This document shows, piece after piece, positions 1 to 64,000 of a DNA stretch of 64,000 nt (positions are counted from its first letter, which is position 1; the number at the start of each line of letters is the position of its first letter). Made by a program: the position numbers and the translations under genes. Under the pieces are notes generated by a model that ran no database searches, was not told where the DNA came from, and saw only the letters and a list, made by a program, of their open reading frames with translations. The stretch covers positions 1 through 64,000 of the IMG/VR virus record IMGVR_UViG_3300016469_000277; one strand, written 5' to 3'. Source of the stretch: a virus.

Positions 1-393
1 TATAAATATTTTCAAAAAAATCCAGTAGGAGTATTTTCTCCAAAAGAAAAACTAGGTGACAAATTTCTAAGTGGTACAAGAATTTTTGATTTTATGGCCC
101 CTACTCAAACCAACTATGACGAAATTGCTAGACTTCTCAATAAAGCTCCTGTTATAGTAGGAGGTATTGGAGGAGGTTTAGGAGCTGCTCAACAATTTAA
201 CCAAAAACCAAAAGGAACTTATCAAATGGGAGGAACTATAGGTATACCTGGAGTAAATGGACAAGTAGTTTCTAGTGGACCTCAGCCTTTAACTTCAGTT
301 AAAAAAACAAGAGGACCTATAACTAAAACTAAAGCAGGTGTTAAAACAATGTCTAACAAACAAGTAAAGAAAATCTTAAAAAACATAAAATAA
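1..393 (+). CDS. C-terminal part of a virion cargo-type protein (truncated by window start)
   Basis: Frame is open from base 1 into ORF 94..393; Gly-rich hydrophobic stretch, YQMGG motif, basic tail. Confidence 0.6.
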   Translation, partial: YKYFQKNPVGVFSPKEKLGDKFLSGTRIFDFMAPTQTNYDEIARLLNKAPVIVGGIGGGLGAAQQFNQKPKGTYQMGGTIGIPGVNGQVVSSGPQPLTSVKKTRGPITKTKAGVKTMSNKQVKKILKNIK

Positions 394-400
394 ACTAATT

Positions 401-1045
401 ATGGTAGTTTCTTGTGAATACTGCAACAAAGATTACACTACACCTGCTTGTTGGTATAAAAGAAACAAACACCATTGTTGTAGTCGGGAGTGTTCAGACA
501 AACTTAAAATAAAACTAAACACAAAAACTTGCCTAAGTTGTTCTAAAGAGTTTCATAGAAAAAATCACAACAAAGAAGCAAAATACTGTTCATCTGAATG
601 TTCTTCAAAAGCTAAGACTAAACGAGTGTTGTTAGTTTGCGGAATTTGTGAAAAAGAATACTCTGTTAATTTAAAAAGAAAAGAAACGTCAAAATTTTGT
701 TCAAAAGAATGTTCTTCTAAATATTTAGGATACTTGTCTTCTCTTAGAGTAGGAGAACTTAGTGGTAATTATAAAGGATATAAAGACGAAAGACGAAAAA
801 TAAAATCTAGATTAAAGACTTGGGCTAATGAGGTTAAGAGAAGAGATAAGTGTTGTCAAATGTGTAAAGACACTACTTGTCTGTCTGCACATCACATAAA
901 ACCATTTTCAAGTCATCCAGAGCTTAGATTTGAATTAACTAATGGTATCTTACTTTGTGGTAAATGCCATGCTGAACAACATAAAAATGATAAAGTAAAA
1001 GTAACACAATTAATATTAAACAAATATGTACAATCAAACATTTAA
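401..1045 (+). CDS. HNH homing endonuclease with N-terminal Cys-rich Zn-binding repeats
   Basis: Three CxxC...[YFC]CSxxC repeats, then CQMC..AHHIK...NGILLCGKCHAEQH. Confidence 0.85.
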   Translation: MVVSCEYCNKDYTTPACWYKRNKHHCCSRECSDKLKIKLNTKTCLSCSKEFHRKNHNKEAKYCSSECSSKAKTKRVLLVCGICEKEYSVNLKRKETSKFCSKECSSKYLGYLSSLRVGELSGNYKGYKDERRKIKSRLKTWANEVKRRDKCCQMCKDTTCLSAHHIKPFSSHPELRFELTNGILLCGKCHAEQHKNDKVKVTQLILNKYVQSNI

Positions 1046-1361
1046 AAAAGGCGGAAAGAATTGGATTTCCGGAGTTGTAAAAGGTATCAAAAAACGTGGA
1101 ACAGAAGGAGTATGCACAGGTTCTAAATTTGGTGGACCTAGTTGCCCTCCAGGTTCTAAGCGTTATAATCTTGCAAAGACTTTCAGAGCAATGAGTAAGA
1201 AAAGAAAAGGTGAATACGGAATGTATATGGCTGAAGGAGGATACAAAGACAATAAAGAAACTTCTGCTTTAAGTCATCCTTACGCTTCTTCAGGTAAACG
1301 TCTTAAGACTGCCTATATGAGTAAAGGCGGTATGAAATCTAAACTTAAAATTAAAAGATAA
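1026..1361 (+). CDS. Small basic virion/DNA-binding protein
   Basis: Lys/Arg/Gly-rich; FKKGG, YMAEGG, YMSKGG motifs; in the cargo cluster. Confidence 0.55.
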   Translation: MYNQTFKKGGKNWISGVVKGIKKRGTEGVCTGSKFGGPSCPPGSKRYNLAKTFRAMSKKRKGEYGMYMAEGGYKDNKETSALSHPYASSGKRLKTAYMSKGGMKSKLKIKR

Positions 1362-1528
1362 TGGCACCAACTAAAGGAAAATCAACAGGTAAAAGTTCTA
1401 TAGGAGTTTCTATTAAGAAAGCTAAACCTAAAGTAAGACGTAAAGGAATTGTCTCTAAAAAGAAAAGTTCCGGTCTTAAGACTTCTAAGAACTATACCAA
1501 AAAATATCGCGGCCAGGGAAGAAAGTAG
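1361..1528 (+). CDS. 55-aa highly basic protein (below ORF-track cutoff)
   Basis: TAATG overlap with upstream stop; MAPTKGKSTGKSS...KNYTKKYRGQGRK, TAG at 1526-1528. Confidence 0.65.
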   Translation: MAPTKGKSTGKSSIGVSIKKAKPKVRRKGIVSKKKSSGLKTSKNYTKKYRGQGRK

Positions 1529-1558
1529 TTTATAACTTAAAATATTAACTACTTAACA

Positions 1559-1589
1559 CTTGACTTTTAAAAATTTTAATATATCTTTG
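1559..1589 (+). promoter_or_regulatory. Bacteroidota sigma-A type promoter, CTTGACTT class
   Basis: TTG (1560-62), 19 nt, TATCTTTG (1582-89). Confidence 0.75.
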
Positions 1590-1640
1590 TAATAATACAA
1601 AGAGTTAAACTTCTATTAACTCAACCTAACTTCTAAAGTT

Positions 1641-4538
1641 ATGGCTAAAAAACTTTCAAAAAATACTCCTAAGAAAAAATTTGATATTGGGGGAGTTGGG
1701 AAAATAAATAATCTTGCTCCAAAGCCTCCTATCTTTACTTATCCTAAAGGAACATACTCTCCTGTAGGTGCTCCTCAAGGCACTATAACTGTAACTAATG
1801 AATGGGGGGAACCAGATCGAAGTTATGCTCCTGGGGCTTATGAGAGGCACATTGCTTCAAAAACTCCAGCAGAGAAAAAAAGAAATCAATTTGAAAATAT
1901 CAAACCTCACGATGTAATTCAACTTGGTCTTTATGGAGTAGATGCTATGTTGAGAAAAAACGAAGCTATGAGAAATCAAGAAGCTTTTAATCGTAGGTTT
2001 AGAAATGTAATGACTCAACAACCTCTGTATGACTATAATTATATGTATGGTCCAGACGCTAGTGGAGGAACACAATATCAAAACTTAATTATGGCTCAAG
2101 ACGGAGCAGAAATTCGCAGAGGAACTTCCCCTGATATAACTGATGTAGAGGTAGAAGGAGGAGAGTTTCTTCAACTTCCTGACTTATCTACTCAACATGT
2201 TTATGGTCCTTCTCACGAAAAAGGAGGCGTACATACCAACCTTCCAGAAGGAACTAGAGTATTCTCAGATCATCTAAAACCTATAGGAAGCAAAAAAACC
2301 TACGCAGAACTTGCTAAAAAGTACGACACAGAAAAGTATCGTAAAACTTTAGAAAATCCTTTTGCTAACGATATAGACAGAAGAACAGCTAAGCTTTTAT
2401 TTGAAAAAAATGAAAGCATTCTAAATGAACTGTTTGAAGACCAGCAAAAACAAAACGGCAATTCTGATGGAACAGATCAAGCAGAAGAAAATATGGGAAT
2501 GCCTCAATACACAGAAAACCCACAAATGATGGGTAAATTTGGTTTAGATTTAAGAAAAGGAGAAAGCTTAAGTTTTACTGACCCATTTGAATACGGAGGA
2601 CAATATGTAGGAGGATATGCTAACTTCCAACAAGGAGGAGAGTATGATTTAGGCTACGAGGATATAATGAACACTTACGATGTTTATAATCCTTATAACG
2701 CTTATAACTCTTTTAACGAGTACGCACCCTTAGCCCCCGAGTATGAAGGAGGTCCCGAAGAAGTAGCTGCTAATAGTATGTACCAAGACGGAGGAATGTT
2801 CCCAGAAGATTCTACATTTTATGGAGCAACTCCAGGAGATACTTCTGTTTTAACTTTAGGAACAAAATCTGAAGGAAGCTCTAAATTTCAGAAGGGAGGA
2901 ACAAAGGGGAGGAAGCGAGTTAATATAATCAGAAACGAGTATCAAGATAAACCTCCTTACGAATATAAAGAAGAGTCTCTACCTTCTATGAAAGAAAGGC
3001 TTAAAGATGCTTTAGTTCGTTGGGATCTTGACTCTAAAGAAAATCTAGATAAAGTAACAAACGCTAAAAACATTGCCGATCTTGGTAAAATTGCCGGGAT
3101 GATGCAGAAAAAAGTAGCAGCAGAACAATCTGCAATAGCTGAAGATTTTGGATTTAGAGTACCCGCAACTCAAAATGGTTTTAAGTATTTAACAAGTTTA
3201 GGAGACGAAGAGCTTAAAAAAATATTAAAAGATGATGCTCTTGTCAAAACTGTTAAAAACGCAACAGCAGGTTCTTATAGTTTGCCTCCTGAACAAAGAG
3301 ATTTAATTAATCAAAGAATTAAAGAGAACCTTCCTTCTAAGTATAAAAAAGATTATTCAGTTGCAAACTTTCAAGACGAACAGTTTTATTATCGTTACCC
3401 AAGAGTAGAACAAGTAGAGTTTGACGATAAGGCTGAGTATGAAGATTATCTTAAAAACGCAAACGTAGGAGGTAAGTATGTAGCAGATCCTAAACTAGGT
3501 TTATACATTGAACCTACTTACAAAGAGCCAGAAAAAGGGACTCCTAAAAAAGATGAAGTAGAGGAAGAACAAAATTTTCCTGGAAATATATTTCGTCCTG
3601 TAGCCCCTTTTAAACAAATGCCTAGTACTTTGGGGGAGTTCCCACTTTATCAAGCTGCTCCAGAAGCTTTAGGATACTTAGCCGGACTTACTCCTTATAA
3701 TTACTACACTCCTGACTATACGCATTATGAAGTAGCTCCTCCTACTTTAAATTTAGATGCACAACTCCAGTCTATTGATGACTCTTTACAAAGTAGCTTA
3801 AGACAGTCTACAGGAAACGCCTCTCTAGATGCTGCTAGAAAATCTGCTTTGTTTAATCAGGCACTTGCTGCTAAACAACAGGCTTTCCAAACAAAACAGA
3901 ATTATGACGCAGAAGCTAGATTTAAAGCTGACTTATATAATGTAGGAGAAAGAACTAAAGAAAATTACATGGATGTAAATGCAGCTAGTCAAATTTATAA
4001 CGATTATATGGCTGCTGCTCAAGATGCTGCAGAAAGAGAAAGACTTGGGGCTATTTCTAGTTTAACTAAAAAGACTGCAGATTTTTATGCAGATGAGTTT
4101 GCTAAAATGCTTGCTATCTCAACCCTAGCACCTAATCTTTACTACGAAGGAAAAGACTTGAGAAACCCTATCAAGGTTAATCCTTACGCAGAAGAGTTTT
4201 ACTCTAAGATGGCTGGAAGATATAAAGCTCCTGGGCAAAAAACCTCACCCCCTATGGGAGCAATAATTCCTACGCAAGGACAAATGAGTGTGCCTGAAAA
4301 TGTAGCTCCTTATGTAACTCCTATGCCCCCTGTTTTAAGCCCAGAACTAAGAATGAATACTAGTAGTCCTTACAACTGGGGGCCTAATCCTACATACCCT
4401 TCTACTTATATAGAACCTATGTCTTATAATATGGAGGAGTACATTCCTCAAGACACTGTAATGGATTTTCTTCCAGGAACAAAAGAGTCTAAAGAACTCT
4501 CAAAACTAAAAAAACAAAACTATTTAAGAAAACCATAA
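1641..4538 (+). CDS. crAss-like cargo/ejection protein
   Basis: EVEGGE...GPSHEKGGV motif of crAss-like cargo proteins; repeated [YF]xxGG; Gln/Ala-rich helical C-terminal half; no Cys seen. Confidence 0.7.
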   Translation: MAKKLSKNTPKKKFDIGGVGKINNLAPKPPIFTYPKGTYSPVGAPQGTITVTNEWGEPDRSYAPGAYERHIASKTPAEKKRNQFENIKPHDVIQLGLYGVDAMLRKNEAMRNQEAFNRRFRNVMTQQPLYDYNYMYGPDASGGTQYQNLIMAQDGAEIRRGTSPDITDVEVEGGEFLQLPDLSTQHVYGPSHEKGGVHTNLPEGTRVFSDHLKPIGSKKTYAELAKKYDTEKYRKTLENPFANDIDRRTAKLLFEKNESILNELFEDQQKQNGNSDGTDQAEENMGMPQYTENPQMMGKFGLDLRKGESLSFTDPFEYGGQYVGGYANFQQGGEYDLGYEDIMNTYDVYNPYNAYNSFNEYAPLAPEYEGGPEEVAANSMYQDGGMFPEDSTFYGATPGDTSVLTLGTKSEGSSKFQKGGTKGRKRVNIIRNEYQDKPPYEYKEESLPSMKERLKDALVRWDLDSKENLDKVTNAKNIADLGKIAGMMQKKVAAEQSAIAEDFGFRVPATQNGFKYLTSLGDEELKKILKDDALVKTVKNATAGSYSLPPEQRDLINQRIKENLPSKYKKDYSVANFQDEQFYYRYPRVEQVEFDDKAEYEDYLKNANVGGKYVADPKLGLYIEPTYKEPEKGTPKKDEVEEEQNFPGNIFRPVAPFKQMPSTLGEFPLYQAAPEALGYLAGLTPYNYYTPDYTHYEVAPPTLNLDAQLQSIDDSLQSSLRQSTGNASLDAARKSALFNQALAAKQQAFQTKQNYDAEARFKADLYNVGERTKENYMDVNAASQIYNDYMAAAQDAAERERLGAISSLTKKTADFYADEFAKMLAISTLAPNLYYEGKDLRNPIKVNPYAEEFYSKMAGRYKAPGQKTSPPMGAIIPTQGQMSVPENVAPYVTPMPPVLSPELRMNTSSPYNWGPNPTYPSTYIEPMSYNMEEYIPQDTVMDFLPGTKESKELSKLKKQNYLRKP

Positions 4539-4541
4539 ACC

Positions 4542-6158
4542 ATGGCTATATCTCATAGACACCAATCTTTTAATTATCCTGAGTATGTTAGTCCGTTACC
4601 AGCTGATGAACTAATTAAAATGGGGGTTATGAAGCAGCAGCTTTATGACCAAGGGGTAGAGAAAGTCCAAAAAAGAATTGATGAACTTGACCAGTACGGT
4701 TTTGACTTAGTTAAAGAAGAAGACAAACAATACTTCTCTCAAGAGATGGATAAGTTTATCAAAGCTGTAAATGAGAGTGCAGCAAAAACAGACTTTTCCG
4801 TACTACCTAATGTTCGAAACATTCTTTCTATAGGTAGACCTTTAGAAAATGATCCTTTGCTTTTAAACGCAATTCAAAGTTCTGCAGAATACCGTAGAAG
4901 ACAAGCTGAACTTTCAAAAATGTCCCCTAAAGATAGATCTGCTGCAAATGATTGGTATTATATGAGTGATGCTTATGATTGGATATCAGACAAAAAAGTA
5001 GGAGCAAAACTTTCAACAGGAAAAGAATATACCCCTTATATTGACCCAGCTAAATATATATCTGAATCCGTAGGAAAAATGAAAGGAATAATTGAATCTA
5101 AAATTATTTCAGAAAACGGTTTCCTAAAAAAACAAGATGTAGAAAAGCTTACAGAACAACGTCTTAGAGAATGGATGGAAAACTCTCTTCCTGCTTCTGT
5201 GGTTAATCAGATTAGAATAGATGCAGAGTTTAAAGCAAAAGACGTTTCTCCAGAAGAATTTAAAAATTACTATTTTGACATAGCTAACGAAAGTTTAAAT
5301 GAAACAAAAGAAGCTATATACTATTTAGAAAGCCTTCCTACTCTTACAAAAGAACAACAACAAGACTACGAAACTTATGTTGCTAGAAAAGATATGCTTG
5401 AAGATCAAATGAACAATATCCAAGATAGTGATACAGACGCTAAGGAAATGTGGCTAAATAATCAATATAATAAATTTATCACAGGACAAGCTAGATCTTA
5501 TGCTTATAGAAAAGAAAAAGAAGATTGGAAAGCTAATCCTTATAGTTTGTTAGCCTCTAAATCTGAAGCTGCAAGAAGCCTTGCTAAGTACAAATCTGAT
5601 CTTAGAAAAGAAGAGTATATAGCTAAACTCAAAGAAGACGTAAAATACGGAAAAGGTAAAACAGCAAAGAAGCCCTCTATTTCTGAGCAAGAAAGAGAAA
5701 ATCAAGTGAATAATATTAAACAAAAAATAAACTCTTATGGAACCACAAGTACGGAGGGAATTGAAACTCCTGAGTTTAAATTAAAAGAAGCAGGGATTGT
5801 ACAAGATGTTCTTAGACAAGCACTTCAATCTAAAGGAGATTTATCTGAAGATGCTCTAAAAGTATTTGCAGACTTAGACTTAACTACAGCAGGTAGTTTG
5901 AGAACTAGATATACATCTGCAGGTTACGAATACGATCTACTAAATGATGATGGGGATGTTGTAGGCACTGTTTCTCAAAAAGATTTTGAAAAGGCATTAG
6001 AAGATCAGTTTCCTCTTTATGGAACAGGTTCTGAAAAAGAGTCAGAATTAGAAGAATCTGAAAAATCTGAAGAATTTGAAAAAAGTTCAAATATCAGATT
6101 TGACGACAATGAAATAGATTTGTCAGATGTCGATGCTCGTTACCCAGAAGTAGATTAA
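4542..6158 (+). CDS. crAss-like cargo/ejection protein
   Basis: YVSPLP..L.....KQ..YD N-terminus; position just before the vRNAP gene; helical, acidic tail; no Cys seen. Confidence 0.6.
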   Translation: MAISHRHQSFNYPEYVSPLPADELIKMGVMKQQLYDQGVEKVQKRIDELDQYGFDLVKEEDKQYFSQEMDKFIKAVNESAAKTDFSVLPNVRNILSIGRPLENDPLLLNAIQSSAEYRRRQAELSKMSPKDRSAANDWYYMSDAYDWISDKKVGAKLSTGKEYTPYIDPAKYISESVGKMKGIIESKIISENGFLKKQDVEKLTEQRLREWMENSLPASVVNQIRIDAEFKAKDVSPEEFKNYYFDIANESLNETKEAIYYLESLPTLTKEQQQDYETYVARKDMLEDQMNNIQDSDTDAKEMWLNNQYNKFITGQARSYAYRKEKEDWKANPYSLLASKSEAARSLAKYKSDLRKEEYIAKLKEDVKYGKGKTAKKPSISEQERENQVNNIKQKINSYGTTSTEGIETPEFKLKEAGIVQDVLRQALQSKGDLSEDALKVFADLDLTTAGSLRTRYTSAGYEYDLLNDDGDVVGTVSQKDFEKALEDQFPLYGTGSEKESELEESEKSEEFEKSSNIRFDDNEIDLSDVDARYPEVD

Positions 6159-6234
6159 AAAATAAATAAAATTTTACTTATTAAGTACTTACTTTGCGTA
6201 GTTAAAAACTAAAAACTAAAAAACAGAATTTGTA

Positions 6235-9200
6235 ATGGCTAAAATAGTTAACCAGCCTAAAGGTGGACCTCCAGTAATGAGGACTGATGAACGAATGAAG
6301 ATGTTTCTTCAATCAACAGAGCCCCCAATAACAGATGCCGATAAAGAAACTTTAAACCTTAGAAGTAAATTAGTTAAAGGAGGAGACCCTGAACTCCAAA
6401 AAGAATTTGGTTACTTAGCTAAACAAAAACAACTTCCTTTTCCTGAAGTTGCTGATCCTAATTATAAGTATGACCAAGCAATTAATAGGCTTATAACAAA
6501 AAGAAATAACGGAACAGCTAGCGCAAAAGAATTACAAGTACTTAATTACCATTTTAAAAAACAAAACGAATACCAAAACAAACTTCTTCAAAAAGATGCA
6601 AGTCTTCCTGATGTAGGGACTCAGTTGTTAAATTCTTGGAAAAAAGATTTTCCAACATTAGAGGATTATAAAAAACAATCTGTTGAACAATCTGGATTTT
6701 TACCTTCTGACTTTATTGGAGACCCAGAAAAAGCAAAAGAACTAAATGAAGAAATTACTTACAAACTTCAGCTTATTCCTCAACTATACAAAGAAAATAA
6801 TTACGAAGCTGTAAAAGGTATCCAAAGAAGTATAAGTGATTTACTTGCAGAAAATTCAGATATTTTTCCGCAGTTTAAAACTTATAACACTTTAAATCTT
6901 ATTAGTCAAAAAGCTGACATTATTAAAGCAAGACAATCTATTAATAATGCCGCAGCTAGTAGGAATAGAAGTTTAGGAAATCAACTAGCTACTAAGCTAG
7001 GAGGACTTCCTACAACACAAAAAGCACAAGAACTAGAAGGGGCTTTTATGGGAGTATCGCAGCTCTCTAATATGCAGTTCTCTGTTCAAGATTATCTAGC
7101 AGGAAAAACAGGACCTATGGGAGCAGAAGATATAATTAATCTTGTGCCTATTCCTAATAGTAAGTTTAATCAACTTACTCAAAAATATCTAGGTAAAGAC
7201 CTTGCTACTCCTAAGTCTATTATGGCAGACGAAAAAGAAAGAGGGAGAGTAGCTTTGAGTAGCGGTCTTGAAATGCTTAGTGAAAGACCTGGAGATTTTT
7301 ATTCAGCAGAAGCTTTGCCCGCTTTTCTTCAAAATAAAGAGGGGTTTCTTCAAACTGAAAAATACCAAAGAGCTGCTATAGATGCAGAAGAAACTTTTAA
7401 AAATGCTACTTTAGCGGATTATTACGATCAGTTTTTAGAAACTAGAAGAGAAAGGGCTAATCTTTTAATTTATAAAAAAGATCTTATAGCTCAGCACAAT
7501 AGAGCTAATGAACTAGCTAAACAACTAGGCAGACCTCCTCTTCCTATGTTAGAGACTGAAGATGTTGATAACCAACTCGAAGATTTAGATTTTCAATTAA
7601 GAGACTTAGAAGAAGAGATAGAGAACATTAAAACTTATAATCCAGAAGAAAGGTATAAAAAAGAATACCCTTTAGCTTATGCCTATAAACAACAACATGA
7701 TTATGAGTCTGCTAGATTTAACACTCCTGCAAGTTTAGGCGCAAGTATTTTTGACTTACTTACTCCAAGTTTTTTACAAAGACCCGGAAAACAAGTAACT
7801 GTTCAAGAAAAACTTAGCATGGCTATTGCTCAAGGGTCTAAACAAATTTATGATCGTTGGCAAGACCTTGACTTATCAGGAAGTATCACTTCTGCATTAT
7901 TTAAAGATAGTGAAAGAGATAAGGCAAAAAGAAATCTTTGGCTTCAAACAGGAAAATATAATTCAGAAGGTTATACTATAGGAATTGATGAAGAAGGAAA
8001 CCCTGTAAAATCAGGACAATTCTTTTGGACAGACAAACAAGGTAAATACCATTTTAACCCTTATGCTACAGTAGAAAGCGGATTACCTGTAGCTGAACAA
8101 ATGCTTGAAACTATTCTTTTAGCAGAAATTGGGGGAGCCGCTTTTGGTGTAGGTTCTAAAATAGCAGGAGGCGCAATAGAAGCAACAGGCATTTCTACTT
8201 TAGGTAAATTAGCTGCTGGAGATATAGCTAGTGCTCTCTCTTTAGACGCAGCTCAATTAGCTAAACTTTCAAATGTTGCTAATAAAGGTAAAGTCTTACT
8301 ATCCCCTGGGGTACAACAAAGGCTTTTGACCTTTGGCTCTGTTATGGCTACTACTTATCCTTCTATCTATCAAGAAGAATATAAAAACTTTAAAAACCCT
8401 GTAGATGCAAGAGACGTAGCTTTACTAAGAGCAAGTATCGAGAGTATAAGTGAATCTGTTATTCCTAACGTAGCTAGTCTTTACACTAAAGGAACAGGGG
8501 CTTTTCTTGGAATAGGAAGAAGCTATCGTTCTCTTTTAAGAGATGCTGTAGAGGGAACTACTCAAAAAATGTTTCCTGGGGCTACAAATAAGTTTGTTAG
8601 AAAATTTGCAGACTCTCGTTTTGGGCAAGCAGTAGGAACCGCAGGAAGATACATAAAAGAAAAAGGAAAAGATTTATTTCAAGAAGCAGTTGTCGAAGAA
8701 GAAGCAGCTTTATTTGGTAATTATTTTGTAGATAAAATAGCCAAACAAAAAGATTCTTCTTATGTAATGCAGAATGAGCTTACTGCTAGTAATATACTAA
8801 AAACAGCTATAGAAGCTACTGCCGGAATGTTAATCACAGCCCCTTTTATGGGAGGTGGTACAACTAGAGCAAGAAACTATGATATTGCTTCTGCTAGATG
8901 GCAAGTAGCTAATAACCCCGAAGTTTTTAAAAGTTTAGCAACTGCAGACTTTGAAGCTGGCAAGTTAACTAAAGAGGAGTATGTTAACAAAGTAGCCAAT
9001 ATTAATATGATGGCGGAGGAGTTAAAAAATCTTCCAATTAATATAGGCTCTATTAGAGACTTAGACACACTTCTTGAAGATAAAGATGCTCAACTTGAAT
9101 ACTACTCTAATTATCTACAGAAACAAGCTTTAAATAAACTAGAAGCTGAGAACCCTGAATTAGCTGCAGAGTATAAAGCAGGGACTAAAGATATTTCTGG

Positions 9201-12200
9201 TATATTTAAAGAAACTAAAGTTACAGAAGAACAAAGAAAAGCTTATGAAGAGTCTGTAAAAGACATTGATAAGAAACTTTACAAAACTGAAAAACTAGCA
9301 AGTATCTACGATAATCTCACTTACGAGCAGAAAGAAGAAATAGTTGCTAAAAACTTTCAAAGAAAATATGAAAAGTTAGTATCTCATGAGGACTTGTCGC
9401 CTTTACAACTAGCTATGGTAATAGCTCAGCATGAAAAAGATTTAGAAGATAATCCTGAAACTTATGCTGTTCAAAACCAAGCTTATATAGAAAGTCTTAA
9501 AAATTCTTTAGGAATTGTACGTAGCAACTTTATGGACTTTATACGTAACAATAACGACAACCTAACTTTTGAACAACTTGACTATAAACTTAACTTTTTA
9601 TTACAACCCAACTCTGTCTTTCTTGGAGAAAATGAATACCGACTAGCTGCTAAAGATTTAAGCAGAAGAATGGCTTTGTCTGTAGGCCCTTACGAAGAGA
9701 TAGAAGATGAGAACGAATTTATTGAAGTAGTAGCTAGAAACTTTGTAACAAGTAAGTATAGTGAGATCCCTTTAACTTCAAACGGCAAACCTCTTTTAGT
9801 TAAAATGATGGATAATTATGTTAACGAAAAGTTGTTTGATAAGTTTGTTGAGGGCCTACCCAAAGAAGAAAGAAAAGCAAAACAAGATGAACTTTCTGAA
9901 AAATTCTTAAAAAGAGTAGTTGAATTAAAACAAACTCTTAAAGAAGGACAAGCTTTTCCAGAAATTACTAGTGTTCTAGAGGCTAAAAAAGAAGAAGAAG
10001 CTAAAAAAGCAAAAGCACCAGAACCTGCTGCAGCTCCTCAAGTAAGAGAAAAATACAGAAGTATTTATGAATCTTACAAAGAAGCTAAAGAAGCCTATAA
10101 TACAGAAGATGCCAACATATACGAAAGTATGGCTGCTGCAGAACTTCTCAAAGAAGCAACTGTTGAAGAACTCTTAGCTGGTCTAGAATCAGTTAAACCT
10201 ATTTTTGAAGATGTAAATGTAGCCAAAGTTATTGAAGACATTCAAAACGGAAACACAGCTTCTTTAGAATCTCTTTTGACTAAAAAAGGAGTAACTAAAA
10301 AAGCAATAGCTGAATTTAAAGATAAGTTATTTCCAGAGATAACTGTGCAGCTACCAGAAATAGTTGTTGAGGAAGAAACCGCAGATGGAGCCCCTGAAGT
10401 AGAAGGACTAGTAGAACTTTCTGAAGAACCTACAGAAGCTGATGAAGAAAACGAAAACCGAGTAAAAGTTACCCAAGAAAAAACCAGACAAGAGTATCTT
10501 GAACAAGATAGACCTAACCAAGTTTACTTGGGAATAACTGACACAGGCTTTGATGAAGACAGAAGAGAAGATCCCAACACAGACTTAATTTATAGTCTAG
10601 TAGATCGTATCCAAAACAGCTTAGCAGAAACTAACCTTAGAGCTTTGGGCTACCACTTGTTAATGAAGTCTGACAAAGACATCTTAGCACTTGTAGGCAT
10701 TACTCCTGAGTATAAAGAAGATTACGCATCATTTAGAGCACAGTTTATTATTAACGGTATTCCTGTTAGAAGCGAAGCAACTATTGCTTATTATCATAAA
10801 AACTTTGACTTATTTGGAACCTACAAAGTAGGAATTATAACTGACAGCAATCAAAGCCCTCTTTATTTTGATAAGAGTGGTCAAAAAGTAAAAACAGGAA
10901 CTCCTATTATTGTTAATATAGGACAACCTGGAGAAGGCCCAGGTAAAGAGTCTGATAAAAAATTCAAAGAAGCTATCCCACCTCAAGGACAGTTTGTTGC
11001 TCTTTCTAGTTTTATTAACGGAGCAAATGTTGGAAGAGAAAAAATAAAGTCATCTGTAGTAGGACAACTTAGACTTATTGTAGGCCAAAACGAAACCGTT
11101 ACAGCAGAAAGCGGAAAGTCTTACACTCTCTATAAAGGAGTAGCATACTTACCCACAGGAGACGTTAACTTCCCTTATGTCTCTACTTATACCCCTAGCG
11201 TTACTAGAAACACTGCAGTGGAAGTTTTAGCTCTTGTTAAAGCATTTAACGAGATGACTAAAAATCCTGAAGCATCTACTTTGCCTGAATACTTTAAGAG
11301 TATGACTTTGCAGGAATTTCATAATTATCTTAATGCTTATGTTTATATTCCTGACAATAGCAAAGAAAACAGTTGGGGACTAGTTCAAACTAAACGCAAA
11401 GGAGAAACTGAAAGATCTCACGTTAAGTTCTTTGTAAGATTAGAAAATAACAAAGCAACGGTATCTTTAAGCGAAGAAGATATTCTTAATTTGCTCTCTG
11501 GGTCCAAAACTGAAAAAGGAACTATCTACGCTGGTATACCTAAAGACTTCTTTAACGAAGGTAGAACCTTTAGACCATTCACTGTAGAGGATGGAAAAAT
11601 AAAAGTAGGTAAAATTACTCCTTTTAGAAATTGGTTTGCTCAAAGATCCACTATAGACAAGTACTCTAAAACTAGACCTAATAGAAATCTTGCTTTTCAA
11701 AAAGAAGACGTTGTAACCTTACAAGCTCCTACAGTAACTAAAGAAGCTCCTGTTTCTGATATAATTACAGATGATGTTTATAATATTTTTATAGATAAAA
11801 ATATTGTACCTGATAATATTTTAAATTCTATTGCAGATAAAATAATTGCTCGTGCATCATTGTCTCAAAGAGAAACAGCAATTTTTTCTGGTAAGACATC
11901 AGAGATAAATGAAATAATTAGAAAAAAAGCTCCTACAGCAGCTCCTGTTTCTGATAAGAAAGCTGATATAGAAAGAAGAAGAGATACAGTATTAGCAAAA
12001 ATTACTCGTATTTCTGGTCATGGAACAAAAGGTATTAGGTGGGTAAGTTATGAATATACTGAAGAGGGTAAATATAAAAAAGGATATAGTTTTAGTAGTG
12101 ACTCTAAAGAAGAAACAATTAAATTAATCAATGATAAGTATAATGAAGAACTAGCTGCTTTAGAAGCTAAACCTGAAGCCCCTAAAGTAGAAACTAAAGT

Positions 12201-15200
12201 TCCAACTATTGAGATTGGTAGATATGTTCAATACTCTGCTGATAAAGAAACTTACATCATAACAAAGCTTAATGCTAACGGGACTATCCAAATCTACAAT
12301 CCTACCAAAGAAGGAGCAGCAGCTAAAAAATCTGTATCTGCTAAAAACCTAACTCCCCTAGAAGAGATAGGTAAAATAGTAGAATATAGAGATGCCAACT
12401 ATCTTGTTACCCCAAAAAACACCATTATATCTCTGACTACTAATAAAGTAATGCAGTGGGCAGAAGGAGATGGTAACAGAAAAGCAATACTTGCTTTAGC
12501 TAACCAAGCACCCCAAGCTCCCGTTATTACTCTAGTAGTTGAACCAGAAAATCCTGCTGCAGAAACAATTGAAGCAGCGCTTCAAAGTAGAATAGAAGAA
12601 CCTACTTACGTTCCAGAAAAGAATGATGAAGTGTCTTTTACTTACTACGGTAAAGACTATACAGGATTATTTATAAGAAAAACTCTAGACAATAATTACG
12701 TTATCCAAGTTCCAGGTGAAGGACAAAAAGAATTTATAGCTAGTGCTGTTTCTAATATTACTAAAGTAACAGAAGAACCAGATTTACCTACAGACTTTGG
12801 ACCTCTTGAAAGACCTAAATATTTAGGAAACTTTATTTCTCCTGTACAAAATGAAAGAGCTCGTACTTGGACTAACACTATAGGCAAGAAAATCTTTGGT
12901 GAAGATAGACTTATCTTTGAACAGACTTTATTGCACCCTAGTGCGTATGCTGTTTGGAGTAAGGCTGCTACTAGACTGTTTAAAGATTCAAACTATGCAG
13001 ATGTATATCACGAAGCTTGGCACGAATTTACTCAAATGTACTTTACCGCAGAAGAGAGAAAAACTCTTTATGATAGAGCAAGAAAAGTTTACGGAGATTT
13101 AACTGACATAGAATTAGAAGAAAAACTAGCTGAAGATTTCCGTCAATTCATGCTTACAGGAGTAATGCCTGAATCTATTCAAAAATCAAAAGAAGCCAGA
13201 AATATTTTCCAAAAGATTTTAGACTTCTTAAGTAACTTCTTTACCAACAAAAAAACTATTGACCGGTATTTTAAAAACTTAGCCAAAGGAAAAGTAGGAA
13301 GAAGGGTTGACTTCCCTCAGTTTAAAACTTTGTATTCTGCTAAGAAATTAGTACTTAAAGAAAATAACAAAAATGTTCCTCTTTCCTTCCAAGAGACTAA
13401 AGGGTATCTTGATCTTATAGATCAGTTGTTTCTTTATGTAGCTAACGAAGCAGGAAAACAAAGAGGGGGTACTTATGTAAACATACTTTACAATCCTAAA
13501 GAGCTTAATAATGTTTACAATGCTGTTTTTAATTACATAAAAAAATTAAGAGGTGAGGCTAAAACTACACAAGATTTTGTTGCTTACAACGAACTTACTA
13601 GATTAATAGGCCCAGAAAGTACTAACTTTAATAGACTTAAAAATCTACATTTCCGTTACTCTCCTTTGTTTACTACTGCTATTAGATTAGCTGCTCGTGA
13701 AGCTCAAGAAGACGAACAAGGAGCTCAACAAGGTAAAGATGCTTTTGACCAACAAGAAGACGGAGTTTTCTTTAGTGATAAATCAATTACAGAAAGATCC
13801 CAAGAAGACTACGCTGAACCCTTAATTATCAATCTTATCTATGCACTTCCATTAATAGAGAATGGGGAAATAGTTTATAACAGTTTAACTGGTGCTCCTA
13901 TTTTAGGAGAGTTTGAGACCAACTGGAATATCCTTAAAAACACTCTTCAAAATTCTCCATCTTACGATGATATGCTAGATAAGATAAAAACTCTAGCAAA
14001 AGATTTTTCTCAATTTAATTCTTTGTTAGAGCTTCTTCCTGCTAAAGGCCCAATTAAAAGAGCTTCAGACCAACAATTAAGAAATCAGTTTTATAATGTT
14101 TTCTCAATGGGGAGAACCCCAGGCGTATTTGCTAAATTTGGGGCTAATGGAAAATTCTCTGTAAGTAATACGTCTAGCTTAGACACTAAAGGAGTTAAAG
14201 ATATTTGGTTAGTTAATTTTAACTCAACCAAAGATGGGCTTTACAAACAACTCTCTGCAATTACAGGTAACTACAGACTTGACGCAGAGGCTTTGTTTGA
14301 AGCATACCCAGAAGCCCCTAAAACTCCAGAAGGTATGTTGTCGTTCTTAGGAGCCATTGGATTTAATTACGCCCAAAAATCTCAAGAAGACTTTATTAAA
14401 AACGCTAGCAAGTACGAAACAGCGGTTTATTATATTTATACAAAACTCAAAAGTTATCATTACTCTACTGATGAGGAAATCTTTGACCCATTTACTGTAA
14501 TTAGTACTAGGCATTCTTACGAGGAAGACGGAGAAACTAAATCTTACGCAGGACAAGGAAGATACTTAAACAACCTTGTTCAAGTAGAAGTAGATAGTAA
14601 CCCAGCTTACGCTAACGATATGGTAATTGTAGCAGACGGCACCACTCAATATATGGTTAACCCTCCTACTTACCAGACTAAAATTATCAATGCGTTAAAC
14701 GATACTAGATATGAATACTTTGAAGACTTGTTTGCGCCTTACCCATTTTTAGATCCATCTAGAAACTGGGGGCTAAAAGGTTCTGCTGATATAGATTATT
14801 TGTTTGATTTTAACAACCCTGTCAAAGTAGGCAATGAAATTAAACATCCTAGAAAAAGAACTGAAAACATACCTAACTCTCTAGAAGTAGTAAACCTACA
14901 AGGTACTCAATCAGACATTTCTATAATGAACAAAAAGACAATTGATCTTTCTGACGCAGAAAAACATTTGTCTGATATTAGAACTCTTCTTTCTCCTTAT
15001 GGTAGAACAGAAGAAAACAACCGTATTGGTGAAAAAGCCACAACTCGCGGCAAGAGAATTACTTCTGATAAATACTTCTTATTTAATCCTAACTCATTTT
15101 TAAGAGTAGATCCTCAACGGGGGAGATTGTTTTCTCCTAAGCCCGAAGTTTGGGATATAATCTTTAACTATATTAAAGCTGAAGTAGAAATCACTAATAA

Positions 15201-18200
15201 AAATTCTACCTCTACAAGATTTAATAAACACAAGTATACTAACGGAGTTCCTAACTTAGCTTTCTTTTCCCACATCTTAAGTGACGAATTAAGAACTAAA
15301 GTTTACGATTCTTTAACTAAAAACCCAGTAGAAGACAACCAGGATTTTCCTTATGCAAAAGAAGTAGCAGATGAGTTTTTAAATTGGGTTAAAACTTTAA
15401 CAAAAGCTAGTAGGATAAATGTTCTTTCTAAACTAAAAGAATCAGAAAATAAAGAAACCGACTACTATGTAGAAGATTTTGACTTAGTTAGGTATCACTT
15501 TATTTCTTTTATTCATCGTGTAGAACAGTTTAAACTATTTAACTACCATCCTTACTACTATAAGAATGCTGCTGATGTAGCTAAACGTATCTCTGGCGCA
15601 AATGCAACAGGAAATTACCCAGTAGTAGATAAAGAAAACGTAGACTTTGTAAACTCCTCTCTTAAGTTAAATGGCTTTGAGTCTTTTAAAAAGTATGCAG
15701 AGCATGAAAACATTACTATACTCCCAAGAGAAGGAGACAATCCAACTACAGAATTTACCTATATAGTATTTAAAGACACTCCTGTAGATTCTAAAACTGC
15801 AAAAGAAAACAGAGAAGACTATGGAAATAATGGCCAGTATTATATAAACGAAGAACGTGAGTCCCCTGCAGATACTCAAGACGCAGCTTCTATACTTACT
15901 TTGGATACGTTTAAGAAGTTCTTTTCTATGGAAGGTAAACTTGATAAAAGTCTAAGTTTAGAAATCCAACGCCAAGAAAAAATATGGACTAACTTAATTG
16001 AAACTAAAATTAACCCTGATAATGCTGAAGCAAGACAGAATCTTTTAGATGCTCTTAACGAGGGTCCTTATTATATTTTTTCTATTAAGAAACTTCAGTA
16101 TTATGGACCTGGATATAAAGAAGTAGAAATTGTTCCTTTATTCCATAAGTATTCTAATAAAGTTCTTCTTCCTTCTGAAATGGTAGATAATGAAGAATTA
16201 TTTAACCTAGCAGTTAAACTTTATTCTTCTAATGCAGATTACGGATTATTTGGCTCTGCTACTAAAATTGCAGAAACTATTTCTCCAGTAGACTTCATTA
16301 CTGAAGAAGGGACTATAGACATTACCCCGACTAAAGCAGGTGTAGCTGATTTAAGATTTCTCAAAGAACAACAAGAAGTAGAACACAAAGAAGATATGCT
16401 TATCATCTTTGCTACTCAGTTTAGAAAACTCTTGTTTAGGGATATGGATACTCCTAAAGAAAGAGAGTTGTTTGCTACATATAAAGAACAAGTTGAAAAA
16501 CTAGTAGACTATGATAAAGGCCGTTTCTTAAAAAATATCGAAGATAAAGAACTTGCAGTAGAATTCTTAATTAATGCTTTAAGTAAAAAGAATGTAGATG
16601 CTTATACTCTTGATTCTATAAAATATAATGAGTACACCAAGGATCTTCAGTACTCTATGGACTCTATCTTAAGTAGAGTGGTTGCTGAGAGTGCTTTGAT
16701 GTCTGAAACAAGAAAAGCTATTGTTCGTCAAAAGTTTTATGGAAGTCAGTTTGTACAATTCCCTGTTAGTGTTATTCGCCCTGGTAAGAAATTAAACTTT
16801 TACAGAAAAAAGAATGGGGAGATACTTCCGGCTGAATGTATTATTGCCTTCTCTCCTAAGTATTATTCTTTGTTTAGTCTTCCTTTTGATAAAAATACCA
16901 CTATTGGAGAACTAGACGATAAAGGTAAACCTGTCAATGTTTATGAAGGGTTAAAGCGTCTTAACCAAAAACTTGCTGAAGATCCTTCTTTTAGAGAAGA
17001 CAACAAAGAAGCTTTAAGACTAGCAGGTGTACGTATCCCTGTACAAGGGTACAACTCTATGGAATACATGGAAATAGTAGAGTTTTTGCCTGAAGAATCT
17101 GGGGATATGATTTTGGTTCCAGACGAACTAGTAGTAAAATCAGGAGGTGATTTTGATATTGACAAACTCTTTATGTATGAGCCTGTCTTGAGGGACGGTA
17201 AATATTTAAGCGAAGAAAACAGAATCGACTTAAGTAAAGAGTTAGAAAAAATAGAAAAGATTAAAGCAGAGAAAAAAGACAACCAAAAAACTAGGGAAGA
17301 ACTCCAAGAAATTGCTGACACCTTTAAAACCACTGTAGATAAACTTAAAGAAAGTCTTGGTTACGAAGAAATCGAAGAAGTTGCTGACGAATCTAAAAAC
17401 GATCCCATAGAAACTGTTAAAGCTTTGTCTATAGCAGAAGAAAGAAAACTTTTACAAAACCAACTCCTTACTACTATTAAAAAACGTCTTTCTCAGCCTC
17501 AAATCTTTGAAGACCTAATTGAACCTAACAACGTAAACAATATTAAAGAAGGTGCAAAAAATGCCCCTGACTATCTAACAAGCAACTTTAACAAAAACAC
17601 AGTTGCAAACGGAAGAGAAATCTGGTCTAATGTTGTTAACCCTCTTTACCAGCTTTATGTATTCCAGTTAGCTAGTGCTAAAAAGATGGTAGGTATTGCA
17701 GCAAAAGGAGGTACCTTTTTAACTTCTGCACAAGAAGCTAAACTTAATATTATCCAGTTTGAGGCTACTTCTCAAGTATATCTAGACGTACATAGAAATG
17801 AAAAGAACGAAATTGAACTTTGGCGCATAAAAGACGTATCAGGTGAAAATAAAATAAGCCAAATAAACAGTGAGGCTATTTCTGGTTCAGTAGATATTCT
17901 TAAAAATGATGACATCTTAAGAATCAACTTTACTCCTGGAACTATTCCTGTGGTTCTCTATCTTAACAGTATGGGGGCTAGAATAAAAGATGTTCAAAAA
18001 TTTATTGGAGAAGAACTTATTTATAGATACGACAAAGGAGAAACCTTCGAAGATTTGCTTTCTGAGTACCCTGAGCTTTTGACAAAATACGGAGTATTTG
18101 ACCAATATGGAGTTTTTGTAGAAAAAGCAACGGTTACAAAAATTAGCAAAGCAATTAAAAAGAATGATTTTTTAACCGACGAAACTGACGAAGGTAAAAT

Positions 18201-20898
18201 AAAAAGACTTGCTAACTTTATTGTATTAAAGAATCAGCAAAGCGAAAACATCACTCCTTTAATCAATACAGTAGACTATGATACTGCCAACTTCCAAAAC
18301 TTTGAATCAATCAGAAGAAAGATAAACGAATTAGATGATCTTAAGAAGAAAAGGTTCTTTAACGCAGATGCTTTAGAGAAAATAATCAAAAAATCCGTAG
18401 TAGCTCCTTTTGAAATTCAAGAAGATGTTTTAGACAAATTTGCTGAGCTTTTCCCAATTTCCGCAGAAAGAGCATTCACCAATACTATTATTAGACAATA
18501 CAAAGCTGCCAAACGACTTCCTAAAAATAAAAAACTTTCTTATGAATCATTCTCTAGAAGGTATAAGAATGAGTTTATGACTGCTGTTTGGCAAACTATC
18601 TCTTCAGAGGCTAATGACTATATCAAATATTTAGAAATTGGAAACGAAGACAATATAGTTGAAAAACACAGAAGATTAAAAGTAGAAGCTGCTAGGCTAG
18701 GAATTAACATTCCTCTTTTAGATACTGTTATGTTTACTTCTGCAACTGGCTCTGCTTATGTGGCTCCTGGTATGAGAAGAAGTGAAAGTAACTTTGATGT
18801 AGATTCTTGGAAAGAAAACTTTAACAACAACCTAGAATACACGTTACCAGAAGATTTTGTAACGGAAAAGAATTTCTTGCGCGAAGACTTTGAAGACGAT
18901 GTAAGAGAGTTTTTTGAGATCTTGGCTTACACCGGAATACTAACTTCTAGATTAAGTAAAACTTACAGTTCTTACTTGACTATTACTCCTGAACAAATCT
19001 ACACTCCTATAGTTGACAAGAAACTAAGAACTTTAGGTAAAGCATTTAAAGAGACCTTTGAAAAACAAAAAGAACTTAATGCTAAAATAACCAAAGAGAT
19101 AGCAGAAGCCGAAGCAAAATCTCCAGAAGGAGTTATAACTCAAGCTGTAACTGAAGAAATAACAGACAAATACAACAAAGAATTTATTCAGTGGGTACAA
19201 TCTCAACCAAACTTCTTTGAAGAAGCTCCTACTAGAGCTGCAATTTCTACAGCTCCCATAACAGCAGAAGAAATTTATACTCAACTAGGTAACAAAACTA
19301 AATCTGAAAATGTAGTTATTAAACCTTGGGGGGAATTAAAAGATGCCACAAGACCAATAACTCCAGAAGGCATTGTTTCTACAAGAATTAAAACTACTGA
19401 TTATAATTTTGGTAATATTTTTTCTCACCAATTTTCAGGAAATTTAATAAAAACAAAAACCGTTAAAGAAGCAGTAGAAAGGTATATTAATTGGGTAATT
19501 ACTGGTGAAACTGGAGAGTATGTTTTTACAGGAATACAACCTGAAGAGATAGAAGAAAAAAGAAATTGGTTATTAGAACAATTAAAATCAGGAGAACTAA
19601 AAGGTAAACCTATTCTTTACTATAAAGAACTTGGAGAACCTTCTCATGCTACAGCTTTAGATTACCTTATTAACAAATACGATTGGTCTAAACCTACTAC
19701 ACCTACTGTAAGTGAAGGTATTGAAATTAATTCTAAGCAAACAGGATTAGGAAATGATTTAACAAATGTACATTATGCTACAAATGGTAAATCTAAGTTT
19801 GATATTAGACCTTCTGATGCTTCTTTAACACTAACACCTGAAGCTAAAAAAACATGGGGAGAATCCGTAGAAGCTTGGTACAAATCTAACAATGCTAAAT
19901 CTAAAGGCATTCCTGAAGGAACAGAAGGAGATGCTTATGATATGAAACTTATGATAGGATTAATAACTGATAAGTTAAAACAATATCCTGATTTAGTTAC
20001 ACAAATTACAGAAAGAGGAGGTTTAGCGTTTTTAGATAAATCTACTCACACTATGGGAACTGGTAGATGGAGTAGTAAAAATCCAAAAAATATGTTTATG
20101 AATGCTTTAAAACAAGCATATCGAAACGTATCTACTACACCTACTGTAATTACTTCTACTTTAACTAATGTTAACTTCTTAGAAAGGTTCCGTCTGCGCT
20201 TTATAAATAACAACCCAGACATATTTAATACAGATTTTAAACTTAAACCTAACCCTTCTTTAAAGTATTACAAAAACTATAACTTAAATGAAAGTGATGC
20301 TTCTGTTCTAGCTTCTTACCCTCCTTTGGTTACTACAGACAAAATAACTTACGCAGATGAAGCCGCTTCAAAAGCAATGCTTGAAAGAGCTCCATTTGAA
20401 GAACCAGAGAAACTCCCGGCCATTGAACTAGAAGTTATTAATAAAGCTAGTAAAAAGTCAACTTACTCTATTCCTTCTATTGCAGGAGAAATTATAGAAA
20501 AAGAAGGATACAAACTTGATATTCCAGGTTATCCTAATGTATCTTTGTATTTAACTAATCAATCATTATTTACAGAAGAGGGAAAAACAAGACTAGTTAA
20601 ACAAAATGGTTGGATGGTAGATGTCGCCTCTTTTGGGGCTATGTCTCCAACAGTTTACAAAAATCTAACAGAAGCAACAGAAGCAATAAAAGATAAAGTA
20701 AGAGAAGTTTCACAGGATCCAGAAAAAAGAAAAGATCTTGAAAGAATAGGATTCACAGAGGAAGGACAAGTATTCCCCTTAGTTGAAAACCCAGGAACAA
20801 ACCTTTCTACTACTACTAATCCAACTGCTTACGATTCAGATATTGTAAACGAAGTAAACAGCAAACCCACAGACGAATCAGAATGTAATATAAGCTAA
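6235..20898 (+). CDS. Giant virion-packaged DNA-dependent RNA polymerase (crAss type) fused to N-terminal membrane-interacting region, zincin domain and accessory inserts
   Basis: GGDFDIDK (17143-17166) and RIPVQG (17032) as in phi14:2 gp66-type RNAPs; HEAWH...EEKLAEDF zincin motif (13009); Gly/Ala hydrophobic segments at ~8100-8350. Confidence 0.92.
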   Translation: MAKIVNQPKGGPPVMRTDERMKMFLQSTEPPITDADKETLNLRSKLVKGGDPELQKEFGYLAKQKQLPFPEVADPNYKYDQAINRLITKRNNGTASAKELQVLNYHFKKQNEYQNKLLQKDASLPDVGTQLLNSWKKDFPTLEDYKKQSVEQSGFLPSDFIGDPEKAKELNEEITYKLQLIPQLYKENNYEAVKGIQRSISDLLAENSDIFPQFKTYNTLNLISQKADIIKARQSINNAAASRNRSLGNQLATKLGGLPTTQKAQELEGAFMGVSQLSNMQFSVQDYLAGKTGPMGAEDIINLVPIPNSKFNQLTQKYLGKDLATPKSIMADEKERGRVALSSGLEMLSERPGDFYSAEALPAFLQNKEGFLQTEKYQRAAIDAEETFKNATLADYYDQFLETRRERANLLIYKKDLIAQHNRANELAKQLGRPPLPMLETEDVDNQLEDLDFQLRDLEEEIENIKTYNPEERYKKEYPLAYAYKQQHDYESARFNTPASLGASIFDLLTPSFLQRPGKQVTVQEKLSMAIAQGSKQIYDRWQDLDLSGSITSALFKDSERDKAKRNLWLQTGKYNSEGYTIGIDEEGNPVKSGQFFWTDKQGKYHFNPYATVESGLPVAEQMLETILLAEIGGAAFGVGSKIAGGAIEATGISTLGKLAAGDIASALSLDAAQLAKLSNVANKGKVLLSPGVQQRLLTFGSVMATTYPSIYQEEYKNFKNPVDARDVALLRASIESISESVIPNVASLYTKGTGAFLGIGRSYRSLLRDAVEGTTQKMFPGATNKFVRKFADSRFGQAVGTAGRYIKEKGKDLFQEAVVEEEAALFGNYFVDKIAKQKDSSYVMQNELTASNILKTAIEATAGMLITAPFMGGGTTRARNYDIASARWQVANNPEVFKSLATADFEAGKLTKEEYVNKVANINMMAEELKNLPINIGSIRDLDTLLEDKDAQLEYYSNYLQKQALNKLEAENPELAAEYKAGTKDISGIFKETKVTEEQRKAYEESVKDIDKKLYKTEKLASIYDNLTYEQKEEIVAKNFQRKYEKLVSHEDLSPLQLAMVIAQHEKDLEDNPETYAVQNQAYIESLKNSLGIVRSNFMDFIRNNNDNLTFEQLDYKLNFLLQPNSVFLGENEYRLAAKDLSRRMALSVGPYEEIEDENEFIEVVARNFVTSKYSEIPLTSNGKPLLVKMMDNYVNEKLFDKFVEGLPKEERKAKQDELSEKFLKRVVELKQTLKEGQAFPEITSVLEAKKEEEAKKAKAPEPAAAPQVREKYRSIYESYKEAKEAYNTEDANIYESMAAAELLKEATVEELLAGLESVKPIFEDVNVAKVIEDIQNGNTASLESLLTKKGVTKKAIAEFKDKLFPEITVQLPEIVVEEETADGAPEVEGLVELSEEPTEADEENENRVKVTQEKTRQEYLEQDRPNQVYLGITDTGFDEDRREDPNTDLIYSLVDRIQNSLAETNLRALGYHLLMKSDKDILALVGITPEYKEDYASFRAQFIINGIPVRSEATIAYYHKNFDLFGTYKVGIITDSNQSPLYFDKSGQKVKTGTPIIVNIGQPGEGPGKESDKKFKEAIPPQGQFVALSSFINGANVGREKIKSSVVGQLRLIVGQNETVTAESGKSYTLYKGVAYLPTGDVNFPYVSTYTPSVTRNTAVEVLALVKAFNEMTKNPEASTLPEYFKSMTLQEFHNYLNAYVYIPDNSKENSWGLVQTKRKGETERSHVKFFVRLENNKATVSLSEEDILNLLSGSKTEKGTIYAGIPKDFFNEGRTFRPFTVEDGKIKVGKITPFRNWFAQRSTIDKYSKTRPNRNLAFQKEDVVTLQAPTVTKEAPVSDIITDDVYNIFIDKNIVPDNILNSIADKIIARASLSQRETAIFSGKTSEINEIIRKKAPTAAPVSDKKADIERRRDTVLAKITRISGHGTKGIRWVSYEYTEEGKYKKGYSFSSDSKEETIKLINDKYNEELAALEAKPEAPKVETKVPTIEIGRYVQYSADKETYIITKLNANGTIQIYNPTKEGAAAKKSVSAKNLTPLEEIGKIVEYRDANYLVTPKNTIISLTTNKVMQWAEGDGNRKAILALANQAPQAPVITLVVEPENPAAETIEAALQSRIEEPTYVPEKNDEVSFTYYGKDYTGLFIRKTLDNNYVIQVPGEGQKEFIASAVSNITKVTEEPDLPTDFGPLERPKYLGNFISPVQNERARTWTNTIGKKIFGEDRLIFEQTLLHPSAYAVWSKAATRLFKDSNYADVYHEAWHEFTQMYFTAEERKTLYDRARKVYGDLTDIELEEKLAEDFRQFMLTGVMPESIQKSKEARNIFQKILDFLSNFFTNKKTIDRYFKNLAKGKVGRRVDFPQFKTLYSAKKLVLKENNKNVPLSFQETKGYLDLIDQLFLYVANEAGKQRGGTYVNILYNPKELNNVYNAVFNYIKKLRGEAKTTQDFVAYNELTRLIGPESTNFNRLKNLHFRYSPLFTTAIRLAAREAQEDEQGAQQGKDAFDQQEDGVFFSDKSITERSQEDYAEPLIINLIYALPLIENGEIVYNSLTGAPILGEFETNWNILKNTLQNSPSYDDMLDKIKTLAKDFSQFNSLLELLPAKGPIKRASDQQLRNQFYNVFSMGRTPGVFAKFGANGKFSVSNTSSLDTKGVKDIWLVNFNSTKDGLYKQLSAITGNYRLDAEALFEAYPEAPKTPEGMLSFLGAIGFNYAQKSQEDFIKNASKYETAVYYIYTKLKSYHYSTDEEIFDPFTVISTRHSYEEDGETKSYAGQGRYLNNLVQVEVDSNPAYANDMVIVADGTTQYMVNPPTYQTKIINALNDTRYEYFEDLFAPYPFLDPSRNWGLKGSADIDYLFDFNNPVKVGNEIKHPRKRTENIPNSLEVVNLQGTQSDISIMNKKTIDLSDAEKHLSDIRTLLSPYGRTEENNRIGEKATTRGKRITSDKYFLFNPNSFLRVDPQRGRLFSPKPEVWDIIFNYIKAEVEITNKNSTSTRFNKHKYTNGVPNLAFFSHILSDELRTKVYDSLTKNPVEDNQDFPYAKEVADEFLNWVKTLTKASRINVLSKLKESENKETDYYVEDFDLVRYHFISFIHRVEQFKLFNYHPYYYKNAADVAKRISGANATGNYPVVDKENVDFVNSSLKLNGFESFKKYAEHENITILPREGDNPTTEFTYIVFKDTPVDSKTAKENREDYGNNGQYYINEERESPADTQDAASILTLDTFKKFFSMEGKLDKSLSLEIQRQEKIWTNLIETKINPDNAEARQNLLDALNEGPYYIFSIKKLQYYGPGYKEVEIVPLFHKYSNKVLLPSEMVDNEELFNLAVKLYSSNADYGLFGSATKIAETISPVDFITEEGTIDITPTKAGVADLRFLKEQQEVEHKEDMLIIFATQFRKLLFRDMDTPKERELFATYKEQVEKLVDYDKGRFLKNIEDKELAVEFLINALSKKNVDAYTLDSIKYNEYTKDLQYSMDSILSRVVAESALMSETRKAIVRQKFYGSQFVQFPVSVIRPGKKLNFYRKKNGEILPAECIIAFSPKYYSLFSLPFDKNTTIGELDDKGKPVNVYEGLKRLNQKLAEDPSFREDNKEALRLAGVRIPVQGYNSMEYMEIVEFLPEESGDMILVPDELVVKSGGDFDIDKLFMYEPVLRDGKYLSEENRIDLSKELEKIEKIKAEKKDNQKTREELQEIADTFKTTVDKLKESLGYEEIEEVADESKNDPIETVKALSIAEERKLLQNQLLTTIKKRLSQPQIFEDLIEPNNVNNIKEGAKNAPDYLTSNFNKNTVANGREIWSNVVNPLYQLYVFQLASAKKMVGIAAKGGTFLTSAQEAKLNIIQFEATSQVYLDVHRNEKNEIELWRIKDVSGENKISQINSEAISGSVDILKNDDILRINFTPGTIPVVLYLNSMGARIKDVQKFIGEELIYRYDKGETFEDLLSEYPELLTKYGVFDQYGVFVEKATVTKISKAIKKNDFLTDETDEGKIKRLANFIVLKNQQSENITPLINTVDYDTANFQNFESIRRKINELDDLKKKRFFNADALEKIIKKSVVAPFEIQEDVLDKFAELFPISAERAFTNTIIRQYKAAKRLPKNKKLSYESFSRRYKNEFMTAVWQTISSEANDYIKYLEIGNEDNIVEKHRRLKVEAARLGINIPLLDTVMFTSATGSAYVAPGMRRSESNFDVDSWKENFNNNLEYTLPEDFVTEKNFLREDFEDDVREFFEILAYTGILTSRLSKTYSSYLTITPEQIYTPIVDKKLRTLGKAFKETFEKQKELNAKITKEIAEAEAKSPEGVITQAVTEEITDKYNKEFIQWVQSQPNFFEEAPTRAAISTAPITAEEIYTQLGNKTKSENVVIKPWGELKDATRPITPEGIVSTRIKTTDYNFGNIFSHQFSGNLIKTKTVKEAVERYINWVITGETGEYVFTGIQPEEIEEKRNWLLEQLKSGELKGKPILYYKELGEPSHATALDYLINKYDWSKPTTPTVSEGIEINSKQTGLGNDLTNVHYATNGKSKFDIRPSDASLTLTPEAKKTWGESVEAWYKSNNAKSKGIPEGTEGDAYDMKLMIGLITDKLKQYPDLVTQITERGGLAFLDKSTHTMGTGRWSSKNPKNMFMNALKQAYRNVSTTPTVITSTLTNVNFLERFRLRFINNNPDIFNTDFKLKPNPSLKYYKNYNLNESDASVLASYPPLVTTDKITYADEAASKAMLERAPFEEPEKLPAIELEVINKASKKSTYSIPSIAGEIIEKEGYKLDIPGYPNVSLYLTNQSLFTEEGKTRLVKQNGWMVDVASFGAMSPTVYKNLTEATEAIKDKVREVSQDPEKRKDLERIGFTEEGQVFPLVENPGTNLSTTTNPTAYDSDIVNEVNSKPTDESECNIS
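11745..11956 (+). repeat. 17-bp in-frame direct repeat AGCTCCTGTTTCTGATA bounding a 65-codon unit
   Basis: Copies at 11745-11761 and 11940-11956, each preceded by AAGCTCCTACAG (11723, 11927). Confidence 0.9.
19694..20149 (+). repeat. 18-bp in-frame direct repeat CTACTACACCTACTGTAA bounding a NADAR-like domain
   Basis: Copies at 19694-19711 and 20132-20149; offset 438 nt = 146 codons. Confidence 0.9.
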
Positions 20899-20899
20899 A

Positions 20900-23800
20900 A
20901 TGGCCTGTAGACAAGATATAAAAACCGCAATACTAAAAAAAGTATACACTAACTACATAGAAGGAAGACCTACCTACGGTAAAGTAGAGGATGGTCTTTT
21001 TATAATAACAAGTCAAAAGTATACAAAAGGTAAATCCAAAGCAGCAAGCTTAAATCAAGCTTTATTCATTGCTAGAGAACTACGTACTTTAATTGTTAAA
21101 GACTTTGGCAATAACTTAGAAGTGAATATTATTCCTCCTGAGTTTGTAGGAATTCCTGTTCAAGTAAGAGTAGCGCCTACTTATGAGTATATAGAAAAAC
21201 TTTTCTCTCAAATTGACCCAGACAAAAGAACTGAGTTTGTATCTAGAGAAGGGTTTCTTCAAAACCCCAACTTGCTTGAAAGACAGATTCTTGAAGAACT
21301 TCAAACTAAATTTATTCCTCAAGCCGACTTTATAGCCCAACAAATAAGAAAAGAAACAGACTTTATTATTTATAATGATTTTAGAAGAACTTTCTTCCAA
21401 GACCAAGCTTTATACGAACAAGAACTAGCGGAAGACCAATATCTCAGACTTGCTAAAAAACTTCCTCCTCCTATTTTAGGAGAAAAAGGCCAGTATAAAC
21501 TTTTTTCTAAAGTAGATAAAGAAGAAGTTGAGTTACTTACCGAAACAGTTGCTGCTGACCTTTTTAACTTTTTAAAAGAAAAAACTGGTTTAGCAGGCAA
21601 TGTAATAAATGATAAATCTCAAAAGTTTAAAGGCGCTGTTATAAATGGAGTACCGACAATAAATGTAGCCTATGCAGAATTAAGTGATGGGTTTCATGAG
21701 TATCTGCATCCAGTTATGATGTCTTTGAGAGTTTCTAATCCTAAACTTTTTAATAAACTTTATAACGATTTAAAGAGTTTACCCCAATGGAAAACAATTG
21801 CAGATAAAACACTGGATAGAGTGCAAAAACTTTATCCCGAACTTAAAAATATTGACGATTTTATGGAAGAAGCTTTAGTTACTGCTTTAGGGTATGCTTC
21901 TGAATTAAAATCAAATAAACAATTAGAGACAGTAAAATCTAATAGACCATTTCTTGATTGGGCAAATAATTTTTATAAATGGTTAACAGAGTTTCTACAA
22001 GGATTATTTATTAATACAGTAGATCTTTCCAGAGTAGGATTAAATACTACATTAGAAAATATAGTAGAGTGGATGACTGATACTAAGACAAGGATACTTC
22101 TAGCAGAAAATTGGCAAACCCTTGTAAACAGAGAAGAAAATATAGACAAACAACTAGAAGTTACAGAGGTAGACACTCTTAATTCATTAAGTAATAGTTT
22201 ACTTTCGGAGTTAGTTAGAGTAGATAAAACAGAAACTTTAGAAGAATACATAAACAAATGGGTAGAAAAAAAATTTAAACTAAGACAAAAAGAATATGTA
22301 CCTAAAAAGTTTGATAGAGAAAGTTTTGCATACAAAGAAGCTCAAAACTTGATTGCCACTGTTGCTACTTCAGGTTATAACTTAAATACTGAAGAAATTA
22401 AAAAACTTCCAGAAAGCACCTATCAAAAACTAGCTCAGGTAATTGAACAATTAGATTTAAGTTTTAAATTTAGTCTCTGGTTAGATAAAAAAGGAAATAC
22501 TGTAATTGCTTTAAACTCACCTTTTAAGCCAGATAATGTTCCTTCCGCTGAAATTGTAGCTGTAGATCAATTTAGAAAATTTTTACTAGAAAAATATCCA
22601 GAAAAAAAATCACTACCTGCAAATGAAATAGCTATTGAGTATAAAACCTGGGCACAAGAAAACTACGGGCTAAATGTTACTGATGCTACTGGATATGAAA
22701 GTTATGGTTTATCTAGACTTACTACTTCTTCAACTAAAAATAAAAATTACACTAGGAAGTTATTTCTTGATGATTATTTAATAAAACAAGGACATACATT
22801 TCAATTAACTTCTGAAGTGACTGGAAATGGTTTAGGTTGGTACGCATCTGTAGATATTAATAATGATGGTTTTGACCACGAGTTTCAATCGGATGTTCTT
22901 CCAGAAATTAATAAATCTTATAAAAAAGATGAATACAAATCACAAACCTATCAATTAAAAACCTCTTCTGCAAGAGAACTTGCAGAGATGGTGGCTAGAA
23001 ATAAAGTGCAAAAAGAACTTTCGTTTAGTCTAGATAGTAAAATAGCTAATGTATTAAATAATGATTTTGATTTTAGTATGGATTTAGACGTAGTTAAAAA
23101 CTATTTAATTTCTGAAATAGATGTATCTAAAGAACAAAGTTTGATGTACGGAAAAGTCTCTTCAACTTTACTAGGGTGGAAACTTACTAATAAAATTATA
23201 CTTACTTTAAAATTTCCAAAATCTGAAAACTTTAAACAATTAGAATCTTGGATAAATAAATATATAATAATTGAAACTGCTAAAGAATCAGAGTTTTTAG
23301 AAAATAGAAAATTAGAAACTGAGATGGTAGATTTGCCTTTTTCTAAAATTGCAAAAAAAATATTTCTTATGTCAAAAAAAGATACAGATAATTTCCATCA
23401 TAGTTATTATTTATCTCCAGAAGGTTTTACAAATTTACCAGAATTTTTAAAAATAGAAGTAGATAGGCATAATGCTTGGCATCAAAGTAAAGATCCATTA
23501 AGACCAGATATGCCCGCAACTATTAGTACACTAGCTGTTGTTTTTGGGCCTCACGTACATTCTTTAAATATAGCCACTTTGTATCCTTACTCAACTAAAA
23601 AACTGAGAAATTATTGGCAATTATCTAGTAGACTATCTAATGTATACTCTGTAGCTAGTGACCAAATTACTAAAACTTTTAACAAGTATAAAAAAGCAAA
23701 AAAGATTCTTAGCGGAAGTGATTTTAGAAAAAAACTTTATGAAGATACAAATAACATAGTTAAGATTCAACAATATTGGAAAAATCAATATGAAAGGTTT

Positions 23801-24565
23801 TTATCTTTTTACACTAAAGAGTACGAATTTGTAAAACAAGAAGCTCAAAACCAACTAACTGAAAAAAGTTCAGAAAATAGAGAACAGTTTTACAAAAAAT
23901 ATGTAGATATTTATAAAAAATGGTTTGATATTACTATTCAACACTCTGTAAATACTAGAAAACTACAAGGAAGAAATTATTACTATCTTCCTACTAGTCA
24001 AGCAATGGAACTAATTGAAGGTAATACTATTGCAGCTCCTCTTTATAGAAGTATTTTTGAAGTAAACAAAGAATTAACAAATTACACTCGTCACACTTTG
24101 GCTGGTTACATACAACAGAATACCCAAGAAACTACTACAGAAATTCAAAAATATTGGCCTCAAATACATACAGTTATAAATCAAGACTCTACTGTTTTTG
24201 ATATAGCAGATGCTCTTATTGCAAATACTGATTTTGTAAATAAAAGTGAAAGTTATAAAGATTATGCTTCTAAAGAAGTAGCTCTTGCAAAAGTTTCTTC
24301 TGTTGGACCTTTTTACACTGCACTTTCAAAGTTTGCCAAGAAAAACAACATCAAGTTAACTTATGAACAACCAGATTGGAGTAAAGCTGCCTTAATAAAA
24401 GTAGATCTTACTAATTATGAATATAAACCAATTGATCGTTTTTCTAAAGTAATACCCACTGCAATTGAAAAACCTTCAGACAAAAAAATAGAAGAATTTA
24501 ACGAGCTTACCTCTATCCCAGAAGTAAGAGGAGAAATATACTTTCAAACAAAAAATTGTAAATGA
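20900..24565 (+). CDS. Large polyvalent virion/ejection protein with zincin-like metallopeptidase domain
   Basis: FHEYLH (HEYLH at 21695) plus downstream EEALV; HEFQSD motif; only Cys at residues 3 and 1220. Confidence 0.7.
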   Translation: MACRQDIKTAILKKVYTNYIEGRPTYGKVEDGLFIITSQKYTKGKSKAASLNQALFIARELRTLIVKDFGNNLEVNIIPPEFVGIPVQVRVAPTYEYIEKLFSQIDPDKRTEFVSREGFLQNPNLLERQILEELQTKFIPQADFIAQQIRKETDFIIYNDFRRTFFQDQALYEQELAEDQYLRLAKKLPPPILGEKGQYKLFSKVDKEEVELLTETVAADLFNFLKEKTGLAGNVINDKSQKFKGAVINGVPTINVAYAELSDGFHEYLHPVMMSLRVSNPKLFNKLYNDLKSLPQWKTIADKTLDRVQKLYPELKNIDDFMEEALVTALGYASELKSNKQLETVKSNRPFLDWANNFYKWLTEFLQGLFINTVDLSRVGLNTTLENIVEWMTDTKTRILLAENWQTLVNREENIDKQLEVTEVDTLNSLSNSLLSELVRVDKTETLEEYINKWVEKKFKLRQKEYVPKKFDRESFAYKEAQNLIATVATSGYNLNTEEIKKLPESTYQKLAQVIEQLDLSFKFSLWLDKKGNTVIALNSPFKPDNVPSAEIVAVDQFRKFLLEKYPEKKSLPANEIAIEYKTWAQENYGLNVTDATGYESYGLSRLTTSSTKNKNYTRKLFLDDYLIKQGHTFQLTSEVTGNGLGWYASVDINNDGFDHEFQSDVLPEINKSYKKDEYKSQTYQLKTSSARELAEMVARNKVQKELSFSLDSKIANVLNNDFDFSMDLDVVKNYLISEIDVSKEQSLMYGKVSSTLLGWKLTNKIILTLKFPKSENFKQLESWINKYIIIETAKESEFLENRKLETEMVDLPFSKIAKKIFLMSKKDTDNFHHSYYLSPEGFTNLPEFLKIEVDRHNAWHQSKDPLRPDMPATISTLAVVFGPHVHSLNIATLYPYSTKKLRNYWQLSSRLSNVYSVASDQITKTFNKYKKAKKILSGSDFRKKLYEDTNNIVKIQQYWKNQYERFLSFYTKEYEFVKQEAQNQLTEKSSENREQFYKKYVDIYKKWFDITIQHSVNTRKLQGRNYYYLPTSQAMELIEGNTIAAPLYRSIFEVNKELTNYTRHTLAGYIQQNTQETTTEIQKYWPQIHTVINQDSTVFDIADALIANTDFVNKSESYKDYASKEVALAKVSSVGPFYTALSKFAKKNNIKLTYEQPDWSKAALIKVDLTNYEYKPIDRFSKVIPTAIEKPSDKKIEEFNELTSIPEVRGEIYFQTKNCK
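21502..24451 (+). repeat. 13-bp in-frame direct repeat TTTTTCTAAAGTA (FSKV) bounding a 979-codon unit
   Basis: Copies at 21502-21514 and 24439-24451; AT-rich, so chance is not excluded. Confidence 0.55.
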
Positions 24566-27500
24566 GCACCTGTATAAATAGATCTCATCCTGAGTTTAAA
24601 TCTTTAGTAAATTCTATAGGTTACTCAGAAAACGAAATAGCTGCTTTAGTCAGTTTATGGCAAAATAATAACCCCGTAGAAAGAGATGCAGACGGACAAC
24701 CTAGATTTCCTACTAGTCAAGAATTAGAAAACTACATAGCTAGTGTAAGAACTAATGAGTTCCCTAAGATGTCTGATCCTTACTTTAAGTTTATTTCTCA
24801 GTCTCTAAAAGCAAATTGGTCTGGACCTACAGGAGATAATGTATCCGGCTTACTAAATAGGTTTAAAAGATCTTTAGGAGTAGACACAGCAGGCTCAGAA
24901 GTTGTTCTCCCTGAAGAAGCGCTTAAACATCTATTATATACAGCAGAAGCTGGAGTAGTTACTAATGAAACTTTAACTCAAGCTATAGAAGCACTTAATA
25001 CTTATTTGGGATATTCTGCTTCTTACATGCAGGGAATTGCAAATAACCTAAGTAACTTTTTAAGTAAAGACTTAACCTCAAGGCAGAAAGTCTCTGCTTT
25101 GTTTTTTGCTTTTGAAATTGCAAACAACTACAAAAAACAGTTAGAAGCTATTTTCCCTAGTAACTCAGATAGTTCTTTTGCAGAGATGTCTGGGTTTTTT
25201 AAAGATCCTGCTTATACCTTCTTAATGGACAATGTAGAGAAAATAAGAAAATATGTAGGAGAAATAGAAAGGTCATACGATAGTAAATTAAAAAATGAAG
25301 TAGTTGATATTCTTTATGATTATTTAAAACCTAACACCGCAGAAGTAGATGAGATTTTTGACAAAGAAATAAGACGCTACGACGAAGCTATTCAAGCTAC
25401 TAAAGATCCTAAAATTATTCGTACTCTACAAAACTTAAAGAGAACTCAAGAGGAAAAAAAGAAAGAACAAAGAATTTCTAAAGAAAATGTAAGAAAATGG
25501 TTATCTGACCCAAGAGGCGCTGGAGTATTTAATTATTTTAGATCTAGTAAAGATATGAAAGACCCTGCAGTTCAAAACATTGCAAGTTATATCTTTAGTA
25601 TATTAGAGGACGGCAAACAAGAGTTTTATCAAGAAGTAAACGAGCTTCAAACTATTCAAGAAAGGATAGAAAAAGAAGCAAACAAAACAGTAGACTTTAG
25701 GATAGATGTTAGAAAAATTTACCGACCTTACTACCGGGAAACCGTAGACCAAAATGGAAACTTTGCTCTTGCTATTCAAACTCCTATGAAGGAGCAAGAA
25801 CTTCTAAATAAATATATCCAATTAACTAAAGCTCTAGAAGCAGCTGCCACAGAAGAAGAAAAAGATGTTTTAGAGGAAGAGCTTGAAAACTTCATGGAAA
25901 CCTACGTAGAAAGACGTTACGTAGATGCTGTTTACCAGTATAGAAAAATGCTGCCCAAAGAACTCAAAAATAAAATGAACCGCTTAAGGGCAGAAAGAAC
26001 AAACATACTTGAAGACTTAGACCCTCTTAAAATTGAAGAAGGAGACTTAATCAAGTTAAGAGAGATAGATAAACAAATTTATAATTTACAAAAAGAATAT
26101 ACAGAAGACGGGGTTTTAAAAACAGGTCAAGAGTTATTAGACGCACAACTTATTAAGGCTTATAATCAAAAAGCTGAGGAGTTAGGTATTCATAGTTTTT
26201 ATATAACTCCTGCTTCTAGAAGGAATTTTGAAATAGCTTACCAAGAACAAACAGAAAAAAATAAAGCAATTCAAGAAAGTGATGCTACTGCTGAGGAAAA
26301 AGAAGCTGCTCAACAACAATACAATAACTGGCTTTCTGTTTATACCAGGACTGTAATTAACCCTAGATTTTATTCTTACAGAAATGAAATTACTGCTGAG
26401 ATTGATGAAATCTTAAGTAAATATGAAAAATCTACAATAGGAGACTTATACAGAGATTTATTTTCTCTTTTAGCAGGTTATAGGGATAAAAACGGTGCTT
26501 ATGACGGAAGCATTGCTTCCCAGCAACTTGTAGCCAGAACCAAAGAGGTAGAAGAACAAATAGAGTCTTTAAGGCAAACAAGCAAAAACAAAAACATAAG
26601 TAGAGAAGATAAAGATCGTCTTTCTGAACTTTTTACTAAATTAAAAAATATTCAAGTAACAGCTCCTACAGAATATTACTTAGATGAGGTAGAAAGACAA
26701 AAAAATATAATTAAGTCTAAACTAGAAGCAGCTCAAGATTGGGATCCTACTGTTTTGCAAGAACAGGTAGATAAACTTTATGAAAGATCTGAATGGTTTT
26801 ATAACAATCACATCAAAGTAACCAGATACGTAGATGGAAAGAAAACCGAATCTTGGGAACCTTTATCTATTTGGAAGTTTACTATGCCTTCTCAATTAGC
26901 AGAATCAGAACTAGTAAACCAAGTAGTCCAAGAAATAAAATCTCTGCAAGCGCAAAATGATCCTTCTCTGCAAGAAGAAATAGACAAATTAAAAAAATTC
27001 AAAGTAATAGACAGGATAGCGCCTTCTAAAATTTGGTTTAGCTACGGGGTAAACAAAAAGTATGAAAACCCGAATTATAGTCCTGATTTAAAGTTTAAAA
27101 CTGTACAAGGAGCTTACTATAATGAGGAGTGGGACAAACTTACTCCTGAACAAAAAAGCATAGCTACTGATTTGTTAGCTCTTTACAGACGATCTCAAGA
27201 AAAAAACTATAAATCTAACCGACTTAACACCCTTGTTCCTTTTGTACGAAGAGACGGAACTGAAAGATTATACGATGCACTTGCTAGAACTGCTCCAGAA
27301 AAAACAAGTGAAGGGGTTAAAAAAGTTCTAAGAGGAGGACTGTTTAAAAACTTAAAAAGTTCTTTAAAAGCTATGTGGCATAGAGAAGACTTACAAGACG
27401 CTGAAGTAGACGATGTATATGGAGATGTTAACCAGGTAGATGTCTTTGGTAATCCTTTAAATAAAACGTCTAGAGCTATTTACATGAGATACACAAAACC

Positions 27501-29259
27501 TCTAGATAAAGATGTTCTGTCTTTTGATATTACAAAAAGCATAGGTCTTTACATGGGGGAAGCAGCTAGGTTTAGGTCTTTAAGAGAACATCAGTCTGAA
27601 ATTCTTGCTATGCAGAGTGTATTAGACAAAGCTTCAGGTTTAGCAGATGTTAAAAGTACTCCTCTCTATCAAAAAGCATTTAGAGTAACAAAAGATCAAG
27701 CAGTTAGTTGGTTTAAGAAAAAAGACTCTCCAGAAAGAAAAAAAGCCCTGCAAGAAAAAGCTGTTAGACAAAGGTATGAAGCCTCTCAAAATATTCATGG
27801 GTTAATCAATAGACTACTTTACGGAGAAAATATAAAGAAACTAAATTCTGAATTTTTAACTAGTATACAATCTGTTCTTAACCATGGGCTACAAATAGTA
27901 GGCAGAATGTCTATTGAGCAGAATCCTAGATCCACTGTTAAAAACTTAGTAGCTGGTATGGTTTCTAATTTGATTAATGCCGGAATTTATGATATAAGCG
28001 AAAAAGATTTAATTGCCGCACAAGTTGATGGGTTTAGAGCTGCTAAAGCTTTTTTCCTTAATCCTCAAGTAGGAAACAGACCTTATAACTTAAGGTTAAT
28101 GGATTACTTTGGAGTAATAATGGGTAGAGAGTTTGCAGAAGGTAAAAATATTAAATCTACCTTTATGCGAAAACATGGCAATCCTTTAAAGGGGGTCCAT
28201 CGTCTTAGAGAAATTACCGAGTATGAATTACAAACATCTATGGCTTACGCTATCTTAAACAAACAATACGTACAAACAGAGGATGGTCTTAATGTAAAAC
28301 TTACTGAAGCTTTTGAAATAGTAGACAACAAGCTTGTTCCTAAAGAAGGAGTTATTATCCCTGAAGGTATGATTAACCGGATAAGAACAAAAATCAAACA
28401 AGCTCTTCATACCTCTCAAGGTATATATGATCAACTTTATCAACCAGAAGGAAGTAAATATGTAACTTACAGAGTAGCTCTTTACATGGGTAAGTGGGTA
28501 ATGCCTAAAGCTGATAGGTTATTTGGAGAAGAAAAAATAAACTATGGAGCTGCTATTAGAACTCAAGGTAGTTATAATGTAATGTTTACTTGGTTAAAGC
28601 AACTAATTAGTGAACAAAATAACATTGCTGCCTCATACAAATACGCTTCCACTTCCGAAAGAAAAGCAATAAGAAGCTTAATGACACAAGCTGTTGTGTC
28701 GGCTACTTTAATTATCTTACAAAGACTTATTAAACATTGCGATGATGATGGAAGACAAGATGCTTGTGATGAGTTAAATTATTTAATAAAAGGAGTAGCA
28801 AACGAAGTTGAATCTTTAGACCCTGTACTTTGGACTCCTAGTTTTGTTTATGGGTTTGTAGATCAGAAAACAGATAAATCTTGGATAGAAAAAGGTTTTT
28901 ACAGTCTTTCTTCTCCTTTAATTAGGCTTAACCAAACCTTTAAAGAAATCTTTACTGCAATACTAGATCCTTTTGAACCTTATTACAAATATACTTCTAG
29001 TGGTAAAAAGAATTGGAATGTAACAGACCCTACTTTAGCAGGATTACCTGCAGCAGCAGTAATTGCTTTAAAATACACAGGTCTGAATCAACTTGATGTA
29101 AGTTACAGAGCAGGAGAATTTAAATCAAGACAACTTTCTTACTATAACCCTAAACTTTATATGGCAGATATGCCTACAAAAACACGTTACATTAGTAAGT
29201 CTGGAAAAGTTGCAAAGATTAAAAAAAGAAAAAAGAAAAAAGTAAAAAAGCAACGCTAA
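24562..29259 (+). CDS. Large crAss-like ejection/RNAP-associated protein
   Basis: CIN.SHPEFK.L N-terminus; coiled-coil body; hydrophobic segment followed by DDD near the C-terminus; last gene of the giant-protein block. Confidence 0.7.
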   Translation: MSTCINRSHPEFKSLVNSIGYSENEIAALVSLWQNNNPVERDADGQPRFPTSQELENYIASVRTNEFPKMSDPYFKFISQSLKANWSGPTGDNVSGLLNRFKRSLGVDTAGSEVVLPEEALKHLLYTAEAGVVTNETLTQAIEALNTYLGYSASYMQGIANNLSNFLSKDLTSRQKVSALFFAFEIANNYKKQLEAIFPSNSDSSFAEMSGFFKDPAYTFLMDNVEKIRKYVGEIERSYDSKLKNEVVDILYDYLKPNTAEVDEIFDKEIRRYDEAIQATKDPKIIRTLQNLKRTQEEKKKEQRISKENVRKWLSDPRGAGVFNYFRSSKDMKDPAVQNIASYIFSILEDGKQEFYQEVNELQTIQERIEKEANKTVDFRIDVRKIYRPYYRETVDQNGNFALAIQTPMKEQELLNKYIQLTKALEAAATEEEKDVLEEELENFMETYVERRYVDAVYQYRKMLPKELKNKMNRLRAERTNILEDLDPLKIEEGDLIKLREIDKQIYNLQKEYTEDGVLKTGQELLDAQLIKAYNQKAEELGIHSFYITPASRRNFEIAYQEQTEKNKAIQESDATAEEKEAAQQQYNNWLSVYTRTVINPRFYSYRNEITAEIDEILSKYEKSTIGDLYRDLFSLLAGYRDKNGAYDGSIASQQLVARTKEVEEQIESLRQTSKNKNISREDKDRLSELFTKLKNIQVTAPTEYYLDEVERQKNIIKSKLEAAQDWDPTVLQEQVDKLYERSEWFYNNHIKVTRYVDGKKTESWEPLSIWKFTMPSQLAESELVNQVVQEIKSLQAQNDPSLQEEIDKLKKFKVIDRIAPSKIWFSYGVNKKYENPNYSPDLKFKTVQGAYYNEEWDKLTPEQKSIATDLLALYRRSQEKNYKSNRLNTLVPFVRRDGTERLYDALARTAPEKTSEGVKKVLRGGLFKNLKSSLKAMWHREDLQDAEVDDVYGDVNQVDVFGNPLNKTSRAIYMRYTKPLDKDVLSFDITKSIGLYMGEAARFRSLREHQSEILAMQSVLDKASGLADVKSTPLYQKAFRVTKDQAVSWFKKKDSPERKKALQEKAVRQRYEASQNIHGLINRLLYGENIKKLNSEFLTSIQSVLNHGLQIVGRMSIEQNPRSTVKNLVAGMVSNLINAGIYDISEKDLIAAQVDGFRAAKAFFLNPQVGNRPYNLRLMDYFGVIMGREFAEGKNIKSTFMRKHGNPLKGVHRLREITEYELQTSMAYAILNKQYVQTEDGLNVKLTEAFEIVDNKLVPKEGVIIPEGMINRIRTKIKQALHTSQGIYDQLYQPEGSKYVTYRVALYMGKWVMPKADRLFGEEKINYGAAIRTQGSYNVMFTWLKQLISEQNNIAASYKYASTSERKAIRSLMTQAVVSATLIILQRLIKHCDDDGRQDACDELNYLIKGVANEVESLDPVLWTPSFVYGFVDQKTDKSWIEKGFYSLSSPLIRLNQTFKEIFTAILDPFEPYYKYTSSGKKNWNVTDPTLAGLPAAAVIALKYTGLNQLDVSYRAGEFKSRQLSYYNPKLYMADMPTKTRYISKSGKVAKIKKRKKKKVKKQR

Positions 29260-29260
29260 A

Positions 29261-29291
29261 CTTGACTTAATTTTTTAAAACTTTATCTTTG
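29261..29291 (+). promoter_or_regulatory. Promoter, CTTGACTT class
   Basis: TTG-N19-TATCTTTG; ATG 5 nt downstream. Confidence 0.75.
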
Positions 29292-29296
29292 AGTAT

Positions 29297-29641
29297 ATGT
29301 CAAACCAATCTAACGACAACCTTAAAATTAATCCCTGGGCACTGATTAGCTGGATACTGTTCTTTTTTTCTTTGGCTATGTTTGCTAAGTCTTGTGAGAA
29401 TGATAACAATTCTTATCTAGCTGTAAGAAAGATTGACTCTCTTTACCAAGTAATATCTAAAGTCAATACCCAGATAGACAGTTTGAAGGTTACTAGAAAA
29501 AAACTAATCTCTGAAGAAAAACGAATCCATGAAGAATCTACTAAAATTATTGAACGTATTTTGCTTGCTCCCGATTCTAGCCAGCATCTTATTACCGAAG
29601 AACTTGTACGGGACCACAGACAACTCGATTCTATTCGATAG
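29297..29641 (+). CDS. Spanin-like membrane protein (N-terminal TM plus coiled coil)
   Basis: TM helix ending AKSC, then heptad region; overlaps next gene by 113 nt. Confidence 0.5.
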   Translation: MSNQSNDNLKINPWALISWILFFFSLAMFAKSCENDNNSYLAVRKIDSLYQVISKVNTQIDSLKVTRKKLISEEKRIHEESTKIIERILLAPDSSQHLITEELVRDHRQLDSIR

Positions 29642-29951
29642 CAGTAAGCCCCAAGTAAAAGTTGATACAATTTCTAAGAAAGTTATCAACATTTATTTAA
29701 CAAAAGGACTAGAAGCTAGGAAGTTAGTTTTTGTTCTAAGAAAACAAATAAAACTAGATTCTCAAATAATCAGTTTAAAGGATACAGTTATCTCTAAATA
29801 CGTAATCCTCAATAAGGACTTGGACTCTAGGCTGAAGCAAAAAGAAAACGAACTTGTTATAGCAGTCAAAGAAGCCCAAAGAGAATATTTTTGGAAGAGG
29901 GTTTTTCAAACAACTACTTTGTTTTTTGCATCACTCTTTCTAGCAAAGTAA
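29529..29951 (+). CDS. Second spanin-like protein (signal peptide, coiled coil, C-terminal hydrophobic tail)
   Basis: Overlapping Rz/Rz1-like arrangement. Confidence 0.45.
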   Translation: MKNLLKLLNVFCLLPILASILLPKNLYGTTDNSILFDSSKPQVKVDTISKKVINIYLTKGLEARKLVFVLRKQIKLDSQIISLKDTVISKYVILNKDLDSRLKQKENELVIAVKEAQREYFWKRVFQTTTLFFASLFLAK

Positions 29952-30021
29952 ATTAAGTTAAACTTTAATTATTAGGAATTACAAAACTTGAAATTTAGTT
30001 TTGTATTCCATATACCCCAAT

Positions 30022-31290
30022 ATGGTAAGTAAGGAAATAAGAGAAGCCATAGTTCAGTTCTACAAAGAAAACCCTACGACTGAATTAAGTGCTTTTGAAG
30101 TAGCCCAAAAGTTTGGGTTAAGTTCTTCTCAACAAAACAAAGTTGCTCAGTATGTAAGGAACTTAAAAAAAGTAGCCTTTGGAACCCGCAGAAGCGGAAA
30201 AAAGATTAAACAAAAACTTACTGAAGTTCTTAATTCTCTTAGAAGCTTAAAAGAGAATTTTGAAAAAGGAACACTAGAAAGCACCATTACTACTTCTTTT
30301 GATCCAAAGACAATTGAGGATTTATACAAAGAACATCAGGTTAATCCTGAGATCTACGTTATAAAAAATTACTGGAGTAAAAAACAACCCAACGGAAACT
30401 TTACTTCAAGTGTATTCGCAGTAAGAAAAACTATTAATACAGCGGAACCCCACGAATTTGTTGAACTACTAAAAAATTATGACTCACCTTACACCCCGAT
30501 CAAAAAGAGTGAGATTTGCGTTAATTCTGCTTTTACTAGACCTTCTTGCCTTATTCTTCATCTTACTGACTTCCATCTAGACAAACAAGACATTTACGGA
30601 ACAACTCTCGAAGAAAAGAAAAAACAATTTTATGAAGTAGCAACTAAGCTTCTTTATAGAGCCTATCAGTCTAATTATATAGACGAGATAGTTTTTGTCT
30701 TAGGAAGTGATATGCTACACACAGACACTTACCAAGGAACTACAACTAACTTAACTCCACAAGACTCAAACACTACTTGGCACAATGCCTTTACTCAGGC
30801 TTTTGACATTTACGCAACGACTATTAAATTACTAACTCAGTTTTGTAATAAGTTAAACGTAATTCTTGTTCCAGGTAATCACGACAGAACTAAATCATTT
30901 TATCTAGCTTATGGCTTGGAAAAATACTTTGAAACAGACGATAACATATTATTCGATACGAATCCTATGCCTCGTAAGGTATTTACTTATGGCTCTACCT
31001 TTATAGGACTTCATCACGGAGATTGTAAGATTACAGATCTTCCGCTTATCTTTGCAAAAGAATACTGTAAAGAATGGGGACAATGTACCTATCACCAGAT
31101 TCTAACCGGGGATAAACATCACTTGTTTGAAAAAGAAATTCAAGGAGTTCGCATTCGTCAGTTGCCTTCTCTTTCAAAAGAGGATAATTGGCACAACCAA
31201 TCTAATTATGTTAACGCAGTTAAAGCAGCTATGGCAATCGTCTACGACAAAGAATATGGTTGCTGTATGACTATAGAGGAGAGACTATAA
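30022..31290 (+). CDS. Calcineurin-like metallophosphoesterase with N-terminal HTH-like region
   Basis: TDFH, GSDMLH, PGNHD, HHGD, GDKHH motifs; ATG at 30022 preferred over TTG at 30001. Confidence 0.85.
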   Translation: MVSKEIREAIVQFYKENPTTELSAFEVAQKFGLSSSQQNKVAQYVRNLKKVAFGTRRSGKKIKQKLTEVLNSLRSLKENFEKGTLESTITTSFDPKTIEDLYKEHQVNPEIYVIKNYWSKKQPNGNFTSSVFAVRKTINTAEPHEFVELLKNYDSPYTPIKKSEICVNSAFTRPSCLILHLTDFHLDKQDIYGTTLEEKKKQFYEVATKLLYRAYQSNYIDEIVFVLGSDMLHTDTYQGTTTNLTPQDSNTTWHNAFTQAFDIYATTIKLLTQFCNKLNVILVPGNHDRTKSFYLAYGLEKYFETDDNILFDTNPMPRKVFTYGSTFIGLHHGDCKITDLPLIFAKEYCKEWGQCTYHQILTGDKHHLFEKEIQGVRIRQLPSLSKEDNWHNQSNYVNAVKAAMAIVYDKEYGCCMTIEERL

Positions 31291-31535
31291 TGTTTAGTAT
31301 AATCGAACAATGCTTAGATATGGAAAAGCAAACTTGCGTAGCTCCTGACGGTTCTATAGTTCCTATGAAGCCTACACACCTTTTATTAACTCAAGACCAA
31401 TACGAAGCTATCTTAAAAACTAACGGGATTAACGCTAAGAATATGCCTAGCCCTATCAAGGAATTATTTGGACTTAAAGTAATTCTAACTGATGTTCCAA
31501 TAGAAGAACCTAGAGTTCTTTCAATGACTGAATAA
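31290..31535 (+). CDS. Hypothetical protein
   Basis: ORF; TAATG coupling gives start at 31290. Confidence 0.55.
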   Translation: MFSIIEQCLDMEKQTCVAPDGSIVPMKPTHLLLTQDQYEAILKTNGINAKNMPSPIKELFGLKVILTDVPIEEPRVLSMTE

Positions 31536-31549
31536 AAACCAATAAACCA

Positions 31550-31762
31550 ATGAATATTTTTAAAAAGAAAACTAAAGAGCATTTATCCTACGCAGATAAA
31601 GCTAATTTATTGCTAGCTGCTACTAAGTTAATTCAAATAGATCAGGCTAATAATCCTAGTTACTATAAAAATGTAAGTAAGGAGCAAGTATTAGAAACTA
31701 TCTATATAGAGTATGAACGTCTTAAACTTAGACTAGTCACGGAGAAATTATTATCAGAATAA
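31550..31762 (+). CDS. Hypothetical protein
   Basis: ORF with A-rich leader, followed by terminator. Confidence 0.55.
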   Translation: MNIFKKKTKEHLSYADKANLLLAATKLIQIDQANNPSYYKNVSKEQVLETIYIEYERLKLRLVTEKLLSE

Positions 31763-31795
31763 AAAAAGGAGCCTAATAAGCTCCTTTTTCTTTTT
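31763..31795. terminator. Bidirectional intrinsic terminator
   Basis: AAAAAGGAGC-ctaataa-GCTCCTTTTT between convergent genes. Confidence 0.85.
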
Positions 31796-31809
31796 GGTTT
31801 TTAGAGAGT

Positions 31810-32061
31810 TTATTCGATGCCGAATAAGTCGGTTTCCCTCATAATTAAATACTCAACATTGTTAAGTTTAAGAGGAGAACCTGAGTGTTCGCTAAAGTAA
31901 ACAAAGTCGCCTACTTTAACATCTTTACATTCCGAACCAGCTGCCTCTACTTTGCCACGAGGAGGATTGGTTTTTGACTGGTCTGGAAGAAAGATACCGT
32001 TAATTGAATCTTCTTTTTGAGCTGGCAAGACTAAAACACGATTTGCTAACGGTTTAAACAT
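31810..32061 (-). CDS. groES: Co-chaperonin GroES
   Basis: KPLANRVLV, GIFLPD, VKVGDFV, YLIMRETD. Confidence 0.92.
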   Translation of the reverse strand: MFKPLANRVLVLPAQKEDSINGIFLPDQSKTNPPRGKVEAAGSECKDVKVGDFVYFSEHSGSPLKLNNVEYLIMRETDLFGIE

Positions 32062-32425
32062 ATTGGTTTCCCCCTGTTAATGACAAAAAGCGTTCCTTAT
32101 CCTCAGATACTGTCAAAGTGACACCCATTGGCATAGTGTAAACCTTTTGGTCAAAGCCAATAAGTTGTTTTTGTCCGTTGATGTTTTTGTACTTAGGTTT
32201 GCTTGGATCAGGGATCATTTGGTCGTGAGCTAAGCTTAAGTAGATTTCAATGTTTCCTCCTTCTACAATACGTGCTGCAGCTACGTGGTCTAGGCTAAAA
32301 CATCCTTTAACTACTTTAGTTTTTTCTTTTGAAGGAACGTAGTCAATTTCATCTTCATGCTGAACAGGCTTCTCGACTTCCCGTTCAAATTCTTCGTGGT
32401 ACCAGAATAAGTTTTTATTTTCCAT
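32054..32425 (-). CDS. Hypothetical protein
   Basis: ORF coupled to groES, with its own promoter. Confidence 0.6.
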   Translation of the reverse strand: MENKNLFWYHEEFEREVEKPVQHEDEIDYVPSKEKTKVVKGCFSLDHVAAARIVEGGNIEIYLSLAHDQMIPDPSKPKYKNINGQKQLIGFDQKVYTMPMGVTLTVSEDKERFLSLTGGNQYV

Positions 32426-32435
32426 GGATTTAATA

Positions 32436-32469
32436 TTGCAAATATAGGCAGTTGGTATTATATTTGCAA
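32436..32469. promoter_or_regulatory. Overlapping divergent promoter pair (11-bp inverted repeat)
   Basis: TTGCAAATATA-N12-TATATTTGCAA gives TTG-N20-TATATTTG on both strands. Confidence 0.7.
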
Positions 32470-32502
32470 ATAACTAAAAAGCAAAAAATCAATTTAAAAT
32501 TT

Positions 32503-32754
32503 ATGGAACAAGAAAAAATCAGTTGGTCTCCAGAAGCCAAAATCGAAGTAACAGGCAGAGAGTTTGAATTTCTAGCTCGTCTTGCTTCTTTGTATGAAAT
32601 TCCTCAAGCACAACTTAGCCTTAAAGATTTGCAAGAACTTTATATTCCTGCTTTGCAAGCTAGTCAAGATATTTTGAAGCGTATGCTTGAAGGCGGAATT
32701 GCTACTAAAGGTGAACTTCCTACTGAACCTGAAGTAGAAGGTGCAGTTATCTAA
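32503..32754 (+). CDS. Hypothetical protein
   Basis: ATG at 32503 downstream of the promoter; the track start lies inside the promoter. Confidence 0.6.
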   Translation: MEQEKISWSPEAKIEVTGREFEFLARLASLYEIPQAQLSLKDLQELYIPALQASQDILKRMLEGGIATKGELPTEPEVEGAVI

Positions 32755-32803
32755 TTAGGACCCCTCCTTGGATAGTATCCATTGATTGACACTTTGTGTT
32801 TCT

Positions 32804-32835
32804 AAAACCCCTAATAACCCATTAGGGGTTTTTTC
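32804..32835 (+). terminator. Intrinsic terminator
   Basis: AAAACCCCTAAT-aaccc-ATTAGGGGTTTTTT. Confidence 0.85.
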
Positions 32836-32847
32836 TTTACCCCTAAA

Positions 32848-32878
32848 CTTGACTTTTTTGCTAAAAAGATTATATTTG
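32848..32878 (+). promoter_or_regulatory. Promoter, CTTGACTT class (lysis genes)
   Basis: TTG-N19-TATATTTG. Confidence 0.75.
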
Positions 32879-32891
32879 AATAAACTTAATT

Positions 32892-33104
32892 ATGAGCTTT
32901 ATTAAATCAATGTTTGTTGCCGATGGAGGCACATCCCACAAAAGAGTATTAGGAACTTTAGGTTTTCTTTGTCTTATAGTTTTTCTTTTTACTTGTAAAG
33001 AAAGCGTAAAACCTGAAGCTGTATCTGCAATAGAATTTATTACTATCTCTGCAATCTTTGGAACAGTAGTTGAAAAATTCGCAGGTAAAAAAACCGAATC
33101 ATGA
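32892..33104 (+). CDS. Putative holin (2 TM)
   Basis: SHKR followed by two hydrophobic helices and a charged tail; directly precedes the endolysin. Confidence 0.65.
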   Translation: MSFIKSMFVADGGTSHKRVLGTLGFLCLIVFLFTCKESVKPEAVSAIEFITISAIFGTVVEKFAGKKTES

Positions 33105-33724
33105 AACGCCTACAAGAAATCTTAAACGCAAACGGAGCCTCTCTTACTACTGACGGAATAATAGGTCCTAAGAGTTTAGCGGCTCTTCATACTTATGTCC
33201 AAAATAATCTAACTAAGAGAAAGTGGCGTATGCCTACTGACGGACTTGTTTGGATAAGAACAGACAAAAACTTAACTAATACGTTTGATGACTTTGTAGC
33301 AGTATATAAAGGAGGTAATTGTGTTATGGCTCTTTCATGTTCTACTACTGCAGGAGACTATTATGTATTTAATCCTTTGACTGTAGGAGGAATTACAGGA
33401 ACCGCAATAGCAGCCGAACAGCAGATTATTGGAGCACACCAATTTGTGACTAATAAAAACTGGAAATTCCTTTGGTTAAATGCTCCTTACTTTATGCAAG
33501 TAAGACCTATCACTATTTATAGAGACGGAAACAAAGATAGACTTATTGACAAAGGAGTAACTCAATTTGGACTCTTTGGAATCAATCTTCACCGTGGAGG
33601 ACTAGCTGCATTTATCAATGGATGGAGTGCGGGCTGCCTAGTTGTAGTAGATTCTCTATGGTTTGAAGTCGTTAAATTGTTTAACAATGGGCAATTTATA
33701 GATTTCACATTATTTGAGGTCTAA
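33101..33724 (+). CDS. Endolysin (PG-binding N-terminus, L,D-transpeptidase-like Cys/His catalytic domain)
   Basis: LQ..LN...DGIIGP; NTFDD, STTAG, GINLHR, WSAGC. Confidence 0.75.
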   Translation: MKRLQEILNANGASLTTDGIIGPKSLAALHTYVQNNLTKRKWRMPTDGLVWIRTDKNLTNTFDDFVAVYKGGNCVMALSCSTTAGDYYVFNPLTVGGITGTAIAAEQQIIGAHQFVTNKNWKFLWLNAPYFMQVRPITIYRDGNKDRLIDKGVTQFGLFGINLHRGGLAAFINGWSAGCLVVVDSLWFEVVKLFNNGQFIDFTLFEV

Positions 33725-34238
33725 TAAGACTGTCTCTTGTTATTCTTTTATAACTTCTTCCACGAGCTATATCCATAATAACGTGTTTTTTAACTCCATA
33801 TTCTTTTGCAAGAACTATGTGGGGTTTTCCTTTTTTAAGGTCTTCTAGTATATTTAAAACACGTTCTTCGTCTAACATTCTTTTACAATGGTTAACTCCT
33901 AACACATAAAACATGTGTTTTTGATTTTCTGATTGCGTACACCATTCTAAATTTTCTATTGTATTATCTGTTTTAATCCCATTTTTATGATTTACTTGGG
34001 CTTTACAAAAATCTGGTTTTCCTAAAAATGCTTCTAAAACTAAAACATGTATAAGTTTCCACTTTACAAAACTATTTTTAGTCAGAGCAACTCTTAAATA
34101 ACCTTTTTTTATTTTTTGAGATGTTAATAATTTTTCTTTAGAATTTACAGATTTAGAGCCTGCTATTCTTTTTACATTTCCTATATTAGATACTTGATAT
34201 AAGCCTTCATAGCCTACTACATCTTTCCATATTTCCAT
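33705..34238 (-). CDS. NUMOD4-HNH homing endonuclease
   Basis: EIWKDVVGYEGLYQVSNIG (NUMOD4); VNHKNGIKTDN..ENLEW (HNH_3). Confidence 0.92.
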   Translation of the reverse strand: MEIWKDVVGYEGLYQVSNIGNVKRIAGSKSVNSKEKLLTSQKIKKGYLRVALTKNSFVKWKLIHVLVLEAFLGKPDFCKAQVNHKNGIKTDNTIENLEWCTQSENQKHMFYVLGVNHCKRMLDEERVLNILEDLKKGKPHIVLAKEYGVKKHVIMDIARGRSYKRITRDSLIRPQIM

Positions 34239-34273
34239 AATTACAAATATAATATAAGTATCTTACTTTTTCT

Positions 34274-34304
34274 CTTGACTTTTTTTAGAAAAAGTTTATC
34301 TTTG
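34274..34304 (+). promoter_or_regulatory. Promoter, CTTGACTT class (tail/fibre genes)
   Basis: TTG-N19-TATCTTTG. Confidence 0.75.
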
Positions 34305-34348
34305 GCATAATTGGCCCTCTTGGGCGGGATTTTATAATCCGTAAAGTT

Positions 34349-35710
34349 ATGCGCTATAAGAAGATGACTAATCCCACAGACGGGATTAACCAGACTAATA
34401 AACAGTTAGGTACAGTTGAAGACCAACTCTGCTGCATTGATGACAGTATCAAAGCAGTAGAGAATGCAGTCGAAAACATAAACGTAACTGTTGGGGAATT
34501 TACTCTAGCTAATACTCCTCAAATAGATGCTTTTGGTCGTCTTCGTGTAAGTAATCCTTTAACTTTATTTGATTCAAGCCACAGATTCGATGATAACGAT
34601 TTGTGGTCTACAGCTGTTGCTACTAGTGGAGCAGCTGTTTATAATACTAACCAAGGTTTAATTGATCTTAATGTAACAAATGCTAGTGGTTCCTCAGTAA
34701 CGAGAGAGACTATTAAAGTGTTTGCTTACCAACCAGGTAAATCTCTTTTAGTTCTTAATACGTTTGTAATGAGTCCTGCTAAAACAGGACTAACTCAACG
34801 TGTAGGATACTATGGAACACAAAATGGTTTCTACTTAGAACAAGTAGATAACACAGTTCAATTTGTAAAAAGAAGCTTAGTTACAGGAAGTGTAGTAAAC
34901 ACCCCTGTTACTCAAGCTAACTGGAATGGAGATAGGTTAGATGGAACTGGTCCTAGTGGAATTACTTTAGATTTAACTAAAGCTCAAATCTTATGGATGG
35001 ATCTTGAGTGGCTAGGTGTAGGTTCAGTTCGTATAGGATTTGTAATTAACGGACAATTCATTGTTTGTCATACATTTCAACATGCCAACATAATAACAAG
35101 TACTTACATAACTACTGCTTCACTTCCTCTCCGTTATGAAATATTTAACACTAGCGGAACAAGCGGAGCTTCTACTTTAAAACAAATCTGTTCTACTGTA
35201 ATTTCTGAAGGAGGATACCAGCTTAAAGGAGAACAACGTTCTGTAGGAACTTCTATTCTTTCTGCTAGAACTTTTGCAGTAGCCGGAACTTATTACCCAA
35301 TTGTTGCACTTAGATTAAAATCAACCAGACTAGATGCAATTGCTGTTGTAAGTGCTGTTTCTCTTTTAGGAATAGGAAACGGCAAAAACTACGCTTGGAG
35401 AATAGTAAATATGGGTGTATCAGTTACAGGAGGTTCTTGGGTTTCTGCAGCTGTAGATTCTTCTGTTGAGTATAACTTAACCGGGACAAGTGCATCAGGA
35501 GGAAGAATAGTTGCTAGTGGTTATATTAATTCTTCTAACCAAGCTTCCCCCGCACTTAATATATTAAAAGAAGCTCTCTTTGCTAATCAACTAGAAAGAA
35601 ACGGCTTAACCGGAGTTCCTTATGAGTTTGTACTAGAGGTAGCTGTAGGAACAACTTCTGGAGGTGAAGGAGTTTTTGCTTCAATAGACTGGGAAGAAAT
35701 AAGCAGATAA
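34349..35710 (+). CDS. Virion structural beta-rich protein (fibre/decoration-like)
   Basis: DAFGRLRVS motif; beta-strand-rich; N-terminal module shared with next gene. Confidence 0.6.
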   Translation: MRYKKMTNPTDGINQTNKQLGTVEDQLCCIDDSIKAVENAVENINVTVGEFTLANTPQIDAFGRLRVSNPLTLFDSSHRFDDNDLWSTAVATSGAAVYNTNQGLIDLNVTNASGSSVTRETIKVFAYQPGKSLLVLNTFVMSPAKTGLTQRVGYYGTQNGFYLEQVDNTVQFVKRSLVTGSVVNTPVTQANWNGDRLDGTGPSGITLDLTKAQILWMDLEWLGVGSVRIGFVINGQFIVCHTFQHANIITSTYITTASLPLRYEIFNTSGTSGASTLKQICSTVISEGGYQLKGEQRSVGTSILSARTFAVAGTYYPIVALRLKSTRLDAIAVVSAVSLLGIGNGKNYAWRIVNMGVSVTGGSWVSAAVDSSVEYNLTGTSASGGRIVASGYINSSNQASPALNILKEALFANQLERNGLTGVPYEFVLEVAVGTTSGGEGVFASIDWEEISR

Positions 35711-35733
35711 AAAATAAACTTAAGTATAAAGAT

Positions 35734-36180
35734 ATGCAAAACAAAAAAATGACTAACCCTACCGATGGGATAAATGAGTCAAATAAAAAACTTAGATCTA
35801 TCTACGATCAGCTCTGTTGCTTGACAGGAGCAGTAAAAGACATTGATATTAACGTAGGAGACATTGAGCTAGAAGTAGACGGAGTAGAAGAACTCCTTCA
35901 GGATATTTTAGACGCTATTGTTGCAGGTGGTGGTGGAGGAGGAAGCTATAACTCTATGGATAGTTCTTCTTTAGCTGCTGCTGCAACTTTAACTTTTAAC
36001 CCAGGTGATGTACATAGTTTTACTTGGGAACTAGGCTTAGGAGCTACTATACAAATCGCAACAGGAACTAGCACTAACACATTTACTAATAGCGGAAGTG
36101 TTTCTTTTTCTACTTTTAATACCCAGACTATTACTATTACCGCAGTAGGCGGAACTGTTAAAGTAATTTATAATTATTAA
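35734..36180 (+). CDS. Small virion fibre-like protein
   Basis: Shared N-terminal module, short coiled coil, poly-Gly hinge, small beta domain. Confidence 0.55.
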   Translation: MQNKKMTNPTDGINESNKKLRSIYDQLCCLTGAVKDIDINVGDIELEVDGVEELLQDILDAIVAGGGGGGSYNSMDSSSLAAAATLTFNPGDVHSFTWELGLGATIQIATGTSTNTFTNSGSVSFSTFNTQTITITAVGGTVKVIYNY

Positions 36181-36182
36181 TT

Positions 36183-38741
36183 ATGAGTGACGCAAAAGTA
36201 TCTTTTTACCCTATAGGAGTTCCTCCTAGTCGTACATTAACAATTAATGGTACAACTTATGATTTATCTGTAAACAGAAGTTGGTCTGTAGGTGATGTTT
36301 TTACTTCTGGAAGTTATTCTAATCCGACTTGGATTACTTCATTGGCTTGGTCTAAAATTACTTCTACTCCTACAACATTAGCAGGATATGGAATTACAGA
36401 TGGAGTTTCTACTTCTAGAACTTTAACTATAAATGGAACAGCGTTTGATTTGTCAGCAAACCGTACTTGGTCTGTAGGTACAGTAACAAGTGTCGCAGCT
36501 CTTACACTGGGAACTTCTGGAACAGACTTAAGTTCTACTGTAGCAACAGGTACTACTACTCCTGTAATAACTTTAAACGTACCAACTGCAAGTGCAACTA
36601 ATAGAGGTGCATTAAGTTCTGCTGATTGGAGTACGTTTAATAATAAAATAGGTGGTAGCGGTACAAATGGGCAGATTTCATATTTTACTGCCGCAAGCAC
36701 AATAGCAAGTTCTTCAACACTGACATTTACACCAACAACTGCTTTACGATTAAGCAACTCGGTTACTGCTGGTTTGGGTCTTGCGCAAGGCAGCTTTTTT
36801 TCACCTACCGTGATTGCTGCTGCAAACAACGATGTATTAGTTGGTTTAGACATAACACCTACGTTTACCGTTGGTGTATTTACTGGCGTAACGCCTTTAG
36901 CATTAAGAGCAAGTGGTCGCGTTACTTTTCAAGGCTCTGTTACAAACACAGGTAATTTATCAAACTATACCGTAACCGCCTCAAGTGCTTTGGCTCGTTC
37001 AAAGGCTATTACTTCGACTTTAGTTGCAGCGGCCAATAACGATGTGCTTGCAGCTTTAGATATAGCCCCTACCTTTACGAATGGACTTTTCACTGGCGTT
37101 TCAAACTTTGCATTAAGAACACAAACTGGTAACGTGGTTTTTGGAACTACAAGTGGTTCAGTTGGTATAGGTACTTCAAGTATTAACGCAAGTGCTATTC
37201 TTGACATCACTTCTACGGCAAGAGGTTTTCTTGCCCCAAGAATGACTACGGCACAGAAAAACGCCATTGGTACTCCTGCAACGGGCTTATTGGTTTATGA
37301 TACCACTTTAAACGCCTTTAATTTTTACAACGGTAGCGTTTGGGGTGGTTTAGGTGGAGGACTTACAAACTGGACTGAAGCCTATTCAGCAGCACAACCC
37401 ACAAGTTCTTTCACGGCTACTAATGCTTCTGCAAACGTAAACGCAGCACTTGTTCCAAAAGGCACTGGCGCAGTTGTAGCGTCTATACCTGATGGTGGAG
37501 GTGGAGGTAACTCAAGAGGTATTTACGCAGTAGATTTACAAACAAGAAGAAACAACGCAGCTCAAGTTGCTTCGGGCGATTATTCTGTAATTGGTGGAGG
37601 CTTCTTCAATAGAGCAACAGCTTTTGGCTCTCACACAGGAGGAGGCTATAACAATAACAATGCTTCTACTTATGGACTTATAGGGGGAGGAGAAACCAAT
37701 ACAATAGTTGGAGGACAAGGCGATGTAATTACGGGAGGTTCAAACAATACGATAAACTTTGCTGGTGTTGGTAACGCCAATTGGAGATTTATTGGTGGTG
37801 GATATGGTAATTCTACTAGTGGTGGTCAAAATGATACCGCAGCGATTGTAGGAGGTTTATCTAATTATATTGGTCTTTTCGGAAACTATGCTTTCTTGGG
37901 CGCAGGCAGACAAAATAGCTGTACTGGTACTTATAGTGCTTTAACTGGAGGTTATCTAAACAGAATAGGTAATGGTGATAATAATTTAGCAACTAATTGT
38001 TTCTTGGGTGCTGGGCAATCTAATGTTATAGACACTAACTCTGATTACTCAACTTTGGGAGGGGGTTTATCAAATACTATTTCAGGAGTAGATTATTGCT
38101 TTATTGGAGGTGGTAATACAAACACAATCTCACAAAACTACGGAACTATTGTTGGAGGTCAAAGCCAAACAATATCCGCTACTTATGGTTACATAGGTGG
38201 AGGTCAAAGCAACACTGTTTCTGCAAGTTATGCGTCAATTAACGGAGGACTTCAAGCAACTGCTGGTCTTTATGGACAACAAGCAAGAGCAGCAGGTCAA
38301 TTTGCAGCCAGTGGAGATGCACAAGCGCACGAACTTATTTGGCGTAGATCAATCACAGGAACAGCTCAAACAGAATTATTTCTTGATGGGGCAAGTGTAG
38401 CTGCTATTCTTCCAGGAACTAATGCCATTTGGCAAGGAATAATTGATATAGCAGCTGTTTGTACTGTAACAGGTAACGGAACTACTACTGTAGGAGATGT
38501 TGCTGCTACTTCTTATAAAGTAACAATTAAAAGAATTGGAACTACTACTTCACTTGTAGGCACTGTTCAAGAAATAGGGACTACTAATTCAAACACTTCA
38601 ATGTCTACATCAGTCTTTACAATAGACAATAATGACACAAGTGAGAGTTTAAGAATACAATTTACTCCTCCGACTACCGCAGGATCAACTACTGTAACTC
38701 GTGCAGTAGCTACCTTTAGAGGACTTCAAATACAATACTAA
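36183..38741 (+). CDS. Tail fibre / receptor-binding adhesin
   Basis: Thr/Gly/Ser-rich; RTLTINGT..DLS.NR.WSVG twice; AAANNDVL...PTFT.G.FTGV twice; many ~14-aa GGG..N beta-roll repeats. Confidence 0.8.
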   Translation: MSDAKVSFYPIGVPPSRTLTINGTTYDLSVNRSWSVGDVFTSGSYSNPTWITSLAWSKITSTPTTLAGYGITDGVSTSRTLTINGTAFDLSANRTWSVGTVTSVAALTLGTSGTDLSSTVATGTTTPVITLNVPTASATNRGALSSADWSTFNNKIGGSGTNGQISYFTAASTIASSSTLTFTPTTALRLSNSVTAGLGLAQGSFFSPTVIAAANNDVLVGLDITPTFTVGVFTGVTPLALRASGRVTFQGSVTNTGNLSNYTVTASSALARSKAITSTLVAAANNDVLAALDIAPTFTNGLFTGVSNFALRTQTGNVVFGTTSGSVGIGTSSINASAILDITSTARGFLAPRMTTAQKNAIGTPATGLLVYDTTLNAFNFYNGSVWGGLGGGLTNWTEAYSAAQPTSSFTATNASANVNAALVPKGTGAVVASIPDGGGGGNSRGIYAVDLQTRRNNAAQVASGDYSVIGGGFFNRATAFGSHTGGGYNNNNASTYGLIGGGETNTIVGGQGDVITGGSNNTINFAGVGNANWRFIGGGYGNSTSGGQNDTAAIVGGLSNYIGLFGNYAFLGAGRQNSCTGTYSALTGGYLNRIGNGDNNLATNCFLGAGQSNVIDTNSDYSTLGGGLSNTISGVDYCFIGGGNTNTISQNYGTIVGGQSQTISATYGYIGGGQSNTVSASYASINGGLQATAGLYGQQARAAGQFAASGDAQAHELIWRRSITGTAQTELFLDGASVAAILPGTNAIWQGIIDIAAVCTVTGNGTTTVGDVAATSYKVTIKRIGTTTSLVGTVQEIGTTNSNTSMSTSVFTIDNNDTSESLRIQFTPPTTAGSTTVTRAVATFRGLQIQY

Positions 38742-38767
38742 TCAATAATAATTAAAACTAAATAATA

Positions 38768-39067
38768 ATGGCACTTCAAATAAATGCAGACGTACAGACT
38801 ACTGACGGTTTTACTGTACAACCTTTCGTATTTCTTGATATTCAACTTTATAAAGGAATATCAAGAGCAATCCTTTATTACTACAAAGATCAAGATTCTT
38901 ATGAAGCAGGAAAATCACCTATTGGTGTAAGTCTTCCTAATCTAGTCTCTTTAAATCTAACTGTAGAAGAATTCTTTGGTCCAAACCTAGCTACATTGTT
39001 TCACGACAAAGCTATTGAAGAGATAGAAGAAACGACTGGAGCTGGGACTGTTGTAATCGTTCAGTAG
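38768..39067 (+). CDS. Putative tail-fibre-associated protein
   Basis: Small acidic ORF directly after the fibre gene. Confidence 0.45.
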   Translation: MALQINADVQTTDGFTVQPFVFLDIQLYKGISRAILYYYKDQDSYEAGKSPIGVSLPNLVSLNLTVEEFFGPNLATLFHDKAIEEIEETTGAGTVVIVQ

Positions 39068-39075
39068 TTAATCTT

Positions 39076-39507
39076 ATGAAAATCTCTGCAACTCTCTACT
39101 CGCTTACTACTGTTTGTGCTTTTGTTGGAAGCTACTTTTTTAAACTAGGTTCAGATTACGCAGAACAGTATCTTGCGATTGTTTCAGTTGTCCTATTAGA
39201 TGGATTTTTTGGAATTATAGCAGGGACTAAAACAGAAGGATTTAAAACCCACAAAGCCTTAAAAGTCATTAAGACTTTAATTACCTGGATTCTTCTTCTT
39301 ACAGGTGTTTTTATTGTAGAAAGAAGCTTTGTAGGAACCGACTGGCTCTCAGAAACAATTGCAGCTCCTTTTATTTTATTTCAACTTATTTCAGCTTTAA
39401 AGAATGCAGAGAGAGCAGGATTTATCAAGAACGAACTTCTTACCTTTATTTTAGATAAGATAGATCGACACAAAGTTACAGCTAAGGAAAAAGAAAAAGG
39501 GGAGTAA
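39076..39507 (+). CDS. Holin (phage holin 4 / TcdE-like)
   Basis: 3-4 TM helices; LDGFFGI.A and ISALKNA..AG motifs. Confidence 0.75.
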   Translation: MKISATLYSLTTVCAFVGSYFFKLGSDYAEQYLAIVSVVLLDGFFGIIAGTKTEGFKTHKALKVIKTLITWILLLTGVFIVERSFVGTDWLSETIAAPFILFQLISALKNAERAGFIKNELLTFILDKIDRHKVTAKEKEKGE

Positions 39508-39527
39508 AAACTCCCCTTTCTTTTTTT
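39488..39527. terminator. Bidirectional terminator at the convergence of the two genome halves
   Basis: AAAGGGGAG-taaaaa-CTCCCCTTT flanked by A and T tracts. Confidence 0.85.
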
Positions 39528-39960
39528 AGTAGCGATAAATCTCCTTAGTAATATCTACAAGTTTGTCTTCTAGTTTTCCTGAGTAGACTATATCTTTAAA
39601 CGTCTTGCTGAAGTTTGAAAATTTACCTTGTTTAAATAAAATTATATCTTGTCTAAAAACAGGATTATATTTAAACACAAACATCATACCCTCGTCGGTT
39701 TCGTAGAAGTCATAAAAAGACTTAAACTCTGTTATACTATTCAAAAGACTCGCAGGAGTAATTCCTGTTCTTGTTTGAATTAAAAGATTATCAGGAGTAC
39801 GAAAATGAAAAAAGATACAATCTAAATACTTTTTTCTGGTTCCATAATCATCTAGGTAAATTCCTAAAAGTCCAGCTCTTCGCAAAGTAGGCATAGCTCC
39901 CTGCTGAAAGATTAATCCATAAAGAATATTAGTTGTATCATTGGTTACAGTGTCAACCAT
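39526..39960 (-). CDS. Hypothetical protein
   Basis: ORF; likely start MVDTV at 39960. Confidence 0.55.
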   Translation of the reverse strand: MVDTVTNDTTNILYGLIFQQGAMPTLRRAGLLGIYLDDYGTRKKYLDCIFFHFRTPDNLLIQTRTGITPASLLNSITEFKSFYDFYETDEGMMFVFKYNPVFRQDIILFKQGKFSNFSKTFKDIVYSGKLEDKLVDITKEIYRY

Positions 39961-40934
39961 TTTTTGCCTTTGTTTAGATAGACGTGCATAGGATAATGCC
40001 AAATACCTTCTTGGGTATGCCACTTAAATCTTTTGATAGCTTCAGCAAATCCTTCATAATACTTTTCTCCTCTGTAGCCTCCTTGTTCCCCCATTAAAAG
40101 AATTGTAGAGTCACATATATACTCAACAGGAGAACCTGGGTACTTAAATGATTCGACTACAAAAGAAAAAGGTGCAATAGAGTACCCTTTTTCTTGCAAA
40201 TCTTTGATTTTCTCAGGAGGACTTTCGTGTAGGCCGTAAGAATAAAAAGAAGCTTGAAAGTAATATCCCATTTTCCAAAATATCCATTCCCAGTTATCTG
40301 TAGGACTTTCTGTTACTTTGAGATCTACGGGAAAGATTAGTTTCTTTTTGTGGTTAATATGAACTAAATCCATTAATCCTTTACAAGCTTCTCCGTCATA
40401 AGTAAAGTTAAGTTCTACTTGGTATAGATTTTCTGTGTCTTCTGGTTGACTAAAATAATGCTTTACAAAATCATTATACCTAAGACTGTCTACTACGGAT
40501 TGTACTTTTATAAACTGTTCAGAGGTTAAGACTTTTTTACCTCGGTTGTTACAGAGGAATTCATAATAGTCTTGTCCGTCTTTTTGGAATTTAACTTTAA
40601 GCACATCGTGGCTAATCTTAGCTCCGGTTTTAGCATAAGCTAACTCTGGACTCCCTGTAGTGAATAGATGCCAAGCATAATCACCTACTTGTCCTGTAGG
40701 TTTAACTAGGTCAGTAACTACGAACTGTTCATAGAACTTATCTTCTCCTTGAGTTAAGATAAGATCGCAAGCGTCTCCTATCATTATGTTCTCAGAAGGT
40801 TCGTCGTCGTCTGGGATTTCACTTCCTTCTTGCTCTTGTAAGCGTTTAAGGAAGAGTTGTGGGCTATAAAGTAGCTTTTTAAGCAAACTTTGGTTTAACC
40901 CTTTGTTTTGTAAATATTCGTTACTTATTATCAT
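39945..40934 (-). CDS. PD-(D/E)xK exonuclease (RecE/ExoVIII DUF3799-like)
   Basis: QSLLK, CKGLMD, VDLKVT, YYFQASFY. Confidence 0.8.
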   Translation of the reverse strand: MIISNEYLQNKGLNQSLLKKLLYSPQLFLKRLQEQEGSEIPDDDEPSENIMIGDACDLILTQGEDKFYEQFVVTDLVKPTGQVGDYAWHLFTTGSPELAYAKTGAKISHDVLKVKFQKDGQDYYEFLCNNRGKKVLTSEQFIKVQSVVDSLRYNDFVKHYFSQPEDTENLYQVELNFTYDGEACKGLMDLVHINHKKKLIFPVDLKVTESPTDNWEWIFWKMGYYFQASFYSYGLHESPPEKIKDLQEKGYSIAPFSFVVESFKYPGSPVEYICDSTILLMGEQGGYRGEKYYEGFAEAIKRFKWHTQEGIWHYPMHVYLNKGKKWLTL

Positions 40935-41238
40935 ATTTTTTTCTTAGTTTAAATTCAAGTATAGCTAGTGCGTTCCAAGCTACAGCTATATCGTGTTCTA
41001 GTTCTGAGTCTTCTCCGTCTTTAAAGAAGTGTCTCATTAAGGCATTTTGGTAACTTTCGACTCCTCTTTCTTCTCCTATACGAAACCAGTTATTCCAATC
41101 GTCTCCTTTCTCGTATTTATCGTGGCCGTGTTTACTTCTAGCTACGACTTCTCTAATTGCTAGAGGAAACTGAGTACACAATACAGTATAATAAGGAAGT
41201 TTTTCGTCGTCAAATTTTAGAGCCTTTTCTGTACTCAT
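40921..41238 (-). CDS. dATP/dGTP diphosphohydrolase-like protein (DUF5664 type)
   Basis: KFDDEK, G.DKY...NW, Y.NALMRH, H...VAWNAL. Confidence 0.7.
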   Translation of the reverse strand: MSTEKALKFDDEKLPYYTVLCTQFPLAIREVVARSKHGHDKYEKGDDWNNWFRIGEERGVESYQNALMRHFFKDGEDSELEHDIAVAWNALAILEFKLRKKYDNK

Positions 41239-41693
41239 GCCTTTACGTATTTATCAGAGTCTGGAATTTTTACACCTAGAATGTCTGTTGCAAAGATAAC
41301 ACACTTGTCTATAAATTGCGCTACCTCAGACCTTTTGGCGTGTTCTAAACTCATAGGAACTTTAATTGTATCTTGACTAATAGGGGAGTATTTCTCTTCA
41401 TAAAAGTACATATCCTTAAGAATAGTTACAATTTCTTCTTTAGAGTAAGCTTCTCCTTGCATTTCTTCAAATGCTTGTTTAATTATAGGAAGAACTATTC
41501 CAAAAAAGTATCTCAGCTGAGGGTTACTTTTCTTGTCTTCGCTTCGTACAAAACATATCTCTACATCACAGTAGTTGTCTATTCCAAGAAGAGCCAAGAA
41601 ATAACTTTGCATTAAATCTCGGTCTCCTTGGAGTTCAACAGTACCGTCTATCTTCCTATGTAGAGTTCCAGGAATATAGATGCGGTTAATCAT
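41235..41693 (-). CDS. NinB/Orf-like recombination protein
   Basis: KSNPQLRYFFG and C-terminal FID........G..IP. Confidence 0.6.
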   Translation of the reverse strand: MINRIYIPGTLHRKIDGTVELQGDRDLMQSYFLALLGIDNYCDVEICFVRSEDKKSNPQLRYFFGIVLPIIKQAFEEMQGEAYSKEEIVTILKDMYFYEEKYSPISQDTIKVPMSLEHAKRSEVAQFIDKCVIFATDILGVKIPDSDKYVKA

Positions 41694-42132
41694 TCATTTT
41701 TCTTTGTAATAAAATTGATTTAATGTCCTCATCTGACTCGTACTCTTGGCCTTCAAAAATGTAAACATCTTTTTCTTCGTTGTACTCGTACTTATCAAAA
41801 TCTGAATCACTAAGATAGTAATCTGTTATCTCTCCTTTGGGGTTAAAGATGGCTTTTCCATACACAAGATTACCGGGTTCATCGTAATCAAGCTCTATTT
41901 CTGTTTTTAAAGTTTTAGCTAAAGCCTCTGCTGTTTTAAGAGCAGGGCCCCACTTTGTTTGAAACATAATAGAGTCTCCGTAAATTTCTATGTTAAAAAG
42001 ATACCTATCATCTTCAAACCAATCAAGAGTTTCTCCATGTCCGGATTTTTCTTGTCTTTTGATTAGTTTTTGAAATACGTCTTTTACATCTTGATTGCCA
42101 GTCAAGATGAAATTACTGCACCAATTAGCCAT
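41686..42132 (-). CDS. DUF1281/YubB ferredoxin-like phage protein
   Basis: MANWCSN, F.TKWGP, YDEPG. Confidence 0.65.
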   Translation of the reverse strand: MANWCSNFILTGNQDVKDVFQKLIKRQEKSGHGETLDWFEDDRYLFNIEIYGDSIMFQTKWGPALKTAEALAKTLKTEIELDYDEPGNLVYGKAIFNPKGEITDYYLSDSDFDKYEYNEEKDVYIFEGQEYESDEDIKSILLQRKMND

Positions 42133-42530
42133 TAGTTTAAGTATTTTTTGTCTGTAGAATTTCCGCCAAGAAAATGGGTTTTAATCTCAGCTCTACCCAT
42201 AGGTTCTTCAGCTACTCTAAATTTGCCTGTATCCGCAATAGCATCTGCTATATCGTCTGAAGATATGTCAACCATGTGCATATCTCCATTAGGAAGAATA
42301 GCTATTGTCATAAAGGTACAATCAGCTATAGTAATTGCGTCTAGAACTTCTTCTTCTTCTGGGGAATCAATTTGGTTTTTAACCTCTTCTATGTCTTCTA
42401 CCATTTTTTCTTTGAAGTCTTTAAAGCCTTCTTCAAAAACCCCATAAGCATTAAGCATAGAGTCTGCTTCTTCGTTTTTGCCTTTTGTTCTTAGGAATTC
42501 TGCAAACTCCTGAATTAAATTGTTTTCCAT
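42132..42530 (-). CDS. Hypothetical acidic protein
   Basis: Coupled ORF in - strand operon. Confidence 0.55.
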   Translation of the reverse strand: MENNLIQEFAEFLRTKGKNEEADSMLNAYGVFEEGFKDFKEKMVEDIEEVKNQIDSPEEEEVLDAITIADCTFMTIAILPNGDMHMVDISSDDIADAIADTGKFRVAEEPMGRAEIKTHFLGGNSTDKKYLN

Positions 42531-42541
42531 CTGATTATTTT

Positions 42542-42772
42542 TTAAATTTCTATGTAATCTATTTCTTGTTCTTCGAGTTCTTTTAAGATTTTAACATCTT
42601 CTGCGTTAAAATCAAATTCTTCTAAGTGATGTAATAAAAAACTTATGTTATACTGATTACTGTCTCCGTCTATACTAGTCATACTAGGACTAGCGTAAGT
42701 TAGTATTTCTGAGATACCTTTATTACTTAGAGGAGGATTGTAACAGACTTTAAGTATGTTGTATTTTTTCAT
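42542..42772 (-). CDS. Hypothetical protein
   Basis: Coupled ORF. Confidence 0.5.
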   Translation of the reverse strand: MKKYNILKVCYNPPLSNKGISEILTYASPSMTSIDGDSNQYNISFLLHHLEEFDFNAEDVKILKELEEQEIDYIEI

Positions 42773-43038
42773 TTTGTTTTAATTACGTGTAATACAAAGT
42801 GATCTTCCTCTCTTTCGATTTTTTTTACTTTAAGTTTAGTCATTAGAGGATCAATAATTCCTAAACCCATACCTACATGTATCCAAGGGCCTCCTGGAAA
42901 ATCAACAAAGTCTAACGCAGTTCCACTACGATTGTACCCTGTTCTTAAAAAATCAGTGTAGCCAGTTACTTTTATTTTATCTTCTTCTACTTTGAATTTG
43001 ATTTCGTCGTTATGCCTGTTTAAATGAATGATTTCCAT
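42769..43038 (-). CDS. Hypothetical protein
   Basis: Coupled ORF; FVD..GGP motif. Confidence 0.55.
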   Translation of the reverse strand: MEIIHLNRHNDEIKFKVEEDKIKVTGYTDFLRTGYNRSGTALDFVDFPGGPWIHVGMGLGIIDPLMTKLKVKKIEREEDHFVLHVIKTK

Positions 43039-43041
43039 AAG

Positions 43042-43200
43042 TTAAAGATTTGAAAGAATTTTAGCTTGTTCTTCAACCAGTTGTTCTTTTGTTACTAAGT
43101 AGCTGTGAAGTAGCATTCCGTCTTTAGTGTAAATAGAAACTTGGATTGTTTCCAAAGTTTCCAAAATTTGTATTTTGTAATTACTCAGGTTGATTTCCAT
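43042..43200 (-). CDS. 52-aa hypothetical protein (below track cutoff)
   Basis: MEINLSNYKIQ...AKILSNL; fills the gap between neighbours. Confidence 0.45.
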   Translation of the reverse strand: MEINLSNYKIQILETLETIQVSIYTKDGMLLHSYLVTKEQLVEEQAKILSNL

Positions 43201-43432
43201 CTTGTATTTTGTTTAAGTTAATTTCTACAAAGGTGTCAAATTCTTCTCCTTCAAAAGTTTTACCTGTTAGTTTGTCCATGAGAACTTTAGCAGGGAGATA
43301 AACTTTTTCTTCAATAGTGTAATCCCCAAGAGTTTCTTCTAGGGGATACCTTACTGTGTAAACTTTTACTTCTTTGCGAATGAGTCTTACGCCTTCCATG
43401 GCTACAGACTCGCCTAATACTGTGATATTCAT
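43181..43432 (-). CDS. Hypothetical protein
   Basis: ORF in operon. Confidence 0.5.
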   Translation of the reverse strand: MNITVLGESVAMEGVRLIRKEVKVYTVRYPLEETLGDYTIEEKVYLPAKVLMDKLTGKTFEGEEFDTFVEINLNKIQDGNQPE

Positions 43433-43436
43433 ATAT

Positions 43437-44129
43437 TTATTTTTCTAGTTGTTTTAAAAAGTACTTACAAAAATTAAGTAACTCCTCATTTGTTGCACTA
43501 TTTTTCATTGTGTTAGCTTTCATTGAAATTACTTGAACATTTCCTTTTACGTACCCTTTTGTGTTATCAATCCTATCTAGTGAACAGTTATCTTGATAAC
43601 TTGTTTCGTCAGCAAATATAAAAGGAATTTTGAACACTGGGCACTCGTTTGGAATAATAATGTCTTCAATTGTTAAGTTAAAATCTAAATTAAGTTTTTT
43701 GGCTCTTCTTCTTGCGTTACCCAGCATTCTTTTTCTTCTACCAAGGTGAGTGTTATGACTTTTCATTTTAAGTCGATTAATATACTCTCGATAGCTTGGG
43801 TCGTGTTGCAGTCGAAGTTTTCTTGGGTAGTTTCTGTCTATTTTAGATTTTTCAGTTACTTGGTGTTCATCCCAACATGTTAAACATATAGCGGACAAAC
43901 CATCAGGGTTACGATTAACCCTCATAAAATAATTAGAACTTTTGACTTCTTTACACACACAACATGATTTCTCTGTAACTATATTAACTTCTTCCTTATG
44001 TTTCTTTTTTCTTTTAATATAGTCACATTCTTTGCAGTGCCCTAAATACCCATCTTTGGTTAAAGGGTGTCTATTAAAAAGCTGAAGCTCTAGTTCTTTT
44101 TTGCAATTTTTACAGATTTTAGTAATCAT
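43437..44129 (-). CDS. Free-standing HNH-type homing endonuclease
   Basis: Two C..C...K....F...C..C repeats; CP, SLDRIDN.KGYVKGNV..IS..AN. Confidence 0.85.
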   Translation of the reverse strand: MITKICKNCKKELELQLFNRHPLTKDGYLGHCKECDYIKRKKKHKEEVNIVTEKSCCVCKEVKSSNYFMRVNRNPDGLSAICLTCWDEHQVTEKSKIDRNYPRKLRLQHDPSYREYINRLKMKSHNTHLGRRKRMLGNARRRAKKLNLDFNLTIEDIIIPNECPVFKIPFIFADETSYQDNCSLDRIDNTKGYVKGNVQVISMKANTMKNSATNEELLNFCKYFLKQLEK

Positions 44130-44165
44130 AGCTCAAATATACAAAAAAGAACAGAGTTTTCCAAG

Positions 44166-46148
44166 TTATTTTTTCCAATAACTCGCAACAGCAGCTTCAG
44201 CTTTTAATTTTACTCGCTTACAAAACGGGTTGGCTCCTTTTTCCATAGCAAGTTGTATTTGAGTAGCTACTTCATTAATCATCTGCTCAGGGGCTTCAAT
44301 TACCCACTCATCATGAACAACATTAACTAGTTTAACTACTCCAAATAAGTTATTAGGTAATATATAATCTTGCCAAAAGTAAATACCAGCAAGTTTAGTT
44401 ATTTCAGCTGATTCGCCTTGTACACAATAGTTTTGGGAAATTCTTTCAATTTCTCCTTTTTTGCTAAAGTACTTTGAAACTTTCTCTCTCATTCCTAGAA
44501 AAGTTGGAGAGTCACTTGCTTTTTCTTTTAGAGTTCTATACCTAGCCCAATAAGATTTATCAAAAGTCTTTTCTAGTTCCTTAAATTCATCAAAGTAATC
44601 AATGTAGCATTTTTTACCTGTAATTTTTGATAGTGTGACATAGCCTTTTTCAAGAGCTTCTTTCTTTCCTGTCTCAAAATAATCTTTAAGTTGTGAAAAA
44701 GCCTCAAAGTACTTACCATAAATATCTTCTGCTTCTTCTTGGGTAAGATTTAATTGGTCAGCTAAAGCTTGTGCACTACCTCCATAAGCTAAACAAAAAG
44801 AAACAATTTTACTTTGCTGCCTTCTGTTCTTGTGATTCTTTTTAATTTCGTCTAGTTCTAAATGATTAAGTTCCTTAAACATTTTCTTTGCCACAAAACT
44901 ATGCATGTCAGAAAACCCTCTGTCATAGAATTCAAGCAGATTAGGCTCTAACGACTGGTTGGTTAAAACCACGGATTCCTGGGAACTGTAGTCGCAACTA
45001 ATAAGCAAGTTACCTTTCTCAGCTACAAAACAACTTCTTGTCTCTTCGTCTGAGGGGATATTTTGCATATTAGGTAGTTCTACTTTCATTACTTTGTCTT
45101 TACCGCCAGAAGATAATCTGCCAGTATTCATTAACTGTTTATACTGGGTATGTATTCTTCCGCTTACAGGATTGATTAGTTTAAACCAGTTCTCACCGTA
45201 GGTACTTAAGTCTTTTTGGCACTCCTTATATTTACAGTAAGTTTCGATAATAGGAAACTTCTTTGCAAACTTACTAAGGTGTCCTTGTTCTACGGTATCC
45301 TTGTATTCGCCTTTGTCCTTGACTTTAGTATTTACTCCAATTAAATTAAAGAATTGAATAACCTGCTTAGGAGAATTCCAATTAATAACTACTGAGAGTT
45401 CTCGATTAAAGAGGTCTCCTTGAAAGTTAATAAATTCTGTCATATTGTTCTCACGAATGAATTGATCCAGTTGGTTTTTGTACCCAATCATTTCTTTGCG
45501 AGTAGACTCGATTTTAACTTTCCACTTTTCTACGTCTAGTTTAATTCCGCAATACTCTATATAAGCTAGAACTTTTACAAACCTATTATCTAGTTCGATA
45601 GAAACTTCAAGTTCTTTTTCTTTAATAAGTCTTTCTTGGATTCTTTTAATCTCCAAAAGATACTCTACGTCTTTACAGCCGTAAACAATAAGAGACTCAG
45701 TAAGTCTAGCAGAAATGTTTTTGCGTTCTTCTTTGCTTAATTCAATTCCTAAATACTCTTTACAAAGAGAGTCTAAACCTGCTCTATGAGAGTCGATACC
45801 TAGATAAAGAGTTCTTTCTGCGAGGAAAGTGTCAAAAATACGTGTCGGAACGATACGATGATGATAAAGAAATCTAAGGTCAAACTTGCCATTCTGCATA
45901 ACAAGTAGTTTAGATTCAAGTAATTTTTTATAATTCTGGATGTCAATAGTAGCTGTGTCAATAAAATACTGATTAGTCCCATCACCTATTTGAAGACTTA
46001 TGAGTGCACAAGTATAAGGGTCAAAACCTAGGGTTTCGCTATCTACCGCAATCTCGTCTAGATTGTTAAGATAAGCTAGGCTTTCTTCTACTGTGCAAGT
46101 CTGGTAATTAGGTGAAGGTAGTTTTTGTTTTGAAATTAAATACCTCAT
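44166..46148 (-). CDS. polA: Family A DNA polymerase with 3'-5' exonuclease
   Basis: DSET (ExoI), NGKFD, TGRLSS, NMQNIP, DYSSQE (motif A), K..SF.LAYG (motif B), VHDE (motif C). Confidence 0.95.
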   Translation of the reverse strand: MRYLISKQKLPSPNYQTCTVEESLAYLNNLDEIAVDSETLGFDPYTCALISLQIGDGTNQYFIDTATIDIQNYKKLLESKLLVMQNGKFDLRFLYHHRIVPTRIFDTFLAERTLYLGIDSHRAGLDSLCKEYLGIELSKEERKNISARLTESLIVYGCKDVEYLLEIKRIQERLIKEKELEVSIELDNRFVKVLAYIEYCGIKLDVEKWKVKIESTRKEMIGYKNQLDQFIRENNMTEFINFQGDLFNRELSVVINWNSPKQVIQFFNLIGVNTKVKDKGEYKDTVEQGHLSKFAKKFPIIETYCKYKECQKDLSTYGENWFKLINPVSGRIHTQYKQLMNTGRLSSGGKDKVMKVELPNMQNIPSDEETRSCFVAEKGNLLISCDYSSQESVVLTNQSLEPNLLEFYDRGFSDMHSFVAKKMFKELNHLELDEIKKNHKNRRQQSKIVSFCLAYGGSAQALADQLNLTQEEAEDIYGKYFEAFSQLKDYFETGKKEALEKGYVTLSKITGKKCYIDYFDEFKELEKTFDKSYWARYRTLKEKASDSPTFLGMREKVSKYFSKKGEIERISQNYCVQGESAEITKLAGIYFWQDYILPNNLFGVVKLVNVVHDEWVIEAPEQMINEVATQIQLAMEKGANPFCKRVKLKAEAAVASYWKK

Positions 46149-46789
46149 GAAATAAGTGAGTTGACAACTCTTTCATACTTAGCTTGAGCTTCTAGTATAA
46201 GCTCGTACTTTTCTTCTTGGGAATAGTTTCCTTCTTGAATTAAGTTTAAGTAATGTTTAAAAATGTCGTAGATTTGTTTTCTGTCGTTGTTACTTAGCTT
46301 TAAGTGCTTAGCGGAAAGGGCTAACATTTTTTCTGTAGTTCCTTCTCCCCACAATTTATTTAAAGTTTTTCCTAAGTTCCAAACGTGGTGTGGAGTGTAC
46401 ATATTACACACCTTACACAAAGGAGCAAGATTTAAAAGACTAAATCTTGTAGGACCTTTTGTTCTTCCTACAAAGTGTCCACATTGACTTTGTTTAGGAT
46501 CTAAAGGAATTTCGCAAGCGTGACACTTATATTGGTGGGCTGCTCTAACTAACCAAGAAGTTACTTGGTCTAGTTTAGTCTGAGTAATAGTTTCTTGCTT
46601 TACTCGTTTCTTGTATTCTTTGCGAGCCTTTTGTTTTTCTTTTCGTTCTTTAACAAGACAAGTAGCGCATAATCTCTTGGTCTTGTTAGCCAGAGGTTTC
46701 ATCTTTCCACAATCAGAACAAGGCTTTTGTTCTTTGTGTCTTACGGCTTCTCCTTTAACAGGAACTTTTTTTGGTTTAATGATTCTCAT
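46145..46789 (-). CDS. NinG/Rap-like endonuclease
   Basis: CHAC..QCGHFVGR...RF...N...LCKVCN; N-terminal CxxC pairs. Confidence 0.7.
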   Translation of the reverse strand: MRIIKPKKVPVKGEAVRHKEQKPCSDCGKMKPLANKTKRLCATCLVKERKEKQKARKEYKKRVKQETITQTKLDQVTSWLVRAAHQYKCHACEIPLDPKQSQCGHFVGRTKGPTRFSLLNLAPLCKVCNMYTPHHVWNLGKTLNKLWGEGTTEKMLALSAKHLKLSNNDRKQIYDIFKHYLNLIQEGNYSQEEKYELILEAQAKYERVVNSLIS

Positions 46790-46830
46790 ACCGATCTGAT
46801 TAGTGCAAATATAGGGAAAGTCATAAAAGC

Positions 46831-46862
46831 AAAAAAGGAGAGAATTTCTTCTCTCCTCTTTT
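46831..46862 (-). terminator. Intrinsic terminator
   Basis: - strand GGAGAGAA-gaaa-TTCTCTCC followed by T6. Confidence 0.8.
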
Positions 46863-46890
46863 ACTCAGATGGCGGCATGCAAAAGGCGTG
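46831..46890 (-). ncRNA. Candidate ~60-nt small RNA
   Basis: Lies between a TTG-N19-TATATTTG promoter (46923-46894) and a terminator; GC-rich; only a 5-codon ORF. Confidence 0.4.
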
Positions 46891-46916
46891 CTGCAAATAT
46901 AACTTAAAAGTTTAAA

Positions 46917-47387
46917 TTACCAAGAAGCTTGATAATAAAAATCTGCTCTACTAGTTCCTTTGTTAATACTTTTAACGTAAGGTTTAAGTACTTCAATAGT
47001 TTGCTCTACTTCTTGAAAATAATAATCATCATACTCAGTAGAACCAAAGAAAAATCCTTCTGTGGTGGGAAGGAGTTCTTCTGCTTTACTATGATCCATG
47101 TTAACTTGTTTTAAAGTGTCATAGAGTTCAACTAGTGCTTCATCATAAATATTAATTTTTTGACATTCATCCCTTCCATAAGCACAGTTATTTACTATCC
47201 AGTTGTGAAGTGCATTGAATTTACGCCAATAAGCTACATTCTCCGAAACAGTAGAAATGTTTTCAGGATTTATATCCTTATAGATTTCTCCGCCTTTCTT
47301 AACAGTTACATCAAACTGTTCTTCAGGAGATTGGTGAGGCCATTTTTTAACGTAGGTCTCCCGGTACATATACATATCTAATCCCAT
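46917..47387 (-). CDS. Conserved phage protein (MGLDMY family)
   Basis: MGLDMY, YWRK.N.LH.W, LPT..GFFFG, YQASW. Confidence 0.75.
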   Translation of the reverse strand: MGLDMYMYRETYVKKWPHQSPEEQFDVTVKKGGEIYKDINPENISTVSENVAYWRKFNALHNWIVNNCAYGRDECQKINIYDEALVELYDTLKQVNMDHSKAEELLPTTEGFFFGSTEYDDYYFQEVEQTIEVLKPYVKSINKGTSRADFYYQASW

Positions 47388-48247
47388 TATAGTGAATTTG
47401 AAAAGCTTGACATACTAGGAATAAGTTCTAAAGCACGATTGTTAATCTTGAAGCCTGAACCTTCCATTACGCTTCTAGCACGATCTCTTACATTGTCGTG
47501 GTGTGTAGTAAACCTAGTTACTCCGTTAAAGAGAGCCCATTGAGTACTGCCGTGAATATTTACGTCAGCTGCAATAGATTCTTTTAAAGTAACAAGACGG
47601 TTATCGCTGCGAGTATTTTCGCTAACTCCTAAGATTTCTCTTAAGAAATCATCATCAACTCTTGAAGGAATGTAAACACCACTCATTTCTTTAAACTTCT
47701 CAACTAAGAGAGTTTCCTGAAGGATAGCGTCTGACATTGTTTGTACAATAATAGAAAGTCTGTCGTGACTATTAGGAGTGTGTCTTACTCTGGTTACGTC
47801 GCTTAAAGACTTAAAGAAAGTGTTCTGACAAACAACTACTACATTGGTAGTACCAAATCCTAAAGGAGTTTGTCCGTCATGTGAATTTAAAGCAGTCAGC
47901 CAACGCTTTAATACGCTACCTCCGATAGTGTCTTCTCCTAAGTTAAGTTGATAGAATACTCTTTTTCCTTGAGAGATAGTTCCCCCACGAGAAATAGTAA
48001 TGTTAGCGTGTTCTGCTGCTTGGTGTAAAAGGGCTAATAAGTCTCTATTTTGTGTAGGAGTGTACCTACTACCTACAGTAGCAAGATAATGCCCTGTGTC
48101 TTCTCTAAAGATACCGTGAGAGTCTGTTGTCCAACCTTCTTCTGTTACGAGAGGTTTTTTAACTACGTTCCAGTTAGTTCCTGATCTGTCGAGCATTTCA
48201 TCAATTGAAATGGTTCCGTTTACTTGTGTGAAATTTGCAAGTGCCAT
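47387..48247 (-). CDS. DUF932 phage/plasmid-like protein
   Basis: W.V.K.PL, VGSRYTPTQN, NSHDG, VVCQN, W..FNGVT. Confidence 0.85.
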   Translation of the reverse strand: MALANFTQVNGTISIDEMLDRSGTNWNVVKKPLVTEEGWTTDSHGIFREDTGHYLATVGSRYTPTQNRDLLALLHQAAEHANITISRGGTISQGKRVFYQLNLGEDTIGGSVLKRWLTALNSHDGQTPLGFGTTNVVVVCQNTFFKSLSDVTRVRHTPNSHDRLSIIVQTMSDAILQETLLVEKFKEMSGVYIPSRVDDDFLREILGVSENTRSDNRLVTLKESIAADVNIHGSTQWALFNGVTRFTTHHDNVRDRARSVMEGSGFKINNRALELIPSMSSFSNSL

Positions 48248-48288
48248 TGGTTTTTAATTTTATTTGTTTTTAGTTTTACTTTTCAAAG

Positions 48289-48492
48289 TTAAGTTTTATT
48301 TTCTTCATTTCCAAAATTAGTATCGTCTTTTTTTAAATTAATTTTATCTGAGCCACATCTAGGGCATTCCTTAAATGAAAAAGAGGCAAGCTTAATTACT
48401 TGCCCCATATTATCCTTAAGTTCTTTCTCGTCAAACTCTTGGGTTTCTCCTAAGAGCTTACCGCAATCGTGACAGATTGCTAAGTATTTCAT
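48289..48492 (-). CDS. Zn-ribbon protein
   Basis: CHDCG and CPRCGS. Confidence 0.6.
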   Translation of the reverse strand: MKYLAICHDCGKLLGETQEFDEKELKDNMGQVIKLASFSFKECPRCGSDKINLKKDDTNFGNEENKT

Positions 48493-48501
48493 AAAATTCT
48501 A

Positions 48502-48717
48502 TTAAGCTTTATTTCTTATATCATTTTCTATTAATTCTAGAAGTTGAGGATCATCTGTTGGAGGACCTTCTAGCCATGTAATACTAAGTACATATCCTTC
48601 ATCGTCTGTTGAAACAGTGAAATCATGTTCTTCTCCGAATAGTTCTAAAGTTCCTACATACCAGTAAGTAGCTGCAAAAGCTTCTGAGTCTATGCTTATG
48701 TTAAAGGTTTCAGCCAT
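48502..48717 (-). CDS. Hypothetical acidic protein
   Basis: ORF in operon. Confidence 0.5.
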   Translation of the reverse strand: MAETFNISIDSEAFAATYWYVGTLELFGEEHDFTVSTDDEGYVLSITWLEGPPTDDPQLLELIENDIRNKA

Positions 48718-49379
48718 TGTATTGTTTCTGCGTTTAAATCTTTTGTAATTTTGTTAATTTCAGACCACAGGTTATCATGTTTCCATTTTGTTCCTGAGTA
48801 GACTTCTGTTATAGGATGAGGTCTTTCTATAATATAATTCCAGAAGTCGTTAATAGCAGGTTTGAACTTTTGTGCATCTTTACCTAAAAGTACAAAAATA
48901 ATTCCTGTGTTGTACTCTTGGATACCTTTGATTACTGAAAGAGTAAAGTTCTCCCAAATTTTCATGTGAGAGCCTGGAGACTTTTCCTCAACAGTTAAAG
49001 CTGCGTTAAGTAATAATACTCCTTCACCCGGTAAAGCGTGCCAATTAAGTATACCTTCTCCTAAGTCTTCTTGGATACATCTTGAGATGATTCTAAGTGA
49101 AGGAGGAACATAATCAGGGTGTCGAGGTGCAAATGAAAGTCCACAAGCTACAGGCTCATTTTTGTAGACATTTGGGTACGGATCCTGACCAATCCAAACA
49201 AGTTTAAGTTTTTCTAAAGGAGTCATCCAAAAAGCCTTAAAGACTTCTTCAGACTTGGGAAAGACATTTACCTTCGATCTTCTCTCCGCTACGTACTTTC
49301 CTATCTTCAGTAGTTCCGTTTCCTGATTCTTCAAGAGTTTCGCCCAATCCTCCGGTAGGATATTGTTCAATATAGACAT
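48696..49379 (-). CDS. ung: Uracil-DNA glycosylase (family 1)
   Basis: GQDPY, GLSF, PPSL, GVLLLN..LTV, SH, HP. Confidence 0.93.
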   Translation of the reverse strand: MSILNNILPEDWAKLLKNQETELLKIGKYVAERRSKVNVFPKSEEVFKAFWMTPLEKLKLVWIGQDPYPNVYKNEPVACGLSFAPRHPDYVPPSLRIISRCIQEDLGEGILNWHALPGEGVLLLNAALTVEEKSPGSHMKIWENFTLSVIKGIQEYNTGIIFVLLGKDAQKFKPAINDFWNYIIERPHPITEVYSGTKWKHDNLWSEINKITKDLNAETIQWLKPLT

Positions 49380-49890
49380 TTAAAAATTGATTTAAGTTTT
49401 TTGTTAAGTTAAGAAGCATTCTGTCCACACTAATCTGATCTTCAATAGTTTGTACTGAATGAATAACAGTGCTGTGGTCTTGTCCTCCTATAAATCTAGC
49501 TATTGTGTTTAAAGTCCAACTGGTGTTGTGTTTTAACCAATGGGTTATTAACTGTCTAGCTAGGACTAATTCTCTTTTGCGAGAAGAGGACATTATTATT
49601 TCCCACTTAAGTTTAAAGAAGAAAGCAACTAACTTTCTTAAATTTTCTAATTGTTCTTCTTCTTGAATTTGAAGCTTAGATAAATCTAAACTAATGTTCT
49701 CGTCTAGCTCAAACTCAAGATAGTTCTCTGGTTGAAAATAAATAAAAGCAGAATGATCTGAAAAACAATTCGATATAAGAGAGTCGACTACTTCTTTTAC
49801 TTCTGTGTAAGATTCCTTAATAGTAAGTTCGTTAAAGAGTTTTTGACTAATACTTCTGATTAGTTTTTTTCTTTGGTGGTATGTTGACAT
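49249..49890 (-). CDS. Protein with DnaA C-terminal (domain IV) HTH
   Basis: SSSRKRELVLARQ...L..IA.FIGGQDHSTVIHS. Confidence 0.8.
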   Translation of the reverse strand: MSTYHQRKKLIRSISQKLFNELTIKESYTEVKEVVDSLISNCFSDHSAFIYFQPENYLEFELDENISLDLSKLQIQEEEQLENLRKLVAFFFKLKWEIIMSSSRKRELVLARQLITHWLKHNTSWTLNTIARFIGGQDHSTVIHSVQTIEDQISVDRMLLNLTKNLNQFLNVYIEQYPTGGLGETLEESGNGTTEDRKVRSGEKIEGKCLSQV

Positions 49891-49891
49891 A

Positions 49892-50848
49892 TTATTTAAT
49901 AATATCTAGTATTGCTTGTTTGCCCATTTCTTTGTAAATATCTGAAGGATCCTTGGGTAAGTCCTTTGAATGAATAATACATTCTAATCCGTACATTTCT
50001 GCCATTTTCTTGCAGCCTATTTGTCCTGCTTCGTCGTTATCATACCAAAGTCTGATTCTTTTAAATCTGTCTTTGAGTAGATTAAAAGCATTCTGGCTAA
50101 TAGGAGTGTTTTCGCTTCTTACAGCTACAGCATTTACTCCACAGCCATATAAAGTCATACAGTCCTTACGGCCTTTTGTAACAATTAGTTCATCTCCGGT
50201 AGGAGGAAGTTGATTCCAGCCTTCTAGTATTCCTCCAAAGAAGTTAGATCTAAATTTATTCTTTTTAGAGGCTAGAGGCCGATAAAGTTTAGTTTTACCT
50301 TTCTCGGTGTAACGGTAACAAGGGTCTATATCGTTTTTAATATACCAGAGTTTACCGTTTATCCAGGCTTTGTCTACTTTTCTAACTTCGTAAAAATCTA
50401 ATATCTCAGGAGTAACTCCAAATTGTCCCCAGTAGTTAAAGTCAGTTGTCTTAAAATAAGTGACAGTTGTTTTAATATCACTAGGAGTAACTTCAACAGG
50501 AGGCTTTTCCGCTAGTCTAAGAGTACGAAGTTCATCCATAGTCAAAGAGTTAAGCTGAAAGTCTGATTCAATTTTATAAAGGATATCAGGAAATCCATAA
50601 CCAGTTTTCAGCTGAGCTATATCTAAAGCACTAAAATAAACTTGTTCTGTAGCGTAGTCTACGAAATATAAATTTCCTTTGCTGGTCCACTTATAAAAAC
50701 AAGAAGCATTCCTATCATCTCTGAAAGGATTTACATAACGCTTACCTATTACTACTGGATAGCAATAAGTACTCATTATGGCTTCTTGTCCTACTAAGTC
50801 GTAGATACGCTGAACAGTAGTAAAGGTTTCTATTTCGTGAATGTTCAT
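49892..50848 (-). CDS. dnaG: DNA primase (Toprim)
   Basis: NPFR.D..AS, TKG.KD, YDNDEAG, KDPSD. Confidence 0.85.
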   Translation of the reverse strand: MNIHEIETFTTVQRIYDLVGQEAIMSTYCYPVVIGKRYVNPFRDDRNASCFYKWTSKGNLYFVDYATEQVYFSALDIAQLKTGYGFPDILYKIESDFQLNSLTMDELRTLRLAEKPPVEVTPSDIKTTVTYFKTTDFNYWGQFGVTPEILDFYEVRKVDKAWINGKLWYIKNDIDPCYRYTEKGKTKLYRPLASKKNKFRSNFFGGILEGWNQLPPTGDELIVTKGRKDCMTLYGCGVNAVAVRSENTPISQNAFNLLKDRFKRIRLWYDNDEAGQIGCKKMAEMYGLECIIHSKDLPKDPSDIYKEMGKQAILDIIK

Positions 50849-50854
50849 TTTTAA

Positions 50855-51067
50855 TTAAATATTCTCTAGTACAAAATTAATATCGTAATCTTCTTTTGTT
50901 TCGTCAGTTATTATACTGTCTATTTCAAAACTATCGCATACGTAATTATCGTCTGGTTCTGAAAGAAACTGTTTTAACGCAAGAATAATTGCAGAGTTTA
51001 AATCATCTGCTTCAACATTTATTCTTTTGTATGATTGCCATACTATAGGAATACTGTATTTTTTCAT
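50855..51067 (-). CDS. Hypothetical protein
   Basis: ORF; VEA.....AI..A motif similar to 52721..52972. Confidence 0.5.
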   Translation of the reverse strand: MKKYSIPIVWQSYKRINVEADDLNSAIILALKQFLSEPDDNYVCDSFEIDSIITDETKEDYDINFVLENI

Positions 51068-51068
51068 T

Positions 51069-51329
51069 TTACACTTTTTCGTAAGTCATTTCAAAGATGT
51101 CTGGTTTGCAAGGATAAAATTCTCCCTTAACTCCTTTGATAATATAATCACCTTCGGTTGCAATGTGTTGACCTTCTAAGGTTGGAATTATGCAAGTAGC
51201 AATTCCATTAATACGCTTTTCGATAGTTAGCGTATGTGCATTATCATTCGTAAACGACTTTACTTCATCCCAATTATTACGGGTAAATTTTACTGCTTCA
51301 ATTTCTACTGGTTTTTTTCTGTATTTCAT
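51069..51329 (-). CDS. Widespread phage protein (YRKKPV / PGDYG-like)
   Basis: KYRKKPVEIEA, TLEG, GDYIIKGVKGEFYPCKPDIF..TY. Confidence 0.75.
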   Translation of the reverse strand: MKYRKKPVEIEAVKFTRNNWDEVKSFTNDNAHTLTIEKRINGIATCIIPTLEGQHIATEGDYIIKGVKGEFYPCKPDIFEMTYEKV

Positions 51330-51511
51330 TTTCCGTATTCTTCGTTGTAGTATTGTTCAAATTCATGTATAGCTCCATCTTCATCACCTGCATACCAAGC
51401 ATCTTCAATTTGTTGCTTCTCCATTTCTTTGGCTTGTTCTTCTCTTTGAATGCCTATATACCCATCTTTTTTATATTGCTCAACCAACCATTCTACTGCT
51501 GTTTGTTTCAT
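51326..51511 (-). CDS. Small protein, family A (TAVEW/AKEMEK/YYNE)
   Basis: Start MKQTAVEW at 51511; paralogues elsewhere in window. Confidence 0.7.
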   Translation of the reverse strand: MKQTAVEWLVEQYKKDGYIGIQREEQAKEMEKQQIEDAWYAGDEDGAIHEFEQYYNEEYGK

Positions 51512-51512
51512 C

Positions 51513-51818
51513 TTATTCTGATTTAAAGGTTTCGTTGTAGTATTCTTCTGGATTGGGGGATATTGATGTAGTTCTAAAATTAAATCCATCAATAGTACCT
51601 GAGTGGTAACTATTTTTGATTTGCTCCTTCTCCATTGCTTTGGCTTCATCAACCACATTCCAAAGTGTGCTTTGAGGTAGGGTATATGGAAAAGCAATAA
51701 ATCCACGATTGATTAATATTTGAATCAGTCTATCTACTGCTGTTTGTTTTTTATATAGTCCGTCTTTTGCATCATCGTTCATAATGTCTATAATTAGTTT
51801 CTTTTGTTGGTCTTTCAT
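51513..51818 (-). CDS. Small protein, family A
   Basis: Start MKDQQ at 51818, 4 nt after TATATTTG. Confidence 0.7.
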   Translation of the reverse strand: MKDQQKKLIIDIMNDDAKDGLYKKQTAVDRLIQILINRGFIAFPYTLPQSTLWNVVDEAKAMEKEQIKNSYHSGTIDGFNFRTTSISPNPEEYYNETFKSE

Positions 51819-51830
51819 TTTACAAATATA

Positions 51831-51862
51831 AAAGAAAGAGGGGGATTTCTCCCCCACTCTCT
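51831..51862 (-). terminator. Probable terminator abutting a -7 promoter element
   Basis: GGGGGA-gaaa-TCCCCC hairpin then TCTTTCTTTT. Confidence 0.6.
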
Positions 51863-51880
51863 ACACTATGAAAATACACC

Positions 51881-52696
51881 TTAAAACAATCCGCCAGTAG
51901 AACTGGAGCTGCTTGAAGGTGTATAATCTGGTTCATCATCAATAAAAGGATTTCCGTCATCAACAAATTCCTTCAACAGGAAAGAGTCTCCATAGAAATC
52001 TTTACAACCATATTCTCCTGTGAATTTCTTCTTTACATAATCAGTAATAGGAGAGTTCAAGTGGAGAATCCCTTTAGTAAATACAGATTGGAATTTACCA
52101 TCTCTGATAGTTAAAGGAATTTTAATACCGGAACCTTTAGAATTAAAAGCCTCAAAGAATTCACGAAGTTCGCTTACATTACCTTTAGTAATTGCTTTCC
52201 AATTATCTAGTACAAAAGGTTTTTCTTTTGGTCTAGCGTTGGCATAAGCTTTCAAAAGTTCATAAACATCCTCTTCGCCTGTTTTTGCTTCACGAATAGA
52301 CTTAGTATCTAAACGATAACTAGGATCTTTAGATTGTTGGTCTTGACTCAAAGTAGCCAAGTCAACAGCCCAAGCTGTTTTAGTAAAATTATCAATATAC
52401 TGAGTTTTACCGCTATTTTTACCTACTACGGTTTCATCGTTTACCCAAAGACTAAACTTACCGAGAAGTTCAGTTTCACAGCTTGGGTGATTTTTGTACC
52501 AAAAGTCCAGACGCATTTTTCCTTCGGTCTTATCATACTCAGGATTTTTAATCTTTTCAATGTCTGTGTTAAAAAGACTAGCCAATCCTTTTTCGTTAGG
52601 ATTTACTGATACGATTTGTACAGGAGCATAACCTGTGTAGAGTTTCTTTTCAAAGCCTTGTGCGCTTTCTTCTACTTCATTTACATTAATTGCCAT
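51881..52696 (-). CDS. Putative single-stranded DNA-binding protein
   Basis: Near Sak4-like ATPase; acidic/Ser tail ending LF. Confidence 0.55.
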   Translation of the reverse strand: MAINVNEVEESAQGFEKKLYTGYAPVQIVSVNPNEKGLASLFNTDIEKIKNPEYDKTEGKMRLDFWYKNHPSCETELLGKFSLWVNDETVVGKNSGKTQYIDNFTKTAWAVDLATLSQDQQSKDPSYRLDTKSIREAKTGEEDVYELLKAYANARPKEKPFVLDNWKAITKGNVSELREFFEAFNSKGSGIKIPLTIRDGKFQSVFTKGILHLNSPITDYVKKKFTGEYGCKDFYGDSFLLKEFVDDGNPFIDDEPDYTPSSSSSSTGGLF

Positions 52697-52720
52697 GATT
52701 TTTTGTTTTTAATTTGTTTG

Positions 52721-52972
52721 TTAATTTTGATAAATTGTTTGATAGTCTTTACTTGAATAAAGTTCTTCTGTTGGTTGTCCGTCGTTTTCTTCCTTACTCA
52801 TAAGTTCAGTAGTCTCAAAAATAGGTTCCCAAGAGTACTCACTTACTTTTCCGTTTTCTACTAATTCTATAGCTAGTTTTTTAGCTTCTTCGTAATTTTC
52901 TGCTTCTACTTCAAAGTTAGTTCTGTTCCAACTTGTTACTTTTTGGTCAAAAAAGAATTGAAATTGTTCCAT
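52721..52972 (-). CDS. Hypothetical protein
   Basis: ORF; VEAENYEEA. Confidence 0.55.
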   Translation of the reverse strand: MEQFQFFFDQKVTSWNRTNFEVEAENYEEAKKLAIELVENGKVSEYSWEPIFETTELMSKEENDGQPTEELYSSKDYQTIYQN

Positions 52973-53637
52973 TAAGAATAGTATTCGTCGATTTTTTCTG
53001 AGACATATTTTAAGTCATTGGGAATTTGTGTCTCTTCAAACATTCCCATTGGAGATTTAGCAGGACGCTTTTTAAAACGATTAGTCAAAAGAAAATACTC
53101 TGAACCGCTTTTGCCTTCATCTACATAAGTATAAAGACAAATAGTAAAGAGTCCTTCAAGATTAATGTTATTATCTAACATCTTGCCGATGGTTTTCATT
53201 TTATAGCTTACAATCTCTCCTCCATCTTCTACAGGCTCAGAGTGGCCAAGACAAAATACTTTTAAGTCTTTTCTTAGTCCTCTAGCGTTAGATAGAATAC
53301 TAAACATATTTTGGCCTATCTGAGAGAATTTAGTATAACCTATCTCAGAAGCTCTCTTCATAAATTCAAAGCCCATTACATACTGAATATCGTCGATTAC
53401 GATATTTTTAATGTGGGTTCCTTTCTCGCTGATATTCTTAAGAGTCTCAACGATTTCTTTTGAAGTAGAGATTTCTACATAGTTCTTGTTCTCTAGATTG
53501 TACATCTTAGAAGCTCCTTTGAAAGGAAGTTCTTTTCCTGCTACACCAATGATTAGAGTTTCTTTAGGATCTAATGTCCTAATGCTTGTTGATTTACCTT
53601 CGCCTGAAGGTCCAATGATACCTACTAGTAGTGCCAT
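52972..53637 (-). CDS. Sak4-like / AAA_24 ATPase
   Basis: GPSGEGKST, IVIDD.QY, KTIGKMLD, AKSP.GMF; start MALLV at 53637. Confidence 0.85.
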   Translation of the reverse strand: MALLVGIIGPSGEGKSTSIRTLDPKETLIIGVAGKELPFKGASKMYNLENKNYVEISTSKEIVETLKNISEKGTHIKNIVIDDIQYVMGFEFMKRASEIGYTKFSQIGQNMFSILSNARGLRKDLKVFCLGHSEPVEDGGEIVSYKMKTIGKMLDNNINLEGLFTICLYTYVDEGKSGSEYFLLTNRFKKRPAKSPMGMFEETQIPNDLKYVSEKIDEYYS

Positions 53638-53648
53638 ATCTGATTTAT

Positions 53649-53951
53649 TTAGTTTAGTTGTTTTCTTTCTATGGTAGTCCAGCCAAAAAATGTAGCAAAC
53701 TGTTGAGCTGCTCTTTTGCAAGCTTCTTTGTTTTTAGAAGTTATTTGCATTAGTTCTTTTCTAGCCGGTAAGCTGTTATAAAGATAATTAGTTAACCAAT
53801 CTACAAACTCTTGTTCTTGTTTTTCAGTCCAAGTATAATTAAGATACCAATCGTCTTGTTTAACATATTCGTCTGAGTAAGCTATACCAGTTTCCTCAAA
53901 CATTTTCTCTAAAATGATCCGTAAATGTTCCTTAATTGGCGTTTTTCTCAT
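53649..53951 (-). CDS. Hypothetical protein
   Basis: ORF 4 nt after TATCTTTG. Confidence 0.6.
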   Translation of the reverse strand: MRKTPIKEHLRIILEKMFEETGIAYSDEYVKQDDWYLNYTWTEKQEQEFVDWLTNYLYNSLPARKELMQITSKNKEACKRAAQQFATFFGWTTIERKQLN

Positions 53952-53974
53952 AACACAAAGATAAAGAAAGTGTA

Positions 53975-55105
53975 TTAACTTTCCAAGTTATATTGTTCAT
54001 TTTTACTCTTGTTTACATAATATTCATAGTTATTCTTTGTTCCTCCCATACTTTGTGCTTTAGGCAATTCTTCAAAATAAGGAACCCCTCTAGCAAAGTA
54101 TAAGCCTAGTCTACCTGATAACCCCGATAGACGATCTTTTAAAAATCTAATACTGCGATAATTGTCTTGTAAGTAATTAATGTCGTAACCCTGATGTATT
54201 TCTATGTCGTATCTAAATGGTGCAAAAATTCCTATCACAACATCTGCTGAACGCTGAGTAGTCTTACAGTCTGCTAAGTCTGCTAGACTAGGTTCTAGTT
54301 TAGCTTCTACCAGTTCACCTTTATTAGTGAACATTTGAGATTCACCACTAGCAGCTTGCTGTTGAATAGGCACAAAAATTAATCCGTATCTTTTACAAAA
54401 TATTTCCAGTCCGTAATGATCCACAAAAAACGCAAGAGTCTCTCTTAAGTCATGATAAACTCCTTGAATGGTTTCGGTATGAAGAAGAGAGATATGATCC
54501 ACTACTACAAAGTAATAAGTATCGTCTGCGTGCTTATAGTAAAGAGGATACTTCTTTTCATCTCTTTCCTCATAAACCATTTGGCCTTTGGTTGAATTAT
54601 CGAAATATCTTTCTACGTATTTTTTTATCCCGGTTGGATTAGAGATATGGTCAACGATTTCTACATGGTTCTCAAAGAACTTTAAGAACTCTGATTGACT
54701 TGCTTCTCTAATCCAACCTAAGATTTTGTCAGGGACTGTATAGTTACCAAAACTTAGCATCATTTCTGGTGTTACTATTTTTCCGTGAGTGTAATAAATA
54801 CAGATAGATATTGCTTCTAAGTAAAGTTTTTCTTTAGATTCCTCTAGAGCAAACCAAAATATCTTAATGTTAAAAGGATTCTTCCTCCACTTAATATAAT
54901 TGGAGACTATGATAAGCCATTTAGTAAATTTTGACTTTGCTATACCAGAGGAAGCAGTTATAAGATACATTTTACCTTTAACCCAACCTGGGTAATTATA
55001 TTCGGTTGAAAGTCTATCTAGGTTCCAAGGAATAGAGTTATACTTGCCTTGTAAGCGATTATCTCTATTCTCTTCTATCTTTTTGTAGACTTCTTCAAAC
55101 TGCAT
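53975..55105 (-). CDS. dnaB: Replicative SF4 helicase (DnaB-like, crAss type)
   Basis: ASSGIAKS (Walker A variant), FALEE, VVDH, QQ, P.LADLAD.K, KDR; start MQFEE at 55105. Confidence 0.8.
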   Translation of the reverse strand: MQFEEVYKKIEENRDNRLQGKYNSIPWNLDRLSTEYNYPGWVKGKMYLITASSGIAKSKFTKWLIIVSNYIKWRKNPFNIKIFWFALEESKEKLYLEAISICIYYTHGKIVTPEMMLSFGNYTVPDKILGWIREASQSEFLKFFENHVEIVDHISNPTGIKKYVERYFDNSTKGQMVYEERDEKKYPLYYKHADDTYYFVVVDHISLLHTETIQGVYHDLRETLAFFVDHYGLEIFCKRYGLIFVPIQQQAASGESQMFTNKGELVEAKLEPSLADLADCKTTQRSADVVIGIFAPFRYDIEIHQGYDINYLQDNYRSIRFLKDRLSGLSGRLGLYFARGVPYFEELPKAQSMGGTKNNYEYYVNKSKNEQYNLES

Positions 55106-55602
55106 TATAATTCTCCTCCAAAGCGGTTTTCTTGGCGGTCTTTTCCTTCTTTTAAATAAGCTTCGCACCAAGTAGCAAGATCAGAGGTATCAAATCCTCT
55201 TTCAGTTCTCTTGTAAACAAAATAGTGCGCTTGACGAATATACTGAGGAGTGCCTTGTTTCTTCCAATGTGCAATATACATATTGGTAGCCCCCATTATA
55301 GTGTCTTTGTCAAAGTTGTATTCCTTAATAAATTTCTCCATTTTCTCGCTGACTTGTTTTACAGAACTTGTCTTGCCAACAATTCCTATACTTTTGCGAG
55401 AAAACTTTTCAATAAACTCTTCAAGCCAATCTAACTCTGTGATTAGACTTAAAGCTTTATCTACGTTAACAAGTTCTAGGGCTTCAGGAGTCCAATACCA
55501 CTCGTTACTTTTTTTCACTAGAAGCCCTAGAGCTACCCACTCTTGAATCTTTTGTTCCTTCAAGAGTATCTTCCATAGTACTTCGTAGAATGTTAGTTTC
55601 AT
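55105..55602 (-). CDS. Hypothetical protein, possibly helicase loader/initiator
   Basis: Coupled to helicase; A.YF..K...S.L..WCE. Confidence 0.5.
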   Translation of the reverse strand: MKLTFYEVLWKILLKEQKIQEWVALGLLVKKSNEWYWTPEALELVNVDKALSLITELDWLEEFIEKFSRKSIGIVGKTSSVKQVSEKMEKFIKEYNFDKDTIMGATNMYIAHWKKQGTPQYIRQAHYFVYKRTERGFDTSDLATWCEAYLKEGKDRQENRFGGEL

Positions 55603-55700
55603 CTGTCTTTAATTTTTTGGGGGCATCAAAATTACGTATATAAGTTATACGTGTCAAGTAGTCTTGGGGATTTTCTTCTCTCCTTAATATTTCTTCATAA

Positions 55701-56318
55701 TCATTCATAAATATAAGTTCCTATCCATTCTCTATGTCCTTCTGGAGTGGTGGTTGTTTTTATTTTGTTAGTATTTGCATTTAAAAAACCTTTACCTTGT
55801 TCTCTAATCTCATCAATATTCATTGGGATGGTTACACATTCAAACCCAATAGGCATCTTTGGTTGTGATAGGGATTGTAAAATTTTATCAAACTTCTGCA
55901 TATCAACATAGCCTTTGCCATCCACAATAGAAAATGCTTCGGAAGTTACTCTTATGCCAAAAGTTATCATATCTTCTTCTGTGTATTTGTACTTTCCTTT
56001 TGCTGCCTTGTAGCCAATAACTATTCCTGGGTAAATATCATCTTGAGCAGTCTGATATACAGAGTATGCTTTAGATAGTTGGTTTGCTATATTCGCAACA
56101 TCATCCTCTAACGGCGGCAGCAAATCCACACCTTCAAGAATAGGTGAGCCGTTAAGTGGTAGGTGGCTGATGATGTTTTTTGTTATGCTGTTTTCGCCAT
56201 ATTCAGCACCGCCACTATGTTTTACTTTGTTTATATAGGCATCATAGTACCAACCTTTAATATCACTTTCATCTACTACAAGTAGATAGTCGTCTGTTTT
56301 AATTATTTCGTATTTCAT
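55701..56318 (-). CDS. Family C paralogue
   Basis: IKTDDYLLVVDESDIK N-terminus shared with next ORF. Confidence 0.65.
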   Translation of the reverse strand: MKYEIIKTDDYLLVVDESDIKGWYYDAYINKVKHSGGAEYGENSITKNIISHLPLNGSPILEGVDLLPPLEDDVANIANQLSKAYSVYQTAQDDIYPGIVIGYKAAKGKYKYTEEDMITFGIRVTSEAFSIVDGKGYVDMQKFDKILQSLSQPKMPIGFECVTIPMNIDEIREQGKGFLNANTNKIKTTTTPEGHREWIGTYIYE

Positions 56319-56653
56319 TTTATTTTAAGTTTACCTTCAACAAACTCTACTTCCCATTCTGTACCACCAATATAACCTTTCCAACTTTTCTCACCAATTA
56401 GTTCTTTTACTTCTGATAAGAAAATAATTTCTCCACCAAACCATTCAAGTGATTGTGTTGAGTGGGTGATTTTTGCATAACCTCTTCCATTCAACGATTT
56501 AGAATTGATTATATCGGCTAAACTTCTATTAGCTTGTACAATTATTCCATTGTCAAAACTGTATAACCAATTCCCTTCTTTAATCTCTGAATCATCCACT
56601 ATAATATAGTAGTCTGTGTTAATTTTAATTAATTTCATTTTATTTTAAGTTTA
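56312..56653. repeat. 22-bp direct repeat ATTTCATTTTATTTTAAGTTTA flanking a gene
   Basis: Copies at 56312-56333 and 56632-56653, each spanning a start codon and leader. Confidence 0.85.
56315..56638 (-). CDS. Family C paralogue
   Basis: INTDYYIIVDDSEIK N-terminus; KITHS vs IISHL. Confidence 0.65.
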   Translation of the reverse strand: MKLIKINTDYYIIVDDSEIKEGNWLYSFDNGIIVQANRSLADIINSKSLNGRGYAKITHSTQSLEWFGGEIIFLSEVKELIGEKSWKGYIGGTEWEVEFVEGKLKIK

Positions 56654-56656
56654 ATT

Positions 56657-57550
56657 CTAGAAGCAATAACGAATAGTATTCCATCCGATAATTTCATCGT
56701 GTAGTCTTGTCCACTCTTTAATGTATTGAGCTTTCAATCCTGCTTTGTAGCGGATATTCTTTCCGCCAAACTGAGAGATTTTACTTTCTTGGATTTCAGG
56801 TTTCCAAATTAAGTGTTCTCCGGGTGTTCCGTAAATTAAGTTTCTTTTGTGCTTCTCCTCATTATGGGTAAGGAAGATAACTTCTGCTTTGACTAATTCC
56901 TTATAACTAACGTATTCGTTTACTTGTTTAAACAAATATTCATAATGCTCTAACCATCTATCATGGACTATAACAGGACTAAAGTTTATGTGAACATCGT
57001 ATCCAGCTTCTATGAATCTATTAATTGCTTTGATTCTAGCATCTATAGAACTTGTGTTAGGTTCTAATAAGTCCGAATAGTGCTGAGGCATAAGACTAAA
57101 CCTTATACGTATCTTTCCTTCAGGATTGTACGTACAAAGTTTATCGTTTACATACTTAGTTGCTAAGGATCCCATAGCCCTAGGATGATTCTTAAAGAAG
57201 TCAAAGATGTATTCCCACTCAATATGTTTTGCGTGTAGTGGTAAATCGAAATTGCATCCGATGTCGTAGCTTATAAACTCAGGATGTGTTTGATTCGGTT
57301 TATCCACTACCGCAAACATAGCGTGATTATTAATTTCCGTTAAGATTTGATTTACATTTGTAGAGATTGTTATTCCTTCAGTAACATGTCTTTTACAAGT
57401 ACAATAACTACAGTTATAACCACAGCCAAAAGCAAAACTTGGACTAATAAAATCTGTTGATCTTCCCGAAGGTCTAATAATCATAGACTTTCGAGTTACT
57501 TTTTCAACTAAATGGTTTTGGTTGAATCCAAGTGATGTTTTCTTTGCCAT
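56657..57550 (-). CDS. splB: Spore photoproduct lyase-like radical SAM enzyme
   Basis: GCGYNCSYC (CxxxCxxC), YDIGCN.D, RIRFSL.P, LEP.T....RI.A, NFSPVI. Confidence 0.85.
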   Translation of the reverse strand: MAKKTSLGFNQNHLVEKVTRKSMIIRPSGRSTDFISPSFAFGCGYNCSYCTCKRHVTEGITISTNVNQILTEINNHAMFAVVDKPNQTHPEFISYDIGCNFDLPLHAKHIEWEYIFDFFKNHPRAMGSLATKYVNDKLCTYNPEGKIRIRFSLMPQHYSDLLEPNTSSIDARIKAINRFIEAGYDVHINFSPVIVHDRWLEHYEYLFKQVNEYVSYKELVKAEVIFLTHNEEKHKRNLIYGTPGEHLIWKPEIQESKISQFGGKNIRYKAGLKAQYIKEWTRLHDEIIGWNTIRYCF

Positions 57551-58562
57551 AATATTCTAGTCCTTTACGAGTCCAAACAATATCTCTGGTATTGTTCATG
57601 CAGATAATGTGAAGTTCTGCTTTTTCTCCTTCTAAGAAATTAAGAGTTCTTGCGATTCTTTGCGCTGCTTTAGAACTAGAAGCATAAGTATGAAGAATGA
57701 TTGCTTTGTTTAAGTTGGGAAAAGTCACACCTGCGTTTAACTGATTTACAGTAGCCAGAAAGTTAATTTCTCCTTCGTTGAACATTCTTAGATTCTCTTT
57801 ATTTACTTCGTCAGAGTTTTTAGAATGATACCCATAACGACAAATCTCTCCGCATTGTTGGATAGTTTCCACAAAAACTAAGCATCTGTTGAAAGTACTC
57901 AACAATTCTCTTAATTTATTCCACTTAGTTTGGCTTCCTGCAATACTTTGGATTAGTCTAAGCATCATGTGAAAATTCTCATCTGACTTAGATTCATAAA
58001 AGTTAATCTGAGCCTTTTCACTCCACATACCTCCAGACTTTCTAGGAATGTTTCTAATCTCTGAAGGATTAACCAAGTGTACGTAAATATGATAAGGTTT
58101 ATTTAAAATACCTGTGGTTTCGTCAATAGTTCTTTCGTATCTGACAGGAGTTAAGGTTTCGATAAAAAGCCTTTTTCTAGTACCCTTACGAGGAATAGTA
58201 CCTGTTAGACCGTTTAGAATCTTAGGACGATCTTGAGCAATAAATTGCCATTTAGCTTCAGATAGTTGGTCAATCTCATCAATGATAACAGCGTCATATT
58301 TTCTTAAATCTTGTTTGTCTAGACTAGCAAAAGTTGTAAAAGTGATATGGTCTACATTAAATCCGAACTTTTCTGCGTCAGATTTCCAAGCTTCTGCAAT
58401 AGATTTATTAGGATAAGCTACTAGTACCTCATCATAATAATCTGCTAGCTTCAATCCTACGACGGTTTTACCGCTACGCATAGGCATAACAGCTGTTCCG
58501 CTTCTTGCTTTTAAAGCCTCGAAAGCTTCTTCTTGGTATTCTGCTCTTACATCATTACTCAT
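57504..58562 (-). CDS. Superfamily 2 helicase
   Basis: MRSGKT, IIDEID, GLTGT, GVTFP, QRIAR; start MSNDV at 58562. Confidence 0.85.
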   Translation of the reverse strand: MSNDVRAEYQEEAFEALKARSGTAVMPMRSGKTVVGLKLADYYDEVLVAYPNKSIAEAWKSDAEKFGFNVDHITFTTFASLDKQDLRKYDAVIIDEIDQLSEAKWQFIAQDRPKILNGLTGTIPRKGTRKRLFIETLTPVRYERTIDETTGILNKPYHIYVHLVNPSEIRNIPRKSGGMWSEKAQINFYESKSDENFHMMLRLIQSIAGSQTKWNKLRELLSTFNRCLVFVETIQQCGEICRYGYHSKNSDEVNKENLRMFNEGEINFLATVNQLNAGVTFPNLNKAIILHTYASSSKAAQRIARTLNFLEGEKAELHIICMNNTRDIVWTRKGLEYYGKENITWIQPKPFS

Positions 58563-58803
58563 TGTTGTTAAATGTTTCGTTGTAGTATTGTTCTGCCGAT
58601 TTGTATTTTTGTTCCCAAGTTCCATCTGGTAGGTCAATACAATAATCTCCTTTGTCCCAAGCATCTTCAATCTCCTCCTTGTGCATTGCTTTGGCTTTTT
58701 CAAAAATTTCAACTTCTGTTTTAAATTCTGTTGAATTACCTGATACCATTGCATGTAAATTTTTGCGATAAAATTCTAAGCTACTTAACTTTTTATTTTC
58801 CAT
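58555..58803 (-). CDS. Small protein, family A
   Basis: SSLEF, AKAMHKEEIEDAW, EQYYNETF. Confidence 0.7.
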   Translation of the reverse strand: MENKKLSSLEFYRKNLHAMVSGNSTEFKTEVEIFEKAKAMHKEEIEDAWDKGDYCIDLPDGTWEQKYKSAEQYYNETFNNNE

Positions 58804-58808
58804 CTTGT

Positions 58809-59000
58809 TTATTCTTCAATTTCTATTAAACATTCGTTATAGCCTTTTTCGTAATATTCTTGGTTTTGATTTTCCTCTATTGCTTTGGCTTGTTTTTTTA
58901 CATTATTAAGATGTTCTAATTCTGACCAAGAAAGTTTACTACTAAAAGCAGTAAATACTTCATTGTAGAAAAATTCTACGCTACTTTGTTTGTCAGTCAT
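58809..59000 (-). CDS. Small protein, family A (divergent)
   Basis: KQSSVEF, KQAKAIE. Confidence 0.6.
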   Translation of the reverse strand: MTDKQSSVEFFYNEVFTAFSSKLSWSELEHLNNVKKQAKAIEENQNQEYYEKGYNECLIEIEE

Positions 59001-59575
59001 TTTGTTAAATGTTTGTACTTAGCTTGAATGTTAAGTTGAAAGCTCTTTTCTTCTTGAACAAATTCATCAAGTGTAAAGTACTTTTGATGAATTGGTTCAT
59101 TTCGACGAATCCAGCTTCTTTTTGTCCAAGAAAGACTTGTAATCTTATATAAACGAATTGTTTCTGAACTAGTCTCAATAGATACTGGAGCTGTGTTAAA
59201 AAGTACATAAAGTTGCCCATTGTTGCTTGAGTTATCTCCTTCAAAAAATAAAGATATTTCCGTATTGTTTGGGTTTTTTAAATAATACTCATCTTCAAAC
59301 ATTTTAGTAACACAATTTGTCCCGTATGTAAGATTCACTGGGTCAAATTCTTTGTTAAATTCGTCAATCTGTTTGTGGAATTTTTCTTTTAATTCTCTAG
59401 CCATAGCTTTATTAAAACTATAAATAGACTTTCTGAATGCTTCTATACTATCTATGTTTTGTTTAAGAGTAGCCATTGAAAATCTACCTGGAGTTTCAGC
59501 AGGAGGATTTAAACGAGTAAATTCTTTTTGTAAATCTAAGATTAGGTTATTTTGAAATTCTGTTAAGTTTGTCAT
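58997..59575 (-). CDS. Hypothetical protein
   Basis: Coupled ORF. Confidence 0.6.
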   Translation of the reverse strand: MTNLTEFQNNLILDLQKEFTRLNPPAETPGRFSMATLKQNIDSIEAFRKSIYSFNKAMARELKEKFHKQIDEFNKEFDPVNLTYGTNCVTKMFEDEYYLKNPNNTEISLFFEGDNSSNNGQLYVLFNTAPVSIETSSETIRLYKITSLSWTKRSWIRRNEPIHQKYFTLDEFVQEEKSFQLNIQAKYKHLTK

Positions 59576-59576
59576 T

Positions 59577-59810
59577 TTAAATAGATGATTTATTTGCGTT
59601 CATTTTTTGTTTAAAATAATTAAATACTTCAGGAATATGTTTTTTATAGTAAGGTTGATTATCTTTACACCAAGTTTTTAACTCTGAGTCTGTCTTAAAA
59701 GGCTTTATATGTGATCTATTTGACATAATCATGTTAAATATTGGTTCTAAGTCTTCAATAAAATCTTGAACAGTCCAGCCTTCCCAGATATGTTTGTCTA
59801 AGTTTGTCAT
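59577..59810 (-). CDS. Hypothetical protein flanked by 14-bp repeats
   Basis: ORF; TAAGTTTGTCATTT at 59564 and 59799. Confidence 0.6.
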   Translation of the reverse strand: MTNLDKHIWEGWTVQDFIEDLEPIFNMIMSNRSHIKPFKTDSELKTWCKDNQPYYKKHIPEVFNYFKQKMNANKSSI

Positions 59811-60037
59811 TTGTATTTTCTAATTAAGTTAAAAGTTTCTTTGAGATTTGTCATTTCTAATTCTCCGTTAAAAAAAGCAATAGTAAATCCATGGTTAGCT
59901 GTCCAATCTTCTTTCTTTACTCTTTTGCCGTTCACATGAGTTAAATAAATCCAAGGAAAGTTTCCCATTAAGTCTAAACGGATTCCTATTTTTTGTAATC
60001 TTTCGACTAATTTGTTTAAAGTATTTAAAGGTGACAT
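59807..60037 (-). CDS. Hypothetical phage protein
   Basis: GNFPWIYL..VNG motif; coupled ORF. Confidence 0.6.
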   Translation of the reverse strand: MSPLNTLNKLVERLQKIGIRLDLMGNFPWIYLTHVNGKRVKKEDWTANHGFTIAFFNGELEMTNLKETFNLIRKYK

Positions 60038-60483
60038 TAGTATTCTCTTTTAGGGGTAAATTTTTCTACATTTGTAATGTATTCATCAACAATAGAAGTA
60101 CGAGTTCCTGTATAGTATCTCTCGCCTATTTTAAAAGCTCTGTGTATCTCAGTTTTTCCTTCATAATTAACCTCTACCATATATTGATTGTCTGGATTAA
60201 ACCTAGAGTGAAATACTAAGGTATCGGCTTCTTTTTCTAAACTATTTGGATACAATGGATTTTTGTTTAACCACTCAAACAAATGAATTCTCTGTCCTTC
60301 TGTCATTTGATGCCAATACTTATCTGTTAGGTTGTGCCAAAACATAGTTCTTGCTATAGGTCGAGGAGGAATACAGGCTTCAGCTAAAAAAGCCAATTCA
60401 AAGAAATCTATTACAAATCTTGTTTCTTGTTTTGGATCAGAAGTTACTTGTTCTTGTTTTAGCTTTTTCATCTTTTGCAGCAT
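60037..60483 (-). CDS. Hypothetical phage protein
   Basis: Coupled ORF; CIPPRPIAR. Confidence 0.6.
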   Translation of the reverse strand: MLQKMKKLKQEQVTSDPKQETRFVIDFFELAFLAEACIPPRPIARTMFWHNLTDKYWHQMTEGQRIHLFEWLNKNPLYPNSLEKEADTLVFHSRFNPDNQYMVEVNYEGKTEIHRAFKIGERYYTGTRTSIVDEYITNVEKFTPKREY

Positions 60484-60613
60484 TCTTTAAATCGTTATAA
60501 AGTTGTTCTATTCTCTTGTACATTATTCTTAAATAAAAAAATCTAAGCTCTTTGTTTTGTTTGTAAGTTTTTCTTTTGCGGAACTTAGACTTTCTTTTTC
60601 TTTGAATTTTCAT
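60437..60613 (-). CDS. Small basic hypothetical protein
   Basis: ATGA overlap gives start MKIQRK at 60613. Confidence 0.4.
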   Translation of the reverse strand: MKIQRKRKSKFRKRKTYKQNKELRFFYLRIMYKRIEQLYNDLKNAAKDEKAKTRTSNF

Positions 60614-60825
60614 ATCTTTTCCAACTGCTTTTTTACTTCTTGCCAATATTTAAATTCCAAAGTATAATATGTATAATGTATTGCATATAAATCTAATATC
60701 TCATCCACTGCTATCAAAGCACATTGTTTGGCTGTTTTATGTTCTAATTGTCCTTCGTCAGTAAACGATGGTATTGAATAAAAAAATGCTTCGTATAACT
60801 CATCAGCTTTTTCTTTTGGTGTCAT
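60610..60825 (-). CDS. Small protein, family B (PKEKA.EL/AKQCALIAVD/EVK)
   Basis: Paralogous motifs. Confidence 0.7.
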   Translation of the reverse strand: MTPKEKADELYEAFFYSIPSFTDEGQLEHKTAKQCALIAVDEILDLYAIHYTYYTLEFKYWQEVKKQLEKI

Positions 60826-61025
60826 AACTTTTCTAATTCAATTTTAACTTCTAAATAATGATTATAAATATCGTCATGAGCAAAGAATGCTACTTTTAAA
60901 ATCTTGTCTACTGCGATTAAAGCACATTGTTTAGCAAAATATAAAGTTATTAGACTAGATGCGTCTGAATGTACTTTATACATTTCTTTTACTAGCTCCA
61001 CTGCTTCTTCTTTTGGGCTAATCAT
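60822..61025 (-). CDS. Small protein, family B
   Basis: Start MISPKEEA at 61025 (ATGA overlap). Confidence 0.7.
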   Translation of the reverse strand: MISPKEEAVELVKEMYKVHSDASSLITLYFAKQCALIAVDKILKVAFFAHDDIYNHYLEVKIELEKL

Positions 61026-61276
61026 TCTTCTTGGTTCTTTTGTATTTTGCTTTTTAGTTCTTCTGCGTAAAACTGTTCTACTAAAGTACAATAATTATCG
61101 TAGTCAAATTTAATTACATCTGAATCTATAAGTACCCCAAAATCAATTGCTTTTTCTACCAATTGGTGTTCTTTGGTTTTGGCCTGGTGAATTACTTCTT
61201 TAGGAATGGAGACTTTAATAAATCCCCATCCTTGTCCTTGTATTTCGTTTAAAAGCCAATCTACTGCTGATTCCAT
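61022..61276 (-). CDS. Small protein, family A (divergent)
   Basis: SAVDWL, QAK..E, EQFY.E. Confidence 0.65.
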   Translation of the reverse strand: MESAVDWLLNEIQGQGWGFIKVSIPKEVIHQAKTKEHQLVEKAIDFGVLIDSDVIKFDYDNYCTLVEQFYAEELKSKIQKNQEE

Positions 61277-61488
61277 TACATTCTTTTTATTAGTCCTTCG
61301 TCTATGTCAAAGTCTGAACCTAGTTTTTCGTTAACGCGATTAGCTGAAAATCCAGCAGCCAGCATAAGAGATTTAAACATCTCTACTATTTCTGTAGAAG
61401 TTAAATCTGAGTTAGGTTTTTCTATTGTGATTTTTTCTCCGTAATGTTCTAGAGTAAGTCTGAACGGAAATTCTAAATTATTCTTCAT
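61276..61488 (-). CDS. Hypothetical protein
   Basis: Coupled ORF. Confidence 0.55.
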   Translation of the reverse strand: MKNNLEFPFRLTLEHYGEKITIEKPNSDLTSTEIVEMFKSLMLAAGFSANRVNEKLGSDFDIDEGLIKRM

Positions 61489-61696
61489 ATTTGTCTATTT
61501 CGATTAATACTTGTTCCCAAAAGTCTCTACCTCTATCTGCTGTTGTAAAGTCTAAGACTTCATGAGCTAGTTTACGAGCAAAAGCTTGAGCAGTTGGAAG
61601 ATAAATTAAACTATAGTCTGATAGTTTAACTCTTGGGTGATTTAAAAAGAACTCTATTAGTTCTTTAGCTTTCTTTCTTGGGTTCAGTTGTTCCAT
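61478..61696 (-). CDS. Small protein, family B (divergent)
   Basis: PRKKAKEL, A..FA....EVL, FWEQV..EI. Confidence 0.6.
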   Translation of the reverse strand: MEQLNPRKKAKELIEFFLNHPRVKLSDYSLIYLPTAQAFARKLAHEVLDFTTADRGRDFWEQVLIEIDKYEE

Positions 61697-61877
61697 TTAC
61701 AATTTCATTTAATTGGTTAAGGATAGCTTGCTGTGTTTGCCCCCAATACATATCACACTTAGTTCCTTTTCTTGGAGATTCAACAAAATAAGATTGTAAA
61801 ATATCAGCAGGAGCTGTGAACCTGTAACAAGCTTCTTTCATAGGGCATTCTTGGTCTTTACATTTAGTTATGTCCAT
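61665..61877 (-). CDS. Small Cys-rich phage protein
   Basis: DITKC....CP.K..CYRF...QSYF...C..YW. Confidence 0.65.
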   Translation of the reverse strand: MDITKCKDQECPMKEACYRFTAPADILQSYFVESPRKGTKCDMYWGQTQQAILNQLNEIVNGTTEPKKES

Positions 61878-61885
61878 TTTAGTTT

Positions 61886-61917
61886 AAATTAAGTAAGGGA
61901 GCCGAAGCCCCCTTACT
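61886..61917 (-). terminator. Hairpin terminator with UUCG tetraloop
   Basis: - strand AGTAAGGGGGC-TTCG-GCTCCCTTACT then TAATTT. Confidence 0.7.
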
Positions 61918-61936
61918 AGTTACAAATTTACAAAAT

Positions 61937-62652
61937 TCAGTCAAATAATCTTTCAATATTATTTTCGGCTTCAAAATAAGATTCTGGTACAAAAAAGTAA
62001 GAACCACAGTGATCGCAAGATAATATATCTGTGCAATCGTCGTGTTTTACTATTGAGTCACTAAAACAACAAGGACAATAACCTAGTTCTAACTCTGCAA
62101 TAACTTCATCATCTGTTATTTCTTCGTATTCTAGAACATGACGATACTTGTAAGTTGGAATTTTAAGTTTAGGCTTTTTTTGTTCAAAAGAAGAATTCCA
62201 ATCGTCTACTTCGTAGTCCTCACTCCATCTTTCTCCATAATTAACTGTAGTAGGCTTAAGTGGATAATCAGAAGTAGCTTTGTGTTCCCACTTAGTCTTT
62301 CCTAGAGTAGTTAAACACTCGTAACCAAAATTAATAGAATTTTCCAAAGCTTGTATAGAGGTAATTTCTTGTTCGGAATGCTCGTCAAAATAACCGGCTG
62401 ATATGTTGCACCCAATGCAATTTACCCCAGGCAACTTAACAATCTCTCCAACATCAGTATAAACTCCATTGCTTTCAAAAAACTCATATTTTTCCATAAT
62501 AGGTTTAGCTGCGTCAACAAACTCCTTACTGCAAGTTTTTACACCATTAGTATGAGTTATTAACTCCAATCCTTTATATGCATTCCTATCCATTTGAAAT
62601 ATCATGGAACAGTCATGAAAAAAGGCTACATCAGCTTGTTTACTTCCCACAC
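61937..62652 (-). CDS. M28/M42-like Zn peptidase, exon 2 (C-terminal Zn ribbon)
   Basis: VGS, QMDR, G..TDV, NISAGYF..H...E; joins exon 1 to give EEIGCVGS. Confidence 0.85.
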
Positions 62653-63741
62653 CTTATTGTTACCATGTAAGCTCTTTATCTTACATTTCTGCACTTTCTT
62701 TTGTTATATGTGCAGTTCAGACTATATCATCACCATATAGGTGTTCCGCGCTCGTGGTGTTTTACCGTCCTTAACTTAATAGTAGGACTCCATACACTAG
62801 TCGTTGAACCTTCAATGCGTTTCTGCAAAGCTTGGCTGCTGATTGTCCTCTTCAGGATTTTCCAGCAATTCACGGAATTTTAATTGGTCATGTGGGTATT
62901 TTCTATCTAAATAACAAGTTGCGTCTTTATAAATATAATTTAAAAATAAATTTTTTTCTTCAGTAAATTGCCAAACAAAAACATTTCTTTTAGTGTATCG
63001 AATGTTTCCAAAAGGTTTTTTAAATTTATTTTTAAAATAATTTTTAAAGTCTTCTAAAATTGAAGAAGTTTTACTAGTAAAAAGAATATTATTTCCAGAA
63101 AAACATCCATCTCCGTCAAAATAACCTCTTATAAAATGTCTAATCAAGTTTTCTAGAATATTAGGAATTTTTAAATCCATATAGGTTTTTCTATTTCCTA
63201 ATCCAAGTTTTATCAAATGATCTACAAATTTTGTAGAACTAATTGATAAAGCATATTGATTTTTTCTCTTATACTTTTGATTATTCATAGGAGAGATAAA
63301 CTCTTTTCCTTCTCTAAAATGTAAAGGTCCTTTATGACCTAACTCTTTTTTAAAAAATTCAAGAATGTGTTTATCTTTTTCTGCTAAATTAATAGTAAAT
63401 GATTTTTCAATCCAAAAATCACTTCTTTTTCTAATGTAAATTCCTCCATCGGCAAACACAAATCCTAAAAAATATGCTTTAGCTTCTGTATCAATATTTT
63501 CAAAATAATCTTCATTATACTGATACTTTTTACTAAATTTTTTTAAAGGATATTCAAAATCATAGTGTTTAAAAAACTTTTTTAAGTATTTTGAACACTT
63601 ATTAAAATGTTTACCAGTTTTAGTTATTGACCCGTTACTTAAATAGTAGGTATAGTATTGTTGTACGTTTTCTAAAGATTCCATATTACAAATATAATAC
63701 AAAATTTAAAAAACCCAACACTCCTATACACATTTATTTTT
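62653..63741 (-). mobile_element. Group I self-splicing intron (IA-like), 1089 nt
   Basis: P AAUUGCUGGAAA (62870-59), Q AAUCAGCAG (62844-36), R GUUCAACGACUA (62809-798), S GAUAUAGUC (62728-20); P3 UUCCGUG/CGCGGAA; IGS at 62896-82 pairs with both exons; terminal G at 62653. Confidence 0.93.
62812..63684 (-). CDS. Intron-encoded double-motif LAGLIDADG homing endonuclease
   Basis: YFLGFVFADGG and FIRGYFDGDG; ATG at 63684 follows a TTG-N19-TATATTTG promoter (63718-63689). Confidence 0.9.
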   Translation of the reverse strand: MESLENVQQYYTYYLSNGSITKTGKHFNKCSKYLKKFFKHYDFEYPLKKFSKKYQYNEDYFENIDTEAKAYFLGFVFADGGIYIRKRSDFWIEKSFTINLAEKDKHILEFFKKELGHKGPLHFREGKEFISPMNNQKYKRKNQYALSISSTKFVDHLIKLGLGNRKTYMDLKIPNILENLIRHFIRGYFDGDGCFSGNNILFTSKTSSILEDFKNYFKNKFKKPFGNIRYTKRNVFVWQFTEEKNLFLNYIYKDATCYLDRKYPHDQLKFRELLENPEEDNQQPSFAETH

Positions 63742-64000
63742 AACCAATTTCTTCGTCTTTAAAAAATGCAATCTTAATCTCGTCGATAAGATCAAACATC
63801 ATCAAAGCAAAAAGACAACCATTCTTGTCATCAAAGCCTACACCGCATTGCAAACCTGTTTCGTTGTCTATACCGTAAACAAATTTGTCTGTTCTTTCTA
63901 TGCGGAGTTCTTTTTTGAAATCTTGGTTAATGTCGGTATGCGCTATAACACAAGGATACAAATCAGTATCTCCTTTGACTGCATAGAGATTTCCAAATTT
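63742..64000 (-). CDS. M28/M42-like Zn peptidase, exon 1 (continues beyond window end)
   Basis: Frame open to 64000: GNLYAVKG, AHTD, G.DDK.G, EEIG. Confidence 0.85.

Follow-up and report, generated by a model that had tools for sequence, protein, structure and literature searches.

Short exact direct repeats inside giant phage genes raise the question of whether the DNA between them is a fixed part of the gene or a unit that can enter and leave it without disturbing the frame. The window analyzed here, i.e., the whole stretch of 64,000 nucleotides from a 108-kb virus record (IMG/VR IMGVR_UViG_3300016469_000277), contains three such repeats, which have offsets that are multiples of 3 and none of which extends further: 17 bp (11745/11940, encoding APVSD), 18 bp (19694/20132, TTPTV), and 13 bp (21502/24439, FSKV). 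The earlier note, which located all three correctly, regarded the linkers as sockets for the in-frame gain, loss, or swap of domains; this reading holds for the 17-bp and 18-bp units and fails for the 13-bp one. Our analysis makes it probable that the two longer repeats each mark, as duplicated linkers, the ends of a laterally mobile in-frame domain cassette, one coding for a 57-aa helical module and the other for a domain of predicted NADAR fold. If so, they show at the nucleotide level how such multi-tool proteins of phages are re-equipped.

Both cassettes lie in one giant gene, in which the following features provide orientation.

6235..20898, plus strand: giant ORF P0001, 4887 aa (ORF list, translation, tblastn), a probable crAss-type virion RNA polymerase with accessory domains, i.e., a polyvalent protein
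13009..13023, plus strand: HEAWH (HExxH), zincin-type metallopeptidase motif found in the sequence; the surrounding block is conserved in crAss-like RNAP subunit genes
17149..17163, plus strand: DFDID (residues 3639-3643), an instance of DFDxD, the catalytic motif of crAss-like virion RNAPs, in a region that can be aligned to phi14:2 g066

In tblastn, P0001 was distantly similar to g066 of Cellulophaga phage phi14:2, annotated as "catalytic RNA polymerase subunit" (E 7e-8, 28% identity over 232 aa), and, again distantly, to "RNA-polymerase subunit" genes of several crAss-like phages; the whole protein, the HExxH region included, had no match in Pfam and PHROG. The DFDxD motif is the one defined for crAss-like virion RNAPs in a preprint (bioRxiv 10.1101/2020.03.07.982082). 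Following the description of polyvalent proteins of phages and conjugative elements by Iyer, Burroughs, Anantharaman, and Aravind (2017; PMC5512222), the HEAWH region might be assigned, on the basis of its motif, to their metallopeptidase domain. Several unrelated domains are combined in one polypeptide, as in polyvalent proteins: an RNAP motif, an HExxH motif, a NADAR-fold domain, and further modules share a single ORF, and NADAR, AlkB-like 2OG oxygenase, RecD-like helicase, and FtsK-gamma domains occur in its relatives. We consider it likely, as part of our preferred explanation as a whole, that P0001 is a crAss-type virion RNAP doubling as a polyvalent protein, with the RNAP and the zincin motif forming a conserved backbone. 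This backbone would carry strings of small accessory domains joined by Pro/Thr/Ala/Ser linkers; two hotspots in it are filled with accessory cassettes. Polyvalent proteins are thought to be delivered together with the DNA (PMC5512222), and the family to which P0001 belongs suggests that it is packaged in the virion and ejected into the host. The cassettes would in this case be ejected effectors, delivered by injection.

The repeats and the units around them are arranged as follows.

11745..11761, plus strand: repeat 1, left copy, 17 bp, exact, APVSD; left end of cassette 1
11762..11939, plus strand: body of cassette 1, a 57-aa predicted four-helix module and an APTA linker
11940..11956, plus strand: repeat 1, right copy, 17 bp, exact, APVSD; closes cassette 1 and opens the next module
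11956..12168, plus strand: "clamp" module KKADIERRR ... YNEELAALEA whose insert varies; a socket of another kind (sequence comparison)
19210..19222 (partner 20173-20185), plus strand: near-repeat AACTTCTTTGAAG (NFFE), left flank of the whole A+B insertion
19240..19692, plus strand: domain A, residues 4336-4486, DUF4326-like by eye only
19694..19711, plus strand: repeat 2, left copy, 18 bp, exact, TTPTV
19712..20131, plus strand: body of cassette 2, domain B, predicted NADAR fold (AF2 model and fold matches)
20132..20149, plus strand: repeat 2, right copy, 18 bp, TTPTV; right end of cassette 2, where homology tracts stop
21502..21514 (partner 24439-24451), plus strand: 13-bp repeat, FSKV; chance-level, no cassette boundary

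Chance expectation was taken from codon shuffles of the three giant genes. Exact repeats of at least 13 bp numbered 49 pairs against 28.6 expected, and those of at least 17 bp two against 0.24; for pairs of at least 15 bp within 500 bp of each other the expectation was 0.13, and the 17-bp and 18-bp pairs sit 195 and 438 bp apart. These two pairs are non-random. Among the 26 exact pentapeptide repeats within P0001, APVSD and TTPTV are the only two identical at all 15 nucleotides, and identical codon choice would arise by chance in about 1.8% of cases for each. As to APVSD, all five of its codons end in T and are preferred or common in the genome, so that codon bias could to a large extent explain why the 17-mer is widespread in IMG/VR. 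Both repeats sit, as had been proposed, in Pro/Thr/Ala-rich linkers, and the remark, made by eye, that the enclosed DNA has fewer C-ending codons was borne out for units 1 and 2 by codon composition in windows: C-ending codons make up 0% of unit 1 (the minimum over the gene's 65-codon windows), 3.9% of residues 4487-4638 (domain B with both linkers), and 5.3% of the block of domains A and B (0.1 percentile), versus 15.7% in the RNAP core. Both modules are compositionally foreign. The 13-bp pair, supposed to enclose a unit of 979 codons, was rejected as a boundary: the repeat is at chance level, and the only homologue found (P0184) has FSKV at each of the two positions within a colinear match over 191-1202 that passes through them, the homology block overrunning the sites by 11 and about 20 residues.

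Cassette 1 recurs in five other giant proteins (P0009, P0182, P0029, P0030, and P0183) at 64-82% identity; beyond the region of the module, four of them share with P0001 only short stretches of the RNAP core, and P0030 shares nothing. The module is also present in the loci L007 and L008, where the part of the ORF examined otherwise has no match to P0001. The DNA of L008 is 88.7% identical to the window from the very first base of the left copy of repeat 1 (11745), upstream of which the sequences are unrelated, and the similarity fades about 18 nt past the right copy; L008 has flanking linkers of its own, APVSD and, as the equivalent of the second one, ISVSD. The orthologues P0004, P0005, and P0006 lack unit 1 and have a single linker where the window reads linker, unit 1, linker. 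In P0005 and P0183, an FtsK-gamma-like module instead occupies this hotspot. The AF2 model of the module (pLDDT 73) has four helices, and structure comparison gave no fold match above Z 3.8.

Directly behind cassette 1 lies the clamp, which holds unrelated inserts in P0004, P0006, P0007, P0015, and P0019. Its insert is replaced between P0033 and L029, which are otherwise 96% identical; such a swap may represent exchange between two different conserved junctions (KADIERRR and AELAALE).

Cassette 2 is part of a larger insertion, the A+B block, which is lacking at this site in the colinear orthologues P0004, P0005, P0006, and P0007 (about 50% identity); both sides of the insertion align to the same P0005 residues (DFLDK, 4335-4343). 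The two copies of the near-repeat AACTTCTTTGAAG agree at 12 of 13 bases, which may be due to chance. Domain A is absent from P0004, P0005, and P0006 at the window's site; P0007 has a copy, 35% identical, in the other hotspot. In L001, L009, L010, L012, and L015 domain A stands before domain B, which it does not in L005, L011, L013, and L014. Its resemblance to DUF4326 is by eye only, and the assignment was not supported by the family HMM: the window copy and four homologues gave no DUF4326 match at E up to 1, and no Pfam match was obtained for five copies.

The model of domain B (pLDDT 91) indicates a NADAR fold. Its three best fold matches in VIA-align are all NADAR/YbiA structures (8bau_A, Z 9.5, 121 residues aligned, rmsd 2.8; 2b3w, Z 8.8; 8bat, Z 5.7; the next chain reaches 3.7), and the top Foldseek match is YbiA (probability 0.90). 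Thus, the domain is like the NADAR (YbiA) family in its predicted fold and unlike it in that the window copy has no match to the Pfam HMM PF08719 at E up to 10; since only one of 22 homologues matches it (E 6e-4), we refer to domain B as NADAR-fold or NADAR-like rather than as a family member by sequence. Canonical NADAR domains (PF08719) are present in the related giant proteins P0007, P0011, and P0031. Domain B itself matches 249 cluster representatives, many of them giant proteins, in which it is N-terminal, middle, or C-terminal. NADAR is the hydrolase partner of DarT1 (PMC11543638), and domain B may have a counter-defence function, namely the removal of ADP-ribose from DarT-modified DNA.

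Both cassettes were found on other phage contigs at 89-98% DNA or protein identity, in backbones that are unrelated or only 25-50% identical, and the repeats coincide with at least one end of the shared tract in four comparisons. Two tests suggested in the earlier note, recurrence of the units together with their linker DNA in giant phage proteins that are otherwise unrelated and indels among orthologues that fall at the repeats, had a positive outcome for these two units. At the DNA level, domain B is 94-96% identical to L001, L002, L009, and L018, and the homology to all four stops exactly at 20149, the last base of the right copy of repeat 2; with L005 and L010, which lack the second linker, it stops at 20127-20129, just before this copy. 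The backbones of L001 and L002 are 25-29% identical to that of the window in amino acids and have almost no DNA match to it (one stretch of about 110 bp at 69-74%), whereas the shared tract is 94.4% identical over 19862-20149 and 84% over 19581-19828; with L001, its left end lies inside domain A and not at the left copy of repeat 2. L001 and L002 are 71% identical to each other overall, yet identical across the approximately 840 bp aligned around the module. The giant protein P0033 has the linker, domain B, and linker at 97.5% amino acid identity to P0001, at another position relative to a backbone that is 33-48% identical. An independent replicate from another lineage is given by L013 and L014, which have only 503 bp in common (98.4% identical) in two unrelated contexts, the flanks being unrelated in both DNA and protein; this tract consists of a 24-bp exact repeat, a NADAR-like domain, and the same 24-bp repeat. 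Linker sequences vary by lineage (TTPTV, TTQSSTSV, APVSD) and are identical within a cassette, which argues for an origin at the DNA level over one shared peptide signal. Five domain B contexts (L005, L010, L011, L012, and L015) have no flanking repeat, so that the repeats are either not required or subject to decay.

Filled and empty alleles were found in P0033 and L029, which are 95.9% identical over 3185 aa. L029 is shorter by exactly 146 codons (TTPTV and the NADAR domain), and its empty site retains one copy of the exact 18-mer of the window, within 28 nt (WSKPTTPTV) identical to the window. Both flanks are shared at about 96%, and the pair differs only by the cassette and the swapped clamp insert. 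In L029 the single linker might be what a deletion left behind and not a socket that was there before, and each event could have been a gain or a loss.

The presence of recombination genes, which the earlier note had listed, was confirmed for the Sak4, exonuclease, and NinG types; a gene of endonuclease VII is also present.

39945..40934, minus strand: exonuclease VIII-like gene (phrog_412, E 6.5e-21)
46145..46789, minus strand: NinG/Rap junction endonuclease-like gene (phrog_5034, E 2.8e-16)
52972..53721, minus strand: Sak4-like ssDNA-annealing protein, candidate recombination catalyst (phrog_2872, E 2.8e-63)

We suppose that a cassette has the form linker-domain-linker, and that the same linker, present as a single copy in other giant proteins, is an empty socket. 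During co-infection, short-homology recombination or single-strand annealing would pair the linker DNA of the donor with the same linker of the recipient; as insertion would add the domain and one linker copy, the domain would come to lie between direct repeats with the frame kept. Recombination or replication slippage between the flanking copies would delete the cassette and leave one copy. Homology-guided recombination may thus have caused the breakpoints, possibly with the participation of the Sak4-like annealase and the exonuclease of the phage. Rad52-like annealases of phages recombine on short identities, the minimal efficient pairing segment of Red-beta being 23-27 bp (PMC3945230). The repeats, 17-24 bp long (28 nt in common with L029), are at or below this minimum, and Sak4 is not Rad52-like and lies outside that study.

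The same breakpoints might be produced by illegitimate junctions arising anywhere, of which only those in frame and inside flexible linkers survive; the repeats would then be the conserved N-terminal linker motif of each module family, so that adjacent modules show the same peptide. Indeed, a PVSD/STD-type motif precedes unit 1 in all eight copies and the KADIERRR module in many proteins, the codons of APVSD are the preferred ones, several domain B contexts are free of repeats, and the debate over the origin of phage mosaics, by limited homology or by illegitimate recombination, continues (PMC3945230). We nevertheless regard this explanation as rather unlikely: it does not account for DNA identity being confined to two of the 26 pentapeptide repeats, for homology that ends, in independent pairs (above all L013 and L014), on the outermost base of the repeats, for the exact 18-mer and the 28 identical nucleotides kept by the empty allele, or for linker peptides that differ among lineages with the same domain. 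Functional peptide signals have a still smaller probability as the cause. If the linkers were, for instance, cleavage sites of the embedded HExxH peptidase, releasing the domains after packaging or injection, the identity of their DNA would be incidental; this is compatible with lateral mobility of the cassettes, and it agrees with the presence of the HExxH motif in P0001, with the same peptide on both sides of the domains, and with the autoproteolytic processing proposed for polyvalent proteins by their own metallopeptidase domain (PMC5512222). However, the repeated linkers have no common peptide, one or both of them are missing in many copies of the same domain, and neither the codon-level identity nor the presence/absence alleles would be explained.

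All related loci are metagenome assemblies, and a segment of 0.2-0.5 kb at 94-98% identity among co-occurring phages is a classic cause of chimeras, so the different contexts might be produced by assemblers joining unrelated phages at shared cassettes. We consider such an artefact very improbable, as the window is colinear on either side of the A+B insertion with one and the same set of orthologues (P0004-P0007), the differences between P0033 and L029 are restricted to the cassette and one insert, the same arrangement recurs in L001 and L002, which were assembled independently, and repeats of 17-24 bp are shorter than usual assembly k-mers.

Beyond the two mobile cassettes of P0001, one may tentatively imagine a general cassette-shuffling system that works fast and extends over Crassvirales and further phages whose giant proteins are injected. 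In it, linker repeats, drawn from a shared vocabulary of linker DNA, would be true sockets, and the annealase and exonuclease encoded by the phage would use them to insert, excise, and swap counter-defence domains without loss of frame, at a measurable frequency in populations. If so, the injected payload would resemble an integron, as an array of protein domains that can be rapidly reconfigured. Polyvalent proteins and motif-guided domain swapping are already known; the repeat-bounded intragenic form looks undescribed.

P0001 resembles gp66 of phi14:2 in the DFDxD motif, in distant sequence similarity, and in its position in a block of very large genes; it is more than twice as long (4887 aa) as gp66 (2180 aa), and differs in having two hotspots with accessory cassettes. 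Polymorphic toxin loci (Rhs, CdiA, MuF-type) exchange C-terminal domains at a conserved junction motif and store cassettes; only the C-terminal tip is swapped, and silent orphan cassettes reside in the same genome. The likeness lies in a short conserved coding motif marking the junction for in-frame exchange of alternative domains, whereas the cassettes of the window are internal, have the same repeat on both sides, and are exchanged between phage genomes; orphan cassettes were not seen. The same analogy has been drawn for cassette-like ORFs (PMC5512222).

Integron cassettes are comparable by analogy only, as small promoterless cassettes with a recurring site and a possible circular intermediate bearing one junction copy; here no attC is apparent and no integrase turned up in a scan of the 20 ORFs of the replication module that were covered, the junctions lie in coding linkers and keep the frame, and what a cassette carries is a domain of a protein instead of a gene. 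Insertion driven by homing endonucleases was rejected, the cassettes being 195 and 438 bp long with no internal ORF; the only antisense ORFs within the giant gene are two short ones (130 and 83 aa), both away from the cassettes. In the tail-fibre adhesins of T-even phages, recombination takes place between conserved motifs. Botstein's modular theory similarly has short conserved "linker" sequences that flank interchangeable modules and guide homologous exchange, the rival view being illegitimate recombination followed by selection (PMC3945230). The modules in these cases are gene-sized or are a receptor-binding tip, while here each module is one domain of a protein encoded by a single ORF, and the DNA of the "linker" doubles as the peptide linker. 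As to polyvalent proteins, their description covers 2 to 15 domains, virion-RNAP-type backbones, a zincin-like metallopeptidase, FtsK-type domains, and highly variable architectures; it is a catalogue of architectures, with neither "linker" nor "shuffling" in the text and without a nucleotide-level mechanism (PMC5512222), whereas in the present case the DNA itself defines what is exchanged (linker-domain-linker), and both filled and empty alleles are at hand.

Repeat-bounded cassettes are a real feature of this window, whose source is a 108-kb IMG/VR virus record, ~94% complete and with 34% G+C. The finding is covered by three very large, tightly packed genes:

6235-20898: P0001, 4887 aa
20900-24565: P0002, 1221 aa
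24562-29259: P0003, 1565 aa

Pfam and PHROGs searches with the whole proteins gave nothing usable, P0001 being without any match; megablast of the 23-kb region against GenBank phages returned no match, and a first IMG/VR scan with residues 1500-2300 as the query detected no relative. By tblastn, P0001 matches crAss-like 'RNA polymerase subunit' genes and g066 of phi14:2, and it carries DFDID, the DFDxD motif of the crAss-like virion RNAP, as well as an HExxH motif. Its giant relatives number thirty-odd (2.8-5.3 kaa), and some of them have precomputed NADAR, AlkB-like oxygenase, helicase, UVR and FtsK-gamma domains; this giant multidomain class corresponds to the polyvalent proteins (PMC5512222). 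In 77 of the 88 giant proteins examined (2500 aa or more; median Cys content 0.05%) a cysteine is located at most 10 residues from the C-terminal end, the expectation being 0.7 of 88. P0001 possesses two cysteines in 4887 aa, one of them residue 4884 at the C-terminus (window 20884-20898). Such a terminal cysteine may be a packaging, anchoring or linkage signal. A further shared element is a ~95-aa module at 12217-12501 (GRYVxY ... TIISLTTNK ... NGNRKAILALA), found at 50-66% identity in >20 otherwise unrelated giant proteins, mostly near the C-terminus, and responsible for most matches in one homologue search.

The earlier note had reported three exact direct repeats bounding protein units, and all are present, none extending further: 17 bp at 11745 and 11940 (APVSD), 18 bp at 19694 and 20132 (TTPTV), and 13 bp at 21502 and 24439 (FSKV). 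Chance expectations were obtained by codon shuffling of the three giant genes.

Repeat pairs expected after codon shuffling and observed
13 bp or more: expected 28.6 pairs, observed 49 pairs
17 bp or more: expected 0.24 pairs, observed 2 pairs
15 bp or more within 500 bp: expected 0.13 pairs, observed both long repeats, 195 and 438 bp apart

Judged by these counts, the 17-bp and 18-bp repeats, the two longest of the region, are not due to chance, while the 13-bp repeat is ordinary. Among the 26 exact pentapeptide repeats of P0001, APVSD and TTPTV alone agree in every one of their 15 bases (for each, the probability that the codon choices coincide is about 1.8%), the remaining 24 showing 1-6 base differences; neither linker sequence occurs elsewhere within the window. 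The remark that the enclosed DNA has fewer C-ending codons also holds: the 57-aa module of the first cassette (unit 1) has none, the lowest value among all 65-codon windows of the gene, and the block formed by the domain of the second cassette (domain B) and the segment just before it (domain A) has 5.3% (0.1 percentile) against 15.7% in the RNAP core. The 17-mer has 32 exact matches across IMG/VR, 25 of them in frame; we rejected this count as evidence by itself, since preferred T-ending codons and a common pentapeptide could, by a rough estimate, give tens of matches by chance, and relied on the contexts of the matches instead.

The third unit proposed in the earlier note had to be abandoned. 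Its FSKV repeat is at chance level in DNA, and P0184 (63% identity), the one homologue that the search gave, is colinear across residues 191-1202 with FSKV at both places, the homology starting 11 residues before the first site and ending about 20 past the second, so that the repeat was rejected as a cassette boundary. P0002 itself carries an HExxH motif (HEYLH). Outside the common core 191-1202 the N- and C-terminal parts of P0002 and P0184 differ, and for this reason P0002 may be modular too.

One cassette is seen in a filled/empty pair. An exact IMG/VR scan for the 18-mer located contig L029, whose 5'-partial giant ORF is 95.9% identical to P0033, a giant relative of P0001, over 3185 aligned residues; the filled allele was compared as protein (P0033). 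L029 reads ...YSRWSKP-TTPTV-TTEVKE..., and P0033 reads ...YSRWSKP-TTPTV-[domain]-NVS-TTPTV-TTEVKE.... The indel comprises exactly 146 codons, equal to the repeat period of the window, and the empty allele has one copy of the identical 18-mer, with 28 nt identical to the left junction of the window. The precise single-copy junction sought in the earlier note exists as the L029 allele.

The 140 residues enclosed in the second cassette give a predicted fold with pLDDT 91, and the fold search returned 8bau (Z 9.5), YbiA (Z 8.8) and 8bat (Z 5.7), the next chain having Z 3.7; in terms of the predicted model, NADAR proteins are the sole clear fold relatives of domain B. The fold search was needed because the domain B profile retrieved nothing meaningful from PDB sequences; the window's copy gives no match to the Pfam NADAR model. 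The assignment of domain A to DUF4326 was rejected for lack of HMM support. Domain B is promiscuous: it matches 249 cluster representatives, including many giant proteins, and its position in these ranges from near the N-terminus through the middle to the C-terminus. In contig L005 (IMGVR_UViG_3300034356_001365, nt 6457-9099), the giant ORF continues past the NADAR-like domain for about 880 aa, among them a RecD-like P-loop helicase (GTGKTT ... DESSM).

The same cassette resides in diverged backbones. Two IMG/VR loci, L001 and L002, encode syntenic giant proteins with a core 25-29% identical to P0001, and outside the cassette region their DNA has a single match to the window (69-74%, about 110 bp, 12948-13068); window 19862-20149 is 94.4%, and 19581-19828 84%, identical to both, and the homology ends at base 20149, the final base of the second repeat copy. 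Between themselves L001 and L002 are 71% identical overall and identical across the ~840 bp aligned round the module. P0033 (4650 aa; backbone 33-48% identical to P0001) has the linker-domain-linker unit at 97.5% identity, about 130 residues C-terminal to the backbone block which in the window follows the cassette, and thus at a different site. The colinear orthologues P0004, P0005, P0006 and P0007 (~50% identity) entirely lack residues 4335-4646, and both flanks of the A + B insertion align with the same residues of P0005. The near-repeat AACTTCTT(T/A)GAA(G/A) (NF[FL]E), at 19210-19222 and 20173-20185, one on each side of this insertion and each aligning with those same P0005 residues, resembles a target duplication but is a candidate only, as chance is possible. 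Five further domain B contexts (L005, L010, L011, L012, L015) have no flanking repeat, and their homology to the window ends just inside its repeats; the repeats are thus a mark of certain insertions, possibly the recent ones, rather than of the domain itself.

An independent replicate is given by L013 and L014, giant open frames from different samples found by a metagenome scan. They resemble each other, in DNA and in protein, solely over a 503-bp tract (98.4% identity) composed of a 24-bp exact repeat (coding TTQSSTSV), a NADAR-like domain and the same 24-bp repeat, the homology running from the first base of the left copy to just past the right one.

As for the first cassette, unit 1 is modelled as four helices (pLDDT 73) and has no recognisable relative in the fold search (best Z 3.8), only a noise match in Pfam (E-value 0.1) and no usable match in the ESM Atlas; a LuxR or sigma-region-4-like helix-turn-helix, suspected by eye, was discarded for want of a recognition helix. 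Copies with 64-82% identity are present in five giant proteins, four of which share with P0001 only short RNAP-core stretches beyond the module region, and the fifth, P0030, nothing. Unit 1 also occurs in loci L007 and L008, whose compared ORF parts match P0001 nowhere else. L008 DNA is 88.7% identical over window 11745, the first base of repeat copy 1, to 11974, the upstream DNA being unrelated, and its unit is flanked by APVSD and ISVSD. In orthologues P0004 and P0006 a single linker leads directly to the KADIERRR/AGIERRR module; in P0005 the site holds an FtsK-gamma-like module, which in P0183 comes immediately before unit 1. All 8 copies of unit 1, and the KADIERRR module of many proteins, have a PVSD/STD-type motif in front of them, and this motif behaves like a shared adaptor.

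Besides the 146-codon indel, P0033 and L029 differ only between 'PVSDKKADI' and 'DA(K/E)L-ALEGKPEV', where the two carry non-homologous inserts (P0033 ~1867-1960, L029 ORF ~551-700). The two corresponding conserved helices, KADIERRR ... AELAALE (window 11956-12168), enclose inserts that are unrelated to one another in the window, in P0004, in P0006 and in further proteins, and this clamp is a probable second type of socket.

In our reading, which the data fit, short stretches of identical linker DNA would guide the exchange. The idea of linkers as sockets stands in general and for two of the three units proposed. Insertion into a single linker would leave a domain between direct repeats, and recombination or slippage between the copies would remove it. 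Genes for a Sak4-like annealase, an exonuclease VIII-like protein, NinG/Rap and endonuclease VII are present in the phage. (In the ORF at 43437-44129, minus strand, a Lar-like restriction-alleviation part at the N-terminus is joined to an endonuclease VII/HNH-type domain.) The shortness of the repeats speaks against linker-guided exchange; phage annealases can work with short or diverged homologies, and the minimal efficient pairing segment of Red-beta is 23-27 bp (PMC3945230). A rival model, in which joining is random and selection keeps the junctions that are in frame within linkers, is possible, but base-exact breakpoints and codon-identical repeats make it less probable. The differences in repeated peptide from lineage to lineage make a common protease site behind all the linkers unlikely, and the agreement of both flanks with orthologues makes assembly chimeras unlikely for the key cases.

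Giant injected proteins carry the first tools that a phage deploys in the cell, and the rapid change of their domain sets has so far been recorded purely as a list of architectures. In the present case the DNA shows the unit of change as a domain between two copies of its own linker, near-identical in phages with backbones diverged to 25-50% identity, and a 96%-identical relative has the corresponding site empty. Repeat-bounded, compositionally odd segments could be a route to candidate counter-defence domains, the NADAR-fold domain, with a possible anti-DarT role, being one example, and the pattern suggests a natural design rule for in-frame domain swaps in phage proteins.

Polymorphic toxins and T-even tail fibres, with their swapping at junction motifs, are a conceptual precedent. 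Variable architectures of polyvalent proteins are already known (PMC5512222, in whose text the words 'linker' and 'shuffling' are absent), and a full-text literature search found no description of repeat-bounded in-frame cassettes in them. The other conceptual precedent is Botstein's linker model, still under debate (PMC3945230), and whether mosaics arise by recombination at short conserved 'linkers' or by random joining and selection can now be tested within one gene.

Follow-up and report, generated by a model that had tools for sequence, protein, structure and literature searches.

Why should three consecutive giant proteins of a virus that are almost free of cysteine keep most of the few cysteines they have at their very ends, facing each other across the gene junctions? 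The question is raised by a stretch of 64,000 nucleotides of DNA from a crAss-like phage (positions 1 to 64,000 of IMG/VR record IMGVR_UViG_3300016469_000277), here called the window, in which all features discussed below lie on the + strand. In the translations of the three giant open reading frames (ORFs; 4887, 1221, and 1565 aa), with the codons checked, seven Cys occur in 7,673 aa. The Cys content of the five proteins of the cargo block is 0.076%, compared with 1.7% for 18 ORFs elsewhere in the window. Four of the seven Cys are located at most four residues from a terminus, where ~0.03 would be expected under uniform placement, and they form two pairs at facing termini, i.e., Cys4884 (ECNIS) with Cys3 (MAC) and Cys1220 (NCK) with Cys4 (MSTC). 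A first-pass annotation of the sequence had read these pairs as possible links that could join the three gene products C-to-N into one thread.

The first putative member of this chain is the 4887-aa protein (6235..20898). It consists of a zincin part like that of gp47/gp65 (HEAWH, nt 13009-13023) fused to a two-barrel virion RNA polymerase (RNAP), the DFDID motif of which is found at nt 17149-17163. As the first-pass annotation had it, the protein contains two Cys, one of which, Cys4884 (ECNIS*; 20884..20886, codon checked), is the fourth residue from the C-terminus and would be the upstream half of clasp 1. The other, Cys3535 (16837..16839, codon checked), is internal, ~100 aa before DFDID. 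Its context resembles, when compared by eye, that of one Cys each in L090 and crAss001 gp50 (Cys1334), and it is missing from most relatives. Residues 1-3534 are free of Cys; thus, there is none at the N-terminus or at the fusion point. Two modules of ~150 aa each in the tail of the giant (19240..20169) also occur, with 55-97% identity and at variable sites, in over 100 further giant proteins poor in Cys; weak leads connect these modules to DUF4326 and to Phage_30_3/NADAR.

In the translation of the putative middle member (1221 aa; 20900..24565), Cys is found at residues 3 and 1220 and nowhere else, as had been noted before. Cys3 (MAC; 20906..20908) would be the downstream half of clasp 1 and Cys1220 (NCK*; 24557..24559) the upstream half of clasp 2 (both codons checked). 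P0001, which is 63% identical to this protein, also has exactly two, at residue 4 and at the third residue from the end, and its termini are not alignable with those of the window's protein. The putative last member (1565 aa; 24562..29259), gp49/gp67-like by homology, lacks a C-terminal Cys. Its Cys4 (MSTC; 24571..24573, codon checked), which would be the downstream half of clasp 2, is the sole column without variation when 27 homologues are aligned. It is part of a conserved N-terminal motif, CINxxxPEF, resembling the CPNxxxPEW found at the start of the downstream proteins of many relatives. The first-pass annotation was correct about Cys4, but the close pair of Cys that it placed near the end of this protein is not terminal: Cys1393 and Cys1402 form a CX8C motif within an acidic loop (28738..28767, codons checked and homologues compared) ~165 aa before the C-terminus. 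This pair is kept in homologues down to 43% identity, the close homologues P0003-P0005 retain both the pair and Cys4, and its counterpart in L090 and L091 is CX12C. It is probably an internal pair outside the chain.

Upstream of the giants, two smaller cargo proteins of 965 aa (1641..4538) and 538 aa (4542..6158) contain zero Cys, in agreement with the earlier reading, and would remain free of the chain. The 965-aa protein matches cargo protein C1 (crAss001 gp45, Fpv1 gp31) in position and, weakly, in sequence, and the 538-aa protein has the position of crAss001 gp46. At the boundary between the 538-aa gene and the next gene, neither side carries a Cys, and the same is found in nine relatives.

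The placement of the terminal Cys is conserved among crAss-like phages and is not due to chance. In 80 diverse loci, which fall into 39 clusters when their RNAP cores are grouped at 50% identity, a junction was defined as the boundary between Cys-poor ORFs that directly follow one another and are each 400 aa or longer. At 119 of the 130 junctions both sides carried a Cys, at 10 neither did, at one only the downstream side did, and at none only the upstream side (Fisher p = 4e-14, shared ancestry ignored). Nine of the 10 Cys-free junctions are boundaries with a small cargo protein, and at the single exceptional one a Cys sits 20 aa from the C-terminus. Altogether, 241 of the 292 Cys (83%) in 468,503 aa occupy residues 3-6 or the final nine residues, zones that comprise ~0.5% of the positions. 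The chains consist of two, three, or four proteins, the first of which has a C-terminal Cys only, the middle ones have both, and the last has an N-terminal Cys only. Two independent protein sets give the same pattern; the terminal Cys is the sole invariant column in two protein alignments (labelled A4 and A6), and the rule persists at 20-25% identity where the termini are unalignable. The terminal enrichment and junction pairing that the first-pass annotation had suggested looking for were thus both found, and its interpretation as a C-to-N chain is partly supported, i.e., as regards paired placement and a topology in gene order. No description of such a rule for Crassvirales was found in the literature, and the accounts found of the virion RNAP cargo block of crAss001 and phi14:2 do not mention these cysteines.

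The rule is obeyed by crAss001 (gp47-gp50-gp49), phi14:2, and Fpv1. In crAss001, gp47 has a lone Cys at position 2339 of 2341, gp50 has Cys5 and Cys2404, and gp49 has a lone Cys5. In the window, the genes abut or overlap, with a 1-nt gap at junction 1 and an ATGA overlap at junction 2, which would suit a signal in the DNA at gene boundaries, such as translational coupling or start/stop context. However, the junction gaps among the relatives range from -8 to 1,837 nt, and the gp47 gene of crAss001 is on the strand opposite to the gp50 and gp49 genes. Since the rule survives both situations, the pattern acts at the level of the protein, not of the DNA. Together with the concentration of Cys in the terminal zones and its persistence in distant relatives, this leaves chance, composition, or a DNA-level signal with a negligible probability, and such an origin was rejected.

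The three genes are homologous to crAss001 gp47-gp50-gp49 (PMC10172136), with which they share the zincin part, the DFDxD two-barrel RNAP, and the gp49-like protein, and to phi14:2 gp65-gp66-gp67 (GenBank gp078/077/076; bioRxiv 10.1101/2020.03.07.982082), where the same Cys rule holds. In both phages, products of the cargo block were detected in virions by mass spectrometry (PMC10172136; bioRxiv 10.1101/2020.03.07.982082). Unlike in these phages, the zincin and RNAP genes of the window are fused into the gene for the 4887-aa protein, and its third protein is encoded by two genes with an extra clasp. Fusion points are Cys-free, as the first-pass annotation had anticipated. L090 has an unsplit last protein of 2111 aa, colinear with the 1221- and 1565-aa proteins, and this protein contains no Cys at the point equivalent to the window's gene split, whereas P0015, a further fission product, has a Cys at both ends. 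Thus, Cys are gained or lost along with gene fission or fusion. The suggestion that the middle gene encodes a newly slotted-in protein did not hold. A conserved HExxH...E module of the 1221-aa protein (HEYLH, nt 21695-21709) resides, in most relatives, inside the last protein. Because this core shares homology with the N-terminal region of that protein, the middle gene is, judged by homology, derived from rearrangement or fission of existing modules and carries the HExxH module of an ancestral third protein.

The terminal Cys could also serve each protein singly, e.g., in anchoring to portal, capsid, or tail, in homodimerization, or as a site of modification, with the facing arrangement being incidental. 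Disulfides are common among the virion proteins of crAss001, where they are present in the tail and the portal vertex (PMC10172136), and the lone Cys of p-crAssphage gp47 is C-terminal and without an obvious partner. The latter, together with the seven internal Cys of p-crAssphage gp44 and with Cys3535 in the window, shows that the rule is not absolute. Nevertheless, a role in single proteins is very improbable, as it predicts neither the co-occurrence of N- and C-terminal Cys across junctions nor the balanced Cys counts within chains or their Cys-free outer ends.

A direct contact between the facing Cys has a precedent in the unrelated cyanopodophage A4 (Anabaena phage A-4L), which also has consecutive giant ejection proteins with lone facing terminal Cys. 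In the cryo-EM structure, the C-terminal helix of gp27 occupies a gp26 cleft, where a Cys1715-Cys5 disulfide secures it (PNAS 2025, PMC12002296), and in the A-4L sequence these are the only Cys of gp27 (1717 aa) and gp26 (1114 aa). In contrast to the crAss chains of two to four proteins, A4 has one link and no RNA polymerase, and its bond was presented as stabilizing the pentameric pre-ejectosome locally, not as a rule (PMC12002296). The phage belongs to the Saffermanviridae and has a different host. Since no similarity of the crAss cargo proteins to A4 gp26 or gp27 was found in sequence or fold, the precedent is an analogy only. By this analogy, the bond in the crAss-like chain is inferred to be a disulfide, and it appears rather probable that, within the virion, disulfide clasps join the cargo proteins in a head-to-tail fashion.

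Virions assemble in the reducing cytoplasm, so the proteins would first have to dock non-covalently before a disulfide could arise. Gut crassviruses inhabit anoxic environments, and a search of this genome revealed no thioredoxin, glutaredoxin, or Erv-type oxidase. A metal ion with the facing Cys as shared ligands, or a non-covalent docking motif, could link the proteins already during assembly, and the pairing statistics suit any direct contact equally. In the subclade of the window, Cys1220, Cys4, and the CX8C pair could in principle even supply four thiolates. However, there is one Cys per terminus, no conserved His, Cys, Asp, or Glu was found next to it or at a fixed offset, which argues against a metal site, and CX8C is missing from most relatives. 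The only structure solved for such a geometry shows a disulfide, and a metal or docking link is therefore considered unlikely.

Even if the bond is a disulfide, it might be a static staple in a folded core of capsid cargo that provides stability or co-packaging, with no thread and no reductive release. In A4, the pre-ejectosome is symmetric and the disulfide stabilizes its helix-in-cleft contact, and Bayfield et al. estimate several copies per RNAP-associated protein in the capsid cargo zone. Yet, any place on a surface would suit a core staple, whereas a Cys pair arises at each new fission point, and the strict head-to-tail topology with free outer ends is what the restoration of a continuous chain would need. 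Moreover, in crAss001 capsids, the cargo density was unresolved and no ordered core was seen (PMC10172136). A static staple is therefore rather unlikely.

In the favored disulfide-clasp chain, each upstream protein would contribute a Cys from its final 1-9 residues, which would pair with a Cys at position 3-6 of the protein that follows, most likely in a disulfide that arises after packing of the proteins into the virion, upon contact with an oxidizing medium. The zincin-RNAP fusion, the HExxH-module protein, and the gp49-like protein would thus be joined in gene order into one chain of 7,673 aa, and the remaining Cys may have been purged so that no wrong cross-links form. The ejected proteins of Schitoviridae (N4 gp50 vRNAP, DEV gp71-73) are likewise giant and nearly Cys-free and include a virion RNAP (PMC11445570). 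Their Cys suppression has been attributed to crossing the envelope unfolded and unoxidized (PMC11445570). The absence of Cys from N4 vRNAP, stated in the first-pass annotation, is borne out by the literature (PMC11445570, PMC2784036). Whereas N4 vRNAP, of the T7-like single-subunit class, is a single polypeptide, crassviruses split the equivalent mass among two to four proteins and keep Cys exactly at the split points. Speculatively, the clasps may fix a 1:1:1 stoichiometry and the order of the proteins, let them leave as one thread in the manner of N4 vRNAP with its single chain of 3,500 aa, and allow the chain to be released or loosened in the reducing cytoplasm.

The cargo block, the RNA polymerase (RNAP) block whose products are packed into the virion in relatives, consists in the window of five consecutive genes on the + strand. 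The first two encode proteins of 965 aa (1641-4538) and 538 aa (4542-6158), both without Cys. They are followed by the genes for a giant protein of 4887 aa (6235-20898) with Cys at 3535 and 4884, a protein of 1221 aa (20900-24565) with Cys at 3 and 1220, and a protein of 1565 aa (24562-29259) with Cys at 4, 1393 and 1402; these three are called here the first, middle and last members of the chain. The Cys content is 0.076% in the five block proteins vs. 1.7% in the 18 other ORFs of the window, and four of the seven block Cys lie at most four residues from a terminus (~0.03 would be expected under uniform placement by simple arithmetic). The first-pass annotation had described lone Cys at the facing termini of the three large proteins, and the positions proved exact; the span 20884-24573 runs from the codon of Cys4884 through that of Cys4. 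Only the "close pair" reported near the end of the 1565-aa protein had to be corrected, as it is actually a CX8C pair ~165 aa before the C terminus. This pair (28738-28767) is located in an acidic loop (KDCDDDG..DACDE) and is kept down to 43% identity; in the crAss-like loci L090 and L091, a CX12C pair takes its place, and most crassviruses have neither. An ORF for an HNH endonuclease (401-1045), with 20 Cys among its 214 aa, adjoins the Cys-free block on the upstream side and differs from it sharply in composition. The 64 kb of the window are the start of a 108-kb IMG/VR virus record.

The 4887-aa protein has DFDID at residue 3639, which marks it as a two-barrel RNAP, and its RNAP region matches gp077 (gp66) of phage phi14:2 (BLASTP E = 1.9e-13) as well as crAss001 gp50 and p-crAssphage gp44. 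It also contains HEAWH at residue 2259, which aligns with the HEAFH region in the zincin part of crAss001 gp47 (E = 1.8e-9). Since these two regions each resemble a separate crassvirus protein, the giant is a fusion of the first two crassvirus RNAP-block proteins, i.e., the zincin and the RNAP. The 1565-aa protein matches the "RNA-polymerase subunit" gp49 of crAss001 and 27 other crassvirus records in tblastn (BLASTP E = 2e-8) and is, judged from these matches, a distant relative of gp49. No match was found in PHROGs or Pfam for any of the three giant proteins, nor in the PDB for the 4887-aa protein by phmmer. Packaging of the block products in the virion has been demonstrated by mass spectrometry (MS) in crAss001 (PMC10172136) and in phi14:2 (GenBank notes); those of the window phage, which is uncultured, are by homology presumably also packed and delivered to the host.

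Terminal Cys are found in cultured phages as well. In crAss001, gp47 (2341 aa) has a single Cys at 2339, gp50 (2412 aa) has Cys at 5, 1334, and 2404, and gp49 (1349 aa) has one at 5 only. In phi14:2, the only Cys of gp078 (1797 aa) is residue 1797, whilst gp077 (2180 aa), the crystallised RNAP, has Cys at 3 and 2179, and gp076 (1421 aa) at 3 only. Phage Fpv1 has a gp33 of 4401 aa with Cys4400 only and a gp34 of 1596 aa with Cys at 3 and 1461. In p-crAssphage (L087), the Cys pair between gp45 and gp44 is kept, gp44 has seven internal Cys, and the only Cys of gp47 (857 aa), at 856, lacks an N-terminal partner in gp46 or gp45. The terminal-Cys rule seems looser in this gut lineage. The crAss001 gp47 gene is on the strand opposite to those for gp50 and gp49, as is the case in 60-odd crAss001-like loci, and the gaps at the junctions vary from -8 to 1,837 nt. 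A signal at the level of the DNA or of translational coupling is refuted by this opposite-strand partner and by the kb-sized gaps. Since the opposite-strand partner obeys the rule and the length of the gap is irrelevant, the terminal-Cys signal acts on proteins and not on DNA. Long gaps of 483-1,837 nt, found in L002, L097, L099, L104, L121, L143, and others, contain no same-strand ORF of at least 400 aa; the DNA that fills them could represent mobile elements or small genes. Several of the gp50 ORFs in crAss001-like loci are interrupted (pieces of 1440-1641 aa).

A scan with an alignment of the RNAP core yielded 80 loci, which represent 39 clusters at 50% identity. Boundaries between consecutive Cys-poor ORFs were considered as junctions. 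A clasp, i.e., the proposed Cys-Cys link from an upstream C terminus to a downstream N terminus (Cys4884 to Cys3 and Cys1220 to Cys4 in the window), was scored when a Cys among the final 1-9 residues of the upstream protein was combined with one at residues 3-6 downstream. Both Cys were present at 119 of the 130 junctions. Neither was present at 10 junctions, nine of which separate the first chain member from a small gp46-like protein, and one junction had the downstream Cys only; there, a Cys occurs 20 residues before the end of the upstream protein. Fisher's exact test for co-occurrence of the upstream and downstream Cys gave 4e-14, a value that is uncorrected for shared ancestry, as the junctions are not phylogenetically independent. 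In total, 241 of the 292 Cys in 468,503 residues are terminal. Hence, the earlier suggestion that terminal Cys are enriched and paired at the junctions across crAss-like RNAP-block genes is well supported by these counts. The chains consist of two, three, or four proteins. The first member lacks an N-terminal Cys in every locus, and a C-terminal Cys is found in one of 49 complete last ORFs, probably because this locus ends before the next gene.

Similar patterns were found with individual chain members. Among 77 representatives related to the last protein, nearly all full-length ones have an N-terminal Cys at residues 3-8, and none has a C-terminal Cys except a 567-aa fission product with Cys at both ends. 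Cys4 and the CX8C pair are retained, as the only Cys, in homologues that are 61-43% identical to the last protein, and the terminal-Cys pattern is alike in 13 loci at 21-24% identity. The protein P0001, which is 63% identical to the 1221-aa protein over the core with ends that cannot be aligned, has only two Cys, at residue 4 and third from the end. No column but that of the terminal Cys is invariant when the last protein and its relatives are aligned over the N-terminal half, and likewise when the RNAP proteins are aligned over their C-terminal 500 aa; divergence in the latter (alignment A6) was too great for structure prediction.

Cys was also anticipated to be absent where genes are fused. 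Indeed, no Cys is found at fusion points, as exemplified by the Cys-free residues 1-3534 of the window giant, and many fused RNAP ORFs are entirely without internal Cys. The RNAP is split in 19 clusters and fused in 11. Split genes gain a Cys pair, as is evident when the second junction of the window is compared with L090 and L007, and also in P0015. The middle gene, with a Cys at each end, had been given as the model for how a new protein could be slotted into the chain. Its product has a single close homologue, P0001, and neither tblastn nor a pattern scan returned a phage or IMG/VR relative. However, its residues 195-470 (21482-22309) constitute a module with invariant H, E, and H and a downstream E (alignment A5), and this HExxH module sits within the N-terminal part of the last protein in most relatives. 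For this reason, the gene derives by rearrangement from part of the ancestral third protein, with additions specific to its lineage, and is not a foreign insert. In L090, the last protein is a single one of 2111 aa and is colinear first with residues 265-342 of the 1221-aa protein and then with residues 132-1543 of the 1565-aa protein. A CIN N-terminal domain comes first in L168, followed by the HExxH module and the remainder, and in L013 and L102, a CPN-domain piece is a separate protein ahead of the HExxH piece, which is the reverse of the order in the window. Whatever the module order in L013, L102, L168, and the window, each new protein-facing terminus bears a Cys. The module in the 1221-aa protein, which reads HEYLH, is a second zincin-like module, distinct from the HEAWH zincin of the giant, and is conserved in 20 relatives; its profile gave no convincing match in the PDB and none in Pfam.

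One disulfide between ejection proteins is already known. In the cryo-EM structure of cyanopodophage A4 (Anabaena phage A-4L), the C-terminal helix of ejection protein gp27 is located in a cleft of ejection protein gp26, where it is held by a Cys1715-Cys5 disulfide (PMC12002296). In the A-4L genome, gp27 (1717 aa) contains Cys1715 only and gp26 (1114 aa) Cys5 only. The A4 and window proteins are alike in that a lone Cys close to the upstream protein's C terminus is combined with one around residue 5 of the protein that follows, these giant proteins being otherwise Cys-free. As homology of the crAss proteins to gp27 and gp26 was not detected (BLASTP E > 0.3; Foldseek did not return A4 for the last protein modelled over residues 1-700), the A4 disulfide is an analogy for the crAss clasps. 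N4-like phages are known to suppress Cys in the proteins that they inject (PMC11445570), and no mention of terminal Cys in crassvirus cargo proteins was found in the literature.

Virions of crAss001 contain disulfides, both in the tail and at the portal vertex (PMC10172136). A metal site is not favoured as the link, since neither terminal Cys has a conserved His, Cys, Asp, or Glu at a constant distance from it. A zinc hook like that of Rad50, with CxxC pairs, does not agree with one Cys per terminus and no fixed extra ligand. Split inteins consist of an N-intein of ~100 aa starting with Cys and a C-intein of ~35 aa, followed by Cys+1; trans-splicing was rejected, because Cys 1-9 residues from the C terminus and at residues 3-6 leave no space for the intein halves. 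Modification of the lipobox or CaaX type was discarded, as a signal peptide is absent and the spacing that follows the Cys varies, and so was intramolecular N-to-C cyclisation, as the first and last chain members have one such Cys each. No thioredoxin or glutaredoxin was found in the phage genome; a search for an Erv oxidase was also without match, but the Erv control likewise matched nowhere. When the last protein was modelled with AF2 over residues 1-700 (pLDDT 74.8), an all-helical domain was obtained, with Cys4 in a short extended stretch directly ahead of its first helix; Foldseek returned generic helical-repeat matches only for this model, none at E <= 1e-3. In ~30 loci, the downstream chain proteins (24571-24606 in the window) show recurring motif classes directly after the Cys, i.e., C-P-N-x-x-x-P-E-W, C-K-A-S-I-K-S-P, C-S-I-I-R-N-K, and C-A-L-G. 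This recurrence suggests that the N-terminal Cys is at the edge of a docking element rather than in a free tail. For the crassvirus chain, we infer the bond, its timing, threaded ejection, and reductive release alike.

The tail of the giant contains two adjacent modules of ~150 aa each (residues 4336-4645; 19240-20169), which recur at 55-97% identity and at varying positions in over 100 further Cys-poor giants, many of them with helicase, 2OG-oxygenase, HD, or NADAR Pfam domains. In 119 giant proteins sharing these modules with the 4887-aa protein, the Cys content is 0.048%, and 144 of 246 Cys are terminal. The C-terminal 570 aa of the giant gave no Pfam match at E <= 1, and the AF2 model of the two modules was of too low quality for a structure search (pLDDT 56.6). 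Weak leads from the ESM atlas (0.85-0.88) point to DUF4326 for module 1 and to Phage_30_3/NADAR for module 2. DUF4326 usually contains Cys; in module 1, the motif of this lead reads SHA. The tail modules resemble payload cassettes that have been shuffled.

Among the phages of the human gut, crassviruses are the most abundant, and it is an open question how their ~0.7 MDa of RNA polymerase-associated protein is stored and injected (PMC10172136, PMC13434306). A 2026 paper on N4 lists as another how the three RNAP-associated proteins of crassviruses relate to NTD, core, and CTD of the N4 vRNAP. Tentatively, and with rather less than even confidence, we propose a general "cysteine clasp" rule, by which every split of a giant ejected polypeptide would be repaired by a pair of C- and N-terminal Cys. 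Modules that are separately encoded and freely shuffled (RNAP, zincins, helicases, and candidate anti-defence domains) would thereby travel, from packing to delivery, as a single redox-cleavable thread, both in Crassvirales and in unrelated podophages such as A4, and the rule might serve to bring foreign cargo into phage particles. The cultured phages crAss001 and phi14:2 allow for a direct test of a covalent tether between the cargo proteins, and non-reduced MS samples of crAss001 virions exist. The terminal-Cys pattern is a simple sequence signature for spotting injected chain proteins in metagenomes. A conserved covalent head-to-tail tether would explain the fixed order and 1:1 stoichiometry of separately encoded subunits, the purge of Cys from the cargo proteins, and the tolerance of gene fission and fusion, and the three crassvirus proteins would correspond in function to the single vRNAP chain of N4.

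Follow-up and report, generated by a model that had tools for sequence, protein, structure and literature searches.

The window analysed here, the whole 64,000-nucleotide stretch of a viral record, carries a phage peptidase-like gene that is split by a group I intron of 1089 nt (62653..63741); this gene, the intron and the features mapped within them lie on the minus strand. The 3' part of exon 1 occupies 63742..64000 (ORF L001 2641-3180(-)). Its ORF starts near 64279, outside the window, and runs to ...FFKDEEIG plus the first base of a junction codon. Exon 2 (61937..62652) starts with the GU of that codon, UGU (Cys), and continues VGSKQA.... The sole profile match of the gene is phrog_4191, "peptidase" (E = 1.4e-38). 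MH-clan metallopeptidase profiles fell below their cut-offs (M42 13.7, M20 13.0 and M28 12.2 bits), and the PDB, searched by sequence alone with the peptidase, gave no match. Read by eye, the motifs HxD, DDK.G and DEE.G presumably resemble those of an MH-clan metallopeptidase (M20/M28/M42). The intron interrupts the conserved DEEIG-x-VGS motif of this gene.

The intron boundaries were placed by the P1 and P10 pairings and a homologue alignment. The 5' splice site lies directly after U63742, and the 3' splice site after G62653, the terminal G and final base of the intron. An in-frame UAA stop of exon 1 (63740..63742) straddles the 5' splice site (GGU U/AA AAA), which is a known feature of bacterial and phage introns (PMC3984707). 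The predicted ligated junction, ATTGGTT/GTGTGGG (also written ATTGGTT/GTGTGGGA), yields the in-frame product ...FFKDEEIG-C-VGSKQA.... The initial annotation had predicted this junction and had committed itself beforehand to intronless homologues reading EEIGxVGS; more than 15 of them read EEIGAVGS without a gap, in the context FFKDEEIG-A-VGS. The Cys encoded by the junction codon thus stands where the family has a conserved Ala. An intein was considered and rejected: the insert is out of frame, opens with a stop codon and has a ribozyme inside. For annotation, the locus is one 393-aa-type peptidase gene, not two fragments and a stray "endonuclease".

Several lines of evidence identify the ribozyme. 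Infernal searches with Intron_gpI (RF00028, cut-off 50 bits) scored 57.8 bits on 62701-62910 when the 3' 281 nt were searched and 65.7 bits on 62708-62957 when the whole record was searched, which upholds the earlier assignment of 62653-63741 to group I. An Rfam scan of 6 kb with default filters and E <= 1 missed the intron and returned a chance miRNA match only; profile scans miss such introns because the 845-nt insertion in L1 breaks the model. The core extends over 244 nt from P3 to P9.1, and all of its helices pair. Pairing was verified for P3 (62877-62871 with 62750-62744), P4 (62867-62862 with 62842-62837), P5 (62857-62854 with 62849-62846), P6 (62836-62834 with 62810-62808) and the P7 5' strand (62802-62798). 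P3 encloses P4, P5, P6, the P7 5' strand and a 41-nt compound hairpin of P7.1 type (62797-62757), at the site where P7.1/P7.2 would sit. The 3' part of the core (62653..62743) contains P8 (62743-62740 with 62734-62731), the P7 3' strand (62724-62720, within GAUGAUAUAGUCUGAAC), P9 (62715-62710 with 62694-62689) and P9.1 (62686-62680 with 62671-62665). P7, checked by eye and by script, is GACUA/UAGUC within the R and S elements. In an RNAalifold analysis of five related cores, 18 of 46 pairs showed compensatory changes, including 5/7 pairs of P3, and the minimum free energy (MFE) fold of the core alone recovered the helices of the P3-P7.1 region.

Assignment to subgroup IA (IA2-like), made by similarity and the P7.1-type hairpin, is tentative. 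The core shares about 80% identity with T4-type nrdB introns over P3-P6 (80% over P3-P5) and 72-75% with Bacillus Wphvirus DNA-polymerase introns, but the intron has no P2. Elsewhere in the 108-kb record RF00028 detected no group I intron. The string GATATAGTC also occurs at 18616 and 39586, and a reversed-pattern control matches about as often.

The internal guide sequence (62882..62896) starts 845 nt past the 5' splice site. Its P10' segment, CCCACAU (62896-62890), is paired 7/7 with exon 2 GUGUGGG (62652-62646), and its P1' segment, GACCAAUU (62889-62882), 8/8 with exon 1 AAUUGGUU (63749-63742), ending in the wobble U63742-G62889. Against the ligated junction the guide is therefore paired at 15/15 positions (13 Watson-Crick and 2 G-U), and the complementarity, U-G wobble, 7-bp P10 and distance of about 845 nt given by the initial annotation all stand. 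The guide is the best junction match within the intron and the sole RRCCAAT on its minus strand. In the introns of cr50_1, OmnioDeoPrimus and Fpv2, which interrupt other genes, the guide lies at the equivalent structural position and matches its own exons. An ORF-less Bacillus phage relative without P2 has an L1 of AAA, followed directly by P10'/P1'. A local P1 close to the 5' splice site was also considered, and was rejected because the intron offers no second stretch complementary to the end of exon 1.

Loop L1, which separates the 5' splice site from the guide, holds an ORF of 290 aa plus stop (62812..63684; ATG at 63684, UGA at 62814-62812). As it begins at 63684 and the guide is reached only at 62896, nearly all of the gene is in the P1 loop, as had been proposed, and there is no P2. 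Its product has a helical domain at the N terminus, and its two LAGLIDADG motifs read FLGFVFADGG and FIRGYFDGDGC. It matches Pfam LAGLIDADG_3 (38.8 bits, cut-off 22.5) and, over residues 6-263, phrog_4645; D79 and D190/D192 are invariant among 24 aligned sequences. The AF2 model (pLDDT 88; 88.4) has the alpha-beta-beta-alpha-beta-beta-alpha double-domain fold, and Foldseek matched it with probability 1.00 to bI3 maturase, I-AniI, I-DmoI, I-OnuI and I-SceI at 15-20% identity, while the PDB searched by sequence alone with the endonuclease gave no match. The ORF encodes a predicted monomeric, double-motif LAGLIDADG homing endonuclease.

We conclude that the insertion is very probably a mobile, P2-less group I intron (tentatively IA) related to the T4 nrdB intron, with a LAGLIDADG gene in L1 that has a putative promoter of its own and a tail produced by reading into the core. 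Direct support for this reading comes from sequence anatomy, covariation, homology, intronless alleles and the co-conversion mosaic described below; catalysis, promoter use and cleavage are predicted. P1 would arise from pairing of the 8 nt at the end of exon 1 with GACCAAUU, 845 nt further downstream, and would place the U-G wobble at the cleavage site; P10 would join CCCACAU to the 7 nt that open exon 2. The core from P3 to P9.1 would then perform two guanosine-dependent transesterifications, and the product would be an uninterrupted peptidase mRNA reading EEIG-C-VGS.

Since P1 must close an 845-nt loop without a helper stem, splicing might depend on a protein: either the LAGLIDADG product, in the role of maturase, or an RNA chaperone of the host would be needed for efficiency, and the position and overlap of the ORF would couple its translation to splicing. 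A search for a helper stem closing L1 found none (duplex energy -15.0, shuffle mean -14.9), and the MFE structure computed for the complete precursor lacks P1. Two maturases, bI3 and I-AniI, are among the best structural matches, and LAGLIDADG maturase activity is on record for a bacterial (Thermotoga) intron (PMC3984707). However, these Foldseek matches, at the low identities given above, reflect the common LAGLIDADG fold and not maturase-specific surfaces. HNH and GIY-YIG relatives with the ORF at the same position manage without a LAGLIDADG maturase, as do nuclear introns with P1 insertions, and the core alone folds well. On balance we regard protein dependence as rather unlikely.

With no stop codon ahead of the guide, the ORF continues for another 27 codons into the guide and the core helices P3 to P6. 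The resulting tail (PHDQLKFRELLENPEEDNQQPSFAETH, 62815..62895) overlaps P10', P1', the P3 5' strand, P4, P5 and most of P6, which agrees with the earlier proposal that the ORF runs through guide and core to a stop at 62812. Homology of the protein extends no further than residue 263, and residues 266-290 have pLDDT values under 50. The same RNA-imposed tail is found in 19 of 120 LAGLIDADG relatives, with variable stop positions: before P3 (P0035, P0037), after P7 (P0076) or far beyond (P0042, P0043). The stop of the window ORF, in P6, falls inside this range, which extends from before P3 to beyond P9. On the evidence of the sequence comparisons and the model, the tail looks like a passive, disordered read-through extension ("core creep") that lies outside the enzyme fold. 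The idea that this RNA is both code and ribozyme holds for the overlap, but apparently not for a dual-function sequence, as the 27 codons look like a passive tail.

A functional overlap, in which the 27-residue tail is selected, for instance because it binds DNA or RNA or serves autoregulation, and the sequence is under dual constraint, seems improbable. The tail motif ELLENPEEDNQQPS is kept in relatives down to 32% identity, but its conservation tracks that of the RNA, the P4-P6 nucleotides being invariant in the DNA alignment. HNH and GIY-YIG ORFs share the core reading frame, but of the three frames across P4-P6 a single one contains a stop, so that a shared frame is expected about half the time. 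The low pLDDT, the scatter of stop positions and the absence of the tail from the close relatives P0035 and P0037 also count against selection. One practical consequence is that unrelated nucleases falsely appear homologous in protein comparisons through the RNA-imposed peptide ELLENPEEDNQQPS.

Intronless alleles of the same gene (L010-L013, L003 and L005-L007) provide a view of how the intron arrived. At the DNA level, exon 1 is 98-100% identical to one of them, L010. Relative to L010, the gene diverges by 1.0% at -459..-41, 9.8% at -40..0, 32.6% at +1..+270 and 5.3% at +271..+722, and the diverged patch is shared with P0013, where it sits in a different backbone. A sharp patch of about 33% beside the insertion site, in an allele that otherwise diverges by about 1-5%, indicates recent homing with co-conversion. 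The probable co-conversion tract (62396..63764) takes in the intron and, on either side of it, roughly 22 nt of exon 1 and 257 nt of exon 2. The endonuclease would cut intronless alleles at GAAATTGGTG/CCGTAGG, the candidate cleavage site in L010 being GAGGAAATTGGTG/CCGTAGGTTCT, and repair of the break would copy in the intron together with flanking exon sequence. Apparently, judging from this mosaic, the intron recently moved between related phages, and the sharply bounded tract is direct sequence evidence of that movement.

It is very improbable that the intron is instead a decaying relic that has lost splicing and inactivated the peptidase gene. The Cys at the junction, in place of the family-consensus Ala, might be taken as a sign of decay. 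Against this, the core is intact with its helices all paired, the endonuclease ORF is intact with its catalytic Asp residues invariant, and both exons are undamaged, keep the reading frame and, outside the tract, match the intronless allele at 95-100% identity; the sharp boundary of the tract implies recent acquisition. Weakest of all, and hardly credible, is a fortuitous guide match, the true P1 then lying close to the 5' splice site and a P2-type loop holding the ORF: with G-U pairs counted freely, 60 of 5000 shuffles (1.2%) reached 15/15 somewhere in the intron, so that position directly 5' of P3 and Watson-Crick content both matter, but none of 3000 shuffles equalled the match, none had >=13 Watson-Crick pairs, the exon end has no other complement in the intron, and the position is identical to that in homologous introns, among them the ORF-less and P2-less one.

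The mobile intron also appears to carry a transcription signal for its nuclease. A promoter-like element (63689..63718) of the Bacteroidota type, TTG-N19-TATATTTG, has its TTG at 63718-63716 and its TATATTTG box at 63696-63689, 4 nt before the ATG. In a pattern scan it resembles about 10 other ORF-proximal sites in the window, and the same arrangement of box and ATG precedes the intron ORFs of L004, L014 and L019. The TANNTTTG motif is weakly enriched in the whole window (107 vs 87 +/- 10), and the argument rests on the full arrangement TTG-N19/20-TAnnTTTG-N4/5-ATG, not on TANNTTTG alone. Most likely, as far as the sequence pattern can tell, the endonuclease gene has its own putative promoter. 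Transcription from it would give a near-leaderless mRNA without the 5' splice site, and ribosomes crossing the core of that mRNA would therefore not compete with splicing of the precursor. The competition between translation and folding that the initial annotation envisaged, and its relief by an internal promoter, may be a feature of this intron.

The arrangement belongs to a wider lineage. Relatives of this ribozyme are ORF-less, with an L1 of 3 nt plus the guide, or encode HNH or GIY-YIG nucleases whose genes extend into the core; the HNH genes are placed in L1, and the same placement is provisional for GIY-YIG. In L019 the placement of the 5' splice site is uncertain, and a second insertion in L004 had no Rfam match over 1.4 kb. 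Close parallels are the dUTPase intron of the crAss-like phage cr50_1 (MT774375) and the IMG/VR introns L016-L018, whose ribozymes are homologous at 74% identity. They have the layout found in the window, with the 5' splice site, an endonuclease gene in L1 and P10'/P1' directly before P3 in the absence of P2, and their ORF enters the core in the same frame. They differ in that the nuclease is HNH and the host gene is another one, and the cr50_1 ORF is longer, ending beyond P7.1. The deposited cr50_1 annotation is silent on this layout.

Like the window intron, the T4 nrdB/td-type IA2 introns and the Bastillevirinae DNA-polymerase introns have a P7.1-type insertion between P7 and P3', split a phage enzyme gene within a conserved motif and open with an in-frame stop. 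The ORF of the SPO1 intron lies in P8. The characterised T4 introns have their ORFs in P6a or P9.1, with I-TevI in the P6 loop (PMC3073962), whereas the window ORF is in L1; relative to the T4 type, the window intron also lacks P2 and encodes a LAGLIDADG nuclease. Endonuclease genes in P1/L1 are present in the Synechocystis tRNA-fMet (I-Ssp6803I), Physarum LSU (I-PpoI), myxomycete S1389 and Hypomyces cox3-i2 introns. P1-located endonuclease genes and overlap of ORF and core were tabulated by Edgell et al. 2011 (PMC3073962), whose Table 1 gives a 61-nt ORF overlap with P1/P2 for Synechocystis. In Hypomyces, the P1 loop of an IA1 intron encodes a double-motif LAGLIDADG (PMC4964425), and nuclear (rDNA) introns also have P1-inserted endonuclease genes (PMC8395846). 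These are cellular tRNA, rRNA or mitochondrial genes and other subgroups, whereas the window intron is in a phage protein-coding gene and has an 85-nt overlap running from the guide through P6. In view of PMC3073962, the fungal mitochondrial and nuclear rDNA introns, cr50_1 and many metagenomic relatives, the unusualness implied by the initial annotation was overstated, although every element it had named was found where it had placed it. The layout is real and recurrent, and is one more case of arrangements already described.

The core-creep model, in which an ORF extends into the ribozyme core as far as the next stop (Edgell, Chalamcharla and Belfort 2011; PMC3073962), fits the window ORF in that the length of the extension varies among relatives and, in the structural model, the extension appears dispensable to the fold. 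With the translational control of I-TevI in td (Gibb and Edgell 2010) the intron would share the requirement that ribosomes stay off the core while the precursor splices. In I-TevI/td this is done by a sequestered ribosome-binding site, whereas the proposed means here, predicted from sequence, are a promoter and a near-leaderless mRNA. A broader proposal, which we consider doubtful, is that in Bacteroidota phages the L1 of the P2-less IA lineage is a general docking site for endonuclease genes of at least two, perhaps three, families. Each ATG would be preceded at 4 nt by a promoter, the nuclease would be made only from a leaderless, non-splicing transcript, the AUG of the precursor would be largely silent, and the LAGLIDADG protein might assist in closing the 845-nt P1 loop. 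If true, this would be a partition of coding and catalysis at the level of the transcript, unlike the ribosome-binding-site sequestration of I-TevI. While the window intron leaves the current understanding of group I introns unchanged, its relatives, which include ORF-less members and three nuclease families with many stop positions, form a clean natural series for core creep.

The minus strand of the window carries a phage peptidase gene (phrog_4191) in two pieces. The exon 1 ORF terminates with ...FFKDEEIG and a TAA at 63742-63740, and the exon 2 ORF restarts at 62650, in a different frame, with (V)GSKQADVAFF.... With U63742 joined to G62652 the sequence becomes GGT T|GT GTG, which reads EEIG-C-VGS in frame and restores a complete protein colinear with the intronless homologue P0002. 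Uninterrupted, full-length relatives of 387-406 amino acids read FFKDEEIG-A-VGSKQA, gapless across the split point, and the DNA of five IMG/VR and four metagenome contigs has exactly one codon between the two halves. Because the halves join in frame and intronless relatives read across without a gap, we place the intron at 63741-62653 (1089 nt, terminal G62653); the boundaries, junction peptide and EEIGxVGS motif proposed in the initial annotation are all borne out. The junction codon (window 63742 and the 62652-62650 region) is UGU, encoding Cys. All close intronless homologues have Ala at this place (DEEIGAVGS), a residue that cannot be encoded there because U is needed at the 5' splice site. 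At its C-terminus (exon 2, 61937-62100) the peptidase-like protein has a zinc-ribbon-like module, CPCC...C..CG, whose Pfam matches, Lar_restr_allev and Zn_ribbon_LysW, fall below threshold.

Covariance-model searches identify the element as a group I intron. Rfam Intron_gpI scored 57.8 bits (cut-off 50) when the 3' 281 nt were searched alone and 65.7 bits in a search of the whole 108,307-base record, which contained no second group I intron. A scan of 6 kb (window 58000-64000, cmscan, E ≤ 1) gave no relevant match, because of the long P1 insertion; large L1 insertions can thus defeat default cmscan filters, and an intron scoring this well is overlooked. Each helix pairing was verified by script: P3 (62877-62871 with 62750-62744), P4 (62867-62862 with 62842-62837), P5 (62857-62854 with 62849-62846), P6 (62836-62834 with 62810-62808) and P7 (62802-62798 with 62724-62720), the last within the classical R (GGUUCAACGACUAG) and S (GAUGAUAUAGUCUGAAC) elements. 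The segment separating P7 from P3' forms a compound hairpin at the position of P7.1/P7.2 in subgroup IA introns, and P8, P9 and P9.1 were mapped in the 3' part of the core, before the terminal G. When the 244-nt core was folded by itself, the minimum free energy (MFE) structure recovered P3, P4, P5, P6, P7.1, P8, P9 and P9.1. For five homologous cores of different phages, RNAalifold predicted the same helices, with double-sided compensatory changes in 18 of 46 pairs, including five of the seven in P3. Over P3-P5, identity is about 80% with the nrdB introns of T4-type phages and 72-75% with the introns in DNA-polymerase genes of Bacillus Wphvirus phages.

The guide, CCCACAU-GACCAAUU (62896-62882), forms 15 of 15 pairs with the predicted ligated junction AAUUGGUU|GUGUGGG: 13 Watson-Crick pairs, a U-G wobble at the 5' splice site and one G-U in the 7-bp P10. 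None of 3000 intron shuffles equalled this match. Taken alone the pairing is not overwhelming, because 1.2% of shuffles reach it when G-U pairing is unrestricted. Its identity is settled by position: it lies 4 nt before P3, where the equivalent segment in three homologous introns of other genes is complementary to each intron's own exons. In the dUTPase intron of crAss-like phage cr50_1, AGACUGU| pairs with GCAGUCU and P10 joins GGUUA with UAACU; in the DNA polymerase intron of Bacillus phage OmnioDeoPrimus, CUGGUCCU| pairs with GGGACCAG and P10 joins AACCUG with CAGGUU; in Flavobacterium phage Fpv2, GAAGGAU| pairs with GUCCUUC. The Bacillus intron lacks both an ORF and P2, and only AAA separates its 5' splice site from P10'/P1'; the window intron has 845 nt at this point. 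Since these occupy the L1 position of the ORF-less relative and no other candidate guide was found within the intron, the LAGLIDADG gene lies in the P1 loop, as first read. No helper stem closing L1 was found and P1 is missing from the MFE fold of the precursor, so a protein might conceivably help with splicing.

The ORF (63684-62812, minus strand) encodes 290 amino acids with two LAGLIDADG motifs. It matches Pfam LAGLIDADG_3 (38.8 bits) and, over residues 6-263, PHROG 4645 'endonuclease'. An AlphaFold2 model of its product (24 sequences, pLDDT 88.4) retrieved bI3 maturase, I-AniI, I-DmoI, I-OnuI and I-SceI in Foldseek, all at probability 1.0, and the acidic residues ending both motif helices are invariant. 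In every comparison homology stops at residue 263, the codon for which finishes on the guide's first base, 62896; the last 27 codons are therefore a translation of the core, covering P10', P1', the 5' strand of P3, P4, P5 and most of P6. The suggestion that the ORF reads through guide and core thus holds, and residues 266-290 are modeled with pLDDT below 50. Among the 120 best LAGLIDADG relatives, 19, with identities as low as 32%, end in the tail ...ELLE(N/T)PEEDNQQPS..., a reading of invariant P4-P6 nucleotides. Relatives P0035 and P0037 stop earlier, and five continue through J6/7-P7 as EGSTTN, some much further. This recurrence and these variable stops support the view that the tail looks like a passive extension, the pattern predicted by the 'core creep' model (Edgell, Chalamcharla and Belfort 2011, PMC3073962).

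With the LAGLIDADG protein as tblastn query, six viral contigs matched, each to the protein's last 17-24 residues alone (L014:1209-1280; L015:489-560; L016-L019:2001-2051). What these matches share is P4-P6 of related ribozymes, read as protein, downstream of HNH and GIY-YIG genes that are unrelated to the query; annotation can thereby pick up protein similarity that is spurious. The stretch from the dUTPase 5' splice site to the guide is occupied by an HNH gene in cr50_1 and in three contigs from IMG/VR (L016-L018), and this gene too extends into the core, in the frame used by the LAGLIDADG ORF. GIY-YIG genes in L014 and L019 enter the same core in that frame as well; that of L014 is provisionally placed in L1 on a single candidate 5' splice site, and for L019 no 5' splice site could be assigned. 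An apparent group I intron, missing from the annotation, is present in Fpv2 (KU599878; L008:2370-3289). A short unannotated exon (MSDTKIRTICVD...KWKD) ends GAAGGAU|, and the core that comes after it shows 88% identity to that of the window intron in aligned pieces, but its NUMOD-containing nuclease ORF, annotated 'hypothetical protein', lies after P9 and not in L1. Because HNH, GIY-YIG and LAGLIDADG genes are found with the same core, one ribozyme lineage has been colonised repeatedly, with L1 a favoured site.

Metagenome contig L010, which encodes P0002, represents the intronless allele. DNA divergence between it and the window gene in its predicted spliced form is 1.0% from -459 to -41, 9.8% from -40 to 0, 32.6% from +1 to +270 and 5.3% from +271 onward. 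Window 62396-63764 is thus a mosaic in which the exon sequence flanking the intron, roughly 22 nt on the exon 1 side and 257 nt on the exon 2 side, is 10-33% diverged and the rest of the gene 1-5%. Such a sharp-edged patch beside the insertion site is the signature of co-conversion in the course of homing from a diverged donor. The patch is shared with P0013, an exon-2-only ORF whose backbone is only 43% identical in the C-terminal half; over residues 1-90 its identity to the window is 81%, higher than that of either allele to its own backbone relative there. A relative of the peptidase gene in L004 (IMGVR_UViG_3300034061_001913) lacks the window intron. Roughly 30 codons further upstream (GVGFD|DKNGC) it has a different insertion of 1255 nt (L004:1655-2911), which contains a 343-aa LAGLIDADG ORF preceded by TTG-N20-TATTTTTG-N4-ATG; Rfam found no group I match in this insertion, and its 3' 130 nt contain an S-like GAUAAUGUAUGCUGAAC.

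The exon 1 frame closes with UAA across the 5' splice site, and a stop codon at the intron boundary is a known means of halting ribosomes (PMC3984707). Four nucleotides upstream of the intron ORF's ATG is TTG-N19-TATATTTG (63718-63689). Eleven window sites combine TTG-N19/20-TAnnTTTG with an ORF start, this one (63696(-)) and ten others (29284(+), 44141(-), 53963(-) and seven more), and the same promoter-like arrangement precedes the intron ORFs in L004, L014 and L019. Because the box lies 4-5 nt from the ATG at four of the sites, the pattern suggests that this phage may produce leaderless mRNAs from Bacteroidota-type promoters. These boxes and the nearest named-phage relatives of the split gene, from Cellulophaga phages, suggest a phage of Bacteroidota, probably Flavobacteriia. 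The window is the first 64 kb of an IMG/VR virus record that is 94% complete by CheckV. A transcript from the putative ORF-proximal promoter would be near-leaderless and, lacking the 5' splice site, could carry ribosomes through the core while precursor splicing went unharmed, in line with the role suggested for an internal promoter in the initial annotation. The logic parallels I-TevI control, but the mechanism differs.

The literature holds precedents. Endonuclease genes are located in P1 in Synechocystis tRNA-fMet (a 61-nt overlap with P1/P2) and Physarum (PMC3073962, Table 1), in myxomycete rDNA introns (PMC8395846) and, as a LAGLIDADG gene, in a fungal IA1 intron (PMC4964425). A review of bacterial group I introns illustrates ORF/core overlap in one of its figure panels (PMC3984707). 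LAGLIDADG-bearing introns are reported in crAss-like phages (PMC7886860) and in Bastillevirinae, in the study of which ten introns had a ribozyme signature on one loop side only (PMC11878797). The sequence comparisons make a well-supported case for a mobile intron, probably of subgroup IA, with a P1-located putative endonuclease gene and core creep, all known categories. Rather than a new type of system it is a further member of these, of use for annotation and as a comparative series.
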